Origin: Euglena gracilis | Lineage: Eukaryota | NCBI GenBank assembly: GCA_039621445.1 | Contig: CP154954.1 | Location: 34,383,737-34,447,736, forward strand | DNA length: 64,000 bases | Direction: 5' to 3' | Part shown: positions 1 through 64,000 of the stretch, one piece after another | Numbering within the stretch: the first letter of the stretch is position 1 | Layout: each line of letters opens with the position of its first letter | Program-made: the position numbers and the translations under genes | Notes under the pieces: generated by a model | Told to the model about the DNA's origin: nothing | The model's database searches: none | What the model saw: only the letters and a program-made list of their open reading frames with translations

Positions 1-3000
1 CAAAACGGGCCTTACTCCGAGTAACCAAATGGGTGTTCCAGGAGGCCTCCAAAGTCAGGGGACCTGTTGGTTTCATGATTGTCGAGATTTAATGGTAAGA
101 AAAACATGCAGCGGGAATGTTGGTTGCAAGAAATCAGCACATTTAGATAGGTGCATTCGACCATTCCGGGGGACATTTACCAGGTCAGCCCAGGTTACCA
201 TGTAAAAATGGAACAAAACGGGCCTTACTCCGAGTAACCAAATGGGTGTTCCAGGAGGTCTCCAAAGTCAGGGGACCCGTTGGTTTCATGATTGTCGTGG
301 TTTAATGGTAAGAAAAACATGCAGCGGGAATGTTGGTTGCAAGACATGAACACATTTAGATGGGTGCATTCGACCATTCCGGGGGACATTTACCAGGTCA
401 GCCCAGGTTACCATGTAAAAATGGACCCAATTGGGCCTTTGGGTGTTCCAGGAGGCCTCCAAAATCAGGGGACCCATTGGTTTCATGATTGTCGTGGTTT
501 AATGGTAAGAAAAACATGCAGCGGGAATGTTGGTTGCAAGACATGAACACATTTAGATGGGTGCATTCGACCATTCCGGGGGACATTTACCAGGTCTGCC
601 CAGGTTACCATGTAATAATGGACCAAAACGGGCCTTACTCCGAGTAACCGAATGGGTGTTCCAGGAGGCCTCCAAATTCAGGGGACCTGTTGGTTTCATG
701 ACTGTCGAGGTTTAATGGTAAGAAAAACATGCAGCGGGAATGTTGGATGCAAGAAATCAGCACATTTAAATGGGTGCATTCGACCATTCCGGGGGACATT
801 TACCAGGTCTGCCCAGGTTACCATGTAAAAATGGACCAAAACGGGCCTTACTCCGAGTAACCAAATGGGTGTTCCAGGAGGTCTCCAAAGCCAGGGGACC
901 CGTTGGTTTCATGATTGTCGTGGTTTAATGGTCAGAAAAACATGCAGCGTGAGTGTTGGTTGCAAGACATGAGCACATTTAGATGGGTGCATTCGACCAT
1001 TCCGGGGGACATTTACCAGGTCAGCCCAGGTTACCATGTAAAATGGACCCAATTGGGCCTTACTTCGAGTAACCGAATGGGTGTTCCAGGAGGTCTCCAA
1101 AGTCAGGGGACCCGTTGGTTTCATGATTGTCGTGGTTTAATGGAGGAAAAACATGCAGCGTGAATGTTGGTTGCAAGACATGAGCACATTTAGATGGGTG
1201 CATTCGACCATTCCAGGGGACATTTACCAGATGAGCCCAGCTTACCATGTAAAAATGGACCCAATTGGGCCTTACTCCGAGAAACCGAATGGGTGTTCCA
1301 GGAGGCCTCCAAAGTCAGGGGACCCGTTGGTTTCATGATTGTTGTGGTTTACTGGAAGAAAAACATGCAGTGGGAATGTTGGTTGCCAGATATGAGCAAA
1401 TTTAGATGGGTGCCTTCGACCATTCCGGGGGACATTTACCAGGTCAGCCCAGGTTACCATGTAAACATGGACCAAAACGGGCCTTACTCCGAGTAACCAA
1501 ATGGGTGTTCCAGGAGGCCTCCAAAGTCAGGGGACCTGTTGGATTCATGATTTTCGAGATTTAATGGTAAGAAAAACATGCAGCGGGAATGTTGGTTGCA
1601 AGAAATCAGCACATTTAGATGGGTGCATTCGACCATTCCGGGGGACGTTTACCAGATGAGCCCAGGTTACCGTGTAAAAATGGACCAAAATGAGCCTTAC
1701 TCCGAGTAACCGAATGGGTGTTCCAGGAGGCCTCCAAAGTCAGGGACCCGTTGGTTTCATGATTGCCGTGGTTTAATGGTAAGAAAAACATGCAGCGGGA
1801 ATGTTGATTGCAAGAAATGAGCACGTTTAGATGGGTGCATTCGAACATTCCGGGGGACATTTACCAGATGAGCCCAGGTTACCATGTAAAAATGGACCAA
1901 ATTGGGCCTTACTCCGAGTATCTGAACGGGTGTTCCAGGAGGCCTCCAAAGTCAGGGAACCCGTTGGTTTCATGATTGTCGTGGTTTAATGGTAAGAAAA
2001 AACACGCAGCGGGAACGTTGGTTGCAAGAAATGAGCACATTTAGATGGGTGCATTCGACCATTCCGGGGGACATTTACCAGATCAGCCCAGCTTACCATG
2101 TAAAAATGGACCCAGTTGGACCTTACTCCGAGTAACCGAATGGGTGTTCTAGGAGGCCTCCAAAGTCAGAGGACCCGTTGGTTTCATGACTGTCGAGGTT
2201 TAATGGGAGAAAAACATGCAGCGGGAATGTTGGTTGCAAAAAAATGAGCACATTTGGATTGGTGCATTCGACCATTCCGGGGGACATTTACCAGATCAGC
2301 CTAGCTTACCATGTAAAAATGGAAGCAATTGGGCCTTACTCCGAGTAACCTAATGGTTGTTCCAGGAGGCCTCCAAAGTCAGGGGACCCGTTGGTTTCAT
2401 GATAGTCGTGGTTTAATGGAAGAAAAACATGCAGCGGGAATGTTGCTTGCAAGAAATGAGCACATTTAGATGGGTGCATTCGACCATTCCGGGGGACATT
2501 TACCAGGTCAGCCCAGGTTACCATGTAAAAATGGACCAAACTGGGCCTTACTCCGAGTAACCGAAGGGGTGTTCCAGGAGGCCTCCAAAGTTAGGGGACC
2601 CGTTGATTTCATGATTGTCGTGGTTTAATGGTAAGAAAAACATGCAGCGGGAATGTTGGTTGCAAGAAATGAGCACATTTAGATGGGTGCAGTCGACCAT
2701 TTCGGGAGACTTTTACCAGGTCAGCCCAGGTTGCCATGTAAAAATGGACCAAATTGGGCCTTACTCCGAGTAACCGAATGGGTGTTCCAGGAGGCCTCCA
2801 AAGTCAGGGAACCCGTTGGTTTAATGATTGTCGTGGTTTACTGGTAAGAAAATCATGCAGCAGGAATGTTGGTTGCAAGAAATGAGCACATTTGGTGGGT
2901 GCATTCGATCATTCCGGGGGACATTTACCAGGTCAGCCCAGGTTACCATGTAAAAATGGACCAAAATGGGCCTTACTCCGAGTAACCGAATGGGTGTTCC

Positions 3001-6000
3001 AGGAGGCCTCCAAAGTCAGGGGACCCGTTGGTTTCGTGATTGTCGTGGTTTAATGGTAAGAAAAACGTGCAGCGGGAATGTTGGTTGCCAGATATAAGCA
3101 CATTTAGATGGGTGCTTTCGACTATTCTGGGGGACATTTACCAGGTCAGCCCAGGTTACCATGTAAACATGGACCAAAACGGGCCTTACTCCGAGTAACC
3201 GAATGGGTGTTCCAGGAGGCCTCCAAAGTCAGGGGACCTGTTGGTTTCATGATTGTCGAGGTTTAATTGTAAGAAAAACATGCAGCGGGAATGTTGGTTG
3301 CAAGAAATCAGCACATTTAGATTGGTGCATTCGACCATTCCGGGGGACATTTACCAGGTCTGCCCAGGTTACCATGTAAAAATGGAACAAAACGGGCCTT
3401 ACTCCGAGTAACCAAATGGGTGTTCCAGGAGGTCTCCAAAGTCAGGGGACCCGTTGGTTTCATGATTGTCGTGGTTAAATGGTAAGAAAAACATGCAGCG
3501 GGAATGTTGGTTGCAAGAAATGAGCACATTTAGATGGGTGCATTCGAACACTCCGGGGGACATTTACCAGATGAGCCCAGGTTACCATGTAAAAATGGAC
3601 CCAATTGGACCTTACTCCGAGTAACCGAATGGGTGTTCCAGGAGGCCTCCAAAGTCAGAGGACCCGTTGGTTTCATGACTGTCGAGGTTTAATGGGAGAA
3701 AAACATGCAGCGGGAATGTTGGTTGCAATAAATGAGCACATTTAGATGGGTGCATTCGACCATTCCGGGGGACATTTACCAGGTCAGCCCAGGTTACCAT
3801 GTAAAAATGGACCAAATTGGGCCTTACTCCGAGTATGCGAATGGGTGTTCCAGGAGGCCTCCAAAGTCAGGAGGCCCGTTGGTTTCATGATTGTCGTGGT
3901 TTAATGGTAAGAAAGACAAGCAGAGGGAATGTTGGTTGCAAGAAATGAGCACATTTAGATGGGTGCATTCGACCATTCCGGGGGACATTTACAGGTCAGC
4001 CCAGGTTACCATGTAAAAATGGACCAAACTGGGCCTTACTCCGAGTAACCGAAGGGGTGTTCCAGGAGGCCTCCAAAGTCAGGGGACCCGTTGGTTTCAT
4101 GATTGTCGTGGTTTAATGGTAAGAAAAACATGCAGCGGGAATGTTGGTTGCAAGAAATGAGCACATTTAGGTGGGTGCATTCGAGCATTCCGGGGGACAT
4201 TTACCAGGTCAGCCCAGGTTACCATGTAAAAATGGACCAAATTGGGCCTTACTCCGAGTAACCGAATGGGTGTTCCAGGAGGCCTCCAAAGTTAGGGGAC
4301 CCGTTGGTTTCATGATTGTCGTGGTTCAGTGGTAAGAAAAACATGCAGCGGGAATGTTGGTTGCAAGAAATGAGCACATTTAGATGGGTGCAGTCGACCA
4401 TTCCGGGAGACTTTTACCAGGTCAGCCCAGGTTACCATGTAAAAATGGACCAAATTGGGCCTTACTCCGAGTAACCGAATGGGTGTTCCAGGAGGCCTCC
4501 AAAGTCAGGGAACCTGTTGATTTCATGATTGTCGTGGTTTAATGGTCAGAAAGACAAGCAGAGGGAATGTTGGTTGCAAGAAATGAGCACATTTAGATGG
4601 GTGCATTCGACCATTCCGGGCGACTTTACCAGGTCAGCCCAGGTTAGCATGTAAAAATGGACCAAATTGGGCCTTACTCCGAGTATCCGAATGGGTGTTC
4701 CAGGAGGCCTCCAAAGTTAGGGGACCCGTTGATTTTATGATTGTCGTGGTTTAATGGTAAGAAAGGCATGCAGCAGGAATGTTGGTTGCAAGAAATGAGC
4801 ACATTTAGATGGGTGCATTCGACCATTCCGGGGGACATTTACCAGGTCTGCCCAGGTTACCATGTAAAAATGGACCCAATTGGGCCTTACTCCGAGTATC
4901 CGAATGGGTGTTCCACGAGGCCTCCAAAGTCAGGGGACCCGTTCGTTTCATGATTGTTGTGGTTTAATGGTAAGAAAAACATGCAGCGGGAATGTTGGTT
5001 GTAAGAAATGAGCACATTTAGAGGGGTGCATTCGACCATTCCGGGGGACATTTTTCAGGTCAGCCCAGGTTACCATGTAAAAATGGACCAAATTGGGCCT
5101 TACTCCGAGTAACCGAATGGGTGTTCCAGGAGGCCTCCAAAGTCAGGGGACCCGTTGGTTTCATGATTGTCGTGGTTTAATGGTACGAAAAAGACATGCA
5201 GCGGGAATGTTGGTTGCAAGAAATGAGCACAGTTAGCCGGTTGCATTCGACCATTCCGGGGGACATTTACCAGGTCAGCCCAGGTTACCATGTAAAAATG
5301 GCCCAAATTGGGCCTTACTCCGAGTAACCGAATGGGTGTTCCAGGAGGCCTCCAAAGTCAGGAGACCCGTTAGTTTCATGATTTTCGTGGTTTAATGGAA
5401 GAAAAACATGCAGCGGGCTTGTTGGTTGCAAGAAATGAGCACGTTTAGACGGCTGCATTCGACCATTCCGGGGGACATTTACCAGATCAGCCCAGGTTAC
5501 CATGTAAAAACGGACCCAATTGGGCCTTACTCCGAGTAACTGAATGGGTGTTCCAGGAGGCCTCCAAAGTCAGGGACCCGCTGGTTTCATGACTGTCGTG
5601 GTTTAATAGTAAGAAAAAACATGTAGCGGGAATGTTGGTTGCAAGAAATGAGCACATTTAGATGGGTGCATTCGACCATTCCGGGGGACATTTACCAGAT
5701 CAGTCCAGCTTACCATGTAAAAATGAACCCAATTGGGCCTTACTCCGAGTAACCGAATGGGTGTTCCAGGAGGCCTCCAAAGTCAGGGGACCCGTTGGTT
5801 TCATGATTGTCGTGGTTTAATGGAAGAAAAACATGCAGCGGGAATGTTGGTTGCAAGAAATGAGCACATTTAGATGGGTGCATTCGACCATTCCGGGGGA
5901 CTTTTACCAGGTCAGCCCAGGTTACCACGTAAAAATGGCCCAAATTGGGCCTTACTCCGAGTAACCGAATGGGTGTTCCAGGAGGCCTCCAAAGTCAGGG

Positions 6001-9000
6001 GACCCGTTGGTTTCATGATTGTCGTGGTTTAATGGTAAGAAAAACGTGCAGCGGGAATGTTGGTTGCAAGAAATGCGCACATTTAGATGGGTGCAGTCGA
6101 CCATTCCGGGGGACGTTTACCGGGTCAGCCCAGGTTACCATGTAAAAATGGCCCAAATTGGGCCTTACTCCGAGTAACCGAATGGGTGTTGCAGGAGGCC
6201 TGTAAAGTAATGGGACCCGTTGGTTTCATGATTTTCGTGGTTTAATGGTAAGAAAAAATGCAGCGGGAACGTTGGTTGCAAGAAATGAGCACATTTAGAT
6301 GGGTGCATTCGACCGTTCCGGGGGACATTTACCAGGTCAGCCCAGGTTACCATGTAAAAATGCACCAAATTGGGCCTTACTCCGAGTAACCGAATGGGTG
6401 TTCCAGGAGGCCTCCAAAGTCAGGGGACCCGTTGGTTTCATGATTGTCGTGGTTTAATGGTAGGACAAACAAGCAAAGGGAACGTTGGTTGCAAGAAATG
6501 AGCACATTTAGATGGGTGCATTCGACCGTTCCGGGGGACATTTACCAGGTCAGCCCAGGTTACCATGTAAAAATGGACCAAAGTGGGCCTTACTCCGAGT
6601 AACCGAATGGGTGTTCCAGGAGGCCTCCAAAGTCAGGTGACCCGTTGGTTTCATGATTGTCGTGGTTTAATTGTAAGAAAAACATGGAGCGGGAATGTTG
6701 TTTGCAAGAAATGACCACATTTAGATGGGTGCATTCGACCATTCCGGGGGACATTTACCAGGTCAGCCCAGGTTACCATGTAAAAATGGACCAAAATGGG
6801 CCTTACTCCGAGTAACCGAATGGGTGTTCCAGGAGGCCTCCAAAGTCAGGGGACCCGTTGGTTTCATGATTGTCGTGGTTTAATGGTAAGAAAAACATGC
6901 AGCGGGAATGTTGTTTGCAAGAAATGACCACATTTAGATGGGTGCATTCGACCATTCCGGGGGACGTTTACCAGGTCAGCCCAGGTTACCATGTAAAAAT
7001 GGACCAAAATGGGCATTACTCCGAGTTCCAGGAGGCCTCCAAAGTCAGGGGACCCGTTGGTTTCATGATTGTCGTGGTTTAGTGGTAAGAAAAAACATGC
7101 AGCGGGAATGTTGGTTGCAAGAAATGAGCACCTTTAGAGGGGTGCAGTCGACCGTTCCGGGGGACTTTTACCAGGTCAGCCCAGGTTACCATGGAAAAAT
7201 GGACCAAAATGGGCCTTACTCTGAGTAACCAAATGGGTGTTCCAGGAGGCCTCCAAAGTCAGGGGACCCGTTGGTTTCATGATTGTCGTGGTTTAATGGA
7301 AGAAAAACATGCAGCGGAAATGGTGGCTGCAAGAAATGAGCAAATTTAGATGGGTTCATTCGACCATTCCGGGGGACATTTACCAGGTCAGCCCAGGTTA
7401 CCATGTAAAAATGGACCAAATTGGGCCTTACTCCGAGTAACCGAATGGGTGTTCCAGGAGGCCTCCAAAGTCAGGGGACCCGTTGCATTCGACCATTCCG
7501 GAAGACATTTACCAGGTTAGCCCAGGTTACCGTGTAAAAATGGACCAAAATGGGCCTTACTCCGAGTAACCGAATGGGTCTTCCAGGAGGCCTCCAAAGT
7601 CAGCGGACCCGTTGGTTTCATGATTGTCGTCTATTAATGGTAGGACAAACATGCAGCGGGAATGTTGGTTGCAAGAAATGAGCACATTTAGATGGGTGCA
7701 TTCGACCGTTCCGGGGGACATTTACCAGGTCAGCCCAGGTTACCATGTAAAATGGACCAAATTGGGCCTTACTCCGAGTAACCGAATGGGTGTTCCTGGA
7801 GGCCTCCAAAGTCGGGGGACCCGTTTTTTCCATAGTTGTCGTGGTTTAATGGTAAGAAAAACATGCAGCGGGAATGTTGGTTGGTAGAAATGAGCACATT
7901 TAGATGGGTTCATTCGACCATTCCGGGGGACATTTACCAGGTCAGCCCAGGTTACCATGTAAAAATGGACCAAAATGGGCATTACTCCGAGTTCCAGGAG
8001 GCCTCCAAAGTCAGGGGACCCGTTGGTTTCATGATTGTCGTGGTTTAATGGTAAGAAAAAACATGCAGCGGGAACGTTGGTTGCAAGAAATGAGCACATT
8101 TAGATGGGTGCATTCGACCATTCCTGGGGACATTTACCAGGTCAGCCCAGGTTACCATGTAAAAAATGGACCAAAGTGGGCCGAACTCCGAGTAACCGAA
8201 TGGGTGTTCCAGGAGGCATCCAAAGTCAGAGGACCCGTTGGATTCATGATTGTCGCGGTTTAATGGTAAGAAAAAACAAGCAGCGGGAATGTTGATTGCA
8301 AGAAATGAGCACATTTAGATGGGTGCATTCGACCATTCCGGGGGACATTTACCAGGTCAGCCCAGGTTACCATGTAAAAATGGACCAAATTGGGCCTTAC
8401 TCCGAGTAACCGAAGTGGTGTTCCAGGAGGCCTCCATAGTCAGGGCACCCGTTGGTTTCATGATTGTCGTGGTTCAATGGTAAGGAAAACATGCAGCGGG
8501 AACGTTGGTTGCAAGAAATGAGCACATTTAGATGGGTGCATTCGACCATTCCGGGGGACATTTACCAGGTCAGCCCAGGTTACCATGTAAAAATGGACCA
8601 AAATGGGCGTTACTCCGAGTGACCGAATGGGTGTTCAAGGAGGCCTCCAAAGTCAGGGCACTCGTTGGTTTCATGACTGTCGTGGTTTCAATGGGAAGAA
8701 AAAACAAGCAGCGGGAATGCTGGTTGCAAGAAATGAGCACATTTAGATGGGTGCATTCGACCATTGCGGGGGACATTTACCAGGTCAGCCCAGGTTACCA
8801 TGTAAAAATGGACCAAATTGGGCCTTACTCCGAGTAACCGAGTGGGTGTTCCAGGAGGCCTCCAAAGTCAGGGGTACCCGTTGTTTTCATGATTGTCGTC
8901 GTTTAATGGTAAGAAAAACATGCAGCGTGAATGTTGTTTGCAACAAATTAGCACATTTAGATGGGTGCATTCGACCATTCCGTGGGACATTTACCAGGTC

Positions 9001-12000
9001 AGCCCAGGTTGCCGTGTAAAAATGGACCAAATTGGGCCTTACTCCGAGTAACCGAATGGGTGTTCCAGGAGGCGTCCAAAGTCAGGGGACCCGTTGCTTT
9101 CATGATTGTCGTGGTTTAGTGGTAAGATAAACATGCAGCGGGAATGTTGGTTGCAAGAAATGAGCACATTTAGATGGGTGCATTCGACCATTCGTGGGTA
9201 CATTTACCAGGTCAGCCCAGGTTACCATGTAAAAATGGACCAAAATGGGCCTTACTCCGAGTAACCGAATGGGTGTTCCAGGAGGCCTCCAAAGTCAGGG
9301 ACCCGTTGGTTTCATGATTGTCGTGATTTAATGGTAAGAAAAACATGCAGCGGGAATGTTGGTTGCAAGAAATGAGCACATTTAGATGGGTGCATTCGAC
9401 CATTCCGGGGGACGTTTACCAGGTCAGCCCAGGTTACCATGTAAAAATGGACCAAACTGGGCCTTACTCCGAGTAACCGAATGGGTGTTCCAGGAGGCCT
9501 CCAAAGTCAGGGGACACGTTGGTGTCATGACTGTCGTGATTTAATGGTAGGAAAAACATGCAGCGGGAATGTTGGTTACAAGAAATGAGCACATTTAGAT
9601 GGGTGCATTCGACCATTCCGGGGGACATTTACCAGGTCAGCCCAGGTTACCATGTAAAAATGGACCAAACTGGGCCTTACTCCGAGTAACCGAATGGGTG
9701 TTCCAGGAGGCCTCCAAAGTCAGGGGACTCGTTGGTGTCATGACTGTCGTGATTTAATGGTAGGAAAAACATGCAGCGGGAATGTTGGTTACAAGAAATG
9801 AGCACATTTAGATGGGTGCATTCGACCATTCCGGGGGACGTTTACCAGGTCAGCCCAGGTTACCATGTAAAAATGGACCAAATGGGCCTTACTCCGAGTA
9901 ACCGAATGGGTGTTCCAGGAGGCCTCCAAAGTCAGGGGACCCGTTGGTTTCATGATTGTCGTGGTTTATTGGTAGGACAAACATGCAGCGGGAACGTTGG
10001 TTGCAAGAAACCAGCACATTTAGATGGGTGCATTCGACCATTCCGGGGGACATTTACCAGGTCAGCCCAGGTTACCATGTAAAAATGGACCAAAATGGTC
10101 CTTACTCCGAGTAACCGAATGGGTGTTCCTGGAGGCCTCCAAAGTCAGGGGACCCGTTGTTTTCATGGTTGTCGTCGTTGAATGGTAAGAAAAACATGCA
10201 GCGGGAATGTTGGTTGCAAGAAATGAGCACATTTAGATGGGTGCATTCGAACATTCCGGGGGACATTTACCAGGTCAGCCCAGGTTACCATGTAAAAATG
10301 GACCAAATTGGGCCTTACTCCGAGTAACCGAATGGGTGTTCAAGGAGGCCTCCAAAGTCAGGGGACCCGTTGGTTTCATGATTTTCGTGGTTTAATGGTA
10401 AGAAAAACATGCTGCGGGAATGTTGTTTGCAAGAAATTAGCACATTTAGATGGGTGCATTCGACCATTCCGGGGGACATTTACCAGGTCAGCCCAGGTTG
10501 CCGTGTAAAAATGGACCAAATTGGGACTTACTCCGAGTAACCGAATGGGTGTTCCAGGAGGCCTCCAAGCTCAGGGAACCCGTTGGTTTCATGGCTGTCG
10601 TGGTTCAATGGTAAGAAAAAACAAGCAGCGGGAATGCTGGTTGCAAGAAATGAGCACATTTAGATGGGTGCATTCGACCATTCCGGGGGACATTTACCAG
10701 GTCAGCCCAGGTTACCATGTAAAAATGGACCAAAATGGGCCTTACTCTGACTAACCGAGTGGGTGTTCCAGGAGGCCTCCAAAGTCAGGGGTACCCGTTG
10801 TTTTCATGGTTGTCGTCGTTTAATGGTAAGAAAAACATGCAGCGTGAATGTTGTTTGCAACAAATTAGCACATTTAGATGGGTGCATTCGACCATTCCGT
10901 GGGACATTTACCAGGTCAGCCCAGGTTGCCGTGTAAAAATGTACCAAATTGGGCCTTACTCCGAGTAACCGAATGGGTGTTCCAGGAGGCGTCCAAAGTC
11001 AGGGGACCCGTTGCTTTCATGATTGTCGTGGTTTAGTGGTAAGAAAAAACATGCAGCGGGAACGTTGGTTGCAAGAAATGAGCACATTTAGATGGGTGCA
11101 TTCGACCATTCCTGGGTACATTTACCAGGTCAGCCCAGGTTACCATGTAAAAATGGACCAAAATGGGCCTTACTCCGAGTAACCGAATGGGTGTTCCAGG
11201 AGGCATCCAAAGTCAGGGACCCGTTGGTTTCATGATTGTCGTGATTTAATGGTGAGAAAAACATGCAGCGGGAATGTTGGTTGCAAGAAATGAGCACATT
11301 TAGATGGGTGCATTCGACCATTCTGGGGGACATTTACCAGGTCAGCCCAGGTTACCGTGTAAAAATGGACCAAATTGGGCCATACTCCGAGTAACCGAAT
11401 GGGTGTTACAGGAGGCTTCCAAAGTCAGGGGACCCGTTGGTTTCATGATTGTCGTGGTTTAATGGTAAAAAAAACATGCAGCGGGAATGTTGGTTGCAAG
11501 AAATGAGCACATTTAGATGGGTGCATTCGACCATTCCTGGGACATTTACCAGGTCAGCCCAGGTTACCATGTAAAAATGGACCCAATTGGGCCTTACTCC
11601 GAGTAACCAAATGGGTGTTCCAGGAGGCCTCCAAAGTCAGGGGACCCGTTGTTTTCATGGTTGTCGTCGTTTAATGGTAAGAAAAACATGCAGCGGGAAT
11701 GTTGGTTGCAAGAAATGAGCACATTTAGATGGGTGCATTCGATCATTGCGGGGGACATTTACCAGGTCAGCCCAGGTTACCGTGTAAAAATGGACCAAAT
11801 TGGGCCTTACTTCGAGTAACCGAATGGGTGTTCCAGGAGGCCTCCAAAGTCAGGGGACCCGTTGGCTTCATGATTGTCGTGGTTTAATGGTAAGAAAAAC
11901 ATGCAGCGTGAATGTTGTTTGCAAGAAGTTAGCACATTTAGATGGGTGCATTCGACCATTCCGGGGGACATTTACCAGGTCAGCCCAGGTTGCCGTGTAA

Positions 12001-15000
12001 AAATGGACCAAGTTGGGCCTTACTCCGAGTAACCGAATGGGTGTTCCAGGAGGCCTCCAAAGTCAGGGGACCCGTTGGTTTCATGATTGTCGTGGTTTAG
12101 TGGTAAGAAAAACATGCAGCGGGAATGTTGGTTGCAAGAAGTTAGCACATTTAGATGGGTGCATTCGACCATTCCTGGGGACTTTTACCAGGTCAGCCCA
12201 GGTTACCGTGTAAAAGTGGACCAAATTGGGCCTTACTCCGAGTAACCGAATGGGTGTTCCAGGAAGCCTCCAAGCTCAGGGGACCCGTTGGTTTCATGGT
12301 TGTCGTGGTTCAATGGTAAGAAAAACATGCAGCGGGAATGTTGTTTGCAGTAAATGAGCACATTTAGATGGGTGCATTCGACCATTCCGGGAGACATTTA
12401 CCAGGTCAGCCCAGGTTGCCGTGTAAAAATGGACCAAATTGGGCCTTACTCCGAGTGACCGAATGGGTGTTCCAGGAGGCCTCCAAAGTCAGGGGACCCG
12501 TTGGTTTCGTGATTGTCGTCGTTTAATGGTAAAAAAAAAAAGCAGCGGGAATGTTGGTTGCAAGAAATGAGCACATTTAGATGGGTGCATTCGACCATTC
12601 CGGGGGACATTTACCACGTCAGCCCAGGTTACCATGTAAAAATGGACCAAATTGGGCCTTACTCCGAGTAACCGAATGGGTGTTCCAGGAGGCCTCCAAA
12701 GTCAGGGGACCCGTTGGTTTCATGATTGTCGTGATTTAATGGTAAGAAAAACATGCGGCGGGAATGTTGGTTGCAAGAAATGAGCACATTTAGATGGGTG
12801 CATTCGACCATTCCGGGCGACTTTTACCAGGTCAGCCCAGGTTACCATGTAAAAATGGACCAAATTGGGCCTTACTCCGAGTAACCGAATGGGTGTTCCA
12901 GGAGGCCTCCAAGCTCAGGGGACCCGTTGGTTTCATGATTGTCGTGTTTCAATGGTAAGAAAAACATGCAGCGGGAATGTTGGTTGCAAGAAATGAGCAC
13001 ATTTAGATGGGTGCATTCGATCATTCCGGGGGACATTTACCAGGTCAGCCCAGGTTACCATGTAAAAATGGACCAAATTGGGCCTTACTTCGAGTAACCG
13101 AATGGGTGTTCCAGGAGGCCTCCAAATTCTGGGGACCCGTTGGTTTCATGATTGTCGTGGTTTCATGGTAAGAAAAACATGCAGCGTGAATGTTGTTTGC
13201 AAGAAACGAGCACATTTAGATGGGTGCATTCGACCATTCCTGGGGACTTTTACCAGGTCAGCCAAGGTTACCATGTAAAAATGGACCAAATTGGGCCTTA
13301 CTCCGAGTAACCGAATGGGTGTTCCAGGGGGCCTCCAAGCTCAGGGGACCCGTTGGTTTCATGATTGTCGTGGTTCAATGGTAAGAAAAACATGCAGCGG
13401 GAATGTTGGTTGCAAGAAATGAGCACATTTAGATGGGTGCATTCGACCATTCCGTGGGACATTTACCAGGTCAGCCCAGGTTACCATGTAAAAATGGACC
13501 AAAATGGGCCTTACTCCGAGTAACCGAATGGGTGTTCCAGGAGGCATCCAAAGTCAGGGGACCCGTTGGTTTCATGGTTGTCGTCGTTTAATGGTAAGAA
13601 AAAACAAGCAGCGGGAATGTTGGTTGCAAGAAATGAGCACATTGAGATGGGTGGATTCAACCATTCCGGGGGACATTTACCAGGTCAGCCCAGGTTACCA
13701 TGTAAAAATGGACCAAATTGGGCCTTACTCCGAGTAACCGAATGGGTGTTCCAGGAGGCCTCCAAAGTCAGGGGACCCGTTGGTGTCATGACTGCCGTGG
13801 TTTAATGGTAAGAAAAACATGCAGCGGGAACGTTGGTTGCAAGAAATGAGCACATTGAGATGTGTGCATTCGACCATTCCGGGGGACATTTACCAGGTCA
13901 GCCCAGGTTACCATGGAAAAATGGACCAAAATGGGCCTTACTCCGAGTAACCGAATGGGTGTTCCAGGAGGCCTCCAAAGTCAGGGGACCCGTTGGTTTC
14001 ATGATTGTTTGTGGCTTAATGGTAGGACAAACATGCAGCGGGAACGTTGGTTGCAAGAAATGAGCACATTTAGATGGGTGCATTCGACCATTCCGGGGGA
14101 CATTTACCAGGTCAGCCCAGGTTACCATGTAAAAATGGACCAAAATGGGCCTTTCACCGAGTAACCGAATAGGTGTTTCCAGGGGGCCTCCAAAGTCAGG
14201 GGACCCGTTGCTTTCATGATTGTCGTAGTTCAATGGTAGGAAAAACATACAGCGGGAGTGTTGGTTGCAAGAAATGAGCACATTTAGATGGGTGCATTCG
14301 ACCATTCCGGGGGACATTTACCAGGTCAGCCCAGGTTACCATGTAAAAATGGACCAAATTGGGCCTTACTCCGAGTAACCGAATGGGTGTTCCAGGAGGC
14401 CTCCAAAGTCAGGGGACCCGTTGGTTTAATGATGGTCGTGGTTTAATGGTAAGAAAAACATGCAGCGGGAACGTTGGTTGCAAGAAATGAGCACATTGAG
14501 ATGGGTGCATTCGACCATTCCGGGGGACATTTACCAGGTCAGCCCAGGTTACCATGTAAAAATGGACCAAATTGGGCCTTACTCCGAGTAACCGAATGGG
14601 TGTTCCAGGAGGCCTCCAAAGTCAGGGGACCCGTTGGTTTCATGATTGTCGTGGTTTAATGGTAAGAAAAACATGCAGCGGGAATGTTGGTTGCAAGAAA
14701 TGAGCACATTTAGATGGGTGCATTCGACCATTCCGGGGGACATTTACCAGGTCAGCCCAGGTTACCATGTAAAAATGGACCAAATTGGGCCTTACTCCGA
14801 GTAACCGAATGGGTGTTCCAGGAGGCCTCCAAAGTCAGGGGACCCGTTGGTTTCGTGATTGTCGTGGTTTAATGGTAAGAAAAAACATGCAGCGGGATTG
14901 TTGGTTGCAAGAAATGAGAACATTTAGATGGGTGCATTCGACCGTTCCAGGGGACATTTACCAGGTCAGCCCAGGTTACCGTATAAAAATGGACCATACT

Positions 15001-16664
15001 GGGCCTTACTCCGAGTAACCGAATGGGTGTTCCAGGAGGCCTCCAAAGTCAGGGCACCCGTTGGTTTCATGATTGTCGTGGCTTAGTGGTAAGAAAAACA
15101 TGCAGCGGGAACGCTGGTTGCAAGAAATGAGCACATTTAGATGGGTGCATTCGACCATTCCGGGGGACATTTTACCAGGTCAGCCCAGGTAACCATGTAA
15201 AAATGGACCAAAATGGGCCTTACTCCGAGTAACCGAACGGGTGTTCCAGGAGGCCTCCAAAGTCAGGGGACCCGTTGGTTTCATGATTGTCGTGGCTTAA
15301 TGTTTAGAAAAAAATGCAGCGGGAACGTTGGTTGCAAGAAATGAGCACATTTAGATGGGTGCATTCGACCATTCCGGGGGACATTTGCCAGGTCAGCCCA
15401 GGTTACCATGCAAAAATGGACCAAAATGGGCCTTACTCCGAGTAACCGAATGTGTGTTCCAGGAGGCCTCCAAAGTCAGGGGACCCGTTGGTTTCATGAT
15501 TGTCGTGGTTTAATGGTAAGAAAAACATGCAGCGGGAATGTTGGTTGCAAGAAATGAGCACATTTAGATGGGTGCATTCGACCATTCCGGGGGACATTTA
15601 CCAGGTCAGCCCAGGTTACCATGTAAAAATGGACCAAATTGGGCCTTACTCCGAGTAACCGAATGGGTGTTCCAGGAGGCCTCCAAAGTCAGGGGACCCG
15701 TTGGTTTCATGATTGTTGTGGCTTAATGGTAAGAAAAACATGCAGCGGGAATGTTGGTTGCAAGAAATGAGCACATTTAGATGGGTGCATTCGACCATTT
15801 CGGGGACATTTACCAGGTCAGCCCAGGTTACCATGTAAAAATGGACCAAATTGGGCCTTACTCCGAGTAACCGAATGGGTGTTCCAGGAGGCCTCCAAAG
15901 TCAGGGGACCCGTTGGTTTCATGATTGTCGTGGTTTAATGGTAAAAAAACATGCAGCGGGAATGTTGGTTGCAAGAAATGAGCACATTTAGATGGGTGCA
16001 TTCGACCATTCCGGGGGACATTTACCAGGTCAGCCCAGGTTACCATGTAAAAATGGACCAAATTGGGCCTTACTCCGAGTAACCGAATGGGTGTTCCAGG
16101 AGGCCTCCAAAGTCAGGGGACCCGTTGGTTTCATGATTGTCGTGGTTTAATGGTAAGAAAAACATGCAGCGGGAATGTTGGTTGCAAGAAATGAGCACAT
16201 TTAGATGGGTGCATTCGACCATTCCGGGGGACATTTACCAGGTCAGCCCAGGTTACCATGTAAAAATGGACCAAATTGGGCCTTACTCCGAGTAACCGAA
16301 TGGGTGTTCCAGGAGGCCTCCAAAGTCAGGGGACCCGTTGGTTTCATGATTGTCGTGGTTTAATGGTAAGAAAAACATGCAGCGGGAATGTTGGTTGCAA
16401 GAAATGAGCACATTTAGATGGGTGCATTCGACCATTTCGGGTTGACGTTTACCAGGTCAGCCCAGGTTACCGTGTAAAAATGGACCAAGCTGGGCCTTAC
16501 TCCGAGTAACCGAATGGGTGTTCCAGGAGGCCTCCAAAGTCAGGGCACCCGTTGGTTTCATGATTGTCGTGGTTAATTGTTAAGAAAAACATGCAGCGGA
16601 AATGTTGGTTTCAAGAAATGAGCACATTTAGATGGGTGTATTCGACCATTTCGGGGGACATTTA
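1..16664. repeat. 213-bp tandem satellite array (~78 copies, runs off the left edge)
   Basis: Unit CCTTACTCCGAGTAACCGAATGGGTGTTCCAGGAGGCCTCCAAAG...GGTTACCATGTAAAAATGGACCAAATTGGG recurs every 212-213 bp (TACTCCGAG at 15859, 16071, 16284). It ends mid-unit at GGGGGACATTTA (16664). Confidence 0.99.
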
Positions 16665-16665
16665 G

Positions 16666-17061
16666 TGTACGTCCTACCTTATCGCTTTCGCCCTTTGGTG
16701 CGCAGAAAAAGATATAAGTAGGAGCAACAGGAAAAATATAAAATAAATATAAAAGTTGTATTGCCCTTTTCCCCAATTAAGAGGCAGAGCACAAGACACT
16801 GTTGGAAGCCCTATGGGCTACGACAAAAGAAGCCAAGTATCTGGCAGTCCTTTCAGGACTTGTATGATCAAATCAAAACTTGAAGATTGAAAGAAGAAAA
16901 GAATACCACCTGCAGAGAGGAGGTCACGTGATCACACGTGATCGTGATCACGATTATCCCTAGGCTCTGCCACAATCCTAATTCTGAGACTATGCTCAGC
17001 AATCAGATTGTGGATGAGCCGTTCTATGGCGAACCACAGAACTGGGATCGTGCCTGGTACA
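16666..17061 (-). mobile_element. putative 3' LTR (396 bp)
   Basis: Bounded by inverted TGTAC (16666) ... GTACA (17061). It abuts the satellite on one side and a purine tract on the other. No second LTR is present to confirm it. Confidence 0.75.
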
Positions 17062-17073
17062 CATCCCCCTCCC
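17062..17073 (-). other. polypurine tract (PPT)
   Basis: Minus strand reads GGGAGGGGGATG immediately before the TGTACC LTR start. Confidence 0.7.
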
Positions 17074-17906
17074 AGGGCTATAGCCCGATTTCCCTCATGG
17101 ACCAGGCTATCCCAGGCCCATGGGGGTTCGGACATAGTCCTGAAGGATATGTTCCAGCACATTGCTGCCGACCTCCTATCTGCCAAATGGCAAAAGGAAA
17201 AAGGGAAGGAAAGTGCAAAAGCACGCAAAAACGCGCAAAAGTGGTTAACCGCTTATGCGGTGCCTACTTGTTGCGGCAAAGGGGTAGAAGCGGAAGAGCC
17301 CATTGGGAAATGGGGCTGGAAGGTTTCCTTTCCAGAAAGTCCCATCCACCCAGTTTGGGGTGTGTCTATGACACGCGGGGAGGTCTGATTCCATAATCGG
17401 AAAAGATTGAAGGGTAGGGTGTGGAAGGAGGGGGCACCTGGCCAGTCATATCTGACCAGGGAGAAAACCTATTTACAAAACCAACTGCCGGCGACAGCGA
17501 GATTTTGCCCCGGGGGGTAAAGGAGAGAGGAGTGGGGGGCTGGTCAAAAGACCTTAGCAGAAGTTTTGCTGTCTGGCAGTCTTACGTGGCCTTATAGCCG
17601 AAAAGTAACAAGTTGGGGGCTATTATTACGGTGTGCGCGCTGTACGCTGTGTGTCTTCTTACTGGCGGCATATACCGCTAGGAGAAGGCTTCACAGCGCT
17701 GCTCGGACACGGTGTTGTCGATGGGGTATCCCCAGAGACATATACCTCGATAGACGGGCAGTAGCCCAAAAGAGAGGGGGTAATATGTAAAGTAAAAATT
17801 CATATTGGCAGATGTGCCTGGGATAGATACCGAATTCAGGGCCTATAGGCCTGATGGAAAGGTCAGAACAGGGTCCATGGACCTGTGGCCTGTAAGCCTG
17901 GGGTAT

Positions 17907-20900
17907 CTATGGCACAGATGGCCATTTCCTGGGAGTCGGTGGTCTGATCTCCCGAACGTAATCTCCTTCAGGAGATTCCACTATCTCCAGTATCGGAGGT
18001 TCGAAATTTACAAGTTGCCTTTCAGGCTCATCGACATCAAAATCGGGATATTCCCATTTTTGTGTATACCCGTCGGGTAATCGTATTCCAAGCCTGTTGG
18101 CTTCGCGATGCAGAAAATTCTGGAGGTTATCCCAGAAGAAAAGTGGCAACATTGCCGGCCAGATCCAAAAGTTTAGGCGGGGGTGGTTGCATTGAACCTG
18201 TGGGGGTATCCCCGGATAAACGGCAGGATCTGCCTTGGTGTGCCAACCTGCGACTCGCGCTCGGATGGTGAATGGCCTTAAAACTTCTCTTACCCAATCG
18301 GTAAATTCCATTTTATAGGCCTTAGGGGGGTATTCGGGCAACAAAAAGGTAAAACTTGGTCGGTTTGGCAGGCTTTGTGCCGTAAAAAGTGGGTATATCA
18401 CCCTGTCCCAATCGGAGTCTTGAAAAATGTATGGCACTTTGGCCTTGCCTGCTGACTCGACTGCGAGTCGGACAGCTGCGCTGTCAAGATGAAAATCTTT
18501 GGCGATTCCGCCTGTGCGGTAGCTGTGTACAGCTTTAAACTTCTTGAACTGGTAGAAGTTGATTTGGGACTTATAGTCCTGCTTGAATTTGACCAGATGG
18601 TCTTCATTTTCTGGTATGACTCTAGTCATACCGCCAGTGGCAGGTAGCCAAAAATCTGCCTGTAGGCAGTTGATGCAACGGACAGGTATGTCCTTGTCAT
18701 AATCGTTTTCCGTCCAACGGAAATTGTCCATATTGGACCATGTCAGTAGGCAATCGCCACAAACCAGTGCTGCGCAATTGCGCACATATGCATCATGGTG
18801 GAAGCTTATGCTATCCGGGTTGCGTGTGCAAATATGCACTGCAGGCATGTCGTTTCGTAGCCTATGGCATGCTGTACATAACCACAATAGTGGATCATTG
18901 TCCTGGAAATCCAGTACGAAATTTCCTCCAAAGTATTGGGCTAATACCCTTGGAGATTTCGCATTCCAAAAACGCCAAGTGTGGCTGGTCGTGAAAATAC
19001 CGGGTTGATCCCGGTGGAACAAGGGCTTGATCCACTTGTTCAGCCAGGGGTCACTGCTGTTGCGGATCATATTGATCCTAGCCTGGCGAGTGTTGAGGGG
19101 GTCTACTCTGGACAATACGTCCTCAGTCCAAAATGGCTCATCGGCCTCGTGAGGGACATTTGACCGAATCGGTCTGATTGTGGGTTTGCGCTTAGCGCCT
19201 TCAGAGGTTGCAGCCACATAGCTGGCCATGGGTATCGTAGGCCTATGGCCTGTGCCAGAGCCATCTCCACCAGACGGTGGTGGCTCATCATCCCGCCGCT
19301 GTTCAGCGGGCTTGCAGCCTTCAGTTGAAGGTTTAGCCTTGGGCTTTATATGCCTGCCATATCGGCGTTCTTCCCGAGGGTCTGCCGGAGGCAGTGGTCT
19401 CTCCGCCGTTGGCGGTTTCGGGGCTGCAGGTTTGGCAGGAGATGCCGATGCTGCCGGTTTGGCAGGCGGTGGTTGCATTTCCGCCGTTGGCGGTGTTGGT
19501 GCAGCTGGTTTAGCTGCTGGGACATCTAACTCCATTGGAGTTGTAGCCGTAGGCTGTACGGCTGTTGAGCTGCTATCTGCCGTAGTAACCCTTTGGGTTT
19601 CGGGAGGGGATGTGGCTGGTGAGCCTCGAGGGGTCAGTACTGCTGAAACTGCGGACATCGCCGCGGTCAGACCCTGTAACACACCACCTAAAACACCTGT
19701 AGGTATTGTTGGTGATGCGACAGGTTCTGTCAGGGTTGGTGCCGTTGGCACTGCGGGTAAGGAGAGGGGTGGTACGGGAGGTACCGGTGGCCGTTCGGCC
19801 TCGGATGTAGGAGATTCCGTCTCTGAGCTGACATCTCCTTCAGGCGGAAGGGGTGTCCTGGAGCCCTTTGGGACTAATGGAAGGGCTGATGGCTGAGGTT
19901 CCTCAGCACATATGTCTTCCAGGCCTTCCATGCGGTCTTCACCGCCCTCACCATCACTCTCCTCACTGTCCTCCACCTTTTCTGGTGAAGCGGCAGGGGC
20001 TGCTGGCTGTTCCGCTATAGCGGTGGGCACAGTTGTTGGTTGCGCAATCGCGCTGGTGGGGGGTGCCGCAGTAGCGGGCTGGGGTGAAGAGGTAGCGACA
20101 GAAGATTGACTCTCCTGAAATCCCATAGGGATAAATGGTTCCGCAGTAGCCGATAGGCTGGAACCTAGGTAACGCCGACCGCGCCCAAAGACGGGTGGGG
20201 GTGTCTCACCAGGAATACCCTGGGGAACAGGCGTTGCCGGTTGCGGCTGCGTTGTGGGTACTAATGCCGGTTGCGGCTGTGTTGAAGGTTCCGATGGCGG
20301 AACTTCCGAAGCCGGTTGCGGCTTTGGGACAGGTGCCTGTGGCACCTGTCTTTTCCGTAATCGGAAAAGATCCCATGGTTTCCTTTCGTCTTCAACCATT
20401 CTGTGGTTGAAGCGCAGGAGGGGTAGGGCCATGCCCAGCTCGTTCCGTCTGCCGCCTTGGAAAAACGGCTGGAACAGCGCTCTATCGAGCGTATCGCCGA
20501 ATCGGCGTTTGACATAATCGTCTATGCTTTACTTCTCGAACAGGGGCCTGATGGGGACATAGTCCGGAGGAATTTCCCTGTCGGGATTGAGATAATAATA
20601 TATCTCCATAATCTGGCAGGTCCAAGCCCTGAACCAGAATTGCTGCAAATACAGCAGGAGTTGACGGTGGTTGTGTCGCCCATTCGAGCTTTGGTGAACA
20701 TCCTTTGGATTTCTGCAAAGGTGCAGGAGCATGATGCGCTTTGGCGCTGTCTGCGGGATATTGGCCTGTTGGCCTTCCTCGTCCTGGCCTTCGGCCTGTG
20801 GTTGAGTACTGCGTACTCCGAATCCCCAGAAGTCCACTGCAAACTTTTCGTGACAGTGGGTGCATCTGACGATATACGTCTGGGGGAAGCGGAGGTCAAT

Positions 20901-23712
20901 ATCGACCACTTCAAAATGATAGGCATATTGCCAGTGGTAGAAGACTTGCAGATTGCTGCAGAACATGTTCTCTGCCAATTTGGCAATATTGTCAGGCAGT
21001 GGGTAGATTTCCCACTCCAGGCCTTTTGGGCCTACACTGCGAATGCAGTCGAATAACTGCCGTAGCAAATCTTTACCTGTATTGTATCGGTCTTCCCGAC
21101 CGCAATCCAGATAAGGATATCCACAGGAGTTCAGGAATCTGCCGAAATTTTGGGTGGGGTATCCCGCCCAGAACCAAACGTGCCAGAATCCCGGCAGACC
21201 GTCCAGTATCGGACCGAGAATTACGTTGCCCTCATAGGCATACAGGGTTCCATCGTGGTGGAACTCACGATTACGCTCCAAATAGAGCTGTCTGGTCACA
21301 GTGACGACGAGTTATGCAACCAGCATTGGAAGAGAAAGTTCGTTTTGAAACTTTCTCATGGCCTCGAATGCGAGTGCATGAATCTCTTTGATGTGCTCGA
21401 ATAGAGCTTCCATGTCGTCCTCATAGACGTTCCGGTATTGGCCTTTCTGGCCTTTGCCTTGGCCTTTTTGGCCTGCTGTCGGTGCTCGTTTGGGAGCACT
21501 TTTGGCTTTACCCTTGCCCGATCGGGCTTCGCTTCGGGCAATCTCTTCTCTAGCTTGTTTCCAAGCATGAGGATTGAGATGGGCTGCAAAACGAGGGCCT
21601 ATAAAGGCAGGATTTATATCGCTTGTTGTTCCAAGCAATTCCTGCGGGGCATAAGCCATTTTGGCTGCTGGGTAGGCTGCAGGTTGATCCTGCATATCCG
21701 CCAAAAATGGTGGATTATTGATAGGGAGGGGTTCGCCTCTAGGCGGATCAATGTAAGTGGGGTGGCGTGTACGTTCACGCGTGTCATCCAGTATTTTCTG
21801 GACGCGTGCACGCTCAGCAGCTTCGTGCTCGATTTCTGCCCTATGGGCTCTCTGGGCCAGTTCAGCCTGTTCGAGCTGCTGCTGTGTGGGTTCAGGAACA
21901 GGCAGTACCTCGGTGGTGGCCTGTTGGCCTGGAGGTACCGGTGTTTCCTGGGATGCCGGCGCCATTGGCGCTGCTACTGGCAACAGCGCCGTTGGCGCTG
22001 CTGGAGCTGCCGGCGCTGCTGCTTTTGCTGGCACCGGCCGGGGGTTTTGCGCCATTGGCGCTGGCTTAGCCGGCGCGGCATAAGGTACGGGCACGGGAGG
22101 GGGTGCGGCCTGTTGGCCACCCGGCGCCCGTCGTTGCTGTGCTGGGGTAGCCTGTCTGGCTGGGGCTGGGGCAGGGGCCGGAGGTTTCGGTCTCCCCATT
22201 GGGGATGAAGATTCTGGCCTGCCCCGTTTACTACCTAGGTCTGCTGGCCTGTACGGCTGTGACGCATATCTGCGTTCTGCAGACCGTGGGCCCTGAAGTT
22301 GCTCTAGGGACTGGTAGTACTGGATGGCCTGCTGAGGTGATGTGAAGCGAGGTGCTGGGAGAGGTTCAGGTGCCGTTGGCACATCCTCTTCCACGGCCAT
22401 TCGGCCTTCTGCCTCGGCTTGCTCCACATCCTCAGCCCAGGATCCAGGTTCCTGACCCACCGACATATCCCGTTGTACGGGTAACTGACTTCCAGCTTCC
22501 AGATGGGCTGGATAAGGAAATGGTGGTTGTGCTGTTGACGGTTGCGTCATTGGCTCTGCCGCATATTGCGTTGGTGGTTCCCGATATTCGGGTGGTGGTG
22601 GTCTCGGCATACGAGTTGGGGACTGTGCATCGCGAAAAATTCGTGATGGCTGCACCGTTGGTGCTGGGATGTCTCCCATCTCGCTTTCCTCCACTGGGGG
22701 GCTATGCTCCCGCATGTATTCGGTGAATGCACCTGCATGATGGCGTATCCGCGGGATAGGCGGTACTGGAATACCCAGTGTACGCATGCTGACCTCAGGG
22801 GGATATTCCCCGGGCATGAAGTACACTTTTCCTGTCATCAAAGTCTGGCACATGCGCACCATTGTGCAATGGGCCTATTGGCCAGGCCCAGAATTTGACG
22901 ACAGTGGGTATCCCACAGCACCTGTAGAGATGGGTCTACTCTCTCTAGGTTGCTGGCCCGCAAGGCCGTTCGCAGAGTCTTCTCTGCGAGATTCACCAAT
23001 TCTGCGGTGAAGGCGGGGTATGGCACCGTTGGTGCTGCCTGTGGCGTCTCATGTGCCACAGGGATCGCGTAAGCGGATATACTACTGCTGCTAGCTGCGG
23101 TTTGGGCAGCGGGTTCCCGGACGGGATAAGCGCAGGTTGGGGCATCGCCTGTACGGCGTGTACTTGATGCGGGGTACCCTGTATGGGTTGAGATTTGGGT
23201 TGGGATTGGGGTTGCTGAGATGTAACACACTGTGGGGTATACAGGATGGGAGGTGAGTGGCCAGGCATGGCGTAATGCGCCTGCTCCATTGGAGGTGCCT
23301 GTCCCTGCCTCGCATACTGTTGTTGTTCCATTGGAACTTGGTGTACCTGCTGGGGTTGTGACTGTTCCATTGGAACTTGATATGCCTGTTGAGGCTGTGC
23401 CCCATATGCAGCTCCCATTGGCACAGAAGCCGCATAAACGACAGGTGGCGGTTGCGCCTGAGATAGGGGCGGCATTTGTGCCTGAGAGGGGGGCGGCATT
23501 TGTGCCTGAGAGGGATATGGCATTTGTGCCTGAACCTTTTGAGGGGGGGCTGGCATTTGTGCCTGAGCCGCATAAGCGACTGGAAAGGGTTGATATACTG
23601 CATATGCGGGCGCCCCTTGCGCTGGGGGTGCTGCCGCATTGGCGTGTTGGGGGTAGGGAGGGATGGCATACTGTATAGGGGGCGGACCGGGTCCGCGCCC
23701 TGGATCTTGCAT
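17907..23712 (-). pseudogene. giant extra ORF of the retrotransposon (~1,935 aa when reassembled): Pro/Gln/Ala-rich regions plus Cys/His-rich domains, function unknown
   Basis: The 279, 298, 516, 256 and 841 aa track ORFs join. Two 1-bp shifts (~23074, ~22863) link the first three. The 516, 256 and 841 aa ORFs share a frame and are separated only by single TAA codons (21312-21314, 20529-20531). 5806 nt + 2 = 1936 codons. Confidence 0.7.
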
Positions 23713-23751
23713 CGGTCCGGGGACCAAAAAGCAAAAAGTAGCTTTGATGAG

Positions 23752-23812
23752 CTGTAGAAAAAGAAGAGAGATGAATTGGGTTTGGGAGAAAAACACAGAG
23801 AGGGGAGGAAAA
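23752..23812 (-). promoter_or_regulatory. polypyrimidine tract and CAG splice acceptor upstream of the extra ORF
   Basis: Minus strand TTTTCCTCCCCTCTCTGTGTTTTTCTCCC...CTCTCTTCTTTTTCTACAG|CTC. The AG is at 23753-23752, 39 nt before the ATG at 23712. Confidence 0.65.
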
Positions 23813-23828
23813 GGCCTATAGGCCGATT

Positions 23829-24800
23829 TCAAAAATTATTCACAGAAATGTCTATATTATTTCTTTTATTCCGCAGCTTCCAGTCCTGTTGGACATAACC
23901 AATAAAACTGGAGGCTGGCTCCCAGGTGTCCTCCTCTGGCCCATAGCCTTTCCACCTGACCTTCCAGTAGTGGACTCCTCGATCAATTTTGTGATCGAGA
24001 ATTTTGTCCACCACAAAATCATCCGTTTCGGGTAACTTGGAACGGGGCTTGAAATAAAGGCACGGTAGTGCTTTGCCATTAGGCGGGGAAAGATATGGCT
24101 TGAAATCATCCATGTGAACATCCTCGATCCCGTTGGGCAGTGCCACCCTATAGCGGCCACTGTTACCAACGCGTTCGAGTATTTCACAGGGTCCGAGCCA
24201 GAGGGGGTCAAGCTTGGAAGCTTGCATACGGATTCGGCTATTCCGAACCCATACGCGATCACCAGCACTATAGCCAGGTGATTTGAATTCTTGTAAAAAT
24301 TTATTTCTCTTTTGAGAATGGATATCTGTAATGCGTTTCTGAACAGTAGTTCTGAGAGACTCTACCTCAGAGAACCATGTCTCACAGGTTACGCTACTTC
24401 GAGCTGGTCTCTCTGATGGTATATCACCAATTGCTGGGGGTTCTCGCCCAAAAACAATTTTGTATGGGGAGTGGGGTAAAACTAAACCCGGTAGGGTGTT
24501 TATATAAAAGAGGGACCATGGCAAAACCTGGACCCAGGCCTGGCGCGAATCAGCCAGTGAAAGACGGAGCATATTTACAACAGCTTTCACTGCTGCCTCG
24601 GCGCGGCCATTGCCCTTCGGGCGATATATAATGGAAAAATGCTGTTCGATTCCCAGTAAACCACATAGGGTTGTGAAGAATCGAGAGGAGATCAAATGAT
24701 CTTGATCACTGACAATCTCATTCGGTAAGCCCATTAGGCATATGCACTTCTCCATAAATATCTGCGCTAAAATTTGGCGGTCAACCCTGCCTTTGGGCAT
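23829..24800 (-). CDS. retrotransposon integrase core (partial), GPY/F-like region and C-terminal chromodomain; N-terminus lost
   Basis: [11 protein letters not shown]...[10 protein letters not shown] with exactly 35 residues between D and [25 protein letters not shown]...[17 protein letters not shown]. No stops over 323 aa. Confidence 0.96.
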
Positions 24801-24802
24801 GG

Positions 24803-27800
24803 AGTTGGGCAACAAAAGGGATTTGCCCCCCAAAAGGGTGGGGTAACACAAAGGATTTTGTTGTTTTGGGGCCCTCGAACAGTTGGGCAACAAAAGGGAT
24901 TTGCCCCCCCAAAACGGGTGGGTAACACAAGGGATTTTGTTATTTTGGGGCCCTCGAACAGTTGGGCAACAAAAGGGATTTGCCCCCCCAAAACGGGTGG
25001 GTAACACAAGGGATTTTGTTGTTTTGGGGCCCTCGAACAGTTGGGCAACCAAAGGGATTTGCCCCCCCAAAACGGGTGGGTAACACAAGGGATTTTGTTG
25101 TTTTGGGGCCCTCGAACAGTTGGGCAACAAAAGGGATTTGCCCCCCCCCCAAAACGGGTGGGTAACACAAGGGATTTTGTTATTTTGGGGCCCTCGAACA
25201 GTTGGGCAACAAAAGGGATTTGCCCCCCAAAACGGGTGGGTAACACAAGGGATTTTGTTATTTTGGGGCCCTCGAACAGTTGGGCAACCAAAGGGATTTG
25301 CCCCCCCAAAACGGGTGGGTAACACAAGGGATTTTGTTATTTTGGGGCCCTCGAACAGTTCGGCAACCAAAGGGATTTGCCCCCCAAAACGGGTGGGTAA
25401 CACAAGGGATTTTGTTGTTTTGGGGCCCTCGAACAGTTGGGCAACCAAAGGGATTTGCCCCCCAAAACGGGTGGGTAACACAAGGGATTTTGTTGATTTG
25501 GGGCCCTCGAACAGTTGGGCAACAAAACGGATTTGCCCCCCCGAAACGGGTGGGTAACACTTGTGTTGGGGCCCTCGAACAGTTCGGCAACAAAAGGGAT
25601 TTGCCCCCCAAAACGAATGGGTAACACAAGGGATTTTGTTATTTTGGGGCCCTCGAACAGTTGGGCAACCAAAGGGATTTGCCCCCCAAAACGGGTGGGT
25701 AACACAAGGGATTTTGTTATTTTGGGGCCCTCGAACAGTTGGGCAACAAAAGGGATTTGCCCCCCAAAACGGGTGGGTAACACAAGGGATTTTGTTGTTT
25801 TGGGGCCCTCGAACAGTTGGGCAACCAAAGGGATTTGCCCCCCAAAACGGGTGGGTAACACAAGGGATTTTGTTGTTTTGGGGCCCTCGAACAGTTGGGC
25901 AACAAAACGGATTTGCCCCCCAAAACGGGTGGGTAACACAAGGGATTTTGTTATTTTGGGGCCCTCGAACAGTTGGGCAACCAAAGGGATTTGCCCCCCC
26001 AAAACGGGTGGGTAACACAAGGGATTTTGTTGTTTTGGGGCCCTCGAACAGTTGGGCAACCAAAGGGATTTGCCCCCCCAAAACGGGTGGGTAACACAAG
26101 GGATTTTGTTGTTTTGGGGCCCTCGAACAGTTGGGCAACAAAAGGGATTTGCCCCCCCAAAACGGGTGGGTAACACAAGGGATTTTGTTATTTTGGGGCC
26201 CTCGAACAGTTCGGCAACCAAAGGGATTTGCCCCCCCAAAACGGGTGGGTAACACAAGGGATTTTGTTGTTTTGGGGCCCTCGAACAGTTGGGCAACAAA
26301 AAGGATTTGCCCCCCCAAAACGGGTGGGTAACACAAGGGATTTTGTTGTTTTGGGCCCCCCAAACATTTGGCAACCAAAAGATATTTGCCCCCCAAAACG
26401 GGTGGGTAACACAAGGGATTTTGTTGTTTTGGGGCCCTCGAACAGTTGGGCAACAAAAGGGATTTGCCCCCCCAAAACGGGTGGGTAACACAAGGGATTT
26501 TGTTGTTTTGGGGCCCTCGAACAGTTCGGCAACCAAAGGGATTTGCCCCCCCAAAACGGGTGGGTAACACAAGGGATTTTGTTGATTTGGGGCCCTCGAA
26601 CAGTTGGGCAACCAAAGGGATTTGCCCCCCCCCAAAACGGGTGGGTAACACAAGGGATTTTGTTATTTTGGGGCCCTCGAACAGTTGGGCAACAAAAGGG
26701 ATTTGCCCCCCCCAAAACGGGTGGGTAACACAAGGGATTTTGTTGTTTTGGGGCCCTCGAACAGTTGGGCAACCAAAGGGATTTGCCCCCCAAAACGGGT
26801 GGGTAACACAAGGGATTTTGTTATGTGGCGCCCTCGAACAGTTGGGCAACCAAAGGGATTTGCCCCCCAAAACGGGTGGGTAACACAAGGGATTTTGTTG
26901 TTTTGGGGCCCTCGAACAGTTGGGCAACCAAAGGGATTTGCCCCCCCCCAAAACGGGTGGGTAACACAAGGGATTTTGTTGTTTTGGGGCCCTCGAACAG
27001 TTGGGCAACAAAAGGGATTTGCCCCCCCAAAACGGGTGGGTAACACAAGGGATTTTGTTGTTTTGGGGCCCTCGAACAGTTGGGCAACCAAAGGGATTTG
27101 CCCCCCAAAACGGGTGGGTAACACAAGGGATTTTGTTGTTTTGGGGCCCTCGAACAGTTGGGCAACAAAAGGGATTTGCCCCCCCAAAACGGGTGGGTAA
27201 CACAAGGGATTTTGTTGATTTGGGGCCCTCGAACAGTTTGGCAACCAAAGGGATTTGCCCCCCCAAAACGGGTGGGTAACACAAGGGATTTTGTTGTTTT
27301 GGGGCCCTCGAACAGTTGGGCAACAAAAGGGATTTGCCCCCCCAAAACGGGTGGGTAACACAAGGGATTTTGTTGTTTTGGGGCCCTCGAACAGTTGAGC
27401 AACAAAACGGATTTGCCCCCCCCAAAACGGGTGGGTAACACAAGGGATTTTGTTGTTTTGGGGCCCTCGAACAGTTGGGCAACAAAAGGGATTTGCCCCC
27501 CAAAACGGGTGGGTAACACAAGGGATTTTGTTGATTTGGGGCCCTCGAACAGTTGAGCAACAAAACGGATTTGCCCCCCCAAAACGGGTGGGTAACACAA
27601 GGGATTTTGTTATTTTGGGGCCCTCGAACCGTTTGGCAACCAAAGGGATTTACCCCCCAAAACGAATGGGTAACACAAGGGATTTTGTTATTTTGGGCCC
27701 TCGAACAGTTCGGCAACCAAAGGGATTTGCCCCCCCAAAACGGGTGGGTAACACAAGGGATTTTGTTATTTTGGGGCCCTCGAACAGTTGGGCAACACAA

Positions 27801-29700
27801 GGGATTTGCCCCCCCCAAAACGGGTGGGTAACACAAGGGATTTTGTTGTTTTGGGGCCCTCGAACAGTTGGGCAACAAAACGGATTTGCCCCCCCAAAAC
27901 GGGTGGGTAACACAAGGGATTTTGTTGTTTTGGGGCCCTCGAACAGTTGGGCAACAAAAGGGATTTGCCCCCCAAAACGGGTGGGTAACACAAGGGATTT
28001 TGTTGTTTTGGGGCCCTCGAACAGTTCGGCAACAAAAGGGATTTGCCCCCCAAAACGGCTGGGTAACACAAGGGATTTTGTTTTTTTTTGGGCCCTCGAA
28101 CAGTTCGGCAACCAAAGGGATTTGCCCCCCAAAACGGGTGGGTAACACAAGGGATTTTGTTATTTTGGGGCCCTCGAACAGTTTGGCAACAAAAGGGATT
28201 TGCCCCCCCAAAACGGGTGGGTAACACAAGGGATTTTGTTATTTTGGGGCCCTCGAACAGTTCGGCAACCAAAGGGATTTGCCCCCCCAAAACGGGTGGG
28301 TAACACAAGGGATTTTGTTGTTTTGGGGCCCTCGAACAGTTGGGCAACAAAAGGGATTTGCCCCCCAAAACGGGTGGGTAACACAAGGGATTTTGTTTTT
28401 TTGGGGCCCTCGAACAGTTCGGCAAACAAAAGGATTTGCCCCCCCAAAACGGGTGGGTAACACAAGGGATTTTGTTGTTTTGGGGCCCTCGAACAGTTGG
28501 GCAACAAAACGGATTTGCCCCCCAAAACGGGTGGGTAACACAAGGGATTTTGTTGTTTTGGGGCCCTCGAACAGTTGGGCAACCAAAGGGATTTGCCCCC
28601 CAAAACGGGTGGGTAACACAAGGGATTTTGTTGTTTTGGGGCCCTCGAACAGTTGGGCAACAAAAGGGATTTGCCCCCCCAAAACGGGTGGGTAACACAA
28701 GGGATTTTGTTATTTTGGGGCCCTCGAACCGTTGGGCAACAAAAGGGATTTGCCCCCCCAAAACGGGTGGGTAACACAAGGGATTTTGTTGTTTTGGGGC
28801 CCTCGAACAGTTGGGCAACAAAGGGATTTGCCCCCCCAAAACGGGTGGGTAACACAAGGGATTTTGTTGTTTTGGGGCCCTCGAACAGTTGGGCAACAAA
28901 AGGGATTTGCCCCCCAAAACGGGTGGGTAACACAAGGGATTTTGTTATTTTGGGGCCCTCGAACAGTTGGGCAACAAAAGGGATTTGCCCCCCCCCCCCG
29001 CCAAAACGGGTGGGTAACACAAGGGATTTTGTTATTTTGGGGCCCTCGAACAGTTGGGCAACAAAAGGGATTTGCCCCCCCCCAAAACGGGTGGGTAACA
29101 CAAGGGATTTTGTTGTTTTGGGGCCCTCGAACAGTTGGGCAACAAAAGGGATTTGCCCCCCCAAAACGGGTGGGTAACACAAGGGATTTTGTTGTTTTGG
29201 GGCCCTCGAACAGTTCGGCAACAAAAGGGATTTGCCCCCCCAAAACGGGTGGGTAACACAAGGGATTTTGTTGTTTTGGGGCCCTCGAACAGTTGGGCAA
29301 CAAAAGGGATTTGCCCCCCCAAAACGGGTGGGTAACACAAGGGATTTTGTTAATTTGCGGCCCTCGAACAGTTGGGCAACAAAGGGATTTGCCCCCCAAA
29401 ACGGGTGGGTAACACAAGGGATTTTGTTGTTTTGGGGCCCTCGAACAGTTGGGCAACAAAAGGGATTTGCCCCCCCAAAACGGGGGGGTAACACAAGGGA
29501 TTTGTTTGTTTTGGGGCCCTCCAACAGTTGGGCAAACAAAAGAGTTTTCCCCCCCCCCAAAACGGGTGGGTAACACAAGGGATTTTGTTGTTTTGGGGCC
29601 CTCGAACAGTTGGGCAACCAAAGGGATTTGCCCCCCCCCCAAAACGGGTGGGTAACACAAGGGATTTTGTTATTTTGGGGCCCTCGAACAGTTGGGCAAC

Positions 29701-29732
<32 letters not shown>

Positions 29733-30870
29733 AATACCCCCCCCCACCCCCCCCCCCCCCCTCCCCCCCCGCCCCCCAAAACGGGTGGGTAACACAAGGG
29801 ATTTTGTTATTTTGGGGCCCTCGAACAGTTGGGCAACCAAAGGGATTTGCCCCCCCAAAACGGGTGGGTAACACAAGGGATTTTGTTATTTTGGGGCCCT
29901 CGAACAGTTCGGCAACCAAAGGGATTTGCCCCCCAAAACGGGTGGGTAACACAAGGGATTTTGTTGTTTTGGGGCCCTCGAACAGTTGGGCAACCAAAGG
30001 GATTTGCCCCCCAAAACGGGTGGGTAACACAAGGGATTTTGTTGTTTTGGGGCCCTCGAACAGTTGGGCAACAAAAGGGGTTTGCCCCCCAAAACGGGTG
30101 GGTAACACAAGGGATTTTGTTATTTTGGGGCCCTCGAACCGTTCGGCAACAAAAGGGATTTGCCCCCCAAAACGGGTGGGTAACACAAGGGATTTTGTTG
30201 TTTTGGGGCCCTCGAACAGTTGGGCAATCAAAGGGATTTGCCCCCCCAAAACGGTGGGTAACAAAAGGGATTTGTTTATTTTGGCCCCTTCGAACAGTTG
30301 GGCAATCTAAGGGATTTGCCCCCCAAAACGGGTGGGTAACACAAGGGATTTTGTTGTTTTGGGGCCCTCGAACAGTTGGGCAACCAAAGGGATTTGCCCC
30401 CCCCCAAAACGGGTGGGTAACACAAGGGATTTTGTTGTTTTGGGGCCCTCGAACAGTTGGGCAACAAAACGGATTTGCCCCCCCAAAACGGGTGGGTAAC
30501 ACAAGGGATTTTGTTATTTTGGGGCCCTCGAACAGTTGGGCACCAAAAGGGATTGCCCCCCCAAAACGGGTGGGTAACACAAGGGATTTTGTTGTTTTGG
30601 GGCCCTCGAACAGTTGGGCAACAAAAGGGATTTGCCCCCCCAAAACGGGTGGGCTACCCCAAGGGTTTTTGTGGTTTGGGGCCCTCGAACCGGTTGGGAA
30701 ACAAAGGGGTTTTGCCCCCCCAAAACGGGTGGGTAACACAAGGGATTTTGTTGTTTTGGGGCCCTCGAACAGTTGGGCAACCAAAGGGATTTGCCCCCCC
30801 AAAACGGGTGGGTAACACAAGGGATTTTGTTGTTTTGGGGCCCCGAACAGTTGAGGCAACCAAAAGGGTT

Positions 30871-30904
<34 letters not shown>

Positions 30905-33900
30905 AAACGGGTGTGTAACACAAGGGATTTTGTTGTTTTGGGGCCCTCGAACAGTTGGGCAACCAAAGGGATTTGCCCCCCCAAAACGGGTGGGTAACAC
31001 AAGGGATTTTGTTATTTTGGGGCCCTCGAACCGTTGGGCAACAAAAGGGATTTGCCCCCCAAAACGGGTGGGTAACACAAGGGATTTTGTTGATTTGGGG
31101 CCCTCGAACAGTTCGGCAACCAAAGGGATTTGCCCCCCCAAAAGGGGGGGGAAACACAGGGGGTTTGGTTATTTGGGGCCCTCGAACAGTTGGGCAACCA
31201 AAGGGATTTGCCCCCCCCCCAAAACGGGTGGGTAACACAAGGGATTTTGTTGTTTTGGGGCCCTCGAACAGTTGGGCAACCAAAGGGATTTGCCCCCCCA
31301 AAACGGGTGGGTAACACAAGGGATTTTGTTATTTGGGGCCCTCGAACCGTTGGGAGCAAAGGGATTTGCCCCCCAAAAAGGTTGGGTAACACAAAAACAC
31401 AAAACAAAAACAAAAAAACGAACAAAACCAAAAAAAAACAATTTGCCCCCCCAAAACCGGTTGGTAAAACAAAGGGTTTTTTTTATTTGGGGCCCTCGAA
31501 CAGTTGGGCAACCAAAGGGATTTGCCCCCCCAAAACGGGTGGGTAACACAAGGGATTTTGTTATTTTGGGGCCCTCGAACCGTTCGCCAACCAAAGGGAT
31601 TTGCCCCCCCAAAACGGGTGGGTAACACAAGGGATTTTGTTGTTTTGGGGCCCTCGAACAGTTCGGCAACCAAAGGGATTTGCCCCCCCCCAAAACGGGT
31701 GGGTAACACAAGGGATTTTGTTTTTTTGGGGCCCTCGAACAGTTGGGCAACAAAACGGATTTGCCCCCCAAAACGGGTGGGTAACACAAGGGATTTTGTT
31801 ATGTTGGGGCGCTTGAACGGTTAGGCAACAAAAGGGAGTTGTCCCCCAAAACGGGTGGGTAACACAAGGGATTTTGTTGTTGGGGCCCTCGAACAGTTGG
31901 GCAACAAAGGGATTGCCCCCCCAAAACGGGTGGGTAACACAAGGGATTTTGTTATTTTGGGGCCGTCGAACAGTTGGGCAACAAAGGGATTTGCCCCCCA
32001 AAACGGGTGGGTAACACAAGGGATTTTGTTGTTTTGGGGCCCTCGAACAGTTGGGCAACCAAAGGGATTTGCCCCCCAAAACGGGTGGGTAACACAAGGG
32101 ATTTTGTTGTTTTGGGGCCCTCGAACAGTTGAGCAACAAAAGGGATTTGCCCCCCAAAACGGGTGGGTAACACAAGGGATTTTGTTGTTTTGGCGCCCTC
32201 GAACAGTGGAACAAAAAAGCGGATTTCCCCCCCCCCAAAACGGGTGGGTAACACAAGGGATTTTGTTGTTTGGGGGCCCTCGAACAGTTGGGCAACAAAA
32301 GGGATTTGCCCCCCCAAAACGGGTGGGTAACACAAGGGATTTTGTTGGTTGGGGCCCTCGAACAGTTGGGCAACAAAGGGATTTGCCCCCCAAAACGGGG
32401 GGGTAACACAAGGGATTTTGTTGTTTGGGGCCCTCGAACAGTTGGGGCAACCAAAGGGATTTGCCCCCCCAAAACGGGTGGGTAACACAAGGGATTTTGT
32501 TATTTTGGGGCCCTCGAACAGTTGGGCAACAAAGGGATTTGCCCCCCCCCAAAACGGGTGGGTAACACAAGGGATTTTGTTGTTTTGGGGCCCTCGAACA
32601 GTTGGGCAACCAAAGGGATTTGCCCCCCCAAAACGGGTGGGTAACACAAGGGATTTTGTTGTTTTGGGGCCCTCGAACAGTTGGGCAACCAAAGGGATTT
32701 GCCCCCCCAAAACGGGTGGGTAACACAAGGGATTTTGTTGTTTTGGGGCCCTCGAACAGTTGGGCAACCAAAGGGATTTGCCCCCCCAAAACGGGTGGGT
32801 AACACAAGGGATTTTGTTATTTTGGGGCCCTCGAACAGTTGGGCAACCAAAGGGATTTGCCCCCCAAAAAGGTTGGGTAACACAAGGGATTTTGTTGTTT
32901 TTGGGGCCCCGAACAGTTGGGCAACCAAAGGGATTTGCCCCCCCAAAACGGGTGGGTAACACAAGGGATTTTGTTATTTTGGGGCCCTCGAACCGTTCGC
33001 CAACCAAAGGGATTTGCCCCCCAAAACGGGTGGGTAACACAAGGGATTTTGTTGTTTTGGGGCCCTCGAACAGTTGGGCAACCAAAGGGATTTGCCCCCC
33101 CAAAACGGGTGGGTAACACAAGGGATTTTGTTGTTTTGGGGCCCTCGAACAGTTGGGCAACCAAAGGGATTTGCCCCCCAAAACGGGTGGGTAACACAAG
33201 GGATTTTGTTGTTTTGGGGCCCTCGAACAGTTGGGCAACCAAAGGGATTTGCCCCCCAAAACGGGTGGGTAACACAAGGGATTTTGTTTTTTTTTGGGCC
33301 CTCGAACAGTTGGGCAACCAAAGGGATTTGCCCCCCAAAACGGGTGGGTAACACAAGGGATTGGGGCCCTCGAACAGTTGCCCCCCCAAACAAACACAGG
33401 GATTTTGCCCCCCCCCAACCCCCCCCCCGGGCCGAACACACCCCCCCCCAAACACAGGATTGGGGCCCTCCACAACGGGATTTGCCTCCCCCCCCCCCAA
33501 AACGGGTGGGTAACACAAGGGATTTTTGGGGCCCTCTCCCTTCCCCCCCCCAATCCCCCACCCTCGAACCCCCCCCCCCCCCCCCCCCTCGAACAGTTCG
33601 GCACAAAAGGGATTTGCCCCCCCCAAACAGTGGGCACAAAACAAGGGTTTGTTGTTTTGGGGCCCTCGAACAGGGGGGCCCCCAAACGGGGGGTAAAGGG
33701 TTGGGGCGAGGGGGTGGGGGGGGGGCCCTCGAGTTGGGAAAGGGGGGGGGCCCCAAAAGGGCGGGTGGGTGGGGGGGGGGCTTGCACGGTGGGTAACACA
33801 AGGGATTTTGTTGTTTTGGGGCCCTCGAACCAACAAAACAAAAAAAAAAAAACCAACGGGTGGGTAACACTGGGAGGGGGGGGGGGTAACACAAGGGATT

Positions 33901-35805
33901 TTGTTTTCACCTTTTGTGGGGGGGGGGGGGGGGGGGGTAACACAAGGGATTTTGTTATTTTGGGTTGGGGGGGGTTTTTTTTTGGGGCTTGTGGGGGGAT
34001 GGGGTTTGGGGCCCTCGATTTGGGGGGCAACACAGGGATTTGTTATTTGGGGGGGGTGGTTAACAAAAAAAAGGGGTGTAACACAAGGGATTTTGTGTTT
34101 TGGGGCCCTCGCGGGATTTGAGGGTGGGGTCGGGGGATTTTGTTGTGGGGAGGGGGTTAACCCCCCAAAACGGTGGGGGGATTTTGTTTTGGGGCCCTCG
34201 AACAGTTGAGCAACAAAAGGGATTTGCCCCCCCAAAACGGGTGGGTAACACAAGGGATTTTGTTGTTTTGGGGCCCTCGAACAGTTGGGCAACCAAAGGG
34301 ATTTGCCCCCCCCCCCCCAAAACGGGTGGGTAACACAAGGGATTTTGTTGTTTTGGGGCCCTCGAACAGTTGAGCAACAAAACGGATTTGCCCCCCCAAA
34401 ACGGGTGGGTAACACAAGGGATTTTGTTATTTTGGGGCCCTCGAACAGTTGGGCAGCAAAAGGGATTTGCCCCCCCAAAACGGGTGGGTAACACAAGGGA
34501 TTTTGTTGTTTTGGGGCCCTCGAACAGTTGGGCAACAAAAGGGATTTGCCCCCCCAAAACGGGTGGGTAACACAAGGGATTTTGTTGTTTTGGGGCCCTC
34601 GAACAGTTGGGCAACAAAACGGATTTGCCCCCCAAAACGGGTGGGTAACACAAGGGATTTTGTTGTTTTGGGGCCCTCGAACAGTTGAGCAACAAAACGG
34701 ATTTGCCCCCCCAAAACGGGTGGGTAACACAAGGGATTTTGTTGTTTTGGGGCCCTCGAACAGTTCGGCAACAAAAGGGATTTGCCCCCCCAAAACGGGT
34801 GGGTAACACAAGGGATTTTGTTGTTTTGGGGCCCTCGAACAGTTCGGCAACAAAAGGGATTTGCCCCCCCCAAAACGGGTGGGTAACACAAGGGATTTTG
34901 TTGTTTGCCCCCCAAAACGGGTGGGTAACACAAGGGATTTTGTTGTTTTGGGGCCCTCGAACAGTTGGGCAACAAAACGGATTTGCCCCCCAAAACGAAT
35001 GGGTAACACAAGGGATTTTGTTGTTTTGGGGCCCTCGAACAGTTGAGCAACAAAACGGATTTGCCCCCCCAAAACGGGTGGGTAACACAAGGGATTTTGT
35101 TGTTTTGGGGCCCTCGAACAGTTCGGCAACCAAAGGGATCTGCCCCCCCCAAAACGGGTGGGTAACACAAGGGATTTTGTTGTTTTGGGGCCCTCGAACA
35201 GTTGGGCAACCAAAGGGATTTGCCCCCCCCCAAAACGGGTGGGTAACACAAGGGATTTTGTTGTTTTGGGGCCGTCGAACAGTTGGGCAACAAAAGGGAT
35301 TTGCCCCCCCAAAACGGGTGGGTAACACAAGGGATTTTGTTGTTTTGGGGCCCTCGAACAGTTCGGCAACAAAAGGGTTTTGCCCCCCCCAAAACAGGTG
35401 GGTAACACAAGGGATTTTGTTGTTTTGGGGCCGTCGAACAGTTGGGCAACAAAAGGGATTTGCCCCCCCAAAACGGGTGGGTAACACAAGGGATTTTGTT
35501 GTTTTGGGGCCCTCGAACAGTTGAGCAACAAAACGGATTTGCCCCCCCAAAACGGGTGGGTAACACAAGGGATTTTGTTGTTTTGGGGCCCTCGAACAGT
35601 TCGGCAACCAAAAGGATCTGCCCCCCCAAAACGGGTGGGTAACACAAGGGATTTTGTTATTTTGGGGCCCTCGAACCGTTGGGCAACCAAAGGGTTTTGC
35701 CCCCCCCCCCAAAACGGGTGGGTAACACAAGGGATTTTGTTGTTTCGGGGCCCTCGAACAGTTGGGCAACAAAACGGATTTGCCCCCCCAAAACGGGTGG
35801 GTAAC
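24803..35805. repeat. 78-79-bp tandem satellite array (~140 copies)
   Basis: Unit GGGGCCCTCGAACAGTTGGGCAACAAAAGGGATTTGCCCCCCCAAAACGGGTGGGTAACACAAGGGATTTTGTTGTTTT; length varies with the C-run. Garbled in patches at 29.7-34.2 kb. Confidence 0.99.
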
Positions 35806-36638
35806 GATAAAATATGTGGTGATGAAATTTGTGGTGAGAGGTAGTATGCAATATTCATTTAAACACGGCATCTGACTGGCCATAATTTGTCTGCCTTACG
35901 TGTGGACATTTGCACTGCTGTTCTCCGGTCCACACGGCGTGTTGTTTTGGCCTCATGCTTTTGGCAACTAAACATAATGAATTGACGACGTGCAACGACC
36001 AGTGACTGTTCGACACCTTTTCTGCAACAGTACTGCGTTACAAGAAGTCAAAATTTGGCACCTGAAACACCCGGGTTGCGTCGGGCCGGAGTCCGTTTTC
36101 TGGTTTTTCTCCACCATTTTTCCCTTGAAAACCGTAAAACACACCAGTTTTTGTGCATAATTTGAGGGGAGTGGGTCCCACCGCTTTCATGCAACCAGTC
36201 AAATGGTAAAGGTTCAACACTTCCTTGCACCCAAAATAACGGGTGCTTGAGGGCCATCTCTATCCAGCTGTTGGTTGCCATGCACTGGCACCACGTCGTC
36301 CCCCCAGTCTCACGCACCGGTTGCGGGGAATAACGTGGCCGCTAAAGCTGGGTGTTGTTGCACCGGGGAGGTGGATGCCGGTCTGGTGGGTGCTGAAGCG
36401 TCAGCAGGTGATGTGGCTGCAGCAGCGGAACCCAGGCTGCAGGCCAGCGGCAGGGCCCTTGGGATCCCATAATCGGTGCCGGTGGACGTGTGCCGTTATC
36501 GGGTGGCTGCACACCCACCTTCAGGAGATCCTCTTTTGTGGGACCTGTCAATGGACCAGAAACAGCACCATAATACCATGTGCCGGAGGAGACGGTGTGG
36601 CCATTTGTGTTGAACCCATTCAGAGGCCACAAAGGGTA

Positions 36639-36860
36639 ACCCCCCCCCAAATAAAATGGCGAGGTGCCAGGTTATTGGAACCAACTTTTGGCCTTGTCCC
36701 CCCGCCAGGTTATTTGGGCCACTTTTTCAGCGACGTAAAAGAATTTTGCCTAAAAAGGACCCCGCCAAGTTACTGGAACCATCTTTTTTGCCCCTCCCCC
36801 CGCCAAGTTATTCGGCCCCCGCCAGGAATTGGGACCCTGCCAGGTTATTTGGGGGGGGGT
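36639..36860. mobile_element. MITE with TA target duplication (Tc1/mariner-type)
   Basis: TA|ACCCCCCCCCAAATAA ... TTATTTGGGGGGGGGT|TA, with internal CCCCGCCA(A/G)GTTATT repeats. Confidence 0.75.
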
Positions 36861-39800
36861 TAGCTGTTGGAGGGCCAAATGAAGCCACTTTTTACTCCTC
36901 CATTGGTGGTTCATTTGCGCATTTGCGCGCATCACGTTGCTTGTGGGCACAAATGCGCAAATGAACCACATCTGCTGCTGGCGTTTCACAATTGTGTTTC
37001 CGTCACACCCTTCTTCTTTGGGTTTATGTGCGCATTTGCGTCCACCAATACAAATTTTTTTCGTGGGCGCAAATGCGCGCATAAACATAGTTTTGTTTGT
37101 GCGCGCATTTGCGCCCATAAGCTAACGCCGTCGACAAACGGTGAGACAAACCCACCAAATTATGTTTATCGATGGCACGCTGGTTCGCACCGTCACGGCC
37201 CCTTTGTCACGCCGTTTACCGACGGCATCAGTTCATGGGTGTTGAAGACCAACCCTTGAAAGACACAATTATGTTTATTTGCGCAAATGCGCGCACCAAC
37301 ATAATTATGTTGGTGCGCAATTGCGCAAATAAACACAAATTTGTTCTTTAAGGGTTCGGCTTCTTCTGCCGGGTTCTTTGCCACAAAACTGGTTGTGCAG
37401 ATCCCGGGTGTAAATAGGGTGGGAAACTTCATTCCCTGAGGTCCCTATTTCTTCCCCCCTGCGCATTCCTTGCCAAACACACACACTTATCTTCCTTTCC
37501 CTGCGTCCTTCCCGCCGGCTTGGCCACACCGCACCCTCACCCCCCAGCACTTCCTCCCCGCGCTTTAACAAACAACCCAAAAACACCACACCAAGGCGCC
37601 ACAAGCGAAGCAGTCCGGCAAACACCCAGGACCAACAACGCAGGCAAACCAGGCCCACACAGGAACACAGCCGACAAGAGCAACAAGGGCAGCAAAGGTC
37701 CCGTTCCTTTGCCGCTTTTTTGCCATTTTTTTCTCCCTTGGACGGGAAAGTCCCGGGGGTTTCGACGCGCGGAGCCATTTCCGGACCCACCAAAAACACC
37801 ATTTTTGGCCAAAGCCCCAGGGGTCTCACAGCCAAAAACAGAATTTAGCTCATTTTTTGCACTCTCTTGTCACCGTGTTTTCAAACACCCCCGGAGCCAT
37901 ACAGCCGAAGTGAAGAAATTCCGGGATTTGCGCAAATGTGCAAATAAACATAAAAAAGCTTAAATGCGAATCCGGCCTCCTAAGATCCATACAGATGGTG
38001 ATGCACATCCACTGTACGGTGACGCACATCCACCGGATGGTGACGCACATCCACCGGACGGTGTAGCACAGCCACAGCACGGTGACACACATCCACTGGA
38101 CGGTGACGTATGTTCCGGCGGACGGTGATGCACATCCACCGGAGGGTGACCCACCTCTGCCGGACGGTAACACACATCCACTGGACGGTGACGCGTGTTC
38201 CGGCGGACCGTGATGCACATCCACCGGAGGGTGACCCACCTACCCGGACGGTAACACACATCCACTGGACGGTGACGCATGCTCCGGCGGACCGTGATGC
38301 ACATCCACCGGAGGGTGACCCACCTCTACCGGACGGTAACACACATCCACCGGACGGTGACGCAAATCCACGGGACGGTGACGCATATTCCACCGGACGG
38401 TGATGAACATCTACCGGACGGTGACGCACATCCACCAGAAGGTGACACAAATACACTGGGCAAAGTCACACGTCCACCAGACGGTGACACACATCCACCA
38501 GACGGTGACGCACATCCACTGGACAGCGACGCACATCCACCGGAAGGTGACGCACCTCCACCGTATTGTGTGTAAATCCACCGGACGGTGACGCACAGCC
38601 ACCGGACGATGACACACATCCATCGGACGGTGATGCGCATCCACTGAACGGTAACTCACATCTACCAAACGGTAACTCACATTTACCGGACGGTGATGCA
38701 CATCCACCAGACGGTGACGACATCCACCGGAGAGTTACGCACCTCCACCGGACACTGACGCACATCCGAAGGAAGGTGACACACATCCACCGCACGGTGA
38801 CACACATCCACCGGATGGTGACGCACCTCCACCGGATGGTGACACACATCCACCGGACGGTGACACACATCCACCAGACCGTGGCACACATCCAACGATG
38901 CACATCCACTGGATGGTGACACACATCCACCGGATGGTGACGCACGTACACCAGACACTGACGCACATCCACCGGACGGTGACACACATCAACCGGACAG
39001 TGATGCACATCCACTGGACAGTGATGCACACCCGTCGGACGGTGACGCACATCCACCGGACGGTGACGCACCTCCACCGGACGGTGAAAGACCTCCACCA
39101 GACCGTGACACACATCCAACGATGCACATCCACCGGACGGTGATGCCCATCCACCGGACGGTGATGCACATCCACCGGACGGTGACACACATCCGAAAGA
39201 CGGTGATGCACATCCACCGGACACTGACGCACATCCGAAAGACGGTGACACACATCTAACGATGCACATCCACCGGACGGTGATGCCCATCCACCGGACG
39301 GTGATGCACATCCACCGGACGGTGACGCACATCCGAAAGACGGTGATGCACATCCACCGGACACTGACGCACATCCGAAAGACGGTGATGCACATCCACT
39401 GGAGGGTAATACACATCCACCGGACGGTGACGCACATCCGAAGGACGGTGACACACATCCACCAAATGGTGACATGCATCCACCAGACGGTGACACGCAT
39501 TCAACAACGCACATCCACCGCAAGGTGACGCACATCCACCGGACGGTGATGCCCATCCACCGGACGGTGATGCACATCCACCGGACGGTGACGCACATCC
39601 GAAAAACGGTGATGCACATCCACCGGACACTGACGCACATCCGAAAGACGGTGATGCACATCCACTGGAGGGTAATACACATCCACCGGACGGTGACGCA
39701 CATCCGAAGGACGGTGACACACATCCACCAAATGGTGACGTGCATCCACCAGACGGTGACACGCATTCAACAACGCACATCCACCGCAAGATGACGCACA

Positions 39801-41268
39801 TCCACCGGACGGTGATGCACATCCACCGGATGGTGATGCACATCCACCGGACGGTGACGCACATCCACCAGACGGCGACACACATCCAACGGCGCACATC
39901 CACCGGACGGTGGCAGACATGCACCAGATGGCGACGCAGTTCCACCGGACCGTGACGCACATCCACCGAAAAGTGACGCACATCCACCCGGTGGTGACGC
40001 CCATCCACCCGACAGTGACGCACATCCACCAGACAATAACTCACATCCACCGGACGGTAACTCACATCCACTGGACGTTGATGCCCATCCACTGGTGACG
40101 CACATCCGAAGGACGGTGAAACACATCCGAAGAACGGCGATGCACATCCACCGGAGGGTAATACACATTCACAGGACGGTGACACACTTCCACGGAACGG
40201 TCATGCACATCCACCGGATGGTGACGCACATCCACCGAACAGTAACGCACATCTACCGGAGGGTAATACACATTCACAGGACGGTGACGCACATCCACCA
40301 AACGGTGATGCACATCCACCGGACGGTGACGCACATCCACCGAACAGTAACGCACATCCACCGGACGGCGACACACATCCAACGACGCACATCCACCGGA
40401 CGGTGAAGCACATCCACCACCGGACGGTGATGCACATCCACCGGACACTGACGCACATCCACCGAACGGTGATGTACATCCACTGGACGGTGACACACAT
40501 CCAACGACGAACATCATCCGGACAGTGATGCACATCCACCGGACGGTGACACACATCCACCAGACGGTGACGCAAATCCACCGGACGGTGACGCACCTCC
40601 ACCGGGCGGTGACGCACCTCCACCGGGCGGTGACGCACATCCACCGGACAGTAACGCACATCCACCGGACGGTGACACACATCCACCGGATGGTAATGCA
40701 CATCCACCGGACGGTGACACACATCCACCAGACGGTGACGCACATCCACCGGGCACCTCCACCAGACGGTGACGTACATCCACCGCACGGTGACGCACCT
40801 CCACTGGACCGTGACACACATCCAATGACGCACATCCACCGCACGGTGACACACATCCACCGGACGGTGATGCACATCCACCGGACATAGGCGCATATTC
40901 CTTCGGACGGTGACGCACGTCCACCAGACGGTAACTCACGTCCACCGGACGGTGGCAAACATCCACCGGACGGTGGCACACATGCACCAGACGGTGACGC
41001 AGTTCCACCGGACGGTGACGCACATCCACCGAACATTTACGCACATCCACCCGATGGTGACGCCCATCCACCGGACAATGACGCACATCCCCCAGACGGT
41101 GATACACATCCTGACGGTGACTCGCATCCACCGGACAGCAACGCACATCCACCGGACAGTAACTCACATCCACCGGACGGTGATGCCCATCCACCGGACG
41201 GTGATGCACATCCACCGGACGGTGATGCCCATCCACCGGACGGTGATGCACATCCACCGGACACTGAC

Positions 41269-41578
41269 CATGCTTGTGCTTACCGACCGGGGGGGGGGGG
41301 TGGGTGCTATAGGGTGCCTGCCCCTAGCAGGCACACCCCCCCGGGGGGGGGATAGGGGTCCGGGCCGGACCCAGAAAATTTTCATTGAAAATGGCCGTTT
41401 CCGGGCCCCCGGCGCCTTCGGCGCCGGGGTCGGAGGGGGGTGCCTGCTAGGGGCAAGCACCCCCCCCAAAACCCTACTCCCCCCCGGGGGGGGGGGGGTC
41501 GGATCGGGTGCTATGGGGTGCCTGCCCCTAGCACCCCCCCCCCCCCGTGGGGTAGGCACCCGACTAAGCACAAGCCTG
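41269..41578. mobile_element. hAT-type MITE (310 bp)
   Basis: TIRs CATGCTTGTGCTTA / TAAGCACAAGCCTG (13 of 14 match). Perfect 8-bp TSD ACACTGAC at 41261-41268 and 41579-41586. Confidence 0.92.
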
Positions 41579-41942
41579 ACACTGACGCACATCCGAAGGA
41601 CGGTGACGCACATCCACTGGAGGGTAATACACATTCACAGGATGGTGATGCACATCCACCGCATGGTGAAGCACATCCACCAGACGGCGACACAAATCCA
41701 CGGGACAATGACGCACATCCACTGGACAGTGACGCACATCCGCCGGATGGTAACACAAAACGGTGACACACATCCACCAGACGGTGATGCACCACCACCA
41801 GACGGTGGTGCATCCACCGGACGGTGCCGCACATCCACCGGACCCTGATACAAAAAAAAAACAACCACGGGACGGTGATGTACATCCATCGGACAGTGAC
41901 ACATATCCACTGGACAGTGACGCACAGCCACAAGACTGTGAC

Positions 41943-42238
41943 CATACCATTGCTTAGCGACCCCCTGGGGAGGCGGTCACTTTCCACTCTGAAAAACCAA
42001 TCAGTCATTTTTTCTGAAAAAAAAAAACCAATCAGTCACTTTATCCCCCGGGGGGATCGGCCACGCAACAGGAGGCAATGAAATGTTGTCAAAAAATCCG
42101 GCGCCTTCGGCGCCAGGCCAGCCACTTTTCATTTTCAGGCCTACCCCACCCCCCCCAGGGGGGGGGTGGCTCTGGGCCGGAAAACCAGTCAGTCACCCCC
42201 CTGGGGGTGGGGCAGGACAGGTGCTCTGCAATGGTATG
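41943..42238. mobile_element. hAT-type MITE (296 bp)
   Basis: Perfect 11-bp TIRs CATACCATTGC / GCAATGGTATG. Perfect 8-bp TSD ACTGTGAC at 41935-41942 and 42239-42246. Confidence 0.93.
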
Positions 42239-42892
42239 ACTGTGACACATGTCCACCAGGTGGTGAGGCATATCCATTGGATAGAGATGCACATCCACTG
42301 GACGGTGGCACATATCCATTGGACAGTGACTTACATGTGACAGACAGTTAAGAGATGGTGACGCACATCCACCAGGCGGTGTTGCACATCCACCAGACTG
42401 TGCCGCCCATCCTTTGGCTGTCTGTTGGTTATGTGACTATGTCAGGCATGCACTCTTTTTGGCGTTTGGGATTCTCCCTTCAAAATAAGAACCTCCGGAA
42501 TGTTATATACTTCTGCAACACATTGCTAAAGTAAACTGGGGTGTTATGGTTATTACTTGGAAACCCAAGTCCACGTGCCAGTGCTGGTAGCTTTTTTTGT
42601 GGCAATAAAATTTCCATTTTCAATAGCGCTTCAGGTTACCCCTTTTTGGTCATTAGAACCATGGATGCTGCTTTTCTTTTCATTCTGTCTCACATTTATT
42701 TGAATTTTCGGCTTGCCGTGTAAGATTTTATGATTGTTTCCATTGCAAAAAAAAAAACGTGGGCTTTATTGCCTGCAAATTCAAAATAAATCGACAGGCT
42801 CGGGGGGATTATTATTGGGTATCAACTGGATTCTAGCTGGGGTTGGATTGCCTCCCCCTGTGGGGGGGGGGTTCTTGTGGGGGGCAAGGCAC

Positions 42893-42972
42893 CTTCCCAC
42901 CGCCGCCTGCAGGCCAAAGATGGTGAAGCCGCGGGCACTGTTGGTGGGGTCGAGGATGTCGGAGAGGTACGC
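42893..42972 (-). CDS. MFS transporter (ZIFL/DHA1-like), exon E: AYLSDILDPTNSARGFTIFGLQAAVG
   Basis: CTGCAG| acceptor and |GTGCC donor; phase 0 continues exon D; resembles the TM4-TM5 segment of ZIFL-type MFS proteins. Confidence 0.85.
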
Positions 42973-43310
42973 CTGCAGTGGTGTGGAAGAGAACGACCCC
43001 CCACCAACCTGTGACAAAAGGGGGAGGGGGGCGTATTACTCAGCGAGAAAACGTCCTGATAGTTGTAACGCAGCACAGTGCACATTTCTCTAGACGATTG
43101 CAACAGCAGTGGGATTCGCCCATACCGACGCCTGGGGCAGTTTGCATCAAATGAAGGTGGATGGGTGGGGCTTAAAATGAAGCCATAAGGCCCCAAAATA
43201 ACCGATGAAACTAACCCCCCTCCAAAGAACTCTCAGGACACAGAGGTGGGTAAGACCCTGCCCTGCCTCAAAACTTTTTGGTTGGAGTGCCATCAGTCGA
43301 GGGTTAAGGT

Positions 43311-43580
43311 CATACCATTGCTTATTGACCCCCCGGGGGAGGGGGGTCACTTTCCACTTCCAAAAAAACAAATCAGTTTTTTCAAAAACCAGTCACCCAC
43401 TTCCCACCCCCTCCCTGGGGGGGTCACTTTGGCCACTCACTCAGCCAAAAAAAAAATTCAGTTCGGTTCAAAATGAATGGATTCTGTCAAAAAATTTCAC
43501 CAAAATCCAAAACCAAAATCAAAATTTGACCAAAATTTTGGTCAAATTTTGGTCTTAAAAAATTTCCTGCGCCTTCATAG
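43311..43580 (+). mobile_element. partial relative of the 41943 MITE
   Basis: Starts CATACCATTGCTTA and shares GGTCACTTTCCACT and AATCAGT motifs. The right TIR was not found, so the end coordinate is approximate. Confidence 0.6.
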
Positions 43581-44244
43581 GCGGGTGGTGACTTTCTGCC
43601 CCACCCCAGTGTGAGGCGGGAATCGATGTAATTTAGGAGGGTCACAAATTGCAAAATTTAGCTGTCAAAGGTTTGGCCTTAGCTTTGCAGGGTACGCTGC
43701 GGCAGAGCTGGCTGGGGAACTGCTGCGCAGAGTGGTGCTGTGCCAGTGTACACACGCCATCACCACGCCCCATGGGCTGGCAGAGGCTTCAGGTGCCAAT
43801 TGGAAAATATTCGCTGGAGGAGGTGAAAATTAATTTTCATACATCTCCAATTTTATGGGTTGTACCCAACCCCAAGCCATAAAAACAAGCAGTTTGTTGA
43901 CATAAAATCCAGAAAATTGACAAAAACTCAGTCTCAGGTCAAAAACAGGCCAAGATGAGGAATTCTTCATAATCAGCAAACTCTTCCACAAGGTATCGAA
44001 AATCGCGGGGACAAAAAACAAAACAAGGAAAAAACACAAATTTTGCCAAGTTTGAAAAAAAGCACAAAAAATGAAAACACATTTGCTTTCTGCCCCCCCC
44101 CCCCCAGCCCTTGTTTCTCCCATGCAGCCCTGTTGAGGAAGTTTGCAGCCCTGGGGAGTTTGGAGGAGTTGAGGAACCACCCCTCACTCCCTTGAGGGCA
44201 GCCTTTGTCGTGAAAAACAATTCGGCATCTTTGGAGGGGGACAC

Positions 44245-44360
44245 CTTCGACACGGAGATGTTGCCGTTGGACAGCCCCCATAAGAACCGCAGGCACAGCG
44301 CGTGGAGGTAGGACGAGCTCAGCCCGAAGAGGAGGATGGCGACGGCGGTGCCGGCCAGTC
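44245..44360 (-). CDS. MFS transporter exon D: GLAGTAVAILLFGLSSSYLHALCLRFLWGLSNGNISVSK
   Basis: TCAG| acceptor, |GTGTCC donor, phase-compatible with exons C and E. RFLxGLxNGN is typical of ZIFL-type MFS TM4. Confidence 0.92.
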
Positions 44361-44603
44361 CTGAGCCGCACCGCGCAAAGGGGGAACCAAAGCCAGACAA
44401 CAGATGGAATATTAAAAAAAAATGCTTACAACAAGAAATCGAAGCAAAACAGCACCACATTCCAAGCTGCCACGGGTGAACCCCACCGCCCTGCCAATCC
44501 CACGCCCCACCCACCCGCCCGCCCGCCCCACAGGGTTGCCGGGGTTCTCGTTCAACTTCGCCCCAACCGGCCACGCGGGGCAGAGAGGAGGGCCCACACA
44601 CAC

Positions 44604-44649
44604 CGGCCATGAGGATGGGCCGGCGACCCCAGCGGTCTGCCGCCCAGCC
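44604..44649 (-). CDS. MFS transporter exon C: GWAADRWGRRPILMA
   Basis: Contains MFS motif A (GxxxDRxGRR); |GTGTGT donor in phase 1. Confidence 0.9.
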
Positions 44650-44750
44650 ACCGCCAGGGGTTGGGGGGCTCCGGCGGGGTCAGAGGGTTGGGGGGCTTGG
44701 AAACCTGGCAAACTGTCAGCCCCCCCCCCTCGTCCCGGCAAACCCTGGCC
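44650..44750 (-). other. nonconventional (non-GT-AG) euglenid-type intron, 101 nt
   Basis: TGG|GGCCAGGGTT...AACCCCTGGCGGT|GGC, with CAG at +4..+6 pairing with CTG at -8..-6. Removal restores YGW-GWAADRWGRR in frame. The junction could slide by up to 3 nt. Confidence 0.85.
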
Positions 44751-44814
44751 CCAGCCATAGGCGGCCAGCAGCTGCCCGAGGAAGAAGGCCGTCGTGAGGT
44801 ACCCGGTGTAGTAC
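44751..44814 (-). CDS. MFS transporter exon B: GYYTGYLTTAFFLGQLLAAYGW
   Basis: GGCAG| acceptor; the GG+G split codon joins exon A; TM2-like sequence. Confidence 0.9.
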
Positions 44815-45709
44815 CTGCCGACAGCGGCGCAGAAACCCACGAAGAACCGGACGGAAGCAAATGAAGCGGGAAGGGGACGGACCTTGCAATTCGCTTCACC
44901 AGCCAGGCAGACCTTGCTTTTGAGAGGGAGGATGACCATTGTACACGGATGGGACTGATCACGACATCCCGCCAGAAAATTTTTGGGGCGCAGATACCTG
45001 CCAAGCACGATTGCATCAAATCAGCTGCTGGGAATCTTTGCACAGAGCTCCCTCCTTTGTTGCAATGCAGCCAAAAAGGCTGGGTGCCGGAAGGAAGCAG
45101 GAAGACTCGAGCAGCAAAGAGAACACACATTGCACCAGGGGAAAAACGCCCTAATCTCCTCATTTCTTTGTGAGATTTTTTCCATAACCTTGCAAAAAAT
45201 TTTAGTATGTTTATCTGGTCTTGAGTCGAGACATATTTTGATGGTTTTGTGAAATTTCTAAAAATCTCCACCTCCAGCTCCTGAGTCTTTTTGCATCTGT
45301 GTGCGTGTGTTGAGTTCTTCCTGCCTGCCTGCGCGTGTGTTTGCATGACGAGTTTACACTTACTCCATTTACACTCAATCCCATTCTTGGTTTGAGCTTG
45401 ATTCACAGCATCCACCTGCTTCATTTCAAGCAAAGAATGCAATAACATAAACAGAACACAAAGAAAAATGGTTGAAACTTGATCCAGAGACACAAAATTT
45501 GACAGGTCCATTCACTCAAAACCTGCGGTATATTACCCCCCCCCCCACACACATTTTCAACCAACGCAAAATGATTACCATCTGTTTGTGAGATCCTGAT
45601 GTGTCCAAACTCGGGCTGGGCTGCATCAATTGTGCTGACCAGGTTTGACTGACGCTTACAGGCAGCCACGGCCATTCAGGTGGGAGGGGGTGGGGGCCGC
45701 GCCGCACAC

Positions 45710-45934
45710 CCAAGCTGCGACGTGGGGGAGGCGGGGAAGAACGCGCCGACCATGAAGGGGACGACCGGGAGGACGACCAGCATGCTGAAGTGGTTGGCGA
45801 GCAGCACCGCCCCGCCCAGGGACCCCCTTCACGTCCGCCCCGGAGAGCGGAGTCACACGGGCGGGCGAAGGGGATCCCTGGCCCCGACGGTGAGCACGCG
45901 GCGCCACGGCACCGGCGTCGGGGCGACCTCGGCC
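45710..45934 (-). CDS. MFS transporter exon A: ...VTPLSGADVKGV-LGGAVLLANHFSMLVVLPVVPFMVGAFFPASPTSQL (needs one 1-bp correction near 45820)
   Basis: GCCAG| acceptor after a pyrimidine-rich stretch, |GTGTGC donor; TPL plus TM1 'LPxxPFMV' pattern. The 5' boundary is less certain than the 3'. Confidence 0.75.
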
Positions 45935-47134
45935 CTGGCAACAACGCGAGGGGCGGGGAGTGGGGCACACAGACAGAGATAAACAGGGGGGGGGGGCAAG
46001 GCCAACCCACACACTGAGAGGATGTGGCAGGAGGGAGCATACCGGGCGAGGATGCCAACACAAGTACAAACGGCGGGGGGGGGGGGGCGGGGTGGGGGGG
46101 GGGGGGGGTGGGGGGGGGGGGGGGAGGGGGTGCGGGGGGGGCGTAAGTGCGGTGGCGACCATTGCCGCGGGGTTTTAAACGCACTACCGATCCGGAATGC
46201 GGAGAGAAACTGTGGGCTTGACCTTCACCGCTATCTTAACTGTGCAAAATGTGAACCTGGGATCAGTCTGTTTTGAGAGATATAAAATAAAAAAAAAACC
46301 TGACAGAATACTCTGATGTTCAGATGCACAAGAGTATGCACAAAATATGCACATTCTGGCTGCTTTTTTGCCTGACAGAGAAAATGACGAATATCGGAAT
46401 CCCACTGCCACTCTGGGAGGGGTAGTACAACGCTCTTAGAGTGCTCTCGTTCGCCCACCAGAGGGTTATTAAACACTTGTGCTATTTGTAATGTACCGGT
46501 ATGGAGTGTACACCCAACGGGCAGTTTCTGCCAATGACTTCAGGAGCATGTGCACGTGCGCGCGTGCATGCGCATGTGTGTTTGGCATCATACTGGGTCT
46601 CGGGGGCTGTTGCGGCATGTGTCATCCCTCCATCGGGCTGCAAAGAATAGAAAGAAACCAGCTGGAGTTCTGCCAAATATTTCGAAGTAGGTAGTCAGGG
46701 TCAAAGGTTAAAATTTTTGTTTCAATCAGGGTGCTTAGTGACCCCGGGGGGGGTCCAGCTCAGAGGCTGGAAAGTTTGGGTCGAAAAAGGCTGCTGGCTT
46801 TCTTCGACCCAAAAAGACCCATGGAGGTGCCCCCCGGCTGGAAGCGGCCCGAGCCCGACTGGGGGTCGCACCAGGTAACAAAAAAATTGAAACAGACCCA
46901 AAACTGCCACCTATGGGAAAAAATCATTTTTTGACCTGGCCTGCTCTTTTTCAACCCATCTTTGCCCGGTTTTGGCCCAGTTTGAGACCTCTAAAACCGA
47001 AAAATCCGTTACCATCCAGCCGTCCCTTGGGAGACTCCAAAACAGTTTAAACGTCGATGGCGGGGGTCTGGAGCTGGAAAAAGCTGCTGGCTAGAAAAAG
47101 GCTGCAGGGTGGCTGGACCCCTGGGGGGATGGGG

Positions 47135-47639
47135 CAGGGGGAAATATGCAGCAAGGCACCTCGAACTATGCAATGCAAAAAAATGCAGAAAAGTGCAACA
47201 AAAAACATACAAAAAGAATGCAAGTTGCACATGTAGATTCCTTTAGGAGCTCCCCGGGGCTGTACACTTCTCCACTGGAAAGGACTTAGACTTTCACCTT
47301 CTCCAAAAATCTTCTTCAACTTTCACCTGCTCCAAAAATGCAACACCAAAATAGAATGTGGGTGCAAACTACAAAGTCATATGGTGGTTCATCTAATTGC
47401 ATCCACTTATCCATTGATTTCATTATGCAACTGCTTATGTGCATTAGGTCCGAATGCAACTTCCAGCTCTCTCGCAGTGGAGCAATTTGCCCGTTTTGTC
47501 TGTGCAAATGCATGGAAAAAAAAGCGGAAATCGAAAAGGCAAAATGTGCAAAAAAAATGTAAAAAATGCAAAAAAAATTTTTCAAAAATTTTCATTATGC
47601 AAAAAAATGCACATTATGCAACTTGCATATCCCCCCCTG
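47135..47639. mobile_element. hAT-type non-autonomous element with AAAAATGC subterminal repeats
   Basis: CAGGGGGAAATATGCA ... TGCATATCCCCCCCTG, flanked on both sides by GATGGGG (an 8-bp TSD if one G was lost). Confidence 0.75.
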
Positions 47640-48779
47640 GATGGGGTGCCCTCTGGTTTAAGCGGCGCCTTGGTTTCGGTTCCTTCTATGGACAACATTG
47701 CTCACAAAAACAATGAAATGAACTCACTTTGCATGCATCTTTGCCTGCTGACTTTCACCGCCAAATGGAGTGAAAGAATGGTGCCACCAAAGCCATTTTG
47801 AGGTGAGGCATGAACTGGAAAGTGGAAAGTGCTTTGACTCTTTCCCATTCTCCAAACCCTTATGCCAACCTTTTCCCCAAACCTCGAGCCCTTACCCTTC
47901 ACTGGCAAGCCCTTGCTTCGGAACTGAAGATGAGCACTAACCCATGCAAATTTTCCTCCCATTCATCACATATATGGTGTGACATTCACCCTGGAGCCTC
48001 CCCAGGGGAGTTGGTTGAGGAGACATAAAATCTTCTTGCGCACGAGCCAACCTTTGCCTGTTTGACACGAAGGCAATTGAGCCGAAAACAGAGCACATTT
48101 CAGCGGATGAAATCAGACTGCAGTTAACCAACCTGGGGGGGGGGGTTCGGGTTGCACTGGAATGCCTGGGCAGGTATTGGAATGCCTAGGCATTACATTA
48201 CGCTGCACTGCTGCACTACCAAACTACCCCATTGAGGGGTCAAAATGCTCAGAAAAGGCTTCTCTGGGCTTCAGGCGCCTTTGGCGCCGGAAGAGCCTTG
48301 GCCGAGTACAAATAGGGGTGGACCTGGCTGCCTTGGAGTGCCTGCCCAGGCAGGCCCCCCAGAGTGGGGTTGGCCTCGCCCCAAAATTCAGCCTGGGTGA
48401 CAGTACATCAGCAACGTGATGCCAGGGTGGAATAGAAATACAAAAATGTATCGACCACTTCTGCAAAATTCACAAAATATATGTTTAATTGTAATGATTA
48501 CAACAACCCAAAAGACAGATGACTAAATGATGTTGTCACAATTTGGTATAACTCCTAGCAAACACCTGTGAATACCTGTTCAATCCTAGGGAATGGAGTA
48601 TGGCTCACAGAAAGCAGGTATTGTTCAGTTTCAAAAAGGGGCCCACGTCATGTCGCAGTCACGGACGGCAGGACCACTGGCAAGAATAGGACGTGGCAAA
48701 GGGCGTTGTCCCACAAGAAAGAAACCCATCGCCACATGGACAGCATTTGCGTGCGGGAGAAGGATAGGGTACAAGGGGG

Positions 48780-49270
48780 CAGGGCAGACGTGGGCGTCCC
48801 TGTGTAGCGTTCCGGGGGACCCGAGTCATCGAAGGGGCTCGTCCTCCGTGGTGTTGCCCCAGGGGTCGCTGCCGCCGTGCGAGGAGTCCGACAGCTCCTC
48901 GGGGCCGTCGCCCCCCAACCCTTGCACCTCCACCCATCCCACTGAGCCAGGCGGGCCGTCCGGCCCTGGTCCAGCGGTCCAGCCCCGGCGGTGGTCTGCC
49001 CACCACCTGCCTTGGCGCGCCACGGCACCGCCGCACGGGGTCCCCGGGGCACCTTTCCCTCAAAGCGACTACCGTTCACAAACCCAGCCTCCGCCCTCGA
49101 GTGCGTCCCCAGAGGTCAAGGGTGGGGACAGGCTGGGGGGGCCACGCGCGGCGGAGTCGACCCGGCCGGGGGCCCGCTGGGGCACTTGGGCGGCGGCGGC
49201 GGCGGGGGGGGGGGGGGGGCGGGCCCGGCGGCCGAGGAACGGGGCGCGGGGAACGCCGTGGGCCATGGCC
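48780..49270 (-). CDS. GC-rich candidate exons, possibly the N-terminal extension of the MFS gene (MAHGVPRAPFLG..., ...PEELSDSSHGGSDPWGNTTEDEP)
   Basis: High GC3 on the minus strand and a GGCAG| acceptor near 49007. Joins could not be established and no homology was recognised. Confidence 0.35.
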
Positions 49271-50893
49271 GGGGGTTGGCGGGCGGGCGGGCAGGCGGGC
49301 GGGGCGGGGGGTTGGCGGCCCCGAGCAACAAACAACAAAAGCTAACAACAGCTAAAAATCGACTTAGTCCACAGTCGCAAAGAAAAAATCAGAAAGCCCC
49401 GCACCACGCGTCACGAAAGAACTGACCTCGAAATCTTCAGAAGTCAGATAGATGAGTGGAGAAAGTGCAAAGGAATGGATGGCAGAAATATGGATCAGCG
49501 CGAGCAGATGGCAACATAATTATACCCACTCATGCTCAGACACGGGGAGGCAACCTGACTCGTAAAAAGATCTGCCAGACATTTCAAAGGTCAAAATGCG
49601 TTCAACTGGGGGGTATTCAGATATGACAACGCTATTCACCAGAGGCTTTTAAATTTAATCTTCCAATGCACACACAGATGACCTTGATAAAAAGATGGGT
49701 AGGGATCAGAGTTTGCACACGGCACTGTTTGGAGGAGCAGAACCTTGGTGGGCCTGCCACTTACACGTGGGGGCACCGCCTGAACTGGTTCACCGCCTTC
49801 TGGAGGCCTCTGTCCTTGGTTTCACCTTGGCACTTTAGAGTTTTGTCACTCTGGTGGGCACTGGGCATTTCGGGGGGGGGGGAGGCCGCCCCCTGCCACC
49901 CCCTGGGCAGCCGCGGCCGGCGGGCCGGGGGGCCGACCGTCGCTGCCGCCTTCCTCTTCACCCCCTTGCCCTTGCCCTTGCCCTTCCCCTTGCCCTGGCC
50001 CTTGCGGGGGACGGGGGGGTTCGGGGGAGGCGGGCCCCGGGGCCCCCCTTTTACGCCCCCCACCGTCACGGGGGGGGGGGGGGGGGGGGCGGGGTGCTCG
50101 GTGCCAATGGCCGGTGGTTTGTTGGGAGGCATTGGTGGGGCCGAAGGGGCGGCAGGAAACGTCCCCCTCCCCCTCCATGGACCGGGGGCCAACGTGTTGG
50201 GGGGGGGGGTCTGTGGCAGCCGCGCCAACGCCAGCGCAGGGGGCGCAACGGGGGAAAGGGTCGCCCCGCACGCCTTCCCACGCAGTTGTCCAGCCGAGGA
50301 CACACACTTGCTTGCCGGCCCTCGAGTCTGGGTTCACAATCCATTTTCAGAAAACAAGTGAGTCAAAGGGCCAAAATAATCACCCAAGCATCGTGTTCAC
50401 ATAGAAACTGTTCACGAATAAATCGGAACGTGCAATTTACTTAAGAGATCATCTGGTGAGAAAAATTTAGTAAACTTTTGCAAACTATAAAATAAATAAA
50501 TATAAATAAAACCCCCAACTCTCGCCTGTGCAAAACTGACACTCAGTTAATACCCTGTCCTCCCCCCGCCAAGACTTTGCACGTGTTGCAGCCAAGTGTC
50601 ACAAAGGGCAGACCAGGGGTTGCACTGCTGAATGCACCGTTGCTTTTTGTTGATTTTTCAAAAAAAATTGACCCAAAATTTCTGCTCCCCGCAAAGAAAC
50701 TTTGCGAGGCAGGAGGAAATCGAAAACTTATTTAGGGAGGAGCTGCATCATTTTTTGGGCCCCTCTCCCGCTTCGGGTTTTCCTGGACTACAAAAAAATA
50801 CAGGAGTTAACCCCCCCCCAAAAGAATCCGGGCCGGGCTGGGCCGGACGAAAAAAATGACACCCTGATGGGGTAATATTGCAAACCAATATTA

Positions 50894-51275
50894 CCTCCCC
50901 CCCCCCTTGTCTAAGCACCGGAAAGATGGGTAAGAACCGGGGGGGGGGGGTGCTTATTTTGCCATAATATGGGTAAGAACGAAGGGGGTGGTGCTTTGAA
51001 AAGGGGGAAAAATTTGACTGAAAAAAAAAAATATGGCGCTTCGCGCCGAAAAGCCAAGATCTCATTATTTTGGAGGTCCACTGTTGAACTCACACATTTG
51101 GATGCAGAAATCAACAATACCTCACCAAATCAGGTCTCAGAAGTTGCAGAAATTTCGAACTTTTTGAGAAATTTCCCTTAAAAATGCACACAAAATAAAC
51201 ATCCCCGTGACGATGACCTTTAAAAAGATGGGTAAGAACCGGGGGGGTGGTGCTTAGACAAGGGGGGGGGGGAGG
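50894..51275. mobile_element. MITE with TA target duplication
   Basis: TA|CCTCCCCCCCCCCTTGTCTAAGCACC ... GGTGCTTAGACAAGGGGGGGGGGGAGG|TA; internal ATGGGTAAGAAC occurs three times. Confidence 0.88.
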
Positions 51276-51426
51276 TACAATGCTTGCCGAAAAGAATTTT
51301 CTCCACAGTGCCAAATTCTCAACAAATATACTTTTCTTCAAGAATGACTTCAGCCACGCAAACAATAAATCCCAGCAACGTCAAAGAAACTATGCACTTC
51401 TCCCAAACTCAAGGGCAAGCAGGGGC

Positions 51427-51528
51427 CTGGCTCTGGCACAGGTCCAGCATGAACACCTGCTGCTCCGGGTTGCCCAGCACCCGGACCAACCCCAGGCCGG
51501 GGGAGTAGCAAGTCCGGGCCGCCGCCCC
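51427..51528 (-). CDS. candidate exon GAAARTCYSPGLGLVRVLGNPEQQVFMLDLCQSQ, unknown gene
   Basis: Strong GC3 bias; preceded by CCCTG-TCGGT|G, the same 3' geometry as the nonconventional intron. Confidence 0.45.
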
Positions 51529-53959
51529 ACCGACAGGGAGACCCCAGCACCCGACGGTTCAACGTTTGCCTCCAGGACGAGAAAGGCGGTGCTAAACCTG
51601 TTGATGCAACGGCATCACCGCGAGGCGAGCTGGTTTCAAGAATATCCTGTTGGGTCCCGGCGTTTTGAAGCAGGCCCCAATTGTGCACCAAGGCTGGGTC
51701 ACGCCCCGTTTCTGGAGTCAAATTAAAAAAAAAAAACGACGGACTGCAAAACACCAAAAAAATTCAACAAACGTGTACTTTGCTCACAGTCACTACCCTA
51801 CCCTGCCGACTAACCAAGTTAATTCAGCATCACAGGCATATGCAGTATCCTGATCTCGGTATATACACTGTCCTCCCTTCTTTCTTTAGCTGTGCATACG
51901 AAGGTGACTTAGCAGTACGCCAAAAAGCAAACATCGTCCAACAGACTGCGTACAATCCGCACTGATGAACCCGACTGCCTGCGTGATCACAGTCACTACC
52001 CACACGTGTGGTTTCATATGAAGCGGAATCCCGCTGCCTCCAGTAAAAGCAAAAAAGTAGGCTGACACTGGTAGGGAACCACAGGCCGTATATGGAGGAG
52101 GTGGGCAGTCCCCGCCACTTACGGCCTTTGCTGGCCATTGCCAGCGGCAGCCCACAGAGGACGTTCAGTTAAAGCAGCTGAATATGTGTGGTTCGGACTG
52201 TGTAATACTTTGTGGTCACATCACTCGGTATGAACAAATATAATCGCGATTCAAGTCGTAGGTGAAGCGGTTTTCCGCTTCATTCTATACTGTCTGGCAT
52301 ATAAAAGTGTCTTTCGCCATACCTTTAGTGGTAAAAACTCCACCAAGGTCATGTTTGCAGAGGACTTCTCATGGACTCGATGAACTCAGCGCAAATGTCG
52401 TACCGAAGGCTGAGATACGTGCACGATGAGTTGCAGTGGACCAATCTTGGCTTCGGTCCACCACTGTAACCGCGTTCTTCAATCTGGATGCTAACATTGC
52501 GATTGTTGTTCTGTTCAAGGTACATGCAACCGGTAAACAGTTATGCAGCTTGCGAGTGACATTAAGCATATTGGACACCTTATTAAAAGGTAGCGGAAAC
52601 CCGCCTCCTGTTCATTCTGCCACTGTATTTTGTCTGGATTGTAAGCATTGGAATTCAGTACGCGATGTTGTTAACCGTTTAACGCTTAACAGAACCACAA
52701 AATGCATTATGCAACCTTCAATGTAACGTACGTAACGTTTATGTACTGAGATGAATGGGGAGCCTGGACTGTACGATCACCTGCCCGGTCCAGCAAAAGC
52801 CGTAACCGAACCCCTGACGGCTGGGCACCGTTCAGGGGTGCGGGGAAGGAAATGAATTGGACCAGGTCCAGCCTCTCCTCTTTCTGTGAAATTGTGTCAA
52901 ATACGTACAAAGCAAGCGGAAAACCACTTGCTTTGTCTTGAAGACCTGGTTTTCATGGACCTACGCATGTGTCCCGCGTACAACTCAACCGCCCAACGGC
53001 CAATTGTACCATGCACCTGAAATGTTAGTTCTGCATTTAGTCTAGACCTGGAACCACTCTGTTTTCGGCAGTGCAAGGCGGGGAGCCACGGGGCTGCCGG
53101 GTGCCTGCTTCCACCGCTTGCGGCCCCGGCAGTCCACAGGAACAACCGACAGCGACGGTGGCTAACGTCGGTGTCAGGTAGAGTGTATCACAGAGATAGA
53201 ACGTGGTCTCTCCTCCTTTTTATCCTGTAAAGCATAAATTGTTCCTGTATTCCCGTCTGTTCTGTTTCAGTTGCGCTTTATGCAATATCACGACTATGTT
53301 TATCTGTGAAGCGGTATTCCGCTTCACTTTATTTTCGTTGTTACGCTTATGCGTCGGGTGTACACATGTATCTGTTATGCATATACTCGCATTATGTATC
53401 TGTCTGTGTGTCAGACAGATGTTGCCGTTCGTTGTTTGTCCATAATAATAATTTTTCTACAACATTTGGTTGTTTCGTATTTCCATCGGGATCTGCTAAA
53501 AATAAATTTCAGAAATCATCGAAGCGGTTTTCCGCTTCATGTGTTTTGTCATCAATATCACCGAAAAAATTTGCACTTCATGCGCAACTTGAAAATTTTC
53601 ACTGTTTTTCAGAGCATTTTTCGGGCATTCCAGGTGGTACTTCAGTCAAATTTTTCACGGGCAATTTATGCCTCCTAAGCTTTGGGCATAAAAAATGTAC
53701 AAAATGAAATCAGCATAAACCTCAAACCAATAACCCTTGAATTTGGGGAGGGTACCATTTTGATACAACTGTGTGCAAAATAGACATTTTTTTTAGTATA
53801 CCAAATCCTTCAAATTAAACAACATATCCAAACATAACAGACTTTCCTTTTTTTTTTGAGAAATGGCAGAAGCCCCCCCCCTCGGGTTTTCCGCAGACTG
53901 ACCGAATAGTAGCCCTGGGGGGCTTCTAATTGGGGGGGGGGGATACGAAAGGCCTACTC

Positions 53960-54185
53960 TTGGGGTAGGGCTAGGTTTTTGGTTAATTGAAAACAATAGG
54001 GTTAGGGTGAGGTTTTGGGAATAGAGTTAGGGTTAGGGTTTAGGCCTTTGGCCTAAATTTCAGCTAAATTCGGCCTAATTCAGGCCTAAATATAAGCCTG
54101 ATTTCGGCCCAAGTCCCTAACTTTGGCCTAACCCTAACCATAATCCCTTTCTTAACAACAACTGTAACCCTAACCCTGCCCCTAA
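53960..54185. repeat. degenerate telomere-like TTAGGG repeats followed by inverted CCCTAA repeats
   Basis: TAGGGTTAGGG...GTTAGGGTTAGGGTTTAGG, then CCTAACCCTAACC...TAACCCTAACCC. Confidence 0.75.
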
Positions 54186-55659
54186 AAATAACGAACACCA
54201 CCAAAACGTGTCGTCGAAGCCCCCTTCAGCTTGTGTTCAAGAATGTGGACCTCCCCCCGTTTAACTACTGGACCCCCAGGGGGGGGGGCAGTAGTTAAAG
54301 GCTGCCATTTGAAAATCCAATCGGTGGCTGGGTGTCCCAGATTCAAAAAGTGTGGAAACAGAGTCAAAAAGAGTGCGATTTCAAATAGCCTGGAAACGGC
54401 CCTGCTTTCATCACAAACAGGAAACTAATCGTACACATAACCATGGAAAAAATGTGCTCGTGTTCATGACCACCAAACCATTCCGATCTAAAGGTATGAA
54501 ACACATGTGGGCTGATACGAGTGGGTCAAGTGTTTTATCTCCAAGATGTTGCTGTGTTAAAGAACTCCACAACCACAAGAAAAACTAAAATCTTACCAAA
54601 ATTTTTGGCATCATAGCAAGAAGCGTTTCATATTTTCAACTGTATTTATGAGATCCGAATCCGAGAATTCCTAAACAAAATACCGCTTTGCTCCGCCGCG
54701 GAAGGTTATTCGGGTTTTTATAAAAGCATTCTGATGTGCCTGAGAATTTCAGTGTCACAATTCGCTGGATCCCCTCCCCTAAGCGCCCAGAATTGTCACC
54801 GACACCCTCCAAGGTTGTGAGGCGGTGCAAGCCATGCCACACCTTTCTGACTGTGGTCGGTGACAAGCCCATCAGGCCAAACTTAGGCCGCCCAATGAAA
54901 ATTTGACTGGGCAAAGATCCCGAAAGCAGCACCAAAAACCCCGCAAAATTTTTTCAAAGTTTTGGATGTCAGAGTTGACTTAAAAATTAAATTGGCTGCT
55001 GTTGTTGGCATCGCTGTGTTGTGGCAGGCAAGCACCTTCCCCCTTGCATCCCCCATCATTGCAAGAAAGCGGCTCAAATGAAACCTTGATGACTGAGGCT
55101 GGATCAGGTTTTTTTTTAAGACCGGGGGGGGGTCCCCCCCCACCCACCCACCCGCTGGGGGCCCTGGGACCCCCCCCGGGGGGTATTTTCGACACTGCCA
55201 AACGTGAATGCGGCAAAGCAAACACGCCATTCAGAAATATGATCGAAATATGTTACAACAATGGTCTGTGCAAGTCGGAAGGAGGGGTAACAGCGGTCAA
55301 TCGGACTCTGCCCACGACGTGGTGGAATCCGAAGACACAGAGGAGTCGGATGCATCCGACGAACTCACCACACGTTGAGACAAAGGGGATGACTGCGAAG
55401 CGGAGGAACCAGGTCCCCTGGTTCTCCGCTTCTTATGCTTCCCCCCCTTGTCTGAACGAGGGTAGCGAAAAGGCGCACGGCGCTTTGCCAAAACAAGAGA
55501 GACTTGCAAATGCATGATTTAAGAAGTTGAATTTGGTTCTTTCGTGACACTTTCACTTGTTTATTGACCCATGTCCATTCTTTGAAACATGCGAAACGAT
55601 ATGAGCACATTCACATGGAAAAAAAATACCAAAAAAGGGCCAATGGTTTTGCAAATCTC

Positions 55660-56760
55660 TAAAAGCGGCCATGTGGGAAACAATGGGTGAGGGGTCGAAC
55701 TGCTCCTAAGGTGGAGAGTCCAAAGCTACGATTAGGGTTTGAGACACAACAGATGGATCCAAACGCAATCATTGGGGGGATAGGAGAGTGGAGAGGCGGG
55801 AAAACGCTTGCTCGACCACCGCATTGCTGGGTGTCAGAGCTAACGCCATCCGCAATATGATGTGAAGGTTTGGAAACACATCTTTCTGCTGAATGATGCG
55901 TTTCCAAAATGTGTGTGAATTGGTAGGTGACCAAAGGGTTTGGTCGTCCGGCATGACGCTCAACGGCAGTGTGCACCAGGCGCATGTTCTCGTGGAAGTG
56001 CGCATGGCCACAGGATGGATGTATTTCCCCTTGGAATTTCATCCATTCTGTTTAAGGCTCTAGGCGCTTGGCCATGGCGATGACCATGCGACACTCGGTG
56101 GTACTCCAGTCCTCCTCCTTCGGCACCTCCACCACGGGCTGCATGTTGAAGCCCCAATCTCCAGCAGGCACACGATCCGCCTTCGCCTCGTTCACCAAGA
56201 AATGCGCGTCCGTCGGCGTGCAGTTGTCAGACTGCAGGGGGCATGCCAATGGCATGCCCCCCTGGTTTCGAATGCGCTTGGCATGTCCTTGTAGAACATT
56301 CTGAAAGTTCAGCTTGCGCTCCTCCTCCGTGAACACAATCAGCTTGCGGACGGCGTTCATCACTTCGGCATCATGGCTTCCGTCACAATGGACGAAAACC
56401 ATGGGTATTGAACTCCGGCTTCTTTTTGTACACAGGGCGCTGCTGTGTCGAAGAGGCAGCAGCAACTTGGAGGACAGGGGCAGCGACTGGTGGAACAGGG
56501 GCAGCGACTGGTGGAACAGGGGCAGCATCAGCAGGTTTGGCTTCGCCGCCGCCGAAGCACTCCTCGAGGCGCGGCTGCAGGCGAAGCGCCCACATCGCAG
56601 CCCGGTGCTCCCCGGACTTCTCGTGCTCGCGCACGGAATTTTTGACAGCAGTTACAATTTTTTTGGAATCACCGTGACCATGGAAAATGCCGATGCTTGC
56701 AATTCTCACAAAGATCAAATCAATGATGATTTCTGTTGAATTAACACAGAAACAAATCAT
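55660..56760 (-). pseudogene. decayed hAT transposase (C-terminal dimerisation domain recognisable)
   Basis: FWKRIIQQKDVFPNLHIILRMALALTPSNAVVEQAFSRLSTLLSPQ*LRL fits the hAT dimerisation consensus (TGA where Arg CGA is expected). Upstream fragments in shifted frames include SVREHEKSGEH. Confidence 0.8.
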
Positions 56761-57478
56761 GTGACAACTGAAATGAGAAATTTATTGACATTCACAAAGC
56801 AGAACACCAGAATCATACATAATGAAATAAAATTGTAACTGTCCAGAATTCTTCAACATGGAACCACAAAAGCACTTGTACATTTTGGCTGTGACAAGAG
56901 GCGCGGCAAAGAAAATTTTCGGCGCCTTCGCCGCCGGTCAAAAAAAAAAAAACTCCGGCACCCATGGCGCCGGGGACCCACCAGCCAAAAAAGGTACCCC
57001 CCTGGGGGGGGTCCGGCCGGACCCCCCCCCCCCCCCCCCCCCCCCCCCCGGGGGTCCACGACTAAAAAAAACCCCTGGGCTGGATGCCACTCCACATATT
57101 CATTTCAGGAAAGGGGTAGCACTCTCTGAACCACCCGCGTCTTCCACAATGCTGCATCCCAGCTCGTTATTGAACCCACAAAAAAACTTCAGACCCATCA
57201 CATTTGGCCAAAAACGTCCCCGATGCCCTCCCTCTCCCATTCAATTGAGGTGCTGCTCCGCAATGTCCGCAATGCCCCACACGGGGCAATGACGGCACTT
57301 GTCAGGAGGGCACAACACATTCCCTTCGTAAGCGCACAGCTGTGGGTGTTCCAGGGATTAAACAAGACGGCTGCAGCACCATCCAGACGGCATTCCGTGT
57401 CCCGCAATATACAACTGGGCCAAATCACAACAACTCGCTGACAACCAAATTTCCCACAATACAATTCTAAACCTCCTC

Positions 57479-58747
57479 CAGGGGGAGAAACTGCACACGG
57501 GCCTGTCAATAACTGCACTGCAAAAAAACTGCAAAAAAAAACTGCAAAAAACTGCAAAAAAAATGCAAAAAAACTGCACTTCAACAAAAAATAACAATAA
57601 ACAAGCTGAAATGGTATGCATATGCAAAAAAACGTAAATTGCTACCACATGAGCACGCCCCAATTCACCTAACTTTTTTTGCACGGCTTTGGAGCCGATG
57701 ACGAAAAAAATGGGAGCAATCAATCAAGGTGCACTGTGCATGGTTTTTCATGCACTGAAATGCAAGTCATGTGTCCAGATGCCGGGTCACACCGGTTTTC
57801 CTGCACCAAAACTTGTGCCGACCATGCCCACAAAGATGCCAAACGGCTGTCTTTCTAAATATGGGGAAAATGCACATTTACCCATACACAGAAATTTTCA
57901 ATACTTTCATTTCTTCCAGGGGATGTTCAGTTTGGAACTTCCGGTCCATCACCTGGTGAAGTTTCCCCATGTCACGATGAAAAAAAATCTACAAAAACCA
58001 CCACAAACTTTGAACATTGTCCTTAGGGGAATGCCAAATGGTCTACAACCTGGGAATTTCTTGCAAATAAGAAAGAACTTCTTGCTCTTTGAAGCATTTG
58101 GCTTATATGACATTTGGCCACAATGCTTGGGGCAAGACCCAATCTTCTTCAGGAGTTCATTTACAGCACCACGAATTTCGAAATCCTCAACTCCAACTGC
58201 AACCAAAATTTGCACAAAAAAACAGTTTTTGTATTTAGTCCCTAGGAATCCCGACATAAATAGTTGAATCTGCTCAGGAGTGCGCAAATGACACTTGCCA
58301 AAATGAGCATCGTCACATCTGTCACCACAGGCTGGAGATGGAGCAATTTTGGTTGGGGAGTAATTGTGGTCTTGTCACCGAAACAATCTGTTGTTTTTTT
58401 TTGGAATGGTGGCTGCACCAATCTGTGTTTTTAAGAGGCAAGGCAGTTGGCAATACAGTTGGGGGCAAAACAATTGGTGGGATAACTGTAGACAACACAA
58501 CTCCTGAGAGATGATGCCTTTTCTTGAGAAACACCCTTCAAAACATATAATCCAGCACCCAAAAAAAAACAGACACGTCAGGTTTCCTCAAAATTGGAAT
58601 AAAAAAAACTGCAAAAAACTGCACGTGTGCAGTTTTTTTCAGAAAAAAAAGCTGCAAAAAAACTGCAAAAAAATTGCAAAAAAAAACCCAAAACGTGAAA
58701 ACGGCAAAAAACTGCAAAAACTGCGCGGTGCATATCCCCCCCCCCTG
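57479..58747. mobile_element. probable hAT-type element related to 47135-47639, with AAAAACTGC repeats and unrelated internal sequence
   Basis: CAGGGGGAGAAACTGCAC ... GTGCATATCCCCCCCCCCTG; flanks share only CTCCTC. Confidence 0.5.
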
Positions 58748-59653
58748 GCTCCTCCCTCCCCCTGCATTCATGTGTCATTTTGCAAGGCCCCATCTGGACC
58801 AGGCTGGGCCAGGTTGGGCATGTTCTACGATTCTCCCAGATGAACGTGCCATCACAGCAGAACCTTAGTGTTTGACCACTCACCACCACCGGAATGTCCA
58901 TGACATACAGGCTATTTTGAATTGCACACATGCCAGATGAAAGCAGTGGGTTCCGACTTCGTCTCCCCCTCCTTCTAGTGCCCCTTCCGACCACTCAGGC
59001 CTTTGAAGTCATTGCCCTGAAAATTTTTATCTTCAGAACGAAGCGTGACTCTGCTTCCTCCTGGCCGCTTTAAGATTTTTTGGGAGTTTCTGTTGCACCT
59101 CCTCCTGCCCCTCATTTCTGCCGATTGACGTCCAAAACGAAGCGGGTTTTGGCAATCTCCGCTTCCCCTTCTCTTCCCATCTTCGCTAAAACCCCCAATT
59201 TTGGTCATTTTGCATTTTGGCGACTCGGCAATGAAAGGAACTGGGCAATAACGAAAAGTTGTTTTCCCTTTGCCTGAAAATTTTGTGTACTTTTCGCCGT
59301 CGACTTCCACTGAAAGCATGCCCCTTTTTTGCTCATTTGGACCTCTTGTAGAAAGCCATTACTCCAAACCAAAACGGACTGTTCCAAAAAAGGTTAAAAA
59401 TTTTTGGGGGTCAAACGAAGCGGATTTCCACTTCCTTCTCCGCTTCAAACCTTCAAAAACTTTTGGGCAACTTACGCCGCCCAAGCCAAACCTCCAGGGT
59501 TTGCCTTTTTTTATTCTTCCTCAGCTATTTAAGGTAATTAAGCTAATTAAGCTAATTTGCAGTTGCGGTCGGTCGCCAACACACAGCAGGCGGGGTGGTG
59601 GAGCCCAGCCCGCAGCCCAGTGAACAGCAGCCGAGGCGGCGGCCCGCGGGGAC

Positions 59654-59780
59654 GGCCCCCTTCAGGCCCTTCCGCTTCCACACCCAGTCTCCACCGGGGA
59701 CCTGCTGCAGCGTGCCGAGGTGCTCCTCCGGGAAGCACCCGTCGAGGTGGGCCATGAGGGCCTCCACCGGCCCCGTGAAC
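59654..59780 (-). CDS. exon of unknown gene: FTGPVEALMAHLDGCFPEEHLGTLQQ(VPGGDWVWKRKGLKGA)
   Basis: Pyrimidine tract and GCAG| acceptor, phase matches the 61512 donor, high GC3. The donor is either after 59702 or after 59654. Confidence 0.6.
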
Positions 59781-60307
59781 CTGCGGCACGGGAGGACGAT
59801 GGGCGAGGGAGGGGGACGGTTGGGGAGGAGGGCTGGGCTTGGGGTGGGGCCCGTGAATGAAATGCGGGGGGGGGGTGAGGCCACTGGGGGAAGGAGGTGG
59901 GAGGAGGACTGGGGGGTGTGGGTAAACTTTCCACTTTTCTCAACGATTGATGACACTAGGCGATTTGCAGCATTCTTTTTTTGGAAATTTAGCACCACGA
60001 CCTTGCTAGCTTGAACAGAAAGCGCGCAAAAAAAGCATTTTCATTGGTCGGCAGGAGATGGTCGGTATGAATGTGTAAATATGGAGAGTGGGGAGCAGCC
60101 CCAAAATCCATAGGTGTCAGTTTTGGTGTGCACGACGGGGGAGGCACACATCAAGTGGGAGTAAAACCACCCAAAATAATGTCCCTGAGGGTCGGACTTC
60201 GACCGAGGAGTAAATATCCCCCTGCCAAGGACTTCGCACGTGTTGCCGGTAGGCAATATTCTTTTTAAGGGCCTTAAAAAACCTTACAAGAACTTTAAAA
60301 ATTGGTA

Positions 60308-60792
60308 CCCGCCCCCCCCCCCCCCCCGGGCAATTGTCGCGTGACAAATCGGGCAGCACGGAGGGGGGTGACAACTTCCCGGGGTGACAATTTGGCCGGC
60401 ACAGAGGGGGGTGACAATTGCCCGGGGGCGTCAATTGCCCGGGGGCGTCAATTGCCCACCCATGTAGGCCACGTTAAATTCAAATGACCAAGAACACCAT
60501 CTGAAACACCAGTGAACACGCAAAAATGCAGCTATGGTTGTGATATTGTGCAGAGCATTTGGTATGTGACATTTCTCAGCAGGTTGTAGCGAAATATAAG
60601 ATCAATCGAGCCGTGTCGGCGAAAAGAAAGTTCGCAAACATCTTCTGTGGGGAGGGGTGACAAATTGGGCAGCACGGAGGGGGGGGGTGACAATTTCCCG
60701 GGGTGACAAATTGGCCGGCACAGCCAGGGGTGACAATTGCCTGGGGGCGTCAATTGCCCGGGGGCGTCAATTGCCCGGGGGGGGGGGGCGGG
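60308..60792. mobile_element. MITE with TA target duplication and GGGTGACAA / CAATTGCCC repeats
   Basis: TA|CCCGCCCC...CCGGGCAATTG ... CAATTGCCCGGG...GGGCGGG|TA. Confidence 0.8.
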
Positions 60793-61511
60793 TACCGGAA
60801 AATATTTTTCGAATTTTGAGCAAAAAAAGAAATCACAAAATTTCGGCAAAAACAAATCAACTTCGCGATAAAAATTTTTCTGGCATCGCTGGAAAATTCT
60901 CTCTCCACCCAAAACTTAAAACTTAAAAAAAAAATGTGTTTGATTTTCAACCTGGACAGACGTTGGTGCGATGCCTGGATGGCTCTTTGACAGCCTGTGA
61001 AAAAAATGGACGCCTTAAAAATTCTTAAAATTTTGAAAATGCCTGAAAAACCTTAAAAAACCTTTTAAAAACGCCTTAAAAAACCTTTAGTAAAGTTGTG
61101 CCTGGTTGCTGCCAAGGGTCGCAAAGACCCGTGCAGTTCTTTCCCTCCCCAGTATTCCCGCTGTTTGAGAGACAATCTCTCTTGAGCAAATGCACAAGAG
61201 GTGTCCAAGCATTTTCCCTCGCCATAGTTGTTTTGGGCCCTTGTCCTACCTCGGATTTTTTGGACTTCAAAAAATTCAGGAGTTAATAACCCCCCCAAAT
61301 ACCCCCCCCCTGGGCCGGAAAATAATACCCGGGGGTATTATTTATTATTTTGGGAGGGGGATTCAGATTGTGGGACACTGATTTGAAAAGGCATCTGCAA
61401 ACCACCGCATTGGGTGGGACAAGGCCAGGAGGCGTTGGAGAGCCATCTCATTTGCAGTGTTCTGCCCGAGACCCCAGCCCCCGCCCCGAGGTGGCCGGGG
61501 GGAGGGCAGGC

Positions 61512-61628
61512 CTGCGGCACAGCCGGCGCTCTGCGTCCTCCGCCGTCTCCGGGGCGGCGGCCTGCGCGGCCCGCTTGGCGCGGCGGCGGACGCTGCTGTG
61601 GGCGGTCGGCCGGCGCCGCGCCCGCCAG
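61512..61628 (-). CDS. exon of unknown gene: WRARRRPTAHSSVRRRAKRAAQAAAPETAEDAERRLCR
   Basis: GCCAG| acceptor, high GC3, apparent GC donor, phases compatible with both neighbours. Confidence 0.5.
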
Positions 61629-62057
61629 CTGGCGTGGGGGATGGGAGGGGCCAGACCCTACCCCGGCTGGGGGCCGGGGGGGGGGGAGAGGTGATGGCCC
61701 GAGGGGGTGGGGTGAGTTTTTTTTTTGAGTTCGAAAATCGGAATGGCAACGTTGGATTTGGGTTGGTGGCCGACGATAAAACGGAGGAGATGGGTTGGCG
61801 GCAACCGTTTCAGTGAAGAGACAGATGGCCAGAGATGGGGGAAGATGGCCACAGATGGGATTCTGTCGGTTTCGAAAGACATGTTATGACTAAAATTTCA
61901 CAATGCTGATCAACGTCATTTTGTCCCATTTGAGTCTGGCAGGGTTGCACCTTCGAGTTAAGGTCTGGGTGTGATCCACGGCGTTGGGGGCGGGGTGGCC
62001 AAGGATTTGTCTCAGAGCAAAGCTGTGGGCACTGTGTGTGCCTATATGTTCGTGTGC

Positions 62058-62110
62058 TGTGTTGTGTTGTGTTGTGTTGTGTTGTGTTGTGTTGTGTTGT
62101 GTTTGTGTTG
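62058..62110. repeat. (GTGTT)n microsatellite grading into (GT)n
   Basis: Directly visible. Confidence 0.95.
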
Positions 62111-62386
62111 CGTTGTGCTGCGTTGTTCTGTGTGTGTGTGTGTTTCTGTTTGTACGTTGTGTGTATGTGTGCACACGTGTGCGTGCGTGCGAGGGTGTAT
62201 GCACGGACAGGGTGTCACCAGAAATTGATTGCAGTGATGCCACCACAAACCTGGGCAAAACAGTGGTGACCAAGTTGGAAGTAGACCTATCCCAACCTCA
62301 GCAACGGTCGGCTGCAAAGAGGGAACATGGCCGTCCCGGGCAGGGGGACCTCCGGGCTGCGGCGAACACTGCCCAGCCGGACCCAC

Positions 62387-62513
62387 TCCGCCTCCGGGAG
62401 CTCCCACGGCTGGGCCGCCTGGCGCATCACCGGCAGGCTGGCGGGCCACTGCGGGTGCACGCCGAAGTCGAACACCCCCACGGGCACGATGGGCCGGGGG
62501 CAGGGGCGGCGCA
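62387..62513 (-). CDS. exon of unknown gene: ...RPIVPVGVFDFGVHPQWPASLPVMRQAAQPWELPEA
   Basis: ACAG| acceptor, |GTGGGT donor in phase 2, high GC3. Needs +1 C in a C-run to join the previous exon. Confidence 0.5.
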
Positions 62514-63847
62514 CTGTTGTGACCCGGATATCACAACCCCCTGCCAGGACATTAAAATCAGAGGTGCACGCCCCCCCCTGATGGAATCGCAAAAAGCAAA
62601 TCACGGAAAAAATATCATCGTGAAATATCATTGTGTGGCAATTTTTTTTGTTATTCAGTGTGAACCATCATTTTCCCAAAAAATTCGTCCAAAATGCAAA
62701 AATTTTCGGCGCAAGCGCCAGAAGGAAAATTTTGATGTTTTGGGGGGTCCCGGGTGATCCACCCCTTGGCAGGGGGGTCAGGTGGGGGTGTCCCCCGGTC
62801 CAGCAGGGGGTACACCCCGCACCTTCACCTTGAACGCCCTCCTTTTTTCGAACCCTGCCTTGCCCTCAGTGATACTCAAAGTGATGGCTGGACCTGCGTT
62901 GCCGCCACCCCTGGGTTGCCCTCACGCCGGTGCGTCCCGCGGTGCCACTTGTCGTTGAGCGGCATCCTCAGGCTTCCCGTGGCAGTCCGCCATTCATGCC
63001 TGACACCATTTGCAGTCAATGGTTTCTCGCAAAAAAAAAGCAAAAAATGTGCATGCAACGCACACAAATGTGCACATGTATGTATGAAGCTCTCTGTGTA
63101 CAGAGCAGAAGATGTACCCTCCGACAGATTGCCACTTGAAAGGTTGACCATTGCTGGGGACTTTGACAACTTCTGACAATTACTGGTTGGCTGGCAATCA
63201 GCGACCAGCATGGGTAATCATTTGTCCTCCATAAGGTTATTATTCGAAAAATTGGTTAAAACCTGGGAGGGGATGGGGGGGGGGCTATTTTTGGGGGCTA
63301 TTCTTGGAGGTTTTGCGTCGAAAAAATGCATTTGAGCGTTTACAGCAAACCAAAAAAAATATTGATTGAAACCCCCCAGTGTTACATCACCGTGTAAAAT
63401 GGAACTGCTCAAGCTCAAGCTTTCCGTGGGGGGTCCGGCCGGCTGAGGGATGGCTGGTACCCGAAAACGGGCAAGCAACCCCAAATCCAGCTGGGTTGGA
63501 ATTTCCAACCAAATATTTGAGGTGAAACACCCCAAACCCCTCGAAAATACCACTTTGCGCCATTCTGTCCAAGTTCCAAAGTTTACGGTGCTTTGTGCCG
63601 AAAGCCATTTTATCCCAGTCCCAACTTTATTTCAGTGAACCCGCGGGGGTCCAAAGCCCAGATGGGACCTCCTGCTGGAAAAAAAAAACTCTAGCTGGCT
63701 GGACCCCCCGGGGGGGGGGTGTCCTCTCCGGCCGAAGGAAACCCCTGCCTGCCTGCCTGCCTGTCAGCATGCAACCCCCAAGCACAGCGTGGCGAACGGC
63801 CGGAAAGGCGGAGGCAAGGCGGCCATGGCGGGCCGGGCGGCGCGCAC

Positions 63848-64000
63848 GGCGGTGATGTCGAACACGACGTTCCACAGCTCCGCCGGGGGCGGGGGCGGCA
63901 CGCGGCCCGTCGGGTCGGCCATCACCGCCAGCAGGTTGGCCGAGAGACCGGCCAGCGGGCCCCACGGCCCCTGCGACGCGGCGTTCAGGACGTCCGAGGC
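63848..64000 (-). CDS. exon of unknown gene running off the window: ASDVLNAASQGPWGPLAGLSANLLAVMADPTGRVPPPPPAELWNVVFDITA
   Basis: Nearly all codons end in G/C; |GTGCGC donor. Confidence 0.6.

Follow-up and report, generated by a model that had tools for sequence, protein, structure and literature searches.

Chromoviruses carry an integrase core tail, an SH3 domain and a chromodomain in that order, have a polypurine-like tract and a short LTR with inverted ends, and typically end shortly after the chromodomain. For elements that target heterochromatin, a location in satellite DNA is expected. The closest described elements by host are the DAM-LTR or 'EpiLTR' elements of Euglena, LTR elements of the same species that combine a chromodomain with added modules, among them adenine and cytosine DNA methyltransferase domains; the available parts of that preprint mention no large ORF without an assigned function, and its supplements may list other architectures (bioRxiv 10.64898/2026.05.21.726589). 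Additional ORFs after pol are known in several LTR-element groups, as far as the available parts of two reports go (PMC11963269, PMC5408684). Judging from the same partial sources, elements with family-wide aORFs are non-chromovirus lineages with 2.9-6.6 kb between pol and the 3' LTR, most of whose conserved ORFs are antisense and code for TRP28, with unassigned, possibly regulatory or nucleic-acid-binding roles. In the bdelloid rotifer elements Vesta, Juno and TelKA, a family-specific third ORF after pol, often not env, is described as about 210-600 aa long and of an identifiable type (fusion glycoprotein, GDSL esterase, DEDDy exonuclease), and is reported to be expressed from spliced messages (PMC5408684, in the portion available).

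We analysed a 64-kb stretch of Euglena gracilis DNA (hereafter the window), in which an 8.1-kb element remnant shares the above domain order, a polypurine-like tract and a probable LTR of this type with chromoviruses and likewise lies inside satellite DNA. It differs from them by about 6.8 kb of additional sequence after the chromodomain, of which 5.8 kb are occupied by one sense ORF (ORF3) larger than the usual pol. This length is comparable to the distance from pol to the 3' LTR in the aORF elements, and ORF3 resembles their ORFs in being family-wide and without an assigned role, but it is a single giant ORF in sense orientation, and no Pfam model matches it. It is also about three times larger than the third ORFs described for the rotifer elements and is of no recognisable type. 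Unlike in the DAM-LTR elements, no DNA methyltransferase domain was detected by Pfam within the 8.1 kb, from which upstream pol is absent. The features are as follows, in window positions with the basis of each call in brackets.

7-16664, no strand assigned: 213-bp satellite, insertion site of the element 3' end (satellite contigs continue at 16664)
16665-17063, minus strand: probable 3' LTR, about 399 bp, TGTGTAC...GTACAC inverted ends (sequence; loose contig ends at 16664)
17064-17073, minus strand: polypurine-tract-like GGGAGGGGGA (sequence)
17074-17906, minus strand: untranslated stretch of about 830 nt from the ORF3 stop to the polypurine tract (sequence; palindromes at 17840-17851 and 17075-17086)
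17907-23712, minus strand: ORF3, accessory gene of about 1,935 codons (open frames, relatives, contig depth, bridging contigs)
18120-18215, minus strand: motif PGxPPQ..NHP..N..IWP..LP.F.WDNLQ of the C-terminal block (alignments A1 and A3)
18666-18878, minus strand: Cys/His cluster C-x2-C-H ... H-x-C ... C-x4-C-x2-C ... C-x2-C (alignment)
19638-19694, minus strand: hydrophobic Gly/Ala/Ser-rich segment in a disordered tract (Kyte-Doolittle, 19-residue maximum 1.59)
20529-20531, minus strand: in-frame TAA no. 2, private to the window copy (other runs' contigs differ at 20531)
20532-21311, minus strand: middle folded block, C-x2-C ... DFWGF ... H-x-C (alignments A2 and A4)
21312-21314, minus strand: in-frame TAA no. 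1 (translation of the window copy)
22848-22849, minus strand: second frame change (one letter more in other copies' contigs)
23040-23090, minus strand: approximate site of the first frame change, from codon-start class 0 to 1 (codon-position GC switch and translations)
23713-23828, minus strand: pol-ORF3 spacer with a pyrimidine-rich tract that has CTACAG at its end and the AG at 23753-23752 (sequence)
23829-24802, minus strand: 3' end of pol with integrase core tail, SH3 (24108-24263), chromodomain (23910-24017) and TGA at 23831-23829 (Pfam, translation)
24803-35805, no strand assigned: 79-bp satellite replacing the 5' part of the element (repeat in window)

As the first-pass annotation had proposed, ORF3 adjoins an integrase: Pfam places a chromodomain (Chromo, 6e-11, 42.5 bits against a cut-off of 25.1), an SH3 domain (SH3_Tf2-1, 1.5e-7) and an integrase core tail (rve, 0.016, below its cut-off) directly upstream, i.e. 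an integrase with a C-terminal chromodomain. The element is classed, from these three domains, as a likely Ty3/gypsy-type LTR retrotransposon with a chromodomain. The window copy is a 3' fragment, in which the integrase is severed at 24802/24803 by an 11-kb tract of the 79-bp satellite, and no gag, protease or reverse transcriptase was found in the window. For comparison, contigs from four public runs (X1, X15, X16 and X20) were placed on the element, and those of X15 and X16 continue past 24803 into non-satellite sequence. At the other end, TGTGTAC comes directly after GGGAGGGGGA, at 17063, and GTACAC closes the element at 16665, a terminus confirmed by loose contig ends; contigs of other runs diverge 11-14 nt past the polypurine tract (places 17049 and 17052). 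The interval between these ends is probably the 3' LTR, with boundaries accurate to about 2 nt; the window holds no 5' LTR, and no second LTR or second element copy was found within its 64 kb. ORF3 starts 117 nt downstream of the pol stop, and the spacer contains the 12-nt palindrome GGCCTATAGGCC (23813-23824), which recurs after the ORF3 stop and abutting the polypurine tract.

ORF3 runs from an ATG at 23712-23710 to a TAG at 17909-17907 and is composed of five minus-strand stop-to-stop frames (22993-23835, 22838-23815, 21312-22874, 20529-21311 and 17907-20528). The last three pieces lie in the same frame with only single TAA codons between them (21314-21312 and 20531-20529), and the codon-start class changes twice (0 to 1 to 2), in the direction that fits one lost base each. 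Between 17907 and 23712, stops number 7 across the 1,935 codons of the main frame versus 37-78 in the five other frames; the main frame contains an 873-codon stretch without a stop, far beyond chance, and its GC content is strongly raised at codon position 1. Two frames are simultaneously open over the first 700 nt. These coordinates, translations and stop counts bear out the earlier proposal that five frames reassemble into one between ATG 23712 and TAG 17907, interrupted by two lone TAA codons with the same frame on either side.

The same annotation had attributed the two frame changes to single-base losses, and both shifts indeed go in the expected direction. Codon-position GC locates the first at about 23040-23090, compatible with the site proposed for it. 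The second was misplaced: the contigs of all four runs carry one extra letter at 22848 (X1, 16 contigs, depth 70,131 of 131,656; X15, one contig, 5.18 of 5.18; X16, one contig, 4.31 of 4.31; X20, two contigs, 5.63 of 10.5), about 15 nt downstream of the suggested GCACA[A]ATG, so the reading AQMVRM was wrong. At position 20531, a different letter that turns TAA no. 2 into a sense codon was found in 54 X1 contigs (depth 345,753 of 346,552) as well as in X15 (one contig) and X20 (two contigs), accounting for all the depth in the latter two runs. Because other runs have a sense codon here and lack the frame change at 22848, both are defects of the window copy or of its assembly, and the idea that the four breaks are copy-specific stands for these two. 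Among the 24 differences listed between the window ORF3 and the majority, 7 are synonymous and 17 are not, the stop being among these 17. The window copy of ORF3 decays neutrally.

A HMMER scan of 1.84 billion representative sequences with a 1,133-aa query, covering ORF3 from about residue 800 onwards, found 23 relatives at E <= 1e-3 (15 at <= 1e-10) with 23-99% identity. All are short fragments (58-426 aa) that jointly cover most of the query; they derive from contigs of about 0.9-4.8 kb, which limit their length. The distant relatives (23-44% identity) retain the Cys/His positions and motifs, and P0013 and P0021 terminate near the same place as the window ORF3 protein. Two entries come from E. 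gracilis transcriptomes, P0002 (99% identical over 123 aa) and P0003 (44%); RNA support consists of such transcriptome-assembly fragments and one RNA-library run, possibly containing DNA.

Could the single frame be a coincidence, or a family-specific fusion, of two or three separate genes corresponding to the Pro/Gln-rich N-terminal part, the middle block and the C-terminal block? The metagenomic relatives P0020 and P0022, which begin with a Met 60-160 aa before the middle block, and the modest length of the longest relative (426 aa) speak for such a division, which we regard as unlikely. The length of the relatives is, however, bounded by their contigs; the last three pieces are in-frame and split by single stops only, and the stop at 20531 is missing from nearly all other contigs. 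Moreover, no Met precedes the conserved middle block in the piece downstream of TAA no. 1, the earliest one lying inside that block; P0020 and P0022 are open across the place aligned to this codon (in a weak alignment), and P0022 is also open across the site of TAA no. 2. We favour a single sense-strand frame of about 1,930 codons in sound copies; since no complete copy was seen, we infer rather than observe that it is uninterrupted.

A further question is whether ORF3 belongs to the element at all, rather than being a host gene or part of another element brought beside a truncated integrase by nesting or by misassembly between satellites. With a satellite on either side, the window copy is a fragment that has no 5' LTR, gag or reverse transcriptase to tie ORF3 to the element, and the E. 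gracilis transcript P0003 could represent a host paralogue. In contrast, 63,493 contigs of run X1 were placed, in 30 of 30 bins, with a mean summed contig depth (which is not copy number) of about 474,000 for ORF3 (21 bins) and about 600,000 for the integrase (three bins); these similar depths indicate that ORF3 is part of a very high-copy family. Positions 17154-17707 are about twofold deeper than ORF3, an excess for which LTR placement does not account. A 706-nt X15 contig spans the end of pol, the spacer and the ORF3 start (23669-24332), an X16 contig spans the ORF3 end and the downstream sequence (17203-17933), and X20 also provides bridging contigs, so that the family as a whole carries an ORF between pol and the 3' LTR. 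No LTR-like break separates pol from ORF3, and the shared palindrome follows both stops and adjoins the polypurine tract. An origin outside the element is thus very improbable. The frame, with the integrase upstream and the LTR downstream, supports the originally proposed large sense-strand accessory gene, and contig depth and bridging contigs agree with its assignment to the family rather than to a capture in a single copy. At the sequence level, these comparisons establish ORF3 as a real, conserved member of the element family. We consider it likely that the window stretch is a decayed copy of the genuine ORF3 of a very high-copy chromodomain Ty3/gypsy-type element of E. gracilis or a very close relative.

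In the ORF3 protein, as described at first pass, long Pro/Gln/Ala tracts alternate with Cys/His-rich folded blocks. A Pro/Gln/Ala-rich N-terminus is followed by a coiled-coil-like region and a basic region rich in Lys and Gly; after the middle block come a long Pro/Ala/Thr-rich linker, which contains an acidic patch and one conserved hydrophobic segment, and a C-terminal block (about 430 aa) that bears ten conserved Cys/His positions and the PGxPPQ..NHP..IWP motif. Disordered, Pro-rich sequence accounts for about half of the protein, and the folded blocks are not low-complexity. The middle-block Cys/His positions are kept in most rows with a residue there (C149 in 5/6, C152 in 4/5, H196 in 4/5 and C198 in 5/5), and its AF2 residues 77-165 have a pLDDT of 63-84. 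In the Cys/His cluster of the C-terminal block, seven of ten positions are invariant in all rows with a residue there (5/5 to 8/8), and C159, C164 and C167 are kept in 6/7, the sole exception being the decayed fragment P0015; the cluster is probably a two-zinc module.

No Pfam match was obtained at E <= 0.1 for the five ORF3 pieces, including no glycoprotein or DNA methyltransferase domain, a PDB sequence search gave no match, and two AlphaFold (AF2) models of ORF3 parts (mean pLDDT 38.9 and 47.7, poor) with fold searches pointed to no known family. By these searches, the conserved domains of ORF3 match no known protein family. RING/PHD cross-brace fingers resemble ORF3 in having eight or more Cys/His in paired C-x2-C and H-x-C arrangement, and the language-model look-alikes are RING-type clusters, with scores of only 0.77-0.81. 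Between the second and third ligand pairs, RING fingers have 2-3 residues, the ORF3 cluster about 17-25 (alignment). A RING identity was rejected on this departure from C3HC4 spacing and on the Pfam RING/PHD results, in which none of 12 members matched at E <= 0.1 and a single one reached E 1.8.

ORF3 occupies the env position, and its hydrophobic segment, its sole membrane-like stretch, might be a fusion peptide or anchor: it scores just below the usual threshold of 1.6, lies downstream of the coiled-coil-like stretch and is retained in three fragments (P0006, P0017 and P0018). An envelope-like or membrane-acting protein is nevertheless highly doubtful, as neither an N-terminal signal sequence nor a second hydrophobic segment was seen on the Kyte-Doolittle scale (crude, not a dedicated predictor), half of the protein is disordered and the Cys/His pattern resembles intracellular zinc sites. 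The Pro/Gln-rich N-terminus, the hydropathy maximum of 1.59 and the lack of a Pfam match make it very likely that ORF3 is not env-like, in line with the signal peptide and clear membrane anchor reported as absent. Finally, although the doubly open first 700 nt look like low-complexity DNA, a non-coding compositional artefact of GC- and CAG/CCA-rich repeats is barely credible, being contradicted by relatives at 23-44% identity with conserved Cys/His and motifs, by folded blocks of ordinary complexity and by the stop counts.

How a genuine ORF3 of this element would be expressed and what it does are matters of conjecture. The CTACAG end of the spacer tract is a candidate splice or trans-splice acceptor, and the ORF3 message may be subgenomic, with either cis-splicing or addition of a spliced leader in trans at the pyrimidine tract and AG, in parallel to the spliced messages reported for third ORFs of other LTR elements. 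As a guess, the protein would be a non-enzymatic zinc-binding adaptor on nucleic acid or chromatin that serves the element, for example in handling element RNA or blunting host silencing. With extra ORFs in LTR elements already known, the apparent novelty looks to be the ORF3 protein family and its size, which would be unusually large for an LTR-element accessory gene. The first-pass suggestion that it may define an undescribed retroelement lineage goes beyond a window that contains neither reverse transcriptase nor gag. More tentatively, ORF3 could found a new family of giant zinc-binding accessory proteins in LTR retrotransposons of euglenids and uncultured protists, maintained by selection, expressed from a subgenomic message that acquires a spliced leader by trans-splicing, and necessary for the success of a repeat that ranks among the most abundant in the 2.4-Gb genome of Euglena.

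According to the available part of a genome report, between a fifth and a third of the 2.37-Gb E. gracilis genome consists of LTR elements, and a further third is unclassified repeat (PMC11252322). A 5.8-kb gene in a very high-copy family would rank among the most repeated coding sequences of this organism and might account for many orphan transcripts and for some of the repeats classed as 'unknown'. For annotation, the ORF3 frames would have to be masked as transposon genes rather than counted as host genes. ORF3 would also offer a concrete starting point for asking how retroelements adjust to a host in which 5mC is heavy and trans-splicing pervasive.

ORF3, the accessory gene on the minus strand, is carried by a retroelement piece of 8.1 kb on the same strand, located between a 213-bp and a 79-bp satellite.

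Landmarks of the element and its surroundings
7-16664: 213-bp satellite, ~78 units with 92-93% matches
19638-19694, minus strand: conserved hydrophobic segment rich in Gly, Ala, and Ser, midway along the disordered linker of ORF3
23831-23829, minus strand: TGA stop codon of pol
24803-35805: 79-bp satellite, 11 kb, with a degenerate stretch rich in G/C runs at ~33360-34180

The first-pass annotation had assembled ORF3 from five separate ORFs, and all five stop-to-stop frames are present as named, running from the ATG at 23712 (117 nt after the pol stop) to the TAG at 17909-17907. The first two joins are indeed frame changes, each in the direction fitting one lost base. The last three frames (520, 260, and 873 codons) lie in one common frame and are separated solely by two lone in-frame TAA codons, at 21314-21312 (TAA no. 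1) and 20531-20529 (TAA no. 2). The main frame contains 7 stops in 1,935 codons, versus 37-78 in each of the five other frames. Furthermore, codon position 1 has the highest GC content in every ORF3 piece, and the codon-position GC signal changes frame at ~23040-23090 and again near 22850. Given the few main-frame stops, the GC-rich first position, and the frame-consistent joins, the ORF3 frame is real, far beyond chance.

To compare the window with other copies, Logan contigs from four public sequencing runs (X1, X15, X16, and the RNA-library run X20) were aligned over 16600-24900 at 90% likeness. In X1, 63,493 contigs matched the element (13,402 at ≥99%, 22,787 at 95-99%, and 27,304 at 90-95%) and covered 30 of 30 bins; the mean summed depth, which is not a copy number, was ~474,000 over the 21 ORF3 bins versus ~600,000 over the 3 integrase bins. 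Clearly, then, the ORF3 frame accompanies the integrase throughout a very large family. Bridging contigs were also found: one from X15 spans 23669-24332 (the pol end, the spacer, and the ORF3 start), and one from X16 spans 17203-17933 (the ORF3 end and beyond). The alternative that the gene had been captured only in the window copy therefore fails, being contradicted by both the family-wide X1 coverage and the X15 and X16 bridging contigs.

The same contigs bear on two of the four breaks in the window copy. At 20531, the first letter of TAA no. 2, another letter is carried by 54 X1 contigs (depth 345,753 of 346,552), by one contig in X15, and by two in X20 (all depth in both runs), which turns this stop into a sense codon. 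One extra letter at 22848, which unites the second and third frames, occurs in 16 X1 contigs (depth 70,131 of 131,656), in one contig each of X15 and X16 (all depth), and in two contigs of X20 (depth 5.63 of 10.5). Judged by the contigs of all four runs, the second frame change thus lies ~15 nt downstream of the site originally assigned to it, so the residues proposed for that join were wrong. Because contigs lose rare variants, true mutations and repeat assembly errors look alike in this comparison, and areas uncovered in X15, X16, or X20 (e.g., 21586-21862) carry no information. Among the 24 ORF3 letter differences listed, 17 alter the encoded residue and 7 leave it unchanged, a split expected of a dead copy in neutral decay.

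Relatives of ORF3 were collected by a full HMMER scan of 1.84 billion representatives, in which the residues of 21308-17910, with X at the TAA, served as the query. The scan returned 23 protein fragments of 58-426 aa with E ≤ 1e-3, of which 15 reach ≤ 1e-10 and 2 reach ≤ 1e-30; between them they extend over the middle block, linker, and C-terminal block. Apart from P0014, P0017, and P0018, the other 20 come from EukProt (2), ENA metagenome assemblies (5), JGI/IMG (5), and Logan (8). The two EukProt fragments, P0002 (99% identical over 123 aa) and P0003 (44% identical), are Euglena gracilis transcriptome entries; judging from these identities, the window belongs to Euglena gracilis or a species very close to it, and at least parts of ORF3 are contained in the transcriptome assembly. 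Pieces of the ORF3 element at ~90-97% likeness are also contained in X20, a leaf-litter metatranscriptome, which is a sign of presence, not of transcription. One relative, P0022, is open across the place of TAA no. 2, and P0020 and P0022 are open across the aligned place of TAA no. 1, where the alignment is weak. The word-indexed protein searches were uninformative, since they gave blanks despite the relatives in the full scan, both for the C-terminal block at near lengths and, at shorter lengths, for the piece across TAA no. 1 (its residues 300-782); the profile A1, built from C-terminal block relatives, recovered only two of its own members. Scans for the genomic context of the relatives, in metagenomes with P0019 and the C-terminal block alignment A3 and in viruses with A3, returned patterns and no relative.

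As the first-pass annotation had described, Pro/Gln/Ala-rich tracts alternate with aromatic- and Cys/His-rich blocks; both composition windows and translations show three such blocks. Ten Cys/His positions are conserved in the C-terminal block, in the pattern C-x2-C-H ... H-x-C ... C-x4-C-x2-C ... C-x2-C. Seven of them are kept in every row with a residue there (5/5 to 8/8) and the other three in 6/7, the exception being the visibly decayed fragment P0015. They are followed by the motif PGxPPQ..NHP..N..IWP..LP.F.WDNLQ, common to relatives at 23-39% identity, and two relatives terminate within a few residues of the C-terminus of the window ORF3. Conserved features of the middle block (20532-21311) are C-x2-C, DFWGF, and H-x-C. 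The Cys/His positions are probable zinc sites. The absence of a signal peptide at the N-terminus was borne out, and the sole hydrophobic stretch is internal (19638-19694, hydropathy 1.59); the protein is not env-like. This stretch is kept in the relatives P0006, P0017, and P0018 and could form an amphipathic or membrane-touching helix.

The ORF3 protein matches nothing known. No ORF3 piece had a Pfam match at E ≤ 0.1, the alignment members shared nothing in common in Pfam at E ≤ 5, and PDB sequence profiles gave a single match at E 0.22 in one search and none in the other. Modelling of the middle and C-terminal blocks, which the first-pass annotation had proposed, was achieved for both, but it yielded no confident AF2 model (pLDDT 47.7 and 38.9, respectively) and no fold match for the middle block. 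With the middle-block model, nothing reached Z ≥ 5 in the VIA wide search, whose rows fell only on one long low-confidence helix, or E ≤ 0.001 in Foldseek against PDB; weak Foldseek matches of 29-30 residues point to the ELOF1 zinc ribbon, as a lead only. The language-model atlas gave no usable match for the middle block and RING-like clusters at scores of only 0.77-0.81. Neither the Cys/His spacing nor the Pfam RING models fit a RING identity, and an internal duplication giving rise to two Cys/His blocks was not supported (BLASTP E 1.3; hhalign probability 0.5%).

At the upstream end of the element, the last 323 codons of pol encode the final part of the integrase core, then an SH3 domain and a chromodomain (Pfam Chromo 6e-11, SH3_Tf2-1 1.5e-7, and rve 0.016, the last below the cut-off). 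The integrase is interrupted at 24802/24803 by the 79-bp satellite, so that gag, protease, and reverse transcriptase are absent from the window; within the 64 kb, no part of the element was found twice. Contigs of X15 and X16 continue past 24803 into non-satellite sequence, so the junction is a feature either of this locus alone or of its assembly. The 3' end is inserted into the 213-bp satellite at 16664/16665, where contigs of other runs join the element to satellite as well as to foreign flanks. Just downstream of a polypurine-tract-like GGGAGGGGGA (17073-17064) comes TGTGTAC; the terminus GTACAC at 16665 is an inverted repeat of this start. We read 16665-17063 as a candidate 3' LTR; the window contains no 5' LTR to pair with it. 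Contigs of X15, X16, and X20 depart from the window at 17049 and 17052, 11-14 nt into this candidate LTR, with two distinct continuations, one of them a diverged form of the sequence present here; the pattern points to LTR subfamilies whose tips are conserved. The summed contig depth of X1 is about doubled at 17154-17707 (0.88-1.02 million versus ~0.47-0.60 million over ORF3 and integrase), upstream of the polypurine tract and, by this reading, outside the LTR. The extra depth may reflect sharing with non-autonomous relatives or an LTR longer than placed here.

A 12-nt palindrome (GGCCTATAGGCC, GGGCTATAGCCC, and one mismatched copy) occurs four times in the window, always within the element, against a chance expectation of 0.27; four copies were reached in 0 of 100 shuffles.

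Copies of the 12-nt palindrome
17075-17086: adjoining the polypurine tract
17840-17851: 56 nt past the ORF3 stop
22872-22883: inside ORF3
23813-23824: just after the pol stop

The palindrome may flag sites of processing or regulation, or the joins of an inserted module. Elsewhere, neither a convincing protein-coding frame nor an Rfam family was found at 36000-64000 (0 Rfam matches in the whole 64-kb window), and GC ranges from 0.46 to 0.60 between the blocks of this stretch. Several frames show long but spurious ORFs across a 21-bp minisatellite at 37997-41262 (~159 units, 73% matches, GC ~60%, strong AT skew).

LTR elements with additional ORFs in the region from pol to the 3' LTR are already known, according to the available text of PMC11963269; in the plant Retand elements described there, this region is 2.9-6.6 kb long and contains mostly antisense TRP28 ORFs. 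In the accessible part of a 2026 preprint (10.64898/2026.05.21.726589), Euglena LTR elements combine a chromodomain with DNA methyltransferases, but a methyltransferase domain was not found in the 8.1-kb element piece of the window. The Euglena gracilis genome paper (PMC11252322), in its available portion, gives repeat totals only. Our literature search found no published description of ORF3, which supplements might list.

Overall, the first-pass observation holds except for where it placed the second frame change. The family-wide coverage, conservation, and bridging contigs support the accessory-gene interpretation and show that ORF3 is a family-wide, conserved, sense-strand third gene that is broken in the window copy. 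In the spacer between pol and ORF3, a pyrimidine-rich tract closes with CTACAG (AG at 23753-23752) and resembles a splice acceptor, for which it is a candidate. Since most messages of the host are trans-spliced, the simplest route of expression would be for ORF3 to be translated from a subgenomic message produced at this candidate acceptor. Speculatively, the ORF3 protein might bind zinc and serve the element as an adaptor at chromatin or nucleic acid.

Follow-up and report, generated by a model that had tools for sequence, protein, structure and literature searches.

Among Ty3/gypsy elements, an env-type acceptor is found in gypsy of Drosophila. In barley, the env-type gene located behind pol of Bagy2 is described as being expressed via a spliced subgenomic RNA (PMC7264820), and for Cer1 of C. 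elegans the accessory protein CERV is reported to derive from spliced mRNA that occurs with and without the spliced leader SL1, while the 8-kb genomic RNA skips the sites involved (PMC3315495; PMC10309623). Chromovirus-like retrotransposons referred to as DAM-LTR elements have been reported from green algae and from Euglena gracilis (10.64898/2026.05.21.726589), and in the latter species the 3' ends of both outrons and conventional introns are described as consisting of a C-rich pyrimidine tract followed by CAG (PMC11170887).

The locus considered here lies on the minus strand of a 64-kb stretch of DNA, referred to as the window in the following, and centres on the 116 nt that follow a pol stop codon. 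This stretch separates pol from a giant third open reading frame (ORF3) of a chromovirus-type Ty3/gypsy LTR retrotransposon and forms the intergenic spacer of the two. Our preferred reading, favoured tentatively and at somewhat less than an even chance, is that the pyrimidine tract and CAG of the spacer form a 3' splice site that is functional in intact relatives, the choice between a donor in cis and a spliced leader (SL) being left undecided. In such relatives, splicing at the CAG would yield a subgenomic mRNA in which the first AUG is the ORF3 start, as is the case for the env genes of retroviruses and gypsy-like elements, and RNA that remains full-length by skipping the site would be used for replication and gag-pol.

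A truncated chromovirus-type element between satellite arrays

The initial annotation had placed an integrase ahead of the spacer. This is correct for the last ~316 residues, but the bulk of the 1,466-aa frame in which they lie is readthrough of the 79-nt satellite (Table 1), a repeat that creates long spurious open frames. Pfam searches of the pol remnant returned Chromo (E 5.6e-11) and SH3_Tf2-1 (E 1.4e-7), and tblastn placed residues 746-1066 of P0001, a 1,066-aa RT-RNaseH-integrase-chromo protein, on 24794-23832 with 315/321 residues identical. For the rest of P0001, as for the rest of P0002 and P0009, tblastn gave no further match anywhere in the window, and no RT, gag or 5' LTR was found within these 64 kb. 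The remnant represents the C-terminal end of a chromovirus-type pol that is cut off on its 5' side where the 79-nt satellite begins, this satellite standing in place of the 5' part of the element from within the integrase core onwards. An integrase with a C-terminal chromodomain, which is one of the features expected of chromovirus-type Ty3/gypsy elements, is present in the window copy, whereas a pol with the order RT, RNase H and integrase and with an upstream gag is absent from it; the relatives have the full pol order. The window copy is hence a truncated member of the chromovirus type and not an element of a different kind.

Table 1. Features of the element and of the surrounding tandem arrays, with positions in the window.
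Feature	Position	Strand	Remarks
213-nt satellite	7-16664		~78 copies, 92-93% identity; TRF rows 7-7485 and 7484-16664
Inferred 3' LTR, 399 nt	17063-16665	minus	starts TGTGTAC, ends GTACAC (inverted termini)
Polypurine tract GGGAGGGGGA	17073-17064	minus	~830 nt after ORF3 stop, directly before inferred LTR
Motif copy 3 GAAATCGGGCTATAGCCC	17092-17075	minus	beside polypurine tract
Second pyrimidine-rich YAG site	17220-17180, YAG at 17182	minus	at least 34/40 pyrimidines before AG, ends CAG
Palindrome copy 2, exact GGCCTATAGGCC	17851-17840	minus	~55 nt after ORF3 stop; hairpin -8.5 kcal/mol, z -1.78
ORF3, ~1,934 codons	17907-23712	minus	one long reading frame, broken in window copy
In-frame stops in ORF3	21314-21312, 20531-20529	minus
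Single-nucleotide frameshifts in ORF3	near 23130 and near 22850	minus	from comparison with P0059
ORF3 start ATG	23712-23710	minus
Pol-ORF3 spacer, 116 nt	23828-23713	minus	72% pyrimidine
Second AG, downstream of candidate AG	23743-23742	minus
CTCATCAAAGC, immediately 3' of candidate AG	starts 23751	minus
Candidate 3' splice site AG	23753-23752	minus	context CTACAG|CTCATC
Branch-point-like TTCAT	23775-23771, A at 23772	minus	pattern match only (yTnAy)
Pyrimidine tract, 60 nt	23813-23754	minus	51/60 pyrimidines
Motif copy 1 GAAATCGGCCTATAGGCC	23830-23813	minus	contains 12-nt palindrome 23824-23813; hairpin -8.2 kcal/mol, z -2.26
Pol stop codon TGA	23831-23829	minus	run of five T before it
Pol remnant	23832-24794	minus	C-terminal integrase core, SH3-like domain and chromodomain (Pfam, tblastn)
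79-nt satellite	24803-35805		C- and G-run-rich interruption around 33400-34180
21-nt minisatellite	37997-41262		159 copies, 73% matches

For the integrase fragment, 39 longer relatives were found among 1,402 candidates. In the five pol relatives that were viewed, the protein terminates at the corresponding position behind the chromodomain, P0009 being 3 residues longer. The domain order of the pol relatives is protease, Dam, RT, RNase H, integrase and chromodomain, with the Dam-methyltransferase domain recorded in 10 of the 39 (precomputed Pfam; among P0002-P0035); in P0009 this domain scores 33.5 bits against a Pfam cut-off of 28.1, while P0005 falls below the cut-off. A scan of bacterial and archaeal genome contigs, for which an alignment of the window integrase fragment with 11 full-length pol relatives served as query, gave 25 pattern matches, none of which was confirmed as a relative.

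Read in the sense of the element, the truncated pol is followed by the spacer, ORF3, ~830 nt, the polypurine tract, the 3' LTR and satellite. Since a polypurine tract and an LTR-like end follow after ORF3, ORF3 lies inside the element. The LTR boundaries are inferred solely from the polypurine tract and the termini, the window holding no LTR partner; the LTR so delimited ends exactly at the edge of the 213-nt satellite (16664). A blastn search of 16600-24800 against the window for a second copy or an LTR partner of this block returned satellite matches only. The tract in the spacer had also been considered as a polypurine tract, which is rejected in view of its pyrimidine richness on the sense strand and of the proper polypurine tract listed in Table 1.

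The window copy is dead, truncated at its 5' side inside the integrase by satellite and with a broken ORF3, so that the candidate splice site can have no present function at this locus, and because of the truncation there is no leader here in which to look for a donor. Elements with a chromodomain are known to insert into heterochromatin, as is also stated in the introduction of the DAM-LTR preprint (10.64898/2026.05.21.726589), and an intact 3' end that abuts satellite fits such an insertion. Tandem arrays dominate the window. The 213-nt satellite occupies its first quarter, and the 21-nt minisatellite, if read on the plus strand, gives seven-residue repeats of roughly PPDGDAH; a repetitive coding exon and a plain minisatellite are both conceivable. 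Rfam gave no hits and the tRNA search no genes in the window, and no host genes were recognisable by eye among the ORFs of 42000-64000.

The open reading frame behind pol

The extra ORF that had been annotated after the spacer stands insofar as the ATG at 23712 does open a real ORF, but this ORF is far larger than its first open frame and it is broken. The first open frame from the ATG comprises 239 codons in a region where all three frames are open. P0059, a protein of 269 aa from another copy that is 86% identical, is continuous across three frames of the window, and since it continues where the window changes frame, the window copy carries two single-nucleotide frameshifts. The third of these frames extends to 17907 with two in-frame stops as its only interruptions, giving three frame-2 pieces of ORF3 that are split by single stops. 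P0059 was the sole close-relative hit for the start region of ORF3 and begins 72 residues into it, and among 200 candidates no protein fragment spans the spacer or the ORF3 start. A sequence at 22883-22872, GGCCAATAGGCC, was examined as a possible cassette boundary and discarded, as it lies inside coding sequence through which P0059 reads.

The predicted ORF3 product contains 14.5% proline, 11.0% alanine and 7.3% glutamine and is mostly of low complexity, with the last ~440 residues looking globular. Its C-terminal half has 19 relatives at E ≤0.001 (13 at ≤1e-10), all of them fragments of 59-380 aa with identities from 99% down to 23%. Among the C-terminal relatives a Cys/His pattern and a PG-PPQ-NHP-IWP block are conserved, and the Cys/His-rich modules are kept at 28-44% identity. 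Two Cys/His-rich stretches are discernible, at 21311-20532 and at 19238-17910 on the minus strand, each with a C-T-x-C-H motif (CTHCH and CTACH); they may be repeats of one metal-binding module, relatives having been aligned for the second stretch (19238-17910) only. Judged by this sequence conservation and by the continuity of P0059, ORF3 is a real, conserved coding region within the element, and both the polypurine tract and the 3' LTR lie downstream of it.

No known family or fold emerged from the searches with ORF3. Its pieces matched no Pfam family at default or relaxed thresholds, with two sub-threshold zinc-ribbon hits (E 0.16 and 0.31) for a 260-aa piece; the best score in the ESM Atlas was an uninformative 0.76; and a profile search of the PDB gave one hit at E 0.094. 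The AlphaFold model was too poor (mean pLDDT 47.5), and with it Foldseek reached a best E of 1.3 against the PDB, with no hit at ≤0.001. In none of the five translated pieces does a Kyte-Doolittle window of 19 residues reach 1.6, the level applied for a membrane segment, and the N-terminus MQDPGRGPGPPP is neither hydrophobic nor signal-like. Lacking a membrane segment and a signal-like start, the ORF3 product is not an envelope (env) protein.

The two coding parts of the copy can also be compared with respect to damage. If the ragged truncated edge is left aside, only one residue distinguishes the integrase remnant from P0001, and ORF3 of the same copy carries four disabling changes in 5.8 kb. 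By a rough reckoning both levels are compatible with uniform neutral decay of ~0.4-0.5%; alternatively, ORF3 could already have been dispensable in the source lineage.

The pyrimidine tract and its candidate acceptor

The spacer proved to be described correctly to the base in the initial annotation, and the same is true of the other two elements of that description, a pyrimidine tract of ~60 nt ending in CTACAG and an in-frame gap of 39 nt that separates the AG from the ATG. The tract comprises 23 C, 28 T, 7 A and 2 G and ends in CTAC, to which the AG is directly joined; the 39 nt at 23751-23713 are a multiple of three, which places the candidate AG in frame with the ORF3 ATG. This ATG is the first start codon after the AG, the spacer being devoid of any other, and the branch-like A (23772) lies 20 nt from the G of the AG. 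At the level of sequence pattern, a pyrimidine tract, an AG and a branch-like site are thus all present just 5' of the first AUG of ORF3.

The pyrimidine content of the tract exceeds chance expectation. Among the 60-nt windows on the sense strand of the 8.1-kb unique block (16665-24800) it has the highest pyrimidine content, and in 300 dinucleotide-preserving shuffles of this block the count of 51 was never reached (mean 43.5, sd 1.5, maximum 49). When each sense-strand YAG was scored by the number of pyrimidines in the preceding 20 nt, the candidate AG had 18/20, and a value of at least 18/20 was found at 1 of 301 YAG sites in the unique block and at 7 of 961 on the entire minus strand. No other site in the 8.1-kb unique block resembles an acceptor as closely as the candidate AG.

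These figures also bear on the possibility that the tract is mere filler, CT-rich and of low complexity, which plays no part in expression and persists between the coding regions only because non-coding sequence tolerates such tracts, ORF3 being expressed otherwise or hardly at all. That the observed count was matched in none of the 300 shuffles speaks against this, and a CAG with a branch-like motif at the canonical distance, directly 5' of the first ATG of a conserved ORF of 1,934 codons, would be a notable coincidence. On the other hand, simple and tandem repeats abound in the window, four such pyrimidine clusters occur in it over both strands, of which the tract is one, and the spacer is open in all three frames because pyrimidine-rich sequence is without stop codons. 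The YAG site at 17182 has a pyrimidine content over 40 nt that equals or exceeds that of the spacer site. It lies ~90 nt upstream of palindrome motif copy 3 and is followed by a short unconserved ORF only, with no conserved ORF behind it, which indicates that such sites arise in the element without an obvious coding target. We consider filler rather unlikely, while giving it more weight than the other alternatives discussed below.

Within the spacer, the tract is preceded by a 12-nt palindrome, GC-clamped and centred on TATA, that begins four bases past the pol stop. Allowing up to two mismatches, GGCCTATAGGCC has 8 matches against 1.84 expected, a number that none of 100 shuffles reached. Motif copy 3 matches copy 1 at 17/19 aligned positions (score 28 against a shuffle maximum of 27), and its two differences lie on opposite arms so that the palindrome is preserved. 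As RNA, the palindromes would form small hairpins of -6.8 to -8.5 kcal/mol (z 0.13 to -2.26).

A palindrome or a tract in this position could act as a promoter or recruit ribosomes, so that transcription of ORF3 would start within the spacer or ribosomes would enter there. About 100 nt separate the TATA-centred GGCCTATAGGCC from the ATG downstream of it, the tract is predicted to be unpaired in the fold of the spacer RNA, and some viral entry sites have a pyrimidine tract some tens of nt before the AUG. In contrast, one further copy of the palindrome is found behind ORF3 and another immediately ahead of the polypurine tract, and because no gene follows at these places the palindromes are unlikely to act as an ORF3 promoter. 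Overall, an internal start of either kind appears improbable.

The vicinity of the pol stop raises a further alternative, in which ORF3 is made as a fusion to Pol, either through removal of a 92-nt GT-AG intron (23843-23752), by which a pol codon boundary would be joined to a codon boundary in the ORF3 frame, or through -1 slippage on the stop-codon T-run, which would likewise enter the ORF3 frame. The GT at 23843 is indeed on a pol codon boundary, the exon behind the acceptor starts on a codon boundary of the ORF3 frame, and the Val codon that supplies the GT is kept in 4/5 of the viewed relatives; the ORF3 frame is open from 23835, and the -8.2 kcal/mol hairpin sits just past the stop, with an extended stem that starts in the stop codon itself and a GC stem 4 nt downstream of that codon. 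However, the last 400 nt of pol contain nine GTs of compatible phase, making the phase match unremarkable, the donor GTGAAT is weak, and the frame is open merely owing to the pyrimidine richness of the spacer, with a one-in-three chance of the frame coincidence. As for slippage, T TTT TGA does not conform to a canonical slippery heptamer, and only a small hairpin is present; a programmed -1 frameshift signal (X XXY YYZ with a stable structure 5-9 nt downstream) was not found at the pol stop. A Pol-ORF3 fusion is accordingly the least probable of the alternatives and, in our estimate, very unlikely. Simple read-through of the pol stop codon was dismissed, as the resulting frame differs from the one supported by P0059.

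What argues for an acceptor is, besides the exceptional tract, its predicted unpaired state and the branch-like TTCAT 20 nt upstream, the placement of the site in the 116 nt that separate two coding regions, with the ORF3 start as the first ATG after the AG and with ORF3 itself a real gene inside the element. Translation of a gene behind pol must be achieved somehow, and splicing is the documented route in LTR elements. Against it stand the comparable YAG at 17182 without an ORF, the length of the 60-nt tract, which is far greater than an acceptor requires, and the fact that ORF3 is not env-like; in addition, CT-rich low-complexity sequence can originate by slippage. The composition of the tract next to the AG is a further point. 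CAG is common to the window site and to the 3' ends described for Euglena gracilis, but the tracts there are reported as C-rich (PMC11170887), whereas the last 20 nt before the AG are T-rich here (11 T, 7 C, against 28 T and 23 C in the tract as a whole), a difference that would speak against the acceptor if the host is Euglena.

Beyond the anatomy, splicing at the CAG in intact relatives is inferred, and so is a donor, which might be a cis donor in the leader or the host spliced leader. In the latter case, which was the second option of the initial annotation, the site would be a trans-splice acceptor at which the host SL is added, capping an ORF3 mRNA and cutting the genomic RNA in two. This would be in line with the Dam-methyltransferase domain of the pol relatives, an architecture reported from green algae and from Euglena gracilis, which trans-splices (10.64898/2026.05.21.726589), with the pyrimidine tract and CAG at which Euglena outrons are described to end (PMC11170887), and with the occurrence of spliced Cer1 mRNA both with and without SL1 in C. 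elegans, as reported (PMC3315495). On the other side, the proximal tract is T-rich rather than C-rich, and, as weak evidence, two SL motifs had no match in the window and Rfam found nothing there; a green-algal host would exclude trans-splicing altogether. Trans-splicing at the site seems quite unlikely to us. More speculative still, and decidedly improbable, is the extension of this thought that in a trans-splicing protist such as Euglena intact copies would use the host SL at an internal acceptor to obtain a capped mRNA that encodes a giant accessory protein of non-env type, with each event destroying one replication template and thereby imposing a trade-off between expression and retrotransposition.

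Comparison with known systems

Splicing mechanisms of the type proposed here have been described before, and the window copy is dead; the acceptor is best regarded as a plausible and reasonable annotation hypothesis on such a copy, not as a discovery. If intact relatives use the site, retroviral-style expression of a gene behind pol would extend to a chromovirus-type element of a microbial eukaryote and to a non-env product. The more unusual object is ORF3 itself, which is giant, has conserved Cys/His modules and matches no known family or fold, and to learn how and when it is expressed would be a first step toward the role of so large an accessory gene in a retrotransposon.

With the DAM-LTR elements, the relatives of the window integrase share the order of pol domains, that is protease, Dam-like methyltransferase, RT, RNase H, integrase and chromodomain (10.64898/2026.05.21.726589); in the parts of the preprint consulted, no large ORF after pol is mentioned. 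The window copy is without the 5' half of the element, including the part of pol in which the DAM-LTR relatives have the Dam domain.

The locus resembles the env-type acceptors of retroviruses, gypsy and Bagy2 in that a third ORF is located between pol and the 3' LTR, that a pyrimidine tract and an AG lie just upstream of its start codon, and that the full-length RNA must skip the site. Unlike in the env systems, the ORF comprises ~1,934 codons, encodes a proline-, alanine- and glutamine-rich product without a membrane segment and belongs to a chromovirus-type element; furthermore, the env systems splice from a donor, whereas the window site is known from its sequence pattern alone. Cer1 differs in other respects. 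Its CERV exons are described as overlapping gag-pol, while ORF3 is separate and follows the integrase, and both the splicing of Cer1 and its SL1 site, which lies near the 5' end, are reported to have been demonstrated experimentally, the window site being a matter of sequence only (PMC3315495; PMC10309623). Nevertheless, Cer1 is, by the same reports, a Ty3/gypsy element in a trans-splicing host that obtains an accessory protein from spliced RNA and keeps its genome-length RNA unspliced, and it thereby provides a precedent for the idea of a switch between replication and accessory-gene expression.

Follow-up and report, generated by a model that had tools for sequence, protein, structure and literature searches.

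A nonconventional intron in a Euglena gracilis transporter gene with the geometry of a hAT-type element plus one 8-bp target duplication

The DNA considered here is a 64,000-nt stretch of the Euglena gracilis assembly GCA_039621445.1 (contig CP154954.1, positions 34,383,737 to 34,447,736 of the forward strand), hereafter the window, and all coordinates are positions within it. Satellite arrays occupy 7-16664, 24803-35805 and 37997-41262, and the genes lie at about 42-64 kb. One of them, on the minus strand, encodes an MFS-type transporter. Its exon at 44751..44812, delimited from contig pieces, joints, translation and alignment, ends in ...YYTGYLTTAFFLGQLLAAYGW; the next exon downstream, 44604..44649, reads GWAADRWGRRPILMAG, contains an MFS loop motif, and is followed by a GT-AG intron at 44361-44603. 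Between these two exons lies the nonconventional intron that is the subject of this report (44650..44750, minus strand, 101 nt), defined by its sequence and by an RNA joint. The conventional GT-AG introns of the transcript number four: besides the 243 nt of 44361-44603 there are skips of 1272, 895 and 659 nt. This last intron was drawn by the aligner as a 244-nt skip plus one extra letter, which is read as a synonymous T>C difference at 44359 common to all four RNA runs. Downstream of 42879 the mRNA contig has a loose end of 30 nt that is absent from the window, which places the gene's 3' exons outside it. A search of 41300-64000 with Rfam gave 0 matches.

Splice junctions were obtained by comparing 42301-62300 with contigs of runs X1, X3 and X19, which come from three studies and are guessed to be of RNA, and with raw reads from about 5 in 100 of the RNA-seq run X21. 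The joint from 44646 to 44748, a skip of 101 nt, is carried by a single contig in each of the runs X1, X3 and X19 (depths 10.5, 50.6 and 79.5, respectively) and in 12 + 7 = 19 raw X21 reads with 18 start points. Three bases at this joint are ambiguous, so that the intron may extend anywhere from 44647-44747 to 44650-44750, and the four equivalent cuts give the same product. The cut predicted in the initial annotation is the last of these, 44650-44750, and among the RNA joints listed no alternative junction for this intron was found. A second nonconventional intron in the same transcript is represented by the joint from 45808 to 45881 (a 72-nt skip with 6 ambiguous bases), and a third, of 8140 nt and in another gene, by the joint from 51509 to 59650, found in an X19 contig and 5 X21 reads. 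A further joint, from 45707 to 61602, was entertained as a spliced-leader gene and was dropped once its sequence had been read.

Removal of the 101 nt gives a protein that agrees with its relatives. Joining of the exons by script from their coordinates yields the product ...LPVVPFMVGAFFPASPTSQLGYYTGYLTTAFFLGQLLAAYGWGWAADRWGRRPILMAGLAGTAV..., in which the conserved reading frame ...GWGWAADRWGRRP... is restored. The stretch across two exons, used as a phmmer query, brought up 13 relatives besides one genomic fragment, and Pfam MFS_1 was found in all three of the relatives tested. In a MAFFT alignment the product is gap-free against six relatives, from a G.Y.G anchor through WGW..D..GRRP. The intron is inserted between the W and the G of the conserved WGW, which stands at this site in 7 of 8 aligned homologues. 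A homologue search with the exon-bearing ORF at 43942-44679 gave as near relatives only the unspliced genomic-type fragment P0001, and no longer relatives; Pfam found nothing in the two ORFs around the intron.

Read on the minus strand, with ↓ marking a junction, the sequence across the intron is ...TATGGCTGG↓GGC-CAGGGTTTGCC...CCAACCCCTG-GCGGT↓GGCTGGGCG..., in which a core of 93 nt (44655..44747) bounded by CAG at +4..+6 and CTG at -8..-6 is preceded by 3 and followed by 5 intronic nucleotides, so that 3 + 93 + 5 = 101. The splicing code of Euglena nonconventional introns, 5'-N3CDG-/-CH'GN5-6↓R, was set by knock-ins at a foreign exon; its 3-nt spacer tolerates no change of length, while the 3' spacer tolerates 5-6 nt (PMC12501133). 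The 101-nt intron has every element of this code: CDG at +4..+6 after a 3-nt spacer (GGC-CAG, 44750..44745, minus strand), and at the 3' end the complementary CH'G at -8..-6, a 5-nt spacer and then a purine (CTG-GCGGT↓G). The ends form a terminal stem, GCCAGGG/CCCUGGC, in which both the minimum-energy and the centroid folds pair bases 2-8 with 92-98. The fold energy has a z-score of 0.16 and 102 of 200 shuffled sequences are equally stable, so the stability of the hairpin is unremarkable. The terminal inverted repeat, CAGGGTTTGCCGGG against CAGGGGTTGGGGGG, matches at 11 of 14 positions ungapped and has a hAT-type start (CAG). GT/GC-AG borders are absent from all four slid cuts (GG..GT, GC..TG, CC..GG and CA..GC). 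What lies at 44650..44750 is a functional nonconventional intron of the ordinary euglenid kind, one more member of its class.

The initial annotation had placed this feature at 44642-44755, a range that includes flanking exon bases beyond the intron proper; its account of the sequence and geometry, with a CAGGG...CCCTG core, proved accurate, and its proposed excision unit, the core plus 8 nt, is the one seen in RNA. Five exonic nucleotides together with the 5' N3 spacer make up the 8-mer GCTGGGGC (44748..44755, minus strand), the putative left copy of a target duplication, and the 3' N5 spacer with the first three nucleotides of the next exon makes up GCGGTGGC (44647..44654, minus strand), which matches GCTGGGGC at 6 of 8 positions, as had been claimed. 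By local chance the probabilities of at least 6/8, at least 7/8 and 8/8 are 0.0098, 0.0018 and 0.0003, respectively. The additional point that both mismatches are intronic is uninformative, for every compared position pairs one exonic with one intronic base and the location of a mismatch carries no information. This putative duplication is degenerate and lies in G-rich coding DNA. A preference for Y↓R is reported at both junctions of nonconventional introns (PMC4770533) and, being common to the two, it inflates identity in this register. The best register within +/-10 nt of the intron is another one, a perfect 8-mer TGGCTGGG at 44757..44750 and 44650..44643, with a spacing of 107 nt.

The other nonconventional introns with RNA support were compared in the same way. 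The 72-nt intron of the transporter gene (45812..45883, minus strand; core 45817-45880) reads GGC-CAGGGATCCCC...GGGGGTCCCTG-GGCGG↓G and has an inverted repeat matching at 13 of 14 positions; its flanks, GTCGGGGC and GGCGGGGC, agree at 7/8 (P ~0.002), and the predicted register is the unique best one. The 8140-nt intron of the other gene (51510..59649, minus strand; CCG-CGG...CCG-GACTT↓G) is of the CGG..CCG type and has a flank identity of 1/8. Pooled, the three introns agree at 14 of the 24 positions compared (P = 0.003 for p = 0.29). A scan of the window for CAG..CTG pairs with a repeat of at least 10/12 returned 84 pairs, among which flanks of at least 7/8 occur only in the 72-nt intron and in a 1973-bp transposable element described below. 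With looser settings, at least 6/8 in register was seen in 6 of 105 pairs, of which a single poly-A locus supplies three, compared with 10 of 420 in control registers. The window-wide scan gives no clear enrichment, and the window alone has little power.

The window does contain transposable elements of the kind to which the intron had been likened. An element of 1973 bp (55105-57077, or 55097..57085 with its duplications, plus strand) has CAGG...CCTG ends and is bordered on either side by GGCTGGAT, a perfect 8-bp duplication; it is enclosed by the 8140-nt intron. Within it, at 55772..56038 on the minus strand, lies a remnant of the C-terminal dimerisation domain of a hAT transposase (Pfam PF05699, Dimer_Tnp_hAT; E 1.3e-4, 22.1 bits against a cut-off of 21.4), the one match among 203 ORFs of 55-89 aa. 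The ORF is 65% identical to P0016, itself a carrier of PF05699 (E 7.7e-13). No transposase was found by Pfam in the 145 ORFs of at least 90 aa, DDE_Tnp_IS1595 was not found in any of the 348 ORFs scanned, and the hAT remnant, searched by sequence against the PDB, had 0 matches. A MITE of 296 bp (41943-42238, or 41935..42246 with its duplications, plus strand) has the ends CATACCATTGC...GCAATGGTATG and a perfect 8-bp duplication, ACTGTGAC, and a truncated second copy of it begins at 43311. Both the 1973-bp element and the 296-bp MITE are intronic, so that the 8-bp repeat there results from insertion and not from splicing. The ends of hAT elements follow the consensus YARNG, with a CAG or TAG start, and their targets follow nTnnnnAn. 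The presence in the window of MITEs with perfect 8-bp duplications and of a hAT transposase remnant, as originally noted, was thus borne out; the likeness of the CAGGG/CCCTG termini of the intron to those of hAT-type elements nearby extends to CAGG/CCTG, the only sequence that the core has in common with the hAT element of the window.

A search of the 64-kb window for further copies of the 93-nt core gave none. What does recur is its 5' terminus. The first 14 nt of the core, CAGGGTTTGCCGGG, are found again in inverted orientation and with one deletion as CAGGGTTGCCGGG (44531..44543, plus strand), 217 nt away in the next, conventional intron, and the resemblance ends after the terminus. A match with at most one edit arose in 10 of 2000 local shuffles, and a transposon end present in several copies would be expected to recur in this way. 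The motif CAGGGTTG has 4 matches in the window against 6.4 expected and is not enriched, and searches for partners and duplications of its termini were unconvincing.

Published tables of euglenid introns, which give five exonic nucleotides on each side of an intron, allow the predicted register to be looked for elsewhere; the counts that follow were made by eye and unscripted. Three nonconventional introns have perfect 8/8 repeats in the 5+3 register: intron gapC-4 of E. agilis ACOI 323 (GTCCC↓aac and gtccc↓AAC, with cat..atg ends; PMC4770533, Table S3), Lepocinclis tubB-12 (TTCCT↓aac and ttcct↓AAC, with cag..ctg ends; supplement table) and Monomorphina tubB-13 (ATCCC↓tcc and atccc↓TCC, with catacc..ggtatg ends; supplement table). 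All three have inverted-repeat cores, and the six-letter ends of Monomorphina tubB-13 are identical to those of the 296-bp MITE in the window. For PMC3935182 one N or N/I row, the first listed, was taken for each of 14 positions, one row being dropped because it shows only 4 exon letters; 55 of 112 comparisons match, and at the four outer positions, for which no consensus is known, 25 of 56 (P 0.003-0.01). All 33 rows together give 131/264, though these rows are not independent. The nine older positions in PMC4770533 have a mean of 2.9/8 over strains, compared with about 2.2 expected. Conventional introns, too, reach high values here by virtue of their CAG↓G consensus (E. gracilis tubA-3, for one, has 6/8), so identity alone is no proof; the weight is carried by the 8-mers that are perfect and by the outer positions.

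It is likely, at a rough probability of 0.6, that the 101-nt intron goes back to insertion of a hAT-type element with an 8-bp target duplication. A small hAT-type inverted-repeat element, the present 93-nt core, would have been inserted into the codons for W and G at an empty site predicted to read ...GGCTGGGGCTGGGCG..., duplicating the 8-bp target GCTGGGGC. In the pre-mRNA the ends of the intron pair (GCCAGGG with CCCUGGC), and nonconventional splicing cuts 3 nt before CAG and 5 nt after CTG, before a purine. As 3 + 5 = 8, splicing would take out the element and exactly one copy of the duplication, and the insertion would have done no harm even when new. Later drift within the duplication, in its intronic halves, would have brought two substitutions and so the present 6/8. 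As the spacer lengths of the code were set in knock-ins at a foreign site, splicing does not depend on identity of the flanks, and any such identity is a footprint of history (PMC12501133). The reading of core + 3 + 5 as an element plus one 8-bp duplication is well supported in general by the nearby hAT element of the same geometry and by the perfect repeats that published tables show in the predicted register; as applied to the 101-nt intron it is moderately supported. The proposal in the initial annotation that the 3+5 offset is a hAT target-site duplication thus stands as to geometry, whereas for this particular intron the match is only 6/8 and the core lacks a second copy in the window.

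The most substantial competitor, distinctly less probable than the hAT-type insertion yet to be taken seriously, is that this is a nonconventional intron of other origin, for instance filler DNA taken up in the repair of a double-strand break or an old intron that gained a CAG/CTG stem, and that its 6/8 identity reflects chance together with the shared Y↓R in a G-rich coding sequence. A probability of only about 0.01 for 6/8 is not compelling in a case that was itself selected by the initial annotation; a different register of the same flanks does better, at 8/8; the core is single-copy in the 64-kb window and the window-wide CAG..CTG scan shows no enrichment; and in print there is both a Y↓R consensus at the junctions and a proposal of break repair for an 8-nt repeat (PMC4770533). 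Chance fits less easily with the 72-nt sister intron, which reaches 7/8 in a unique best register, or with the three published 8/8 cases, every one of them with an inverted-repeat core. The non-coding DNA of the window moreover holds like-ended elements with 8-bp duplications, one of them with a hAT domain, and the terminus of the intron itself recurs nearby, at 44531-44543.

Two further explanations keep a transposon and differ as to which one, or as to its limits. If the perfect repeat TGGCTGGG, with its 107-nt spacing, were the true duplication, the element would be the 99 nt between its copies, and imprecise splicing would leave behind 6 nt, encoding an added Gly-Trp. This is the top register of the scan, at a perfect 8/8, and excisions of 101 and 107 nt share a reading frame; even so, the explanation is highly improbable. 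The spacing in all 6 of the homologues that span the site is that of the 101-nt product, and a pre-insertion gene lacking the extra GW would be shorter than these by two residues; RNA gives the 101-nt joint, no 107-nt joint being present among the 15 joints listed of 70; and the ends of such an element would be asymmetric (GC before CAG, GCGG after CTG), whereas the hAT duplication in the window directly abuts CAGG/CCTG. On the homologue alignment, in which a 107-nt excision appears as a 2-residue gap, TGGCTGGG was rejected as the unit of duplication and excision, and from the homologue spacing and the 101-nt joint the repeat is explained as a by-product of the codons GGC TGG GGC TGG (GWGW). 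Alternatively, the core could be a MITE of another superfamily that makes 8-bp duplications, such as Merlin, which is very unlikely, if slightly less so. Two Merlin families with 8-bp duplications are described from E. gracilis (PMC8101967), the sole such DNA transposons of this species that were found in the literature searched. Merlin ends, however, have a terminal GG (PMC8101967), while the elements here start with CAG or CAT directly at the duplication; the only element of the window with a coding remnant bears a hAT domain; and a match to DDE_Tnp_IS1595 is absent from the 348 ORFs.

A broader suggestion may be advanced tentatively and at somewhat less than even odds: that euglenid nonconventional splicing is tuned to hAT geometry, in that the 3- and 5-nt offsets exist to remove one 8-bp duplication, so that a hAT-type MITE in an exon would be erased without a scar, and that most nonconventional introns, several hundred thousand in Euglena, descend from such insertions, in which case the splicing machinery may be transposon-related. 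Much of the idea of a transposon origin has been published. A MITE origin of euglenid nonconventional introns was proposed in 2013 (PMC3935182); 84% of introns are described as 'slidable' through direct repeats, with MITE-like elements suggested as their source (PMC12501133); CAG/CTG has been termed a 'TIR' and the junction repeats 'TSD-like' (PMC11282704); and 'eight nucleotide direct repeats' were reported at a gapC intron of a single E. agilis strain, described there as recently gained, break repair being proposed for the repeats (PMC4770533). What seems to have gone unsaid in the literature searched is the link between the spacers, a length of 8 and hAT. The search met no explicit statement that code spacers of 3 + 5 equal the 8-bp hAT duplication, and nothing that joins Euglena, hAT, target site duplication and intron; nor did it meet any paper describing hAT in E. 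gracilis, for the paper on Merlin, with its two families, 8-bp duplications and conserved terminal GG, alone came up (PMC8101967). The novelty of the initial proposal seems confined to this link, the MITE origin, the TSD-like repeats and the 8-nt repeat being already in print.

The origin and the removal of euglenid nonconventional introns are questions that have stood since the 1990s. Were the 3+5 spacers indeed a hAT duplication, the question of origin would reduce to a genome-wide count, in one register and at one length, of an identity that decays with intron age. An explanation would also be at hand for the large share of Euglena introns, roughly 70-85%, that are nonconventional and 'slidable' (PMC12501133), and Euglena would provide a second, spliceosome-independent case of transposons as generators of introns. 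The locus described here contributes an example that is cDNA-verified, though weathered, and that has a true hAT element of like geometry in its neighbourhood; stronger support comes from the published junction tables, with their perfect 8-nt repeats exactly in the predicted register.

Among known systems, non-autonomous hAT elements and MITEs of the Ac/Ds type resemble the core of the 101-nt intron in being non-coding and in their short terminal inverted repeats beginning with CAG or CAGGG, and they make an 8-bp duplication; the intron differs from them in that its putative duplication is at 6/8, in the lack of other copies in the window, and in having CAGG alone in common with the hAT element there. 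A Ds element was reportedly described by Giroux in 1994 as a 'de novo intron'. With the euglenid nonconventional introns already described, the 101-nt intron shares all elements of the code, paired ends, the lack of GT-AG borders, removal from RNA, and the 'slidability' through a short direct repeat that most of them have (PMC12501133, PMC3935182, PMC4770533). Intron 4 of E. agilis gapC in strain ACOI 323 likewise has its junction repeat in the 5+3 register and loses its core plus 8 nt; it is strain-specific and has a perfect 8/8 repeat with CAT..ATG ends, in contrast to the 6/8 and CAG..CTG of the intron here (PMC4770533). The Merlin elements of E. gracilis share the species and the 8-bp duplications, and differ by a terminal GG and an IS1595-type transposase, neither of which was seen in the window (PMC8101967). 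The introners of Micromonas and other algae are also short inverted-repeat transposons whose insertion and duplication supply what is needed for splicing, and which are removed seamlessly. Introners, however, are removed by the spliceosome at GT/GC-AG borders, one splice site being drawn from a 3-bp duplication, whereas in Euglena a non-spliceosomal code acts 3 and 5 nt from the stem and the duplication is of 8 bp (PMC11282704).

The two nonconventional introns of the MFS transporter gene, one of 101 nt (44650..44750) and the other of 72 nt (45812..45883), both on the minus strand, start alike with GGC-CAGGG, and their putative targets are also similar, GCTGGGGC (44748-44755) matching GTCGGGGC (45881-45888) at six of eight positions. 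A preference in target choice or one in splicing could lie behind the likeness of the targets and the common start. The 5' terminus of the 101-nt intron has an inverted near-copy at 44531-44543, 217 nt away and inside the adjoining conventional intron, so that a 46-nt exon is flanked by the terminus and its near-copy. The near-copy could be a solo end left by another element from the family of the 101-nt intron; alternatively, it could serve as an RNA pairing partner at long range.

The plus-strand letter at 44359, which lies a single base away from the acceptor of a 243-nt conventional intron of the MFS gene, is T in the window and C in all four RNA data sets; the difference is synonymous (GGA to GGG) and could reflect strain difference, assembly error or RNA editing. 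The mRNA contig of the MFS gene continues for about 590 nt past the exon at 42893-42971, and its next 30 nt past 42879 find no match anywhere in the window, which implies either that the 3' exons of the gene are distant or that there is a break in the assembly close to the satellites. Three large satellite arrays, at 7-16664, 24803-35805 and 37997-41262 with units of 213, 79 and 21 bp, occupy more than half of the window. Between two of them are placed very long minus-strand open frames of 873, 520 and 325 aa (17910-20528, 21315-22874 and 22841-23815, respectively), none of which has a Pfam match at E <= 0.01.

Many raw reads link poly-G/poly-C tracts at 49198-49223 and 60308-60330, on opposite strands, with intervening G runs that vary; these joins are most likely an artefact of low-complexity mapping or template switching. 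A minus-strand nonconventional intron of 8140 nt (51510-59649), of the CGG..CCG type, is supported by one contig and five raw reads, and houses the 1973-bp hAT element (55105-57077). In either orientation this element would itself fit the nonconventional intron code, and among the 15 joints listed none is specific to it.

A MITE family is represented by a full copy at 41943-42238, with ends CATACCATTGC...GCAATGGTATG and a perfect 8-bp duplication, ACTGTGAC, and by a truncated copy at 43311-~43490. The published nonconventional intron tubB-13 of Monomorphina has a core bounded by CATACC/GGTATG, the same six letters as in the window MITE, with a perfect 8-nt repeat; in E. agilis gapC-4, another published nonconventional intron, the core is bounded by CATTACC/GGTATG, likewise with a perfect 8-nt repeat, and resembles the MITE ends (CATACC/GGTATG).
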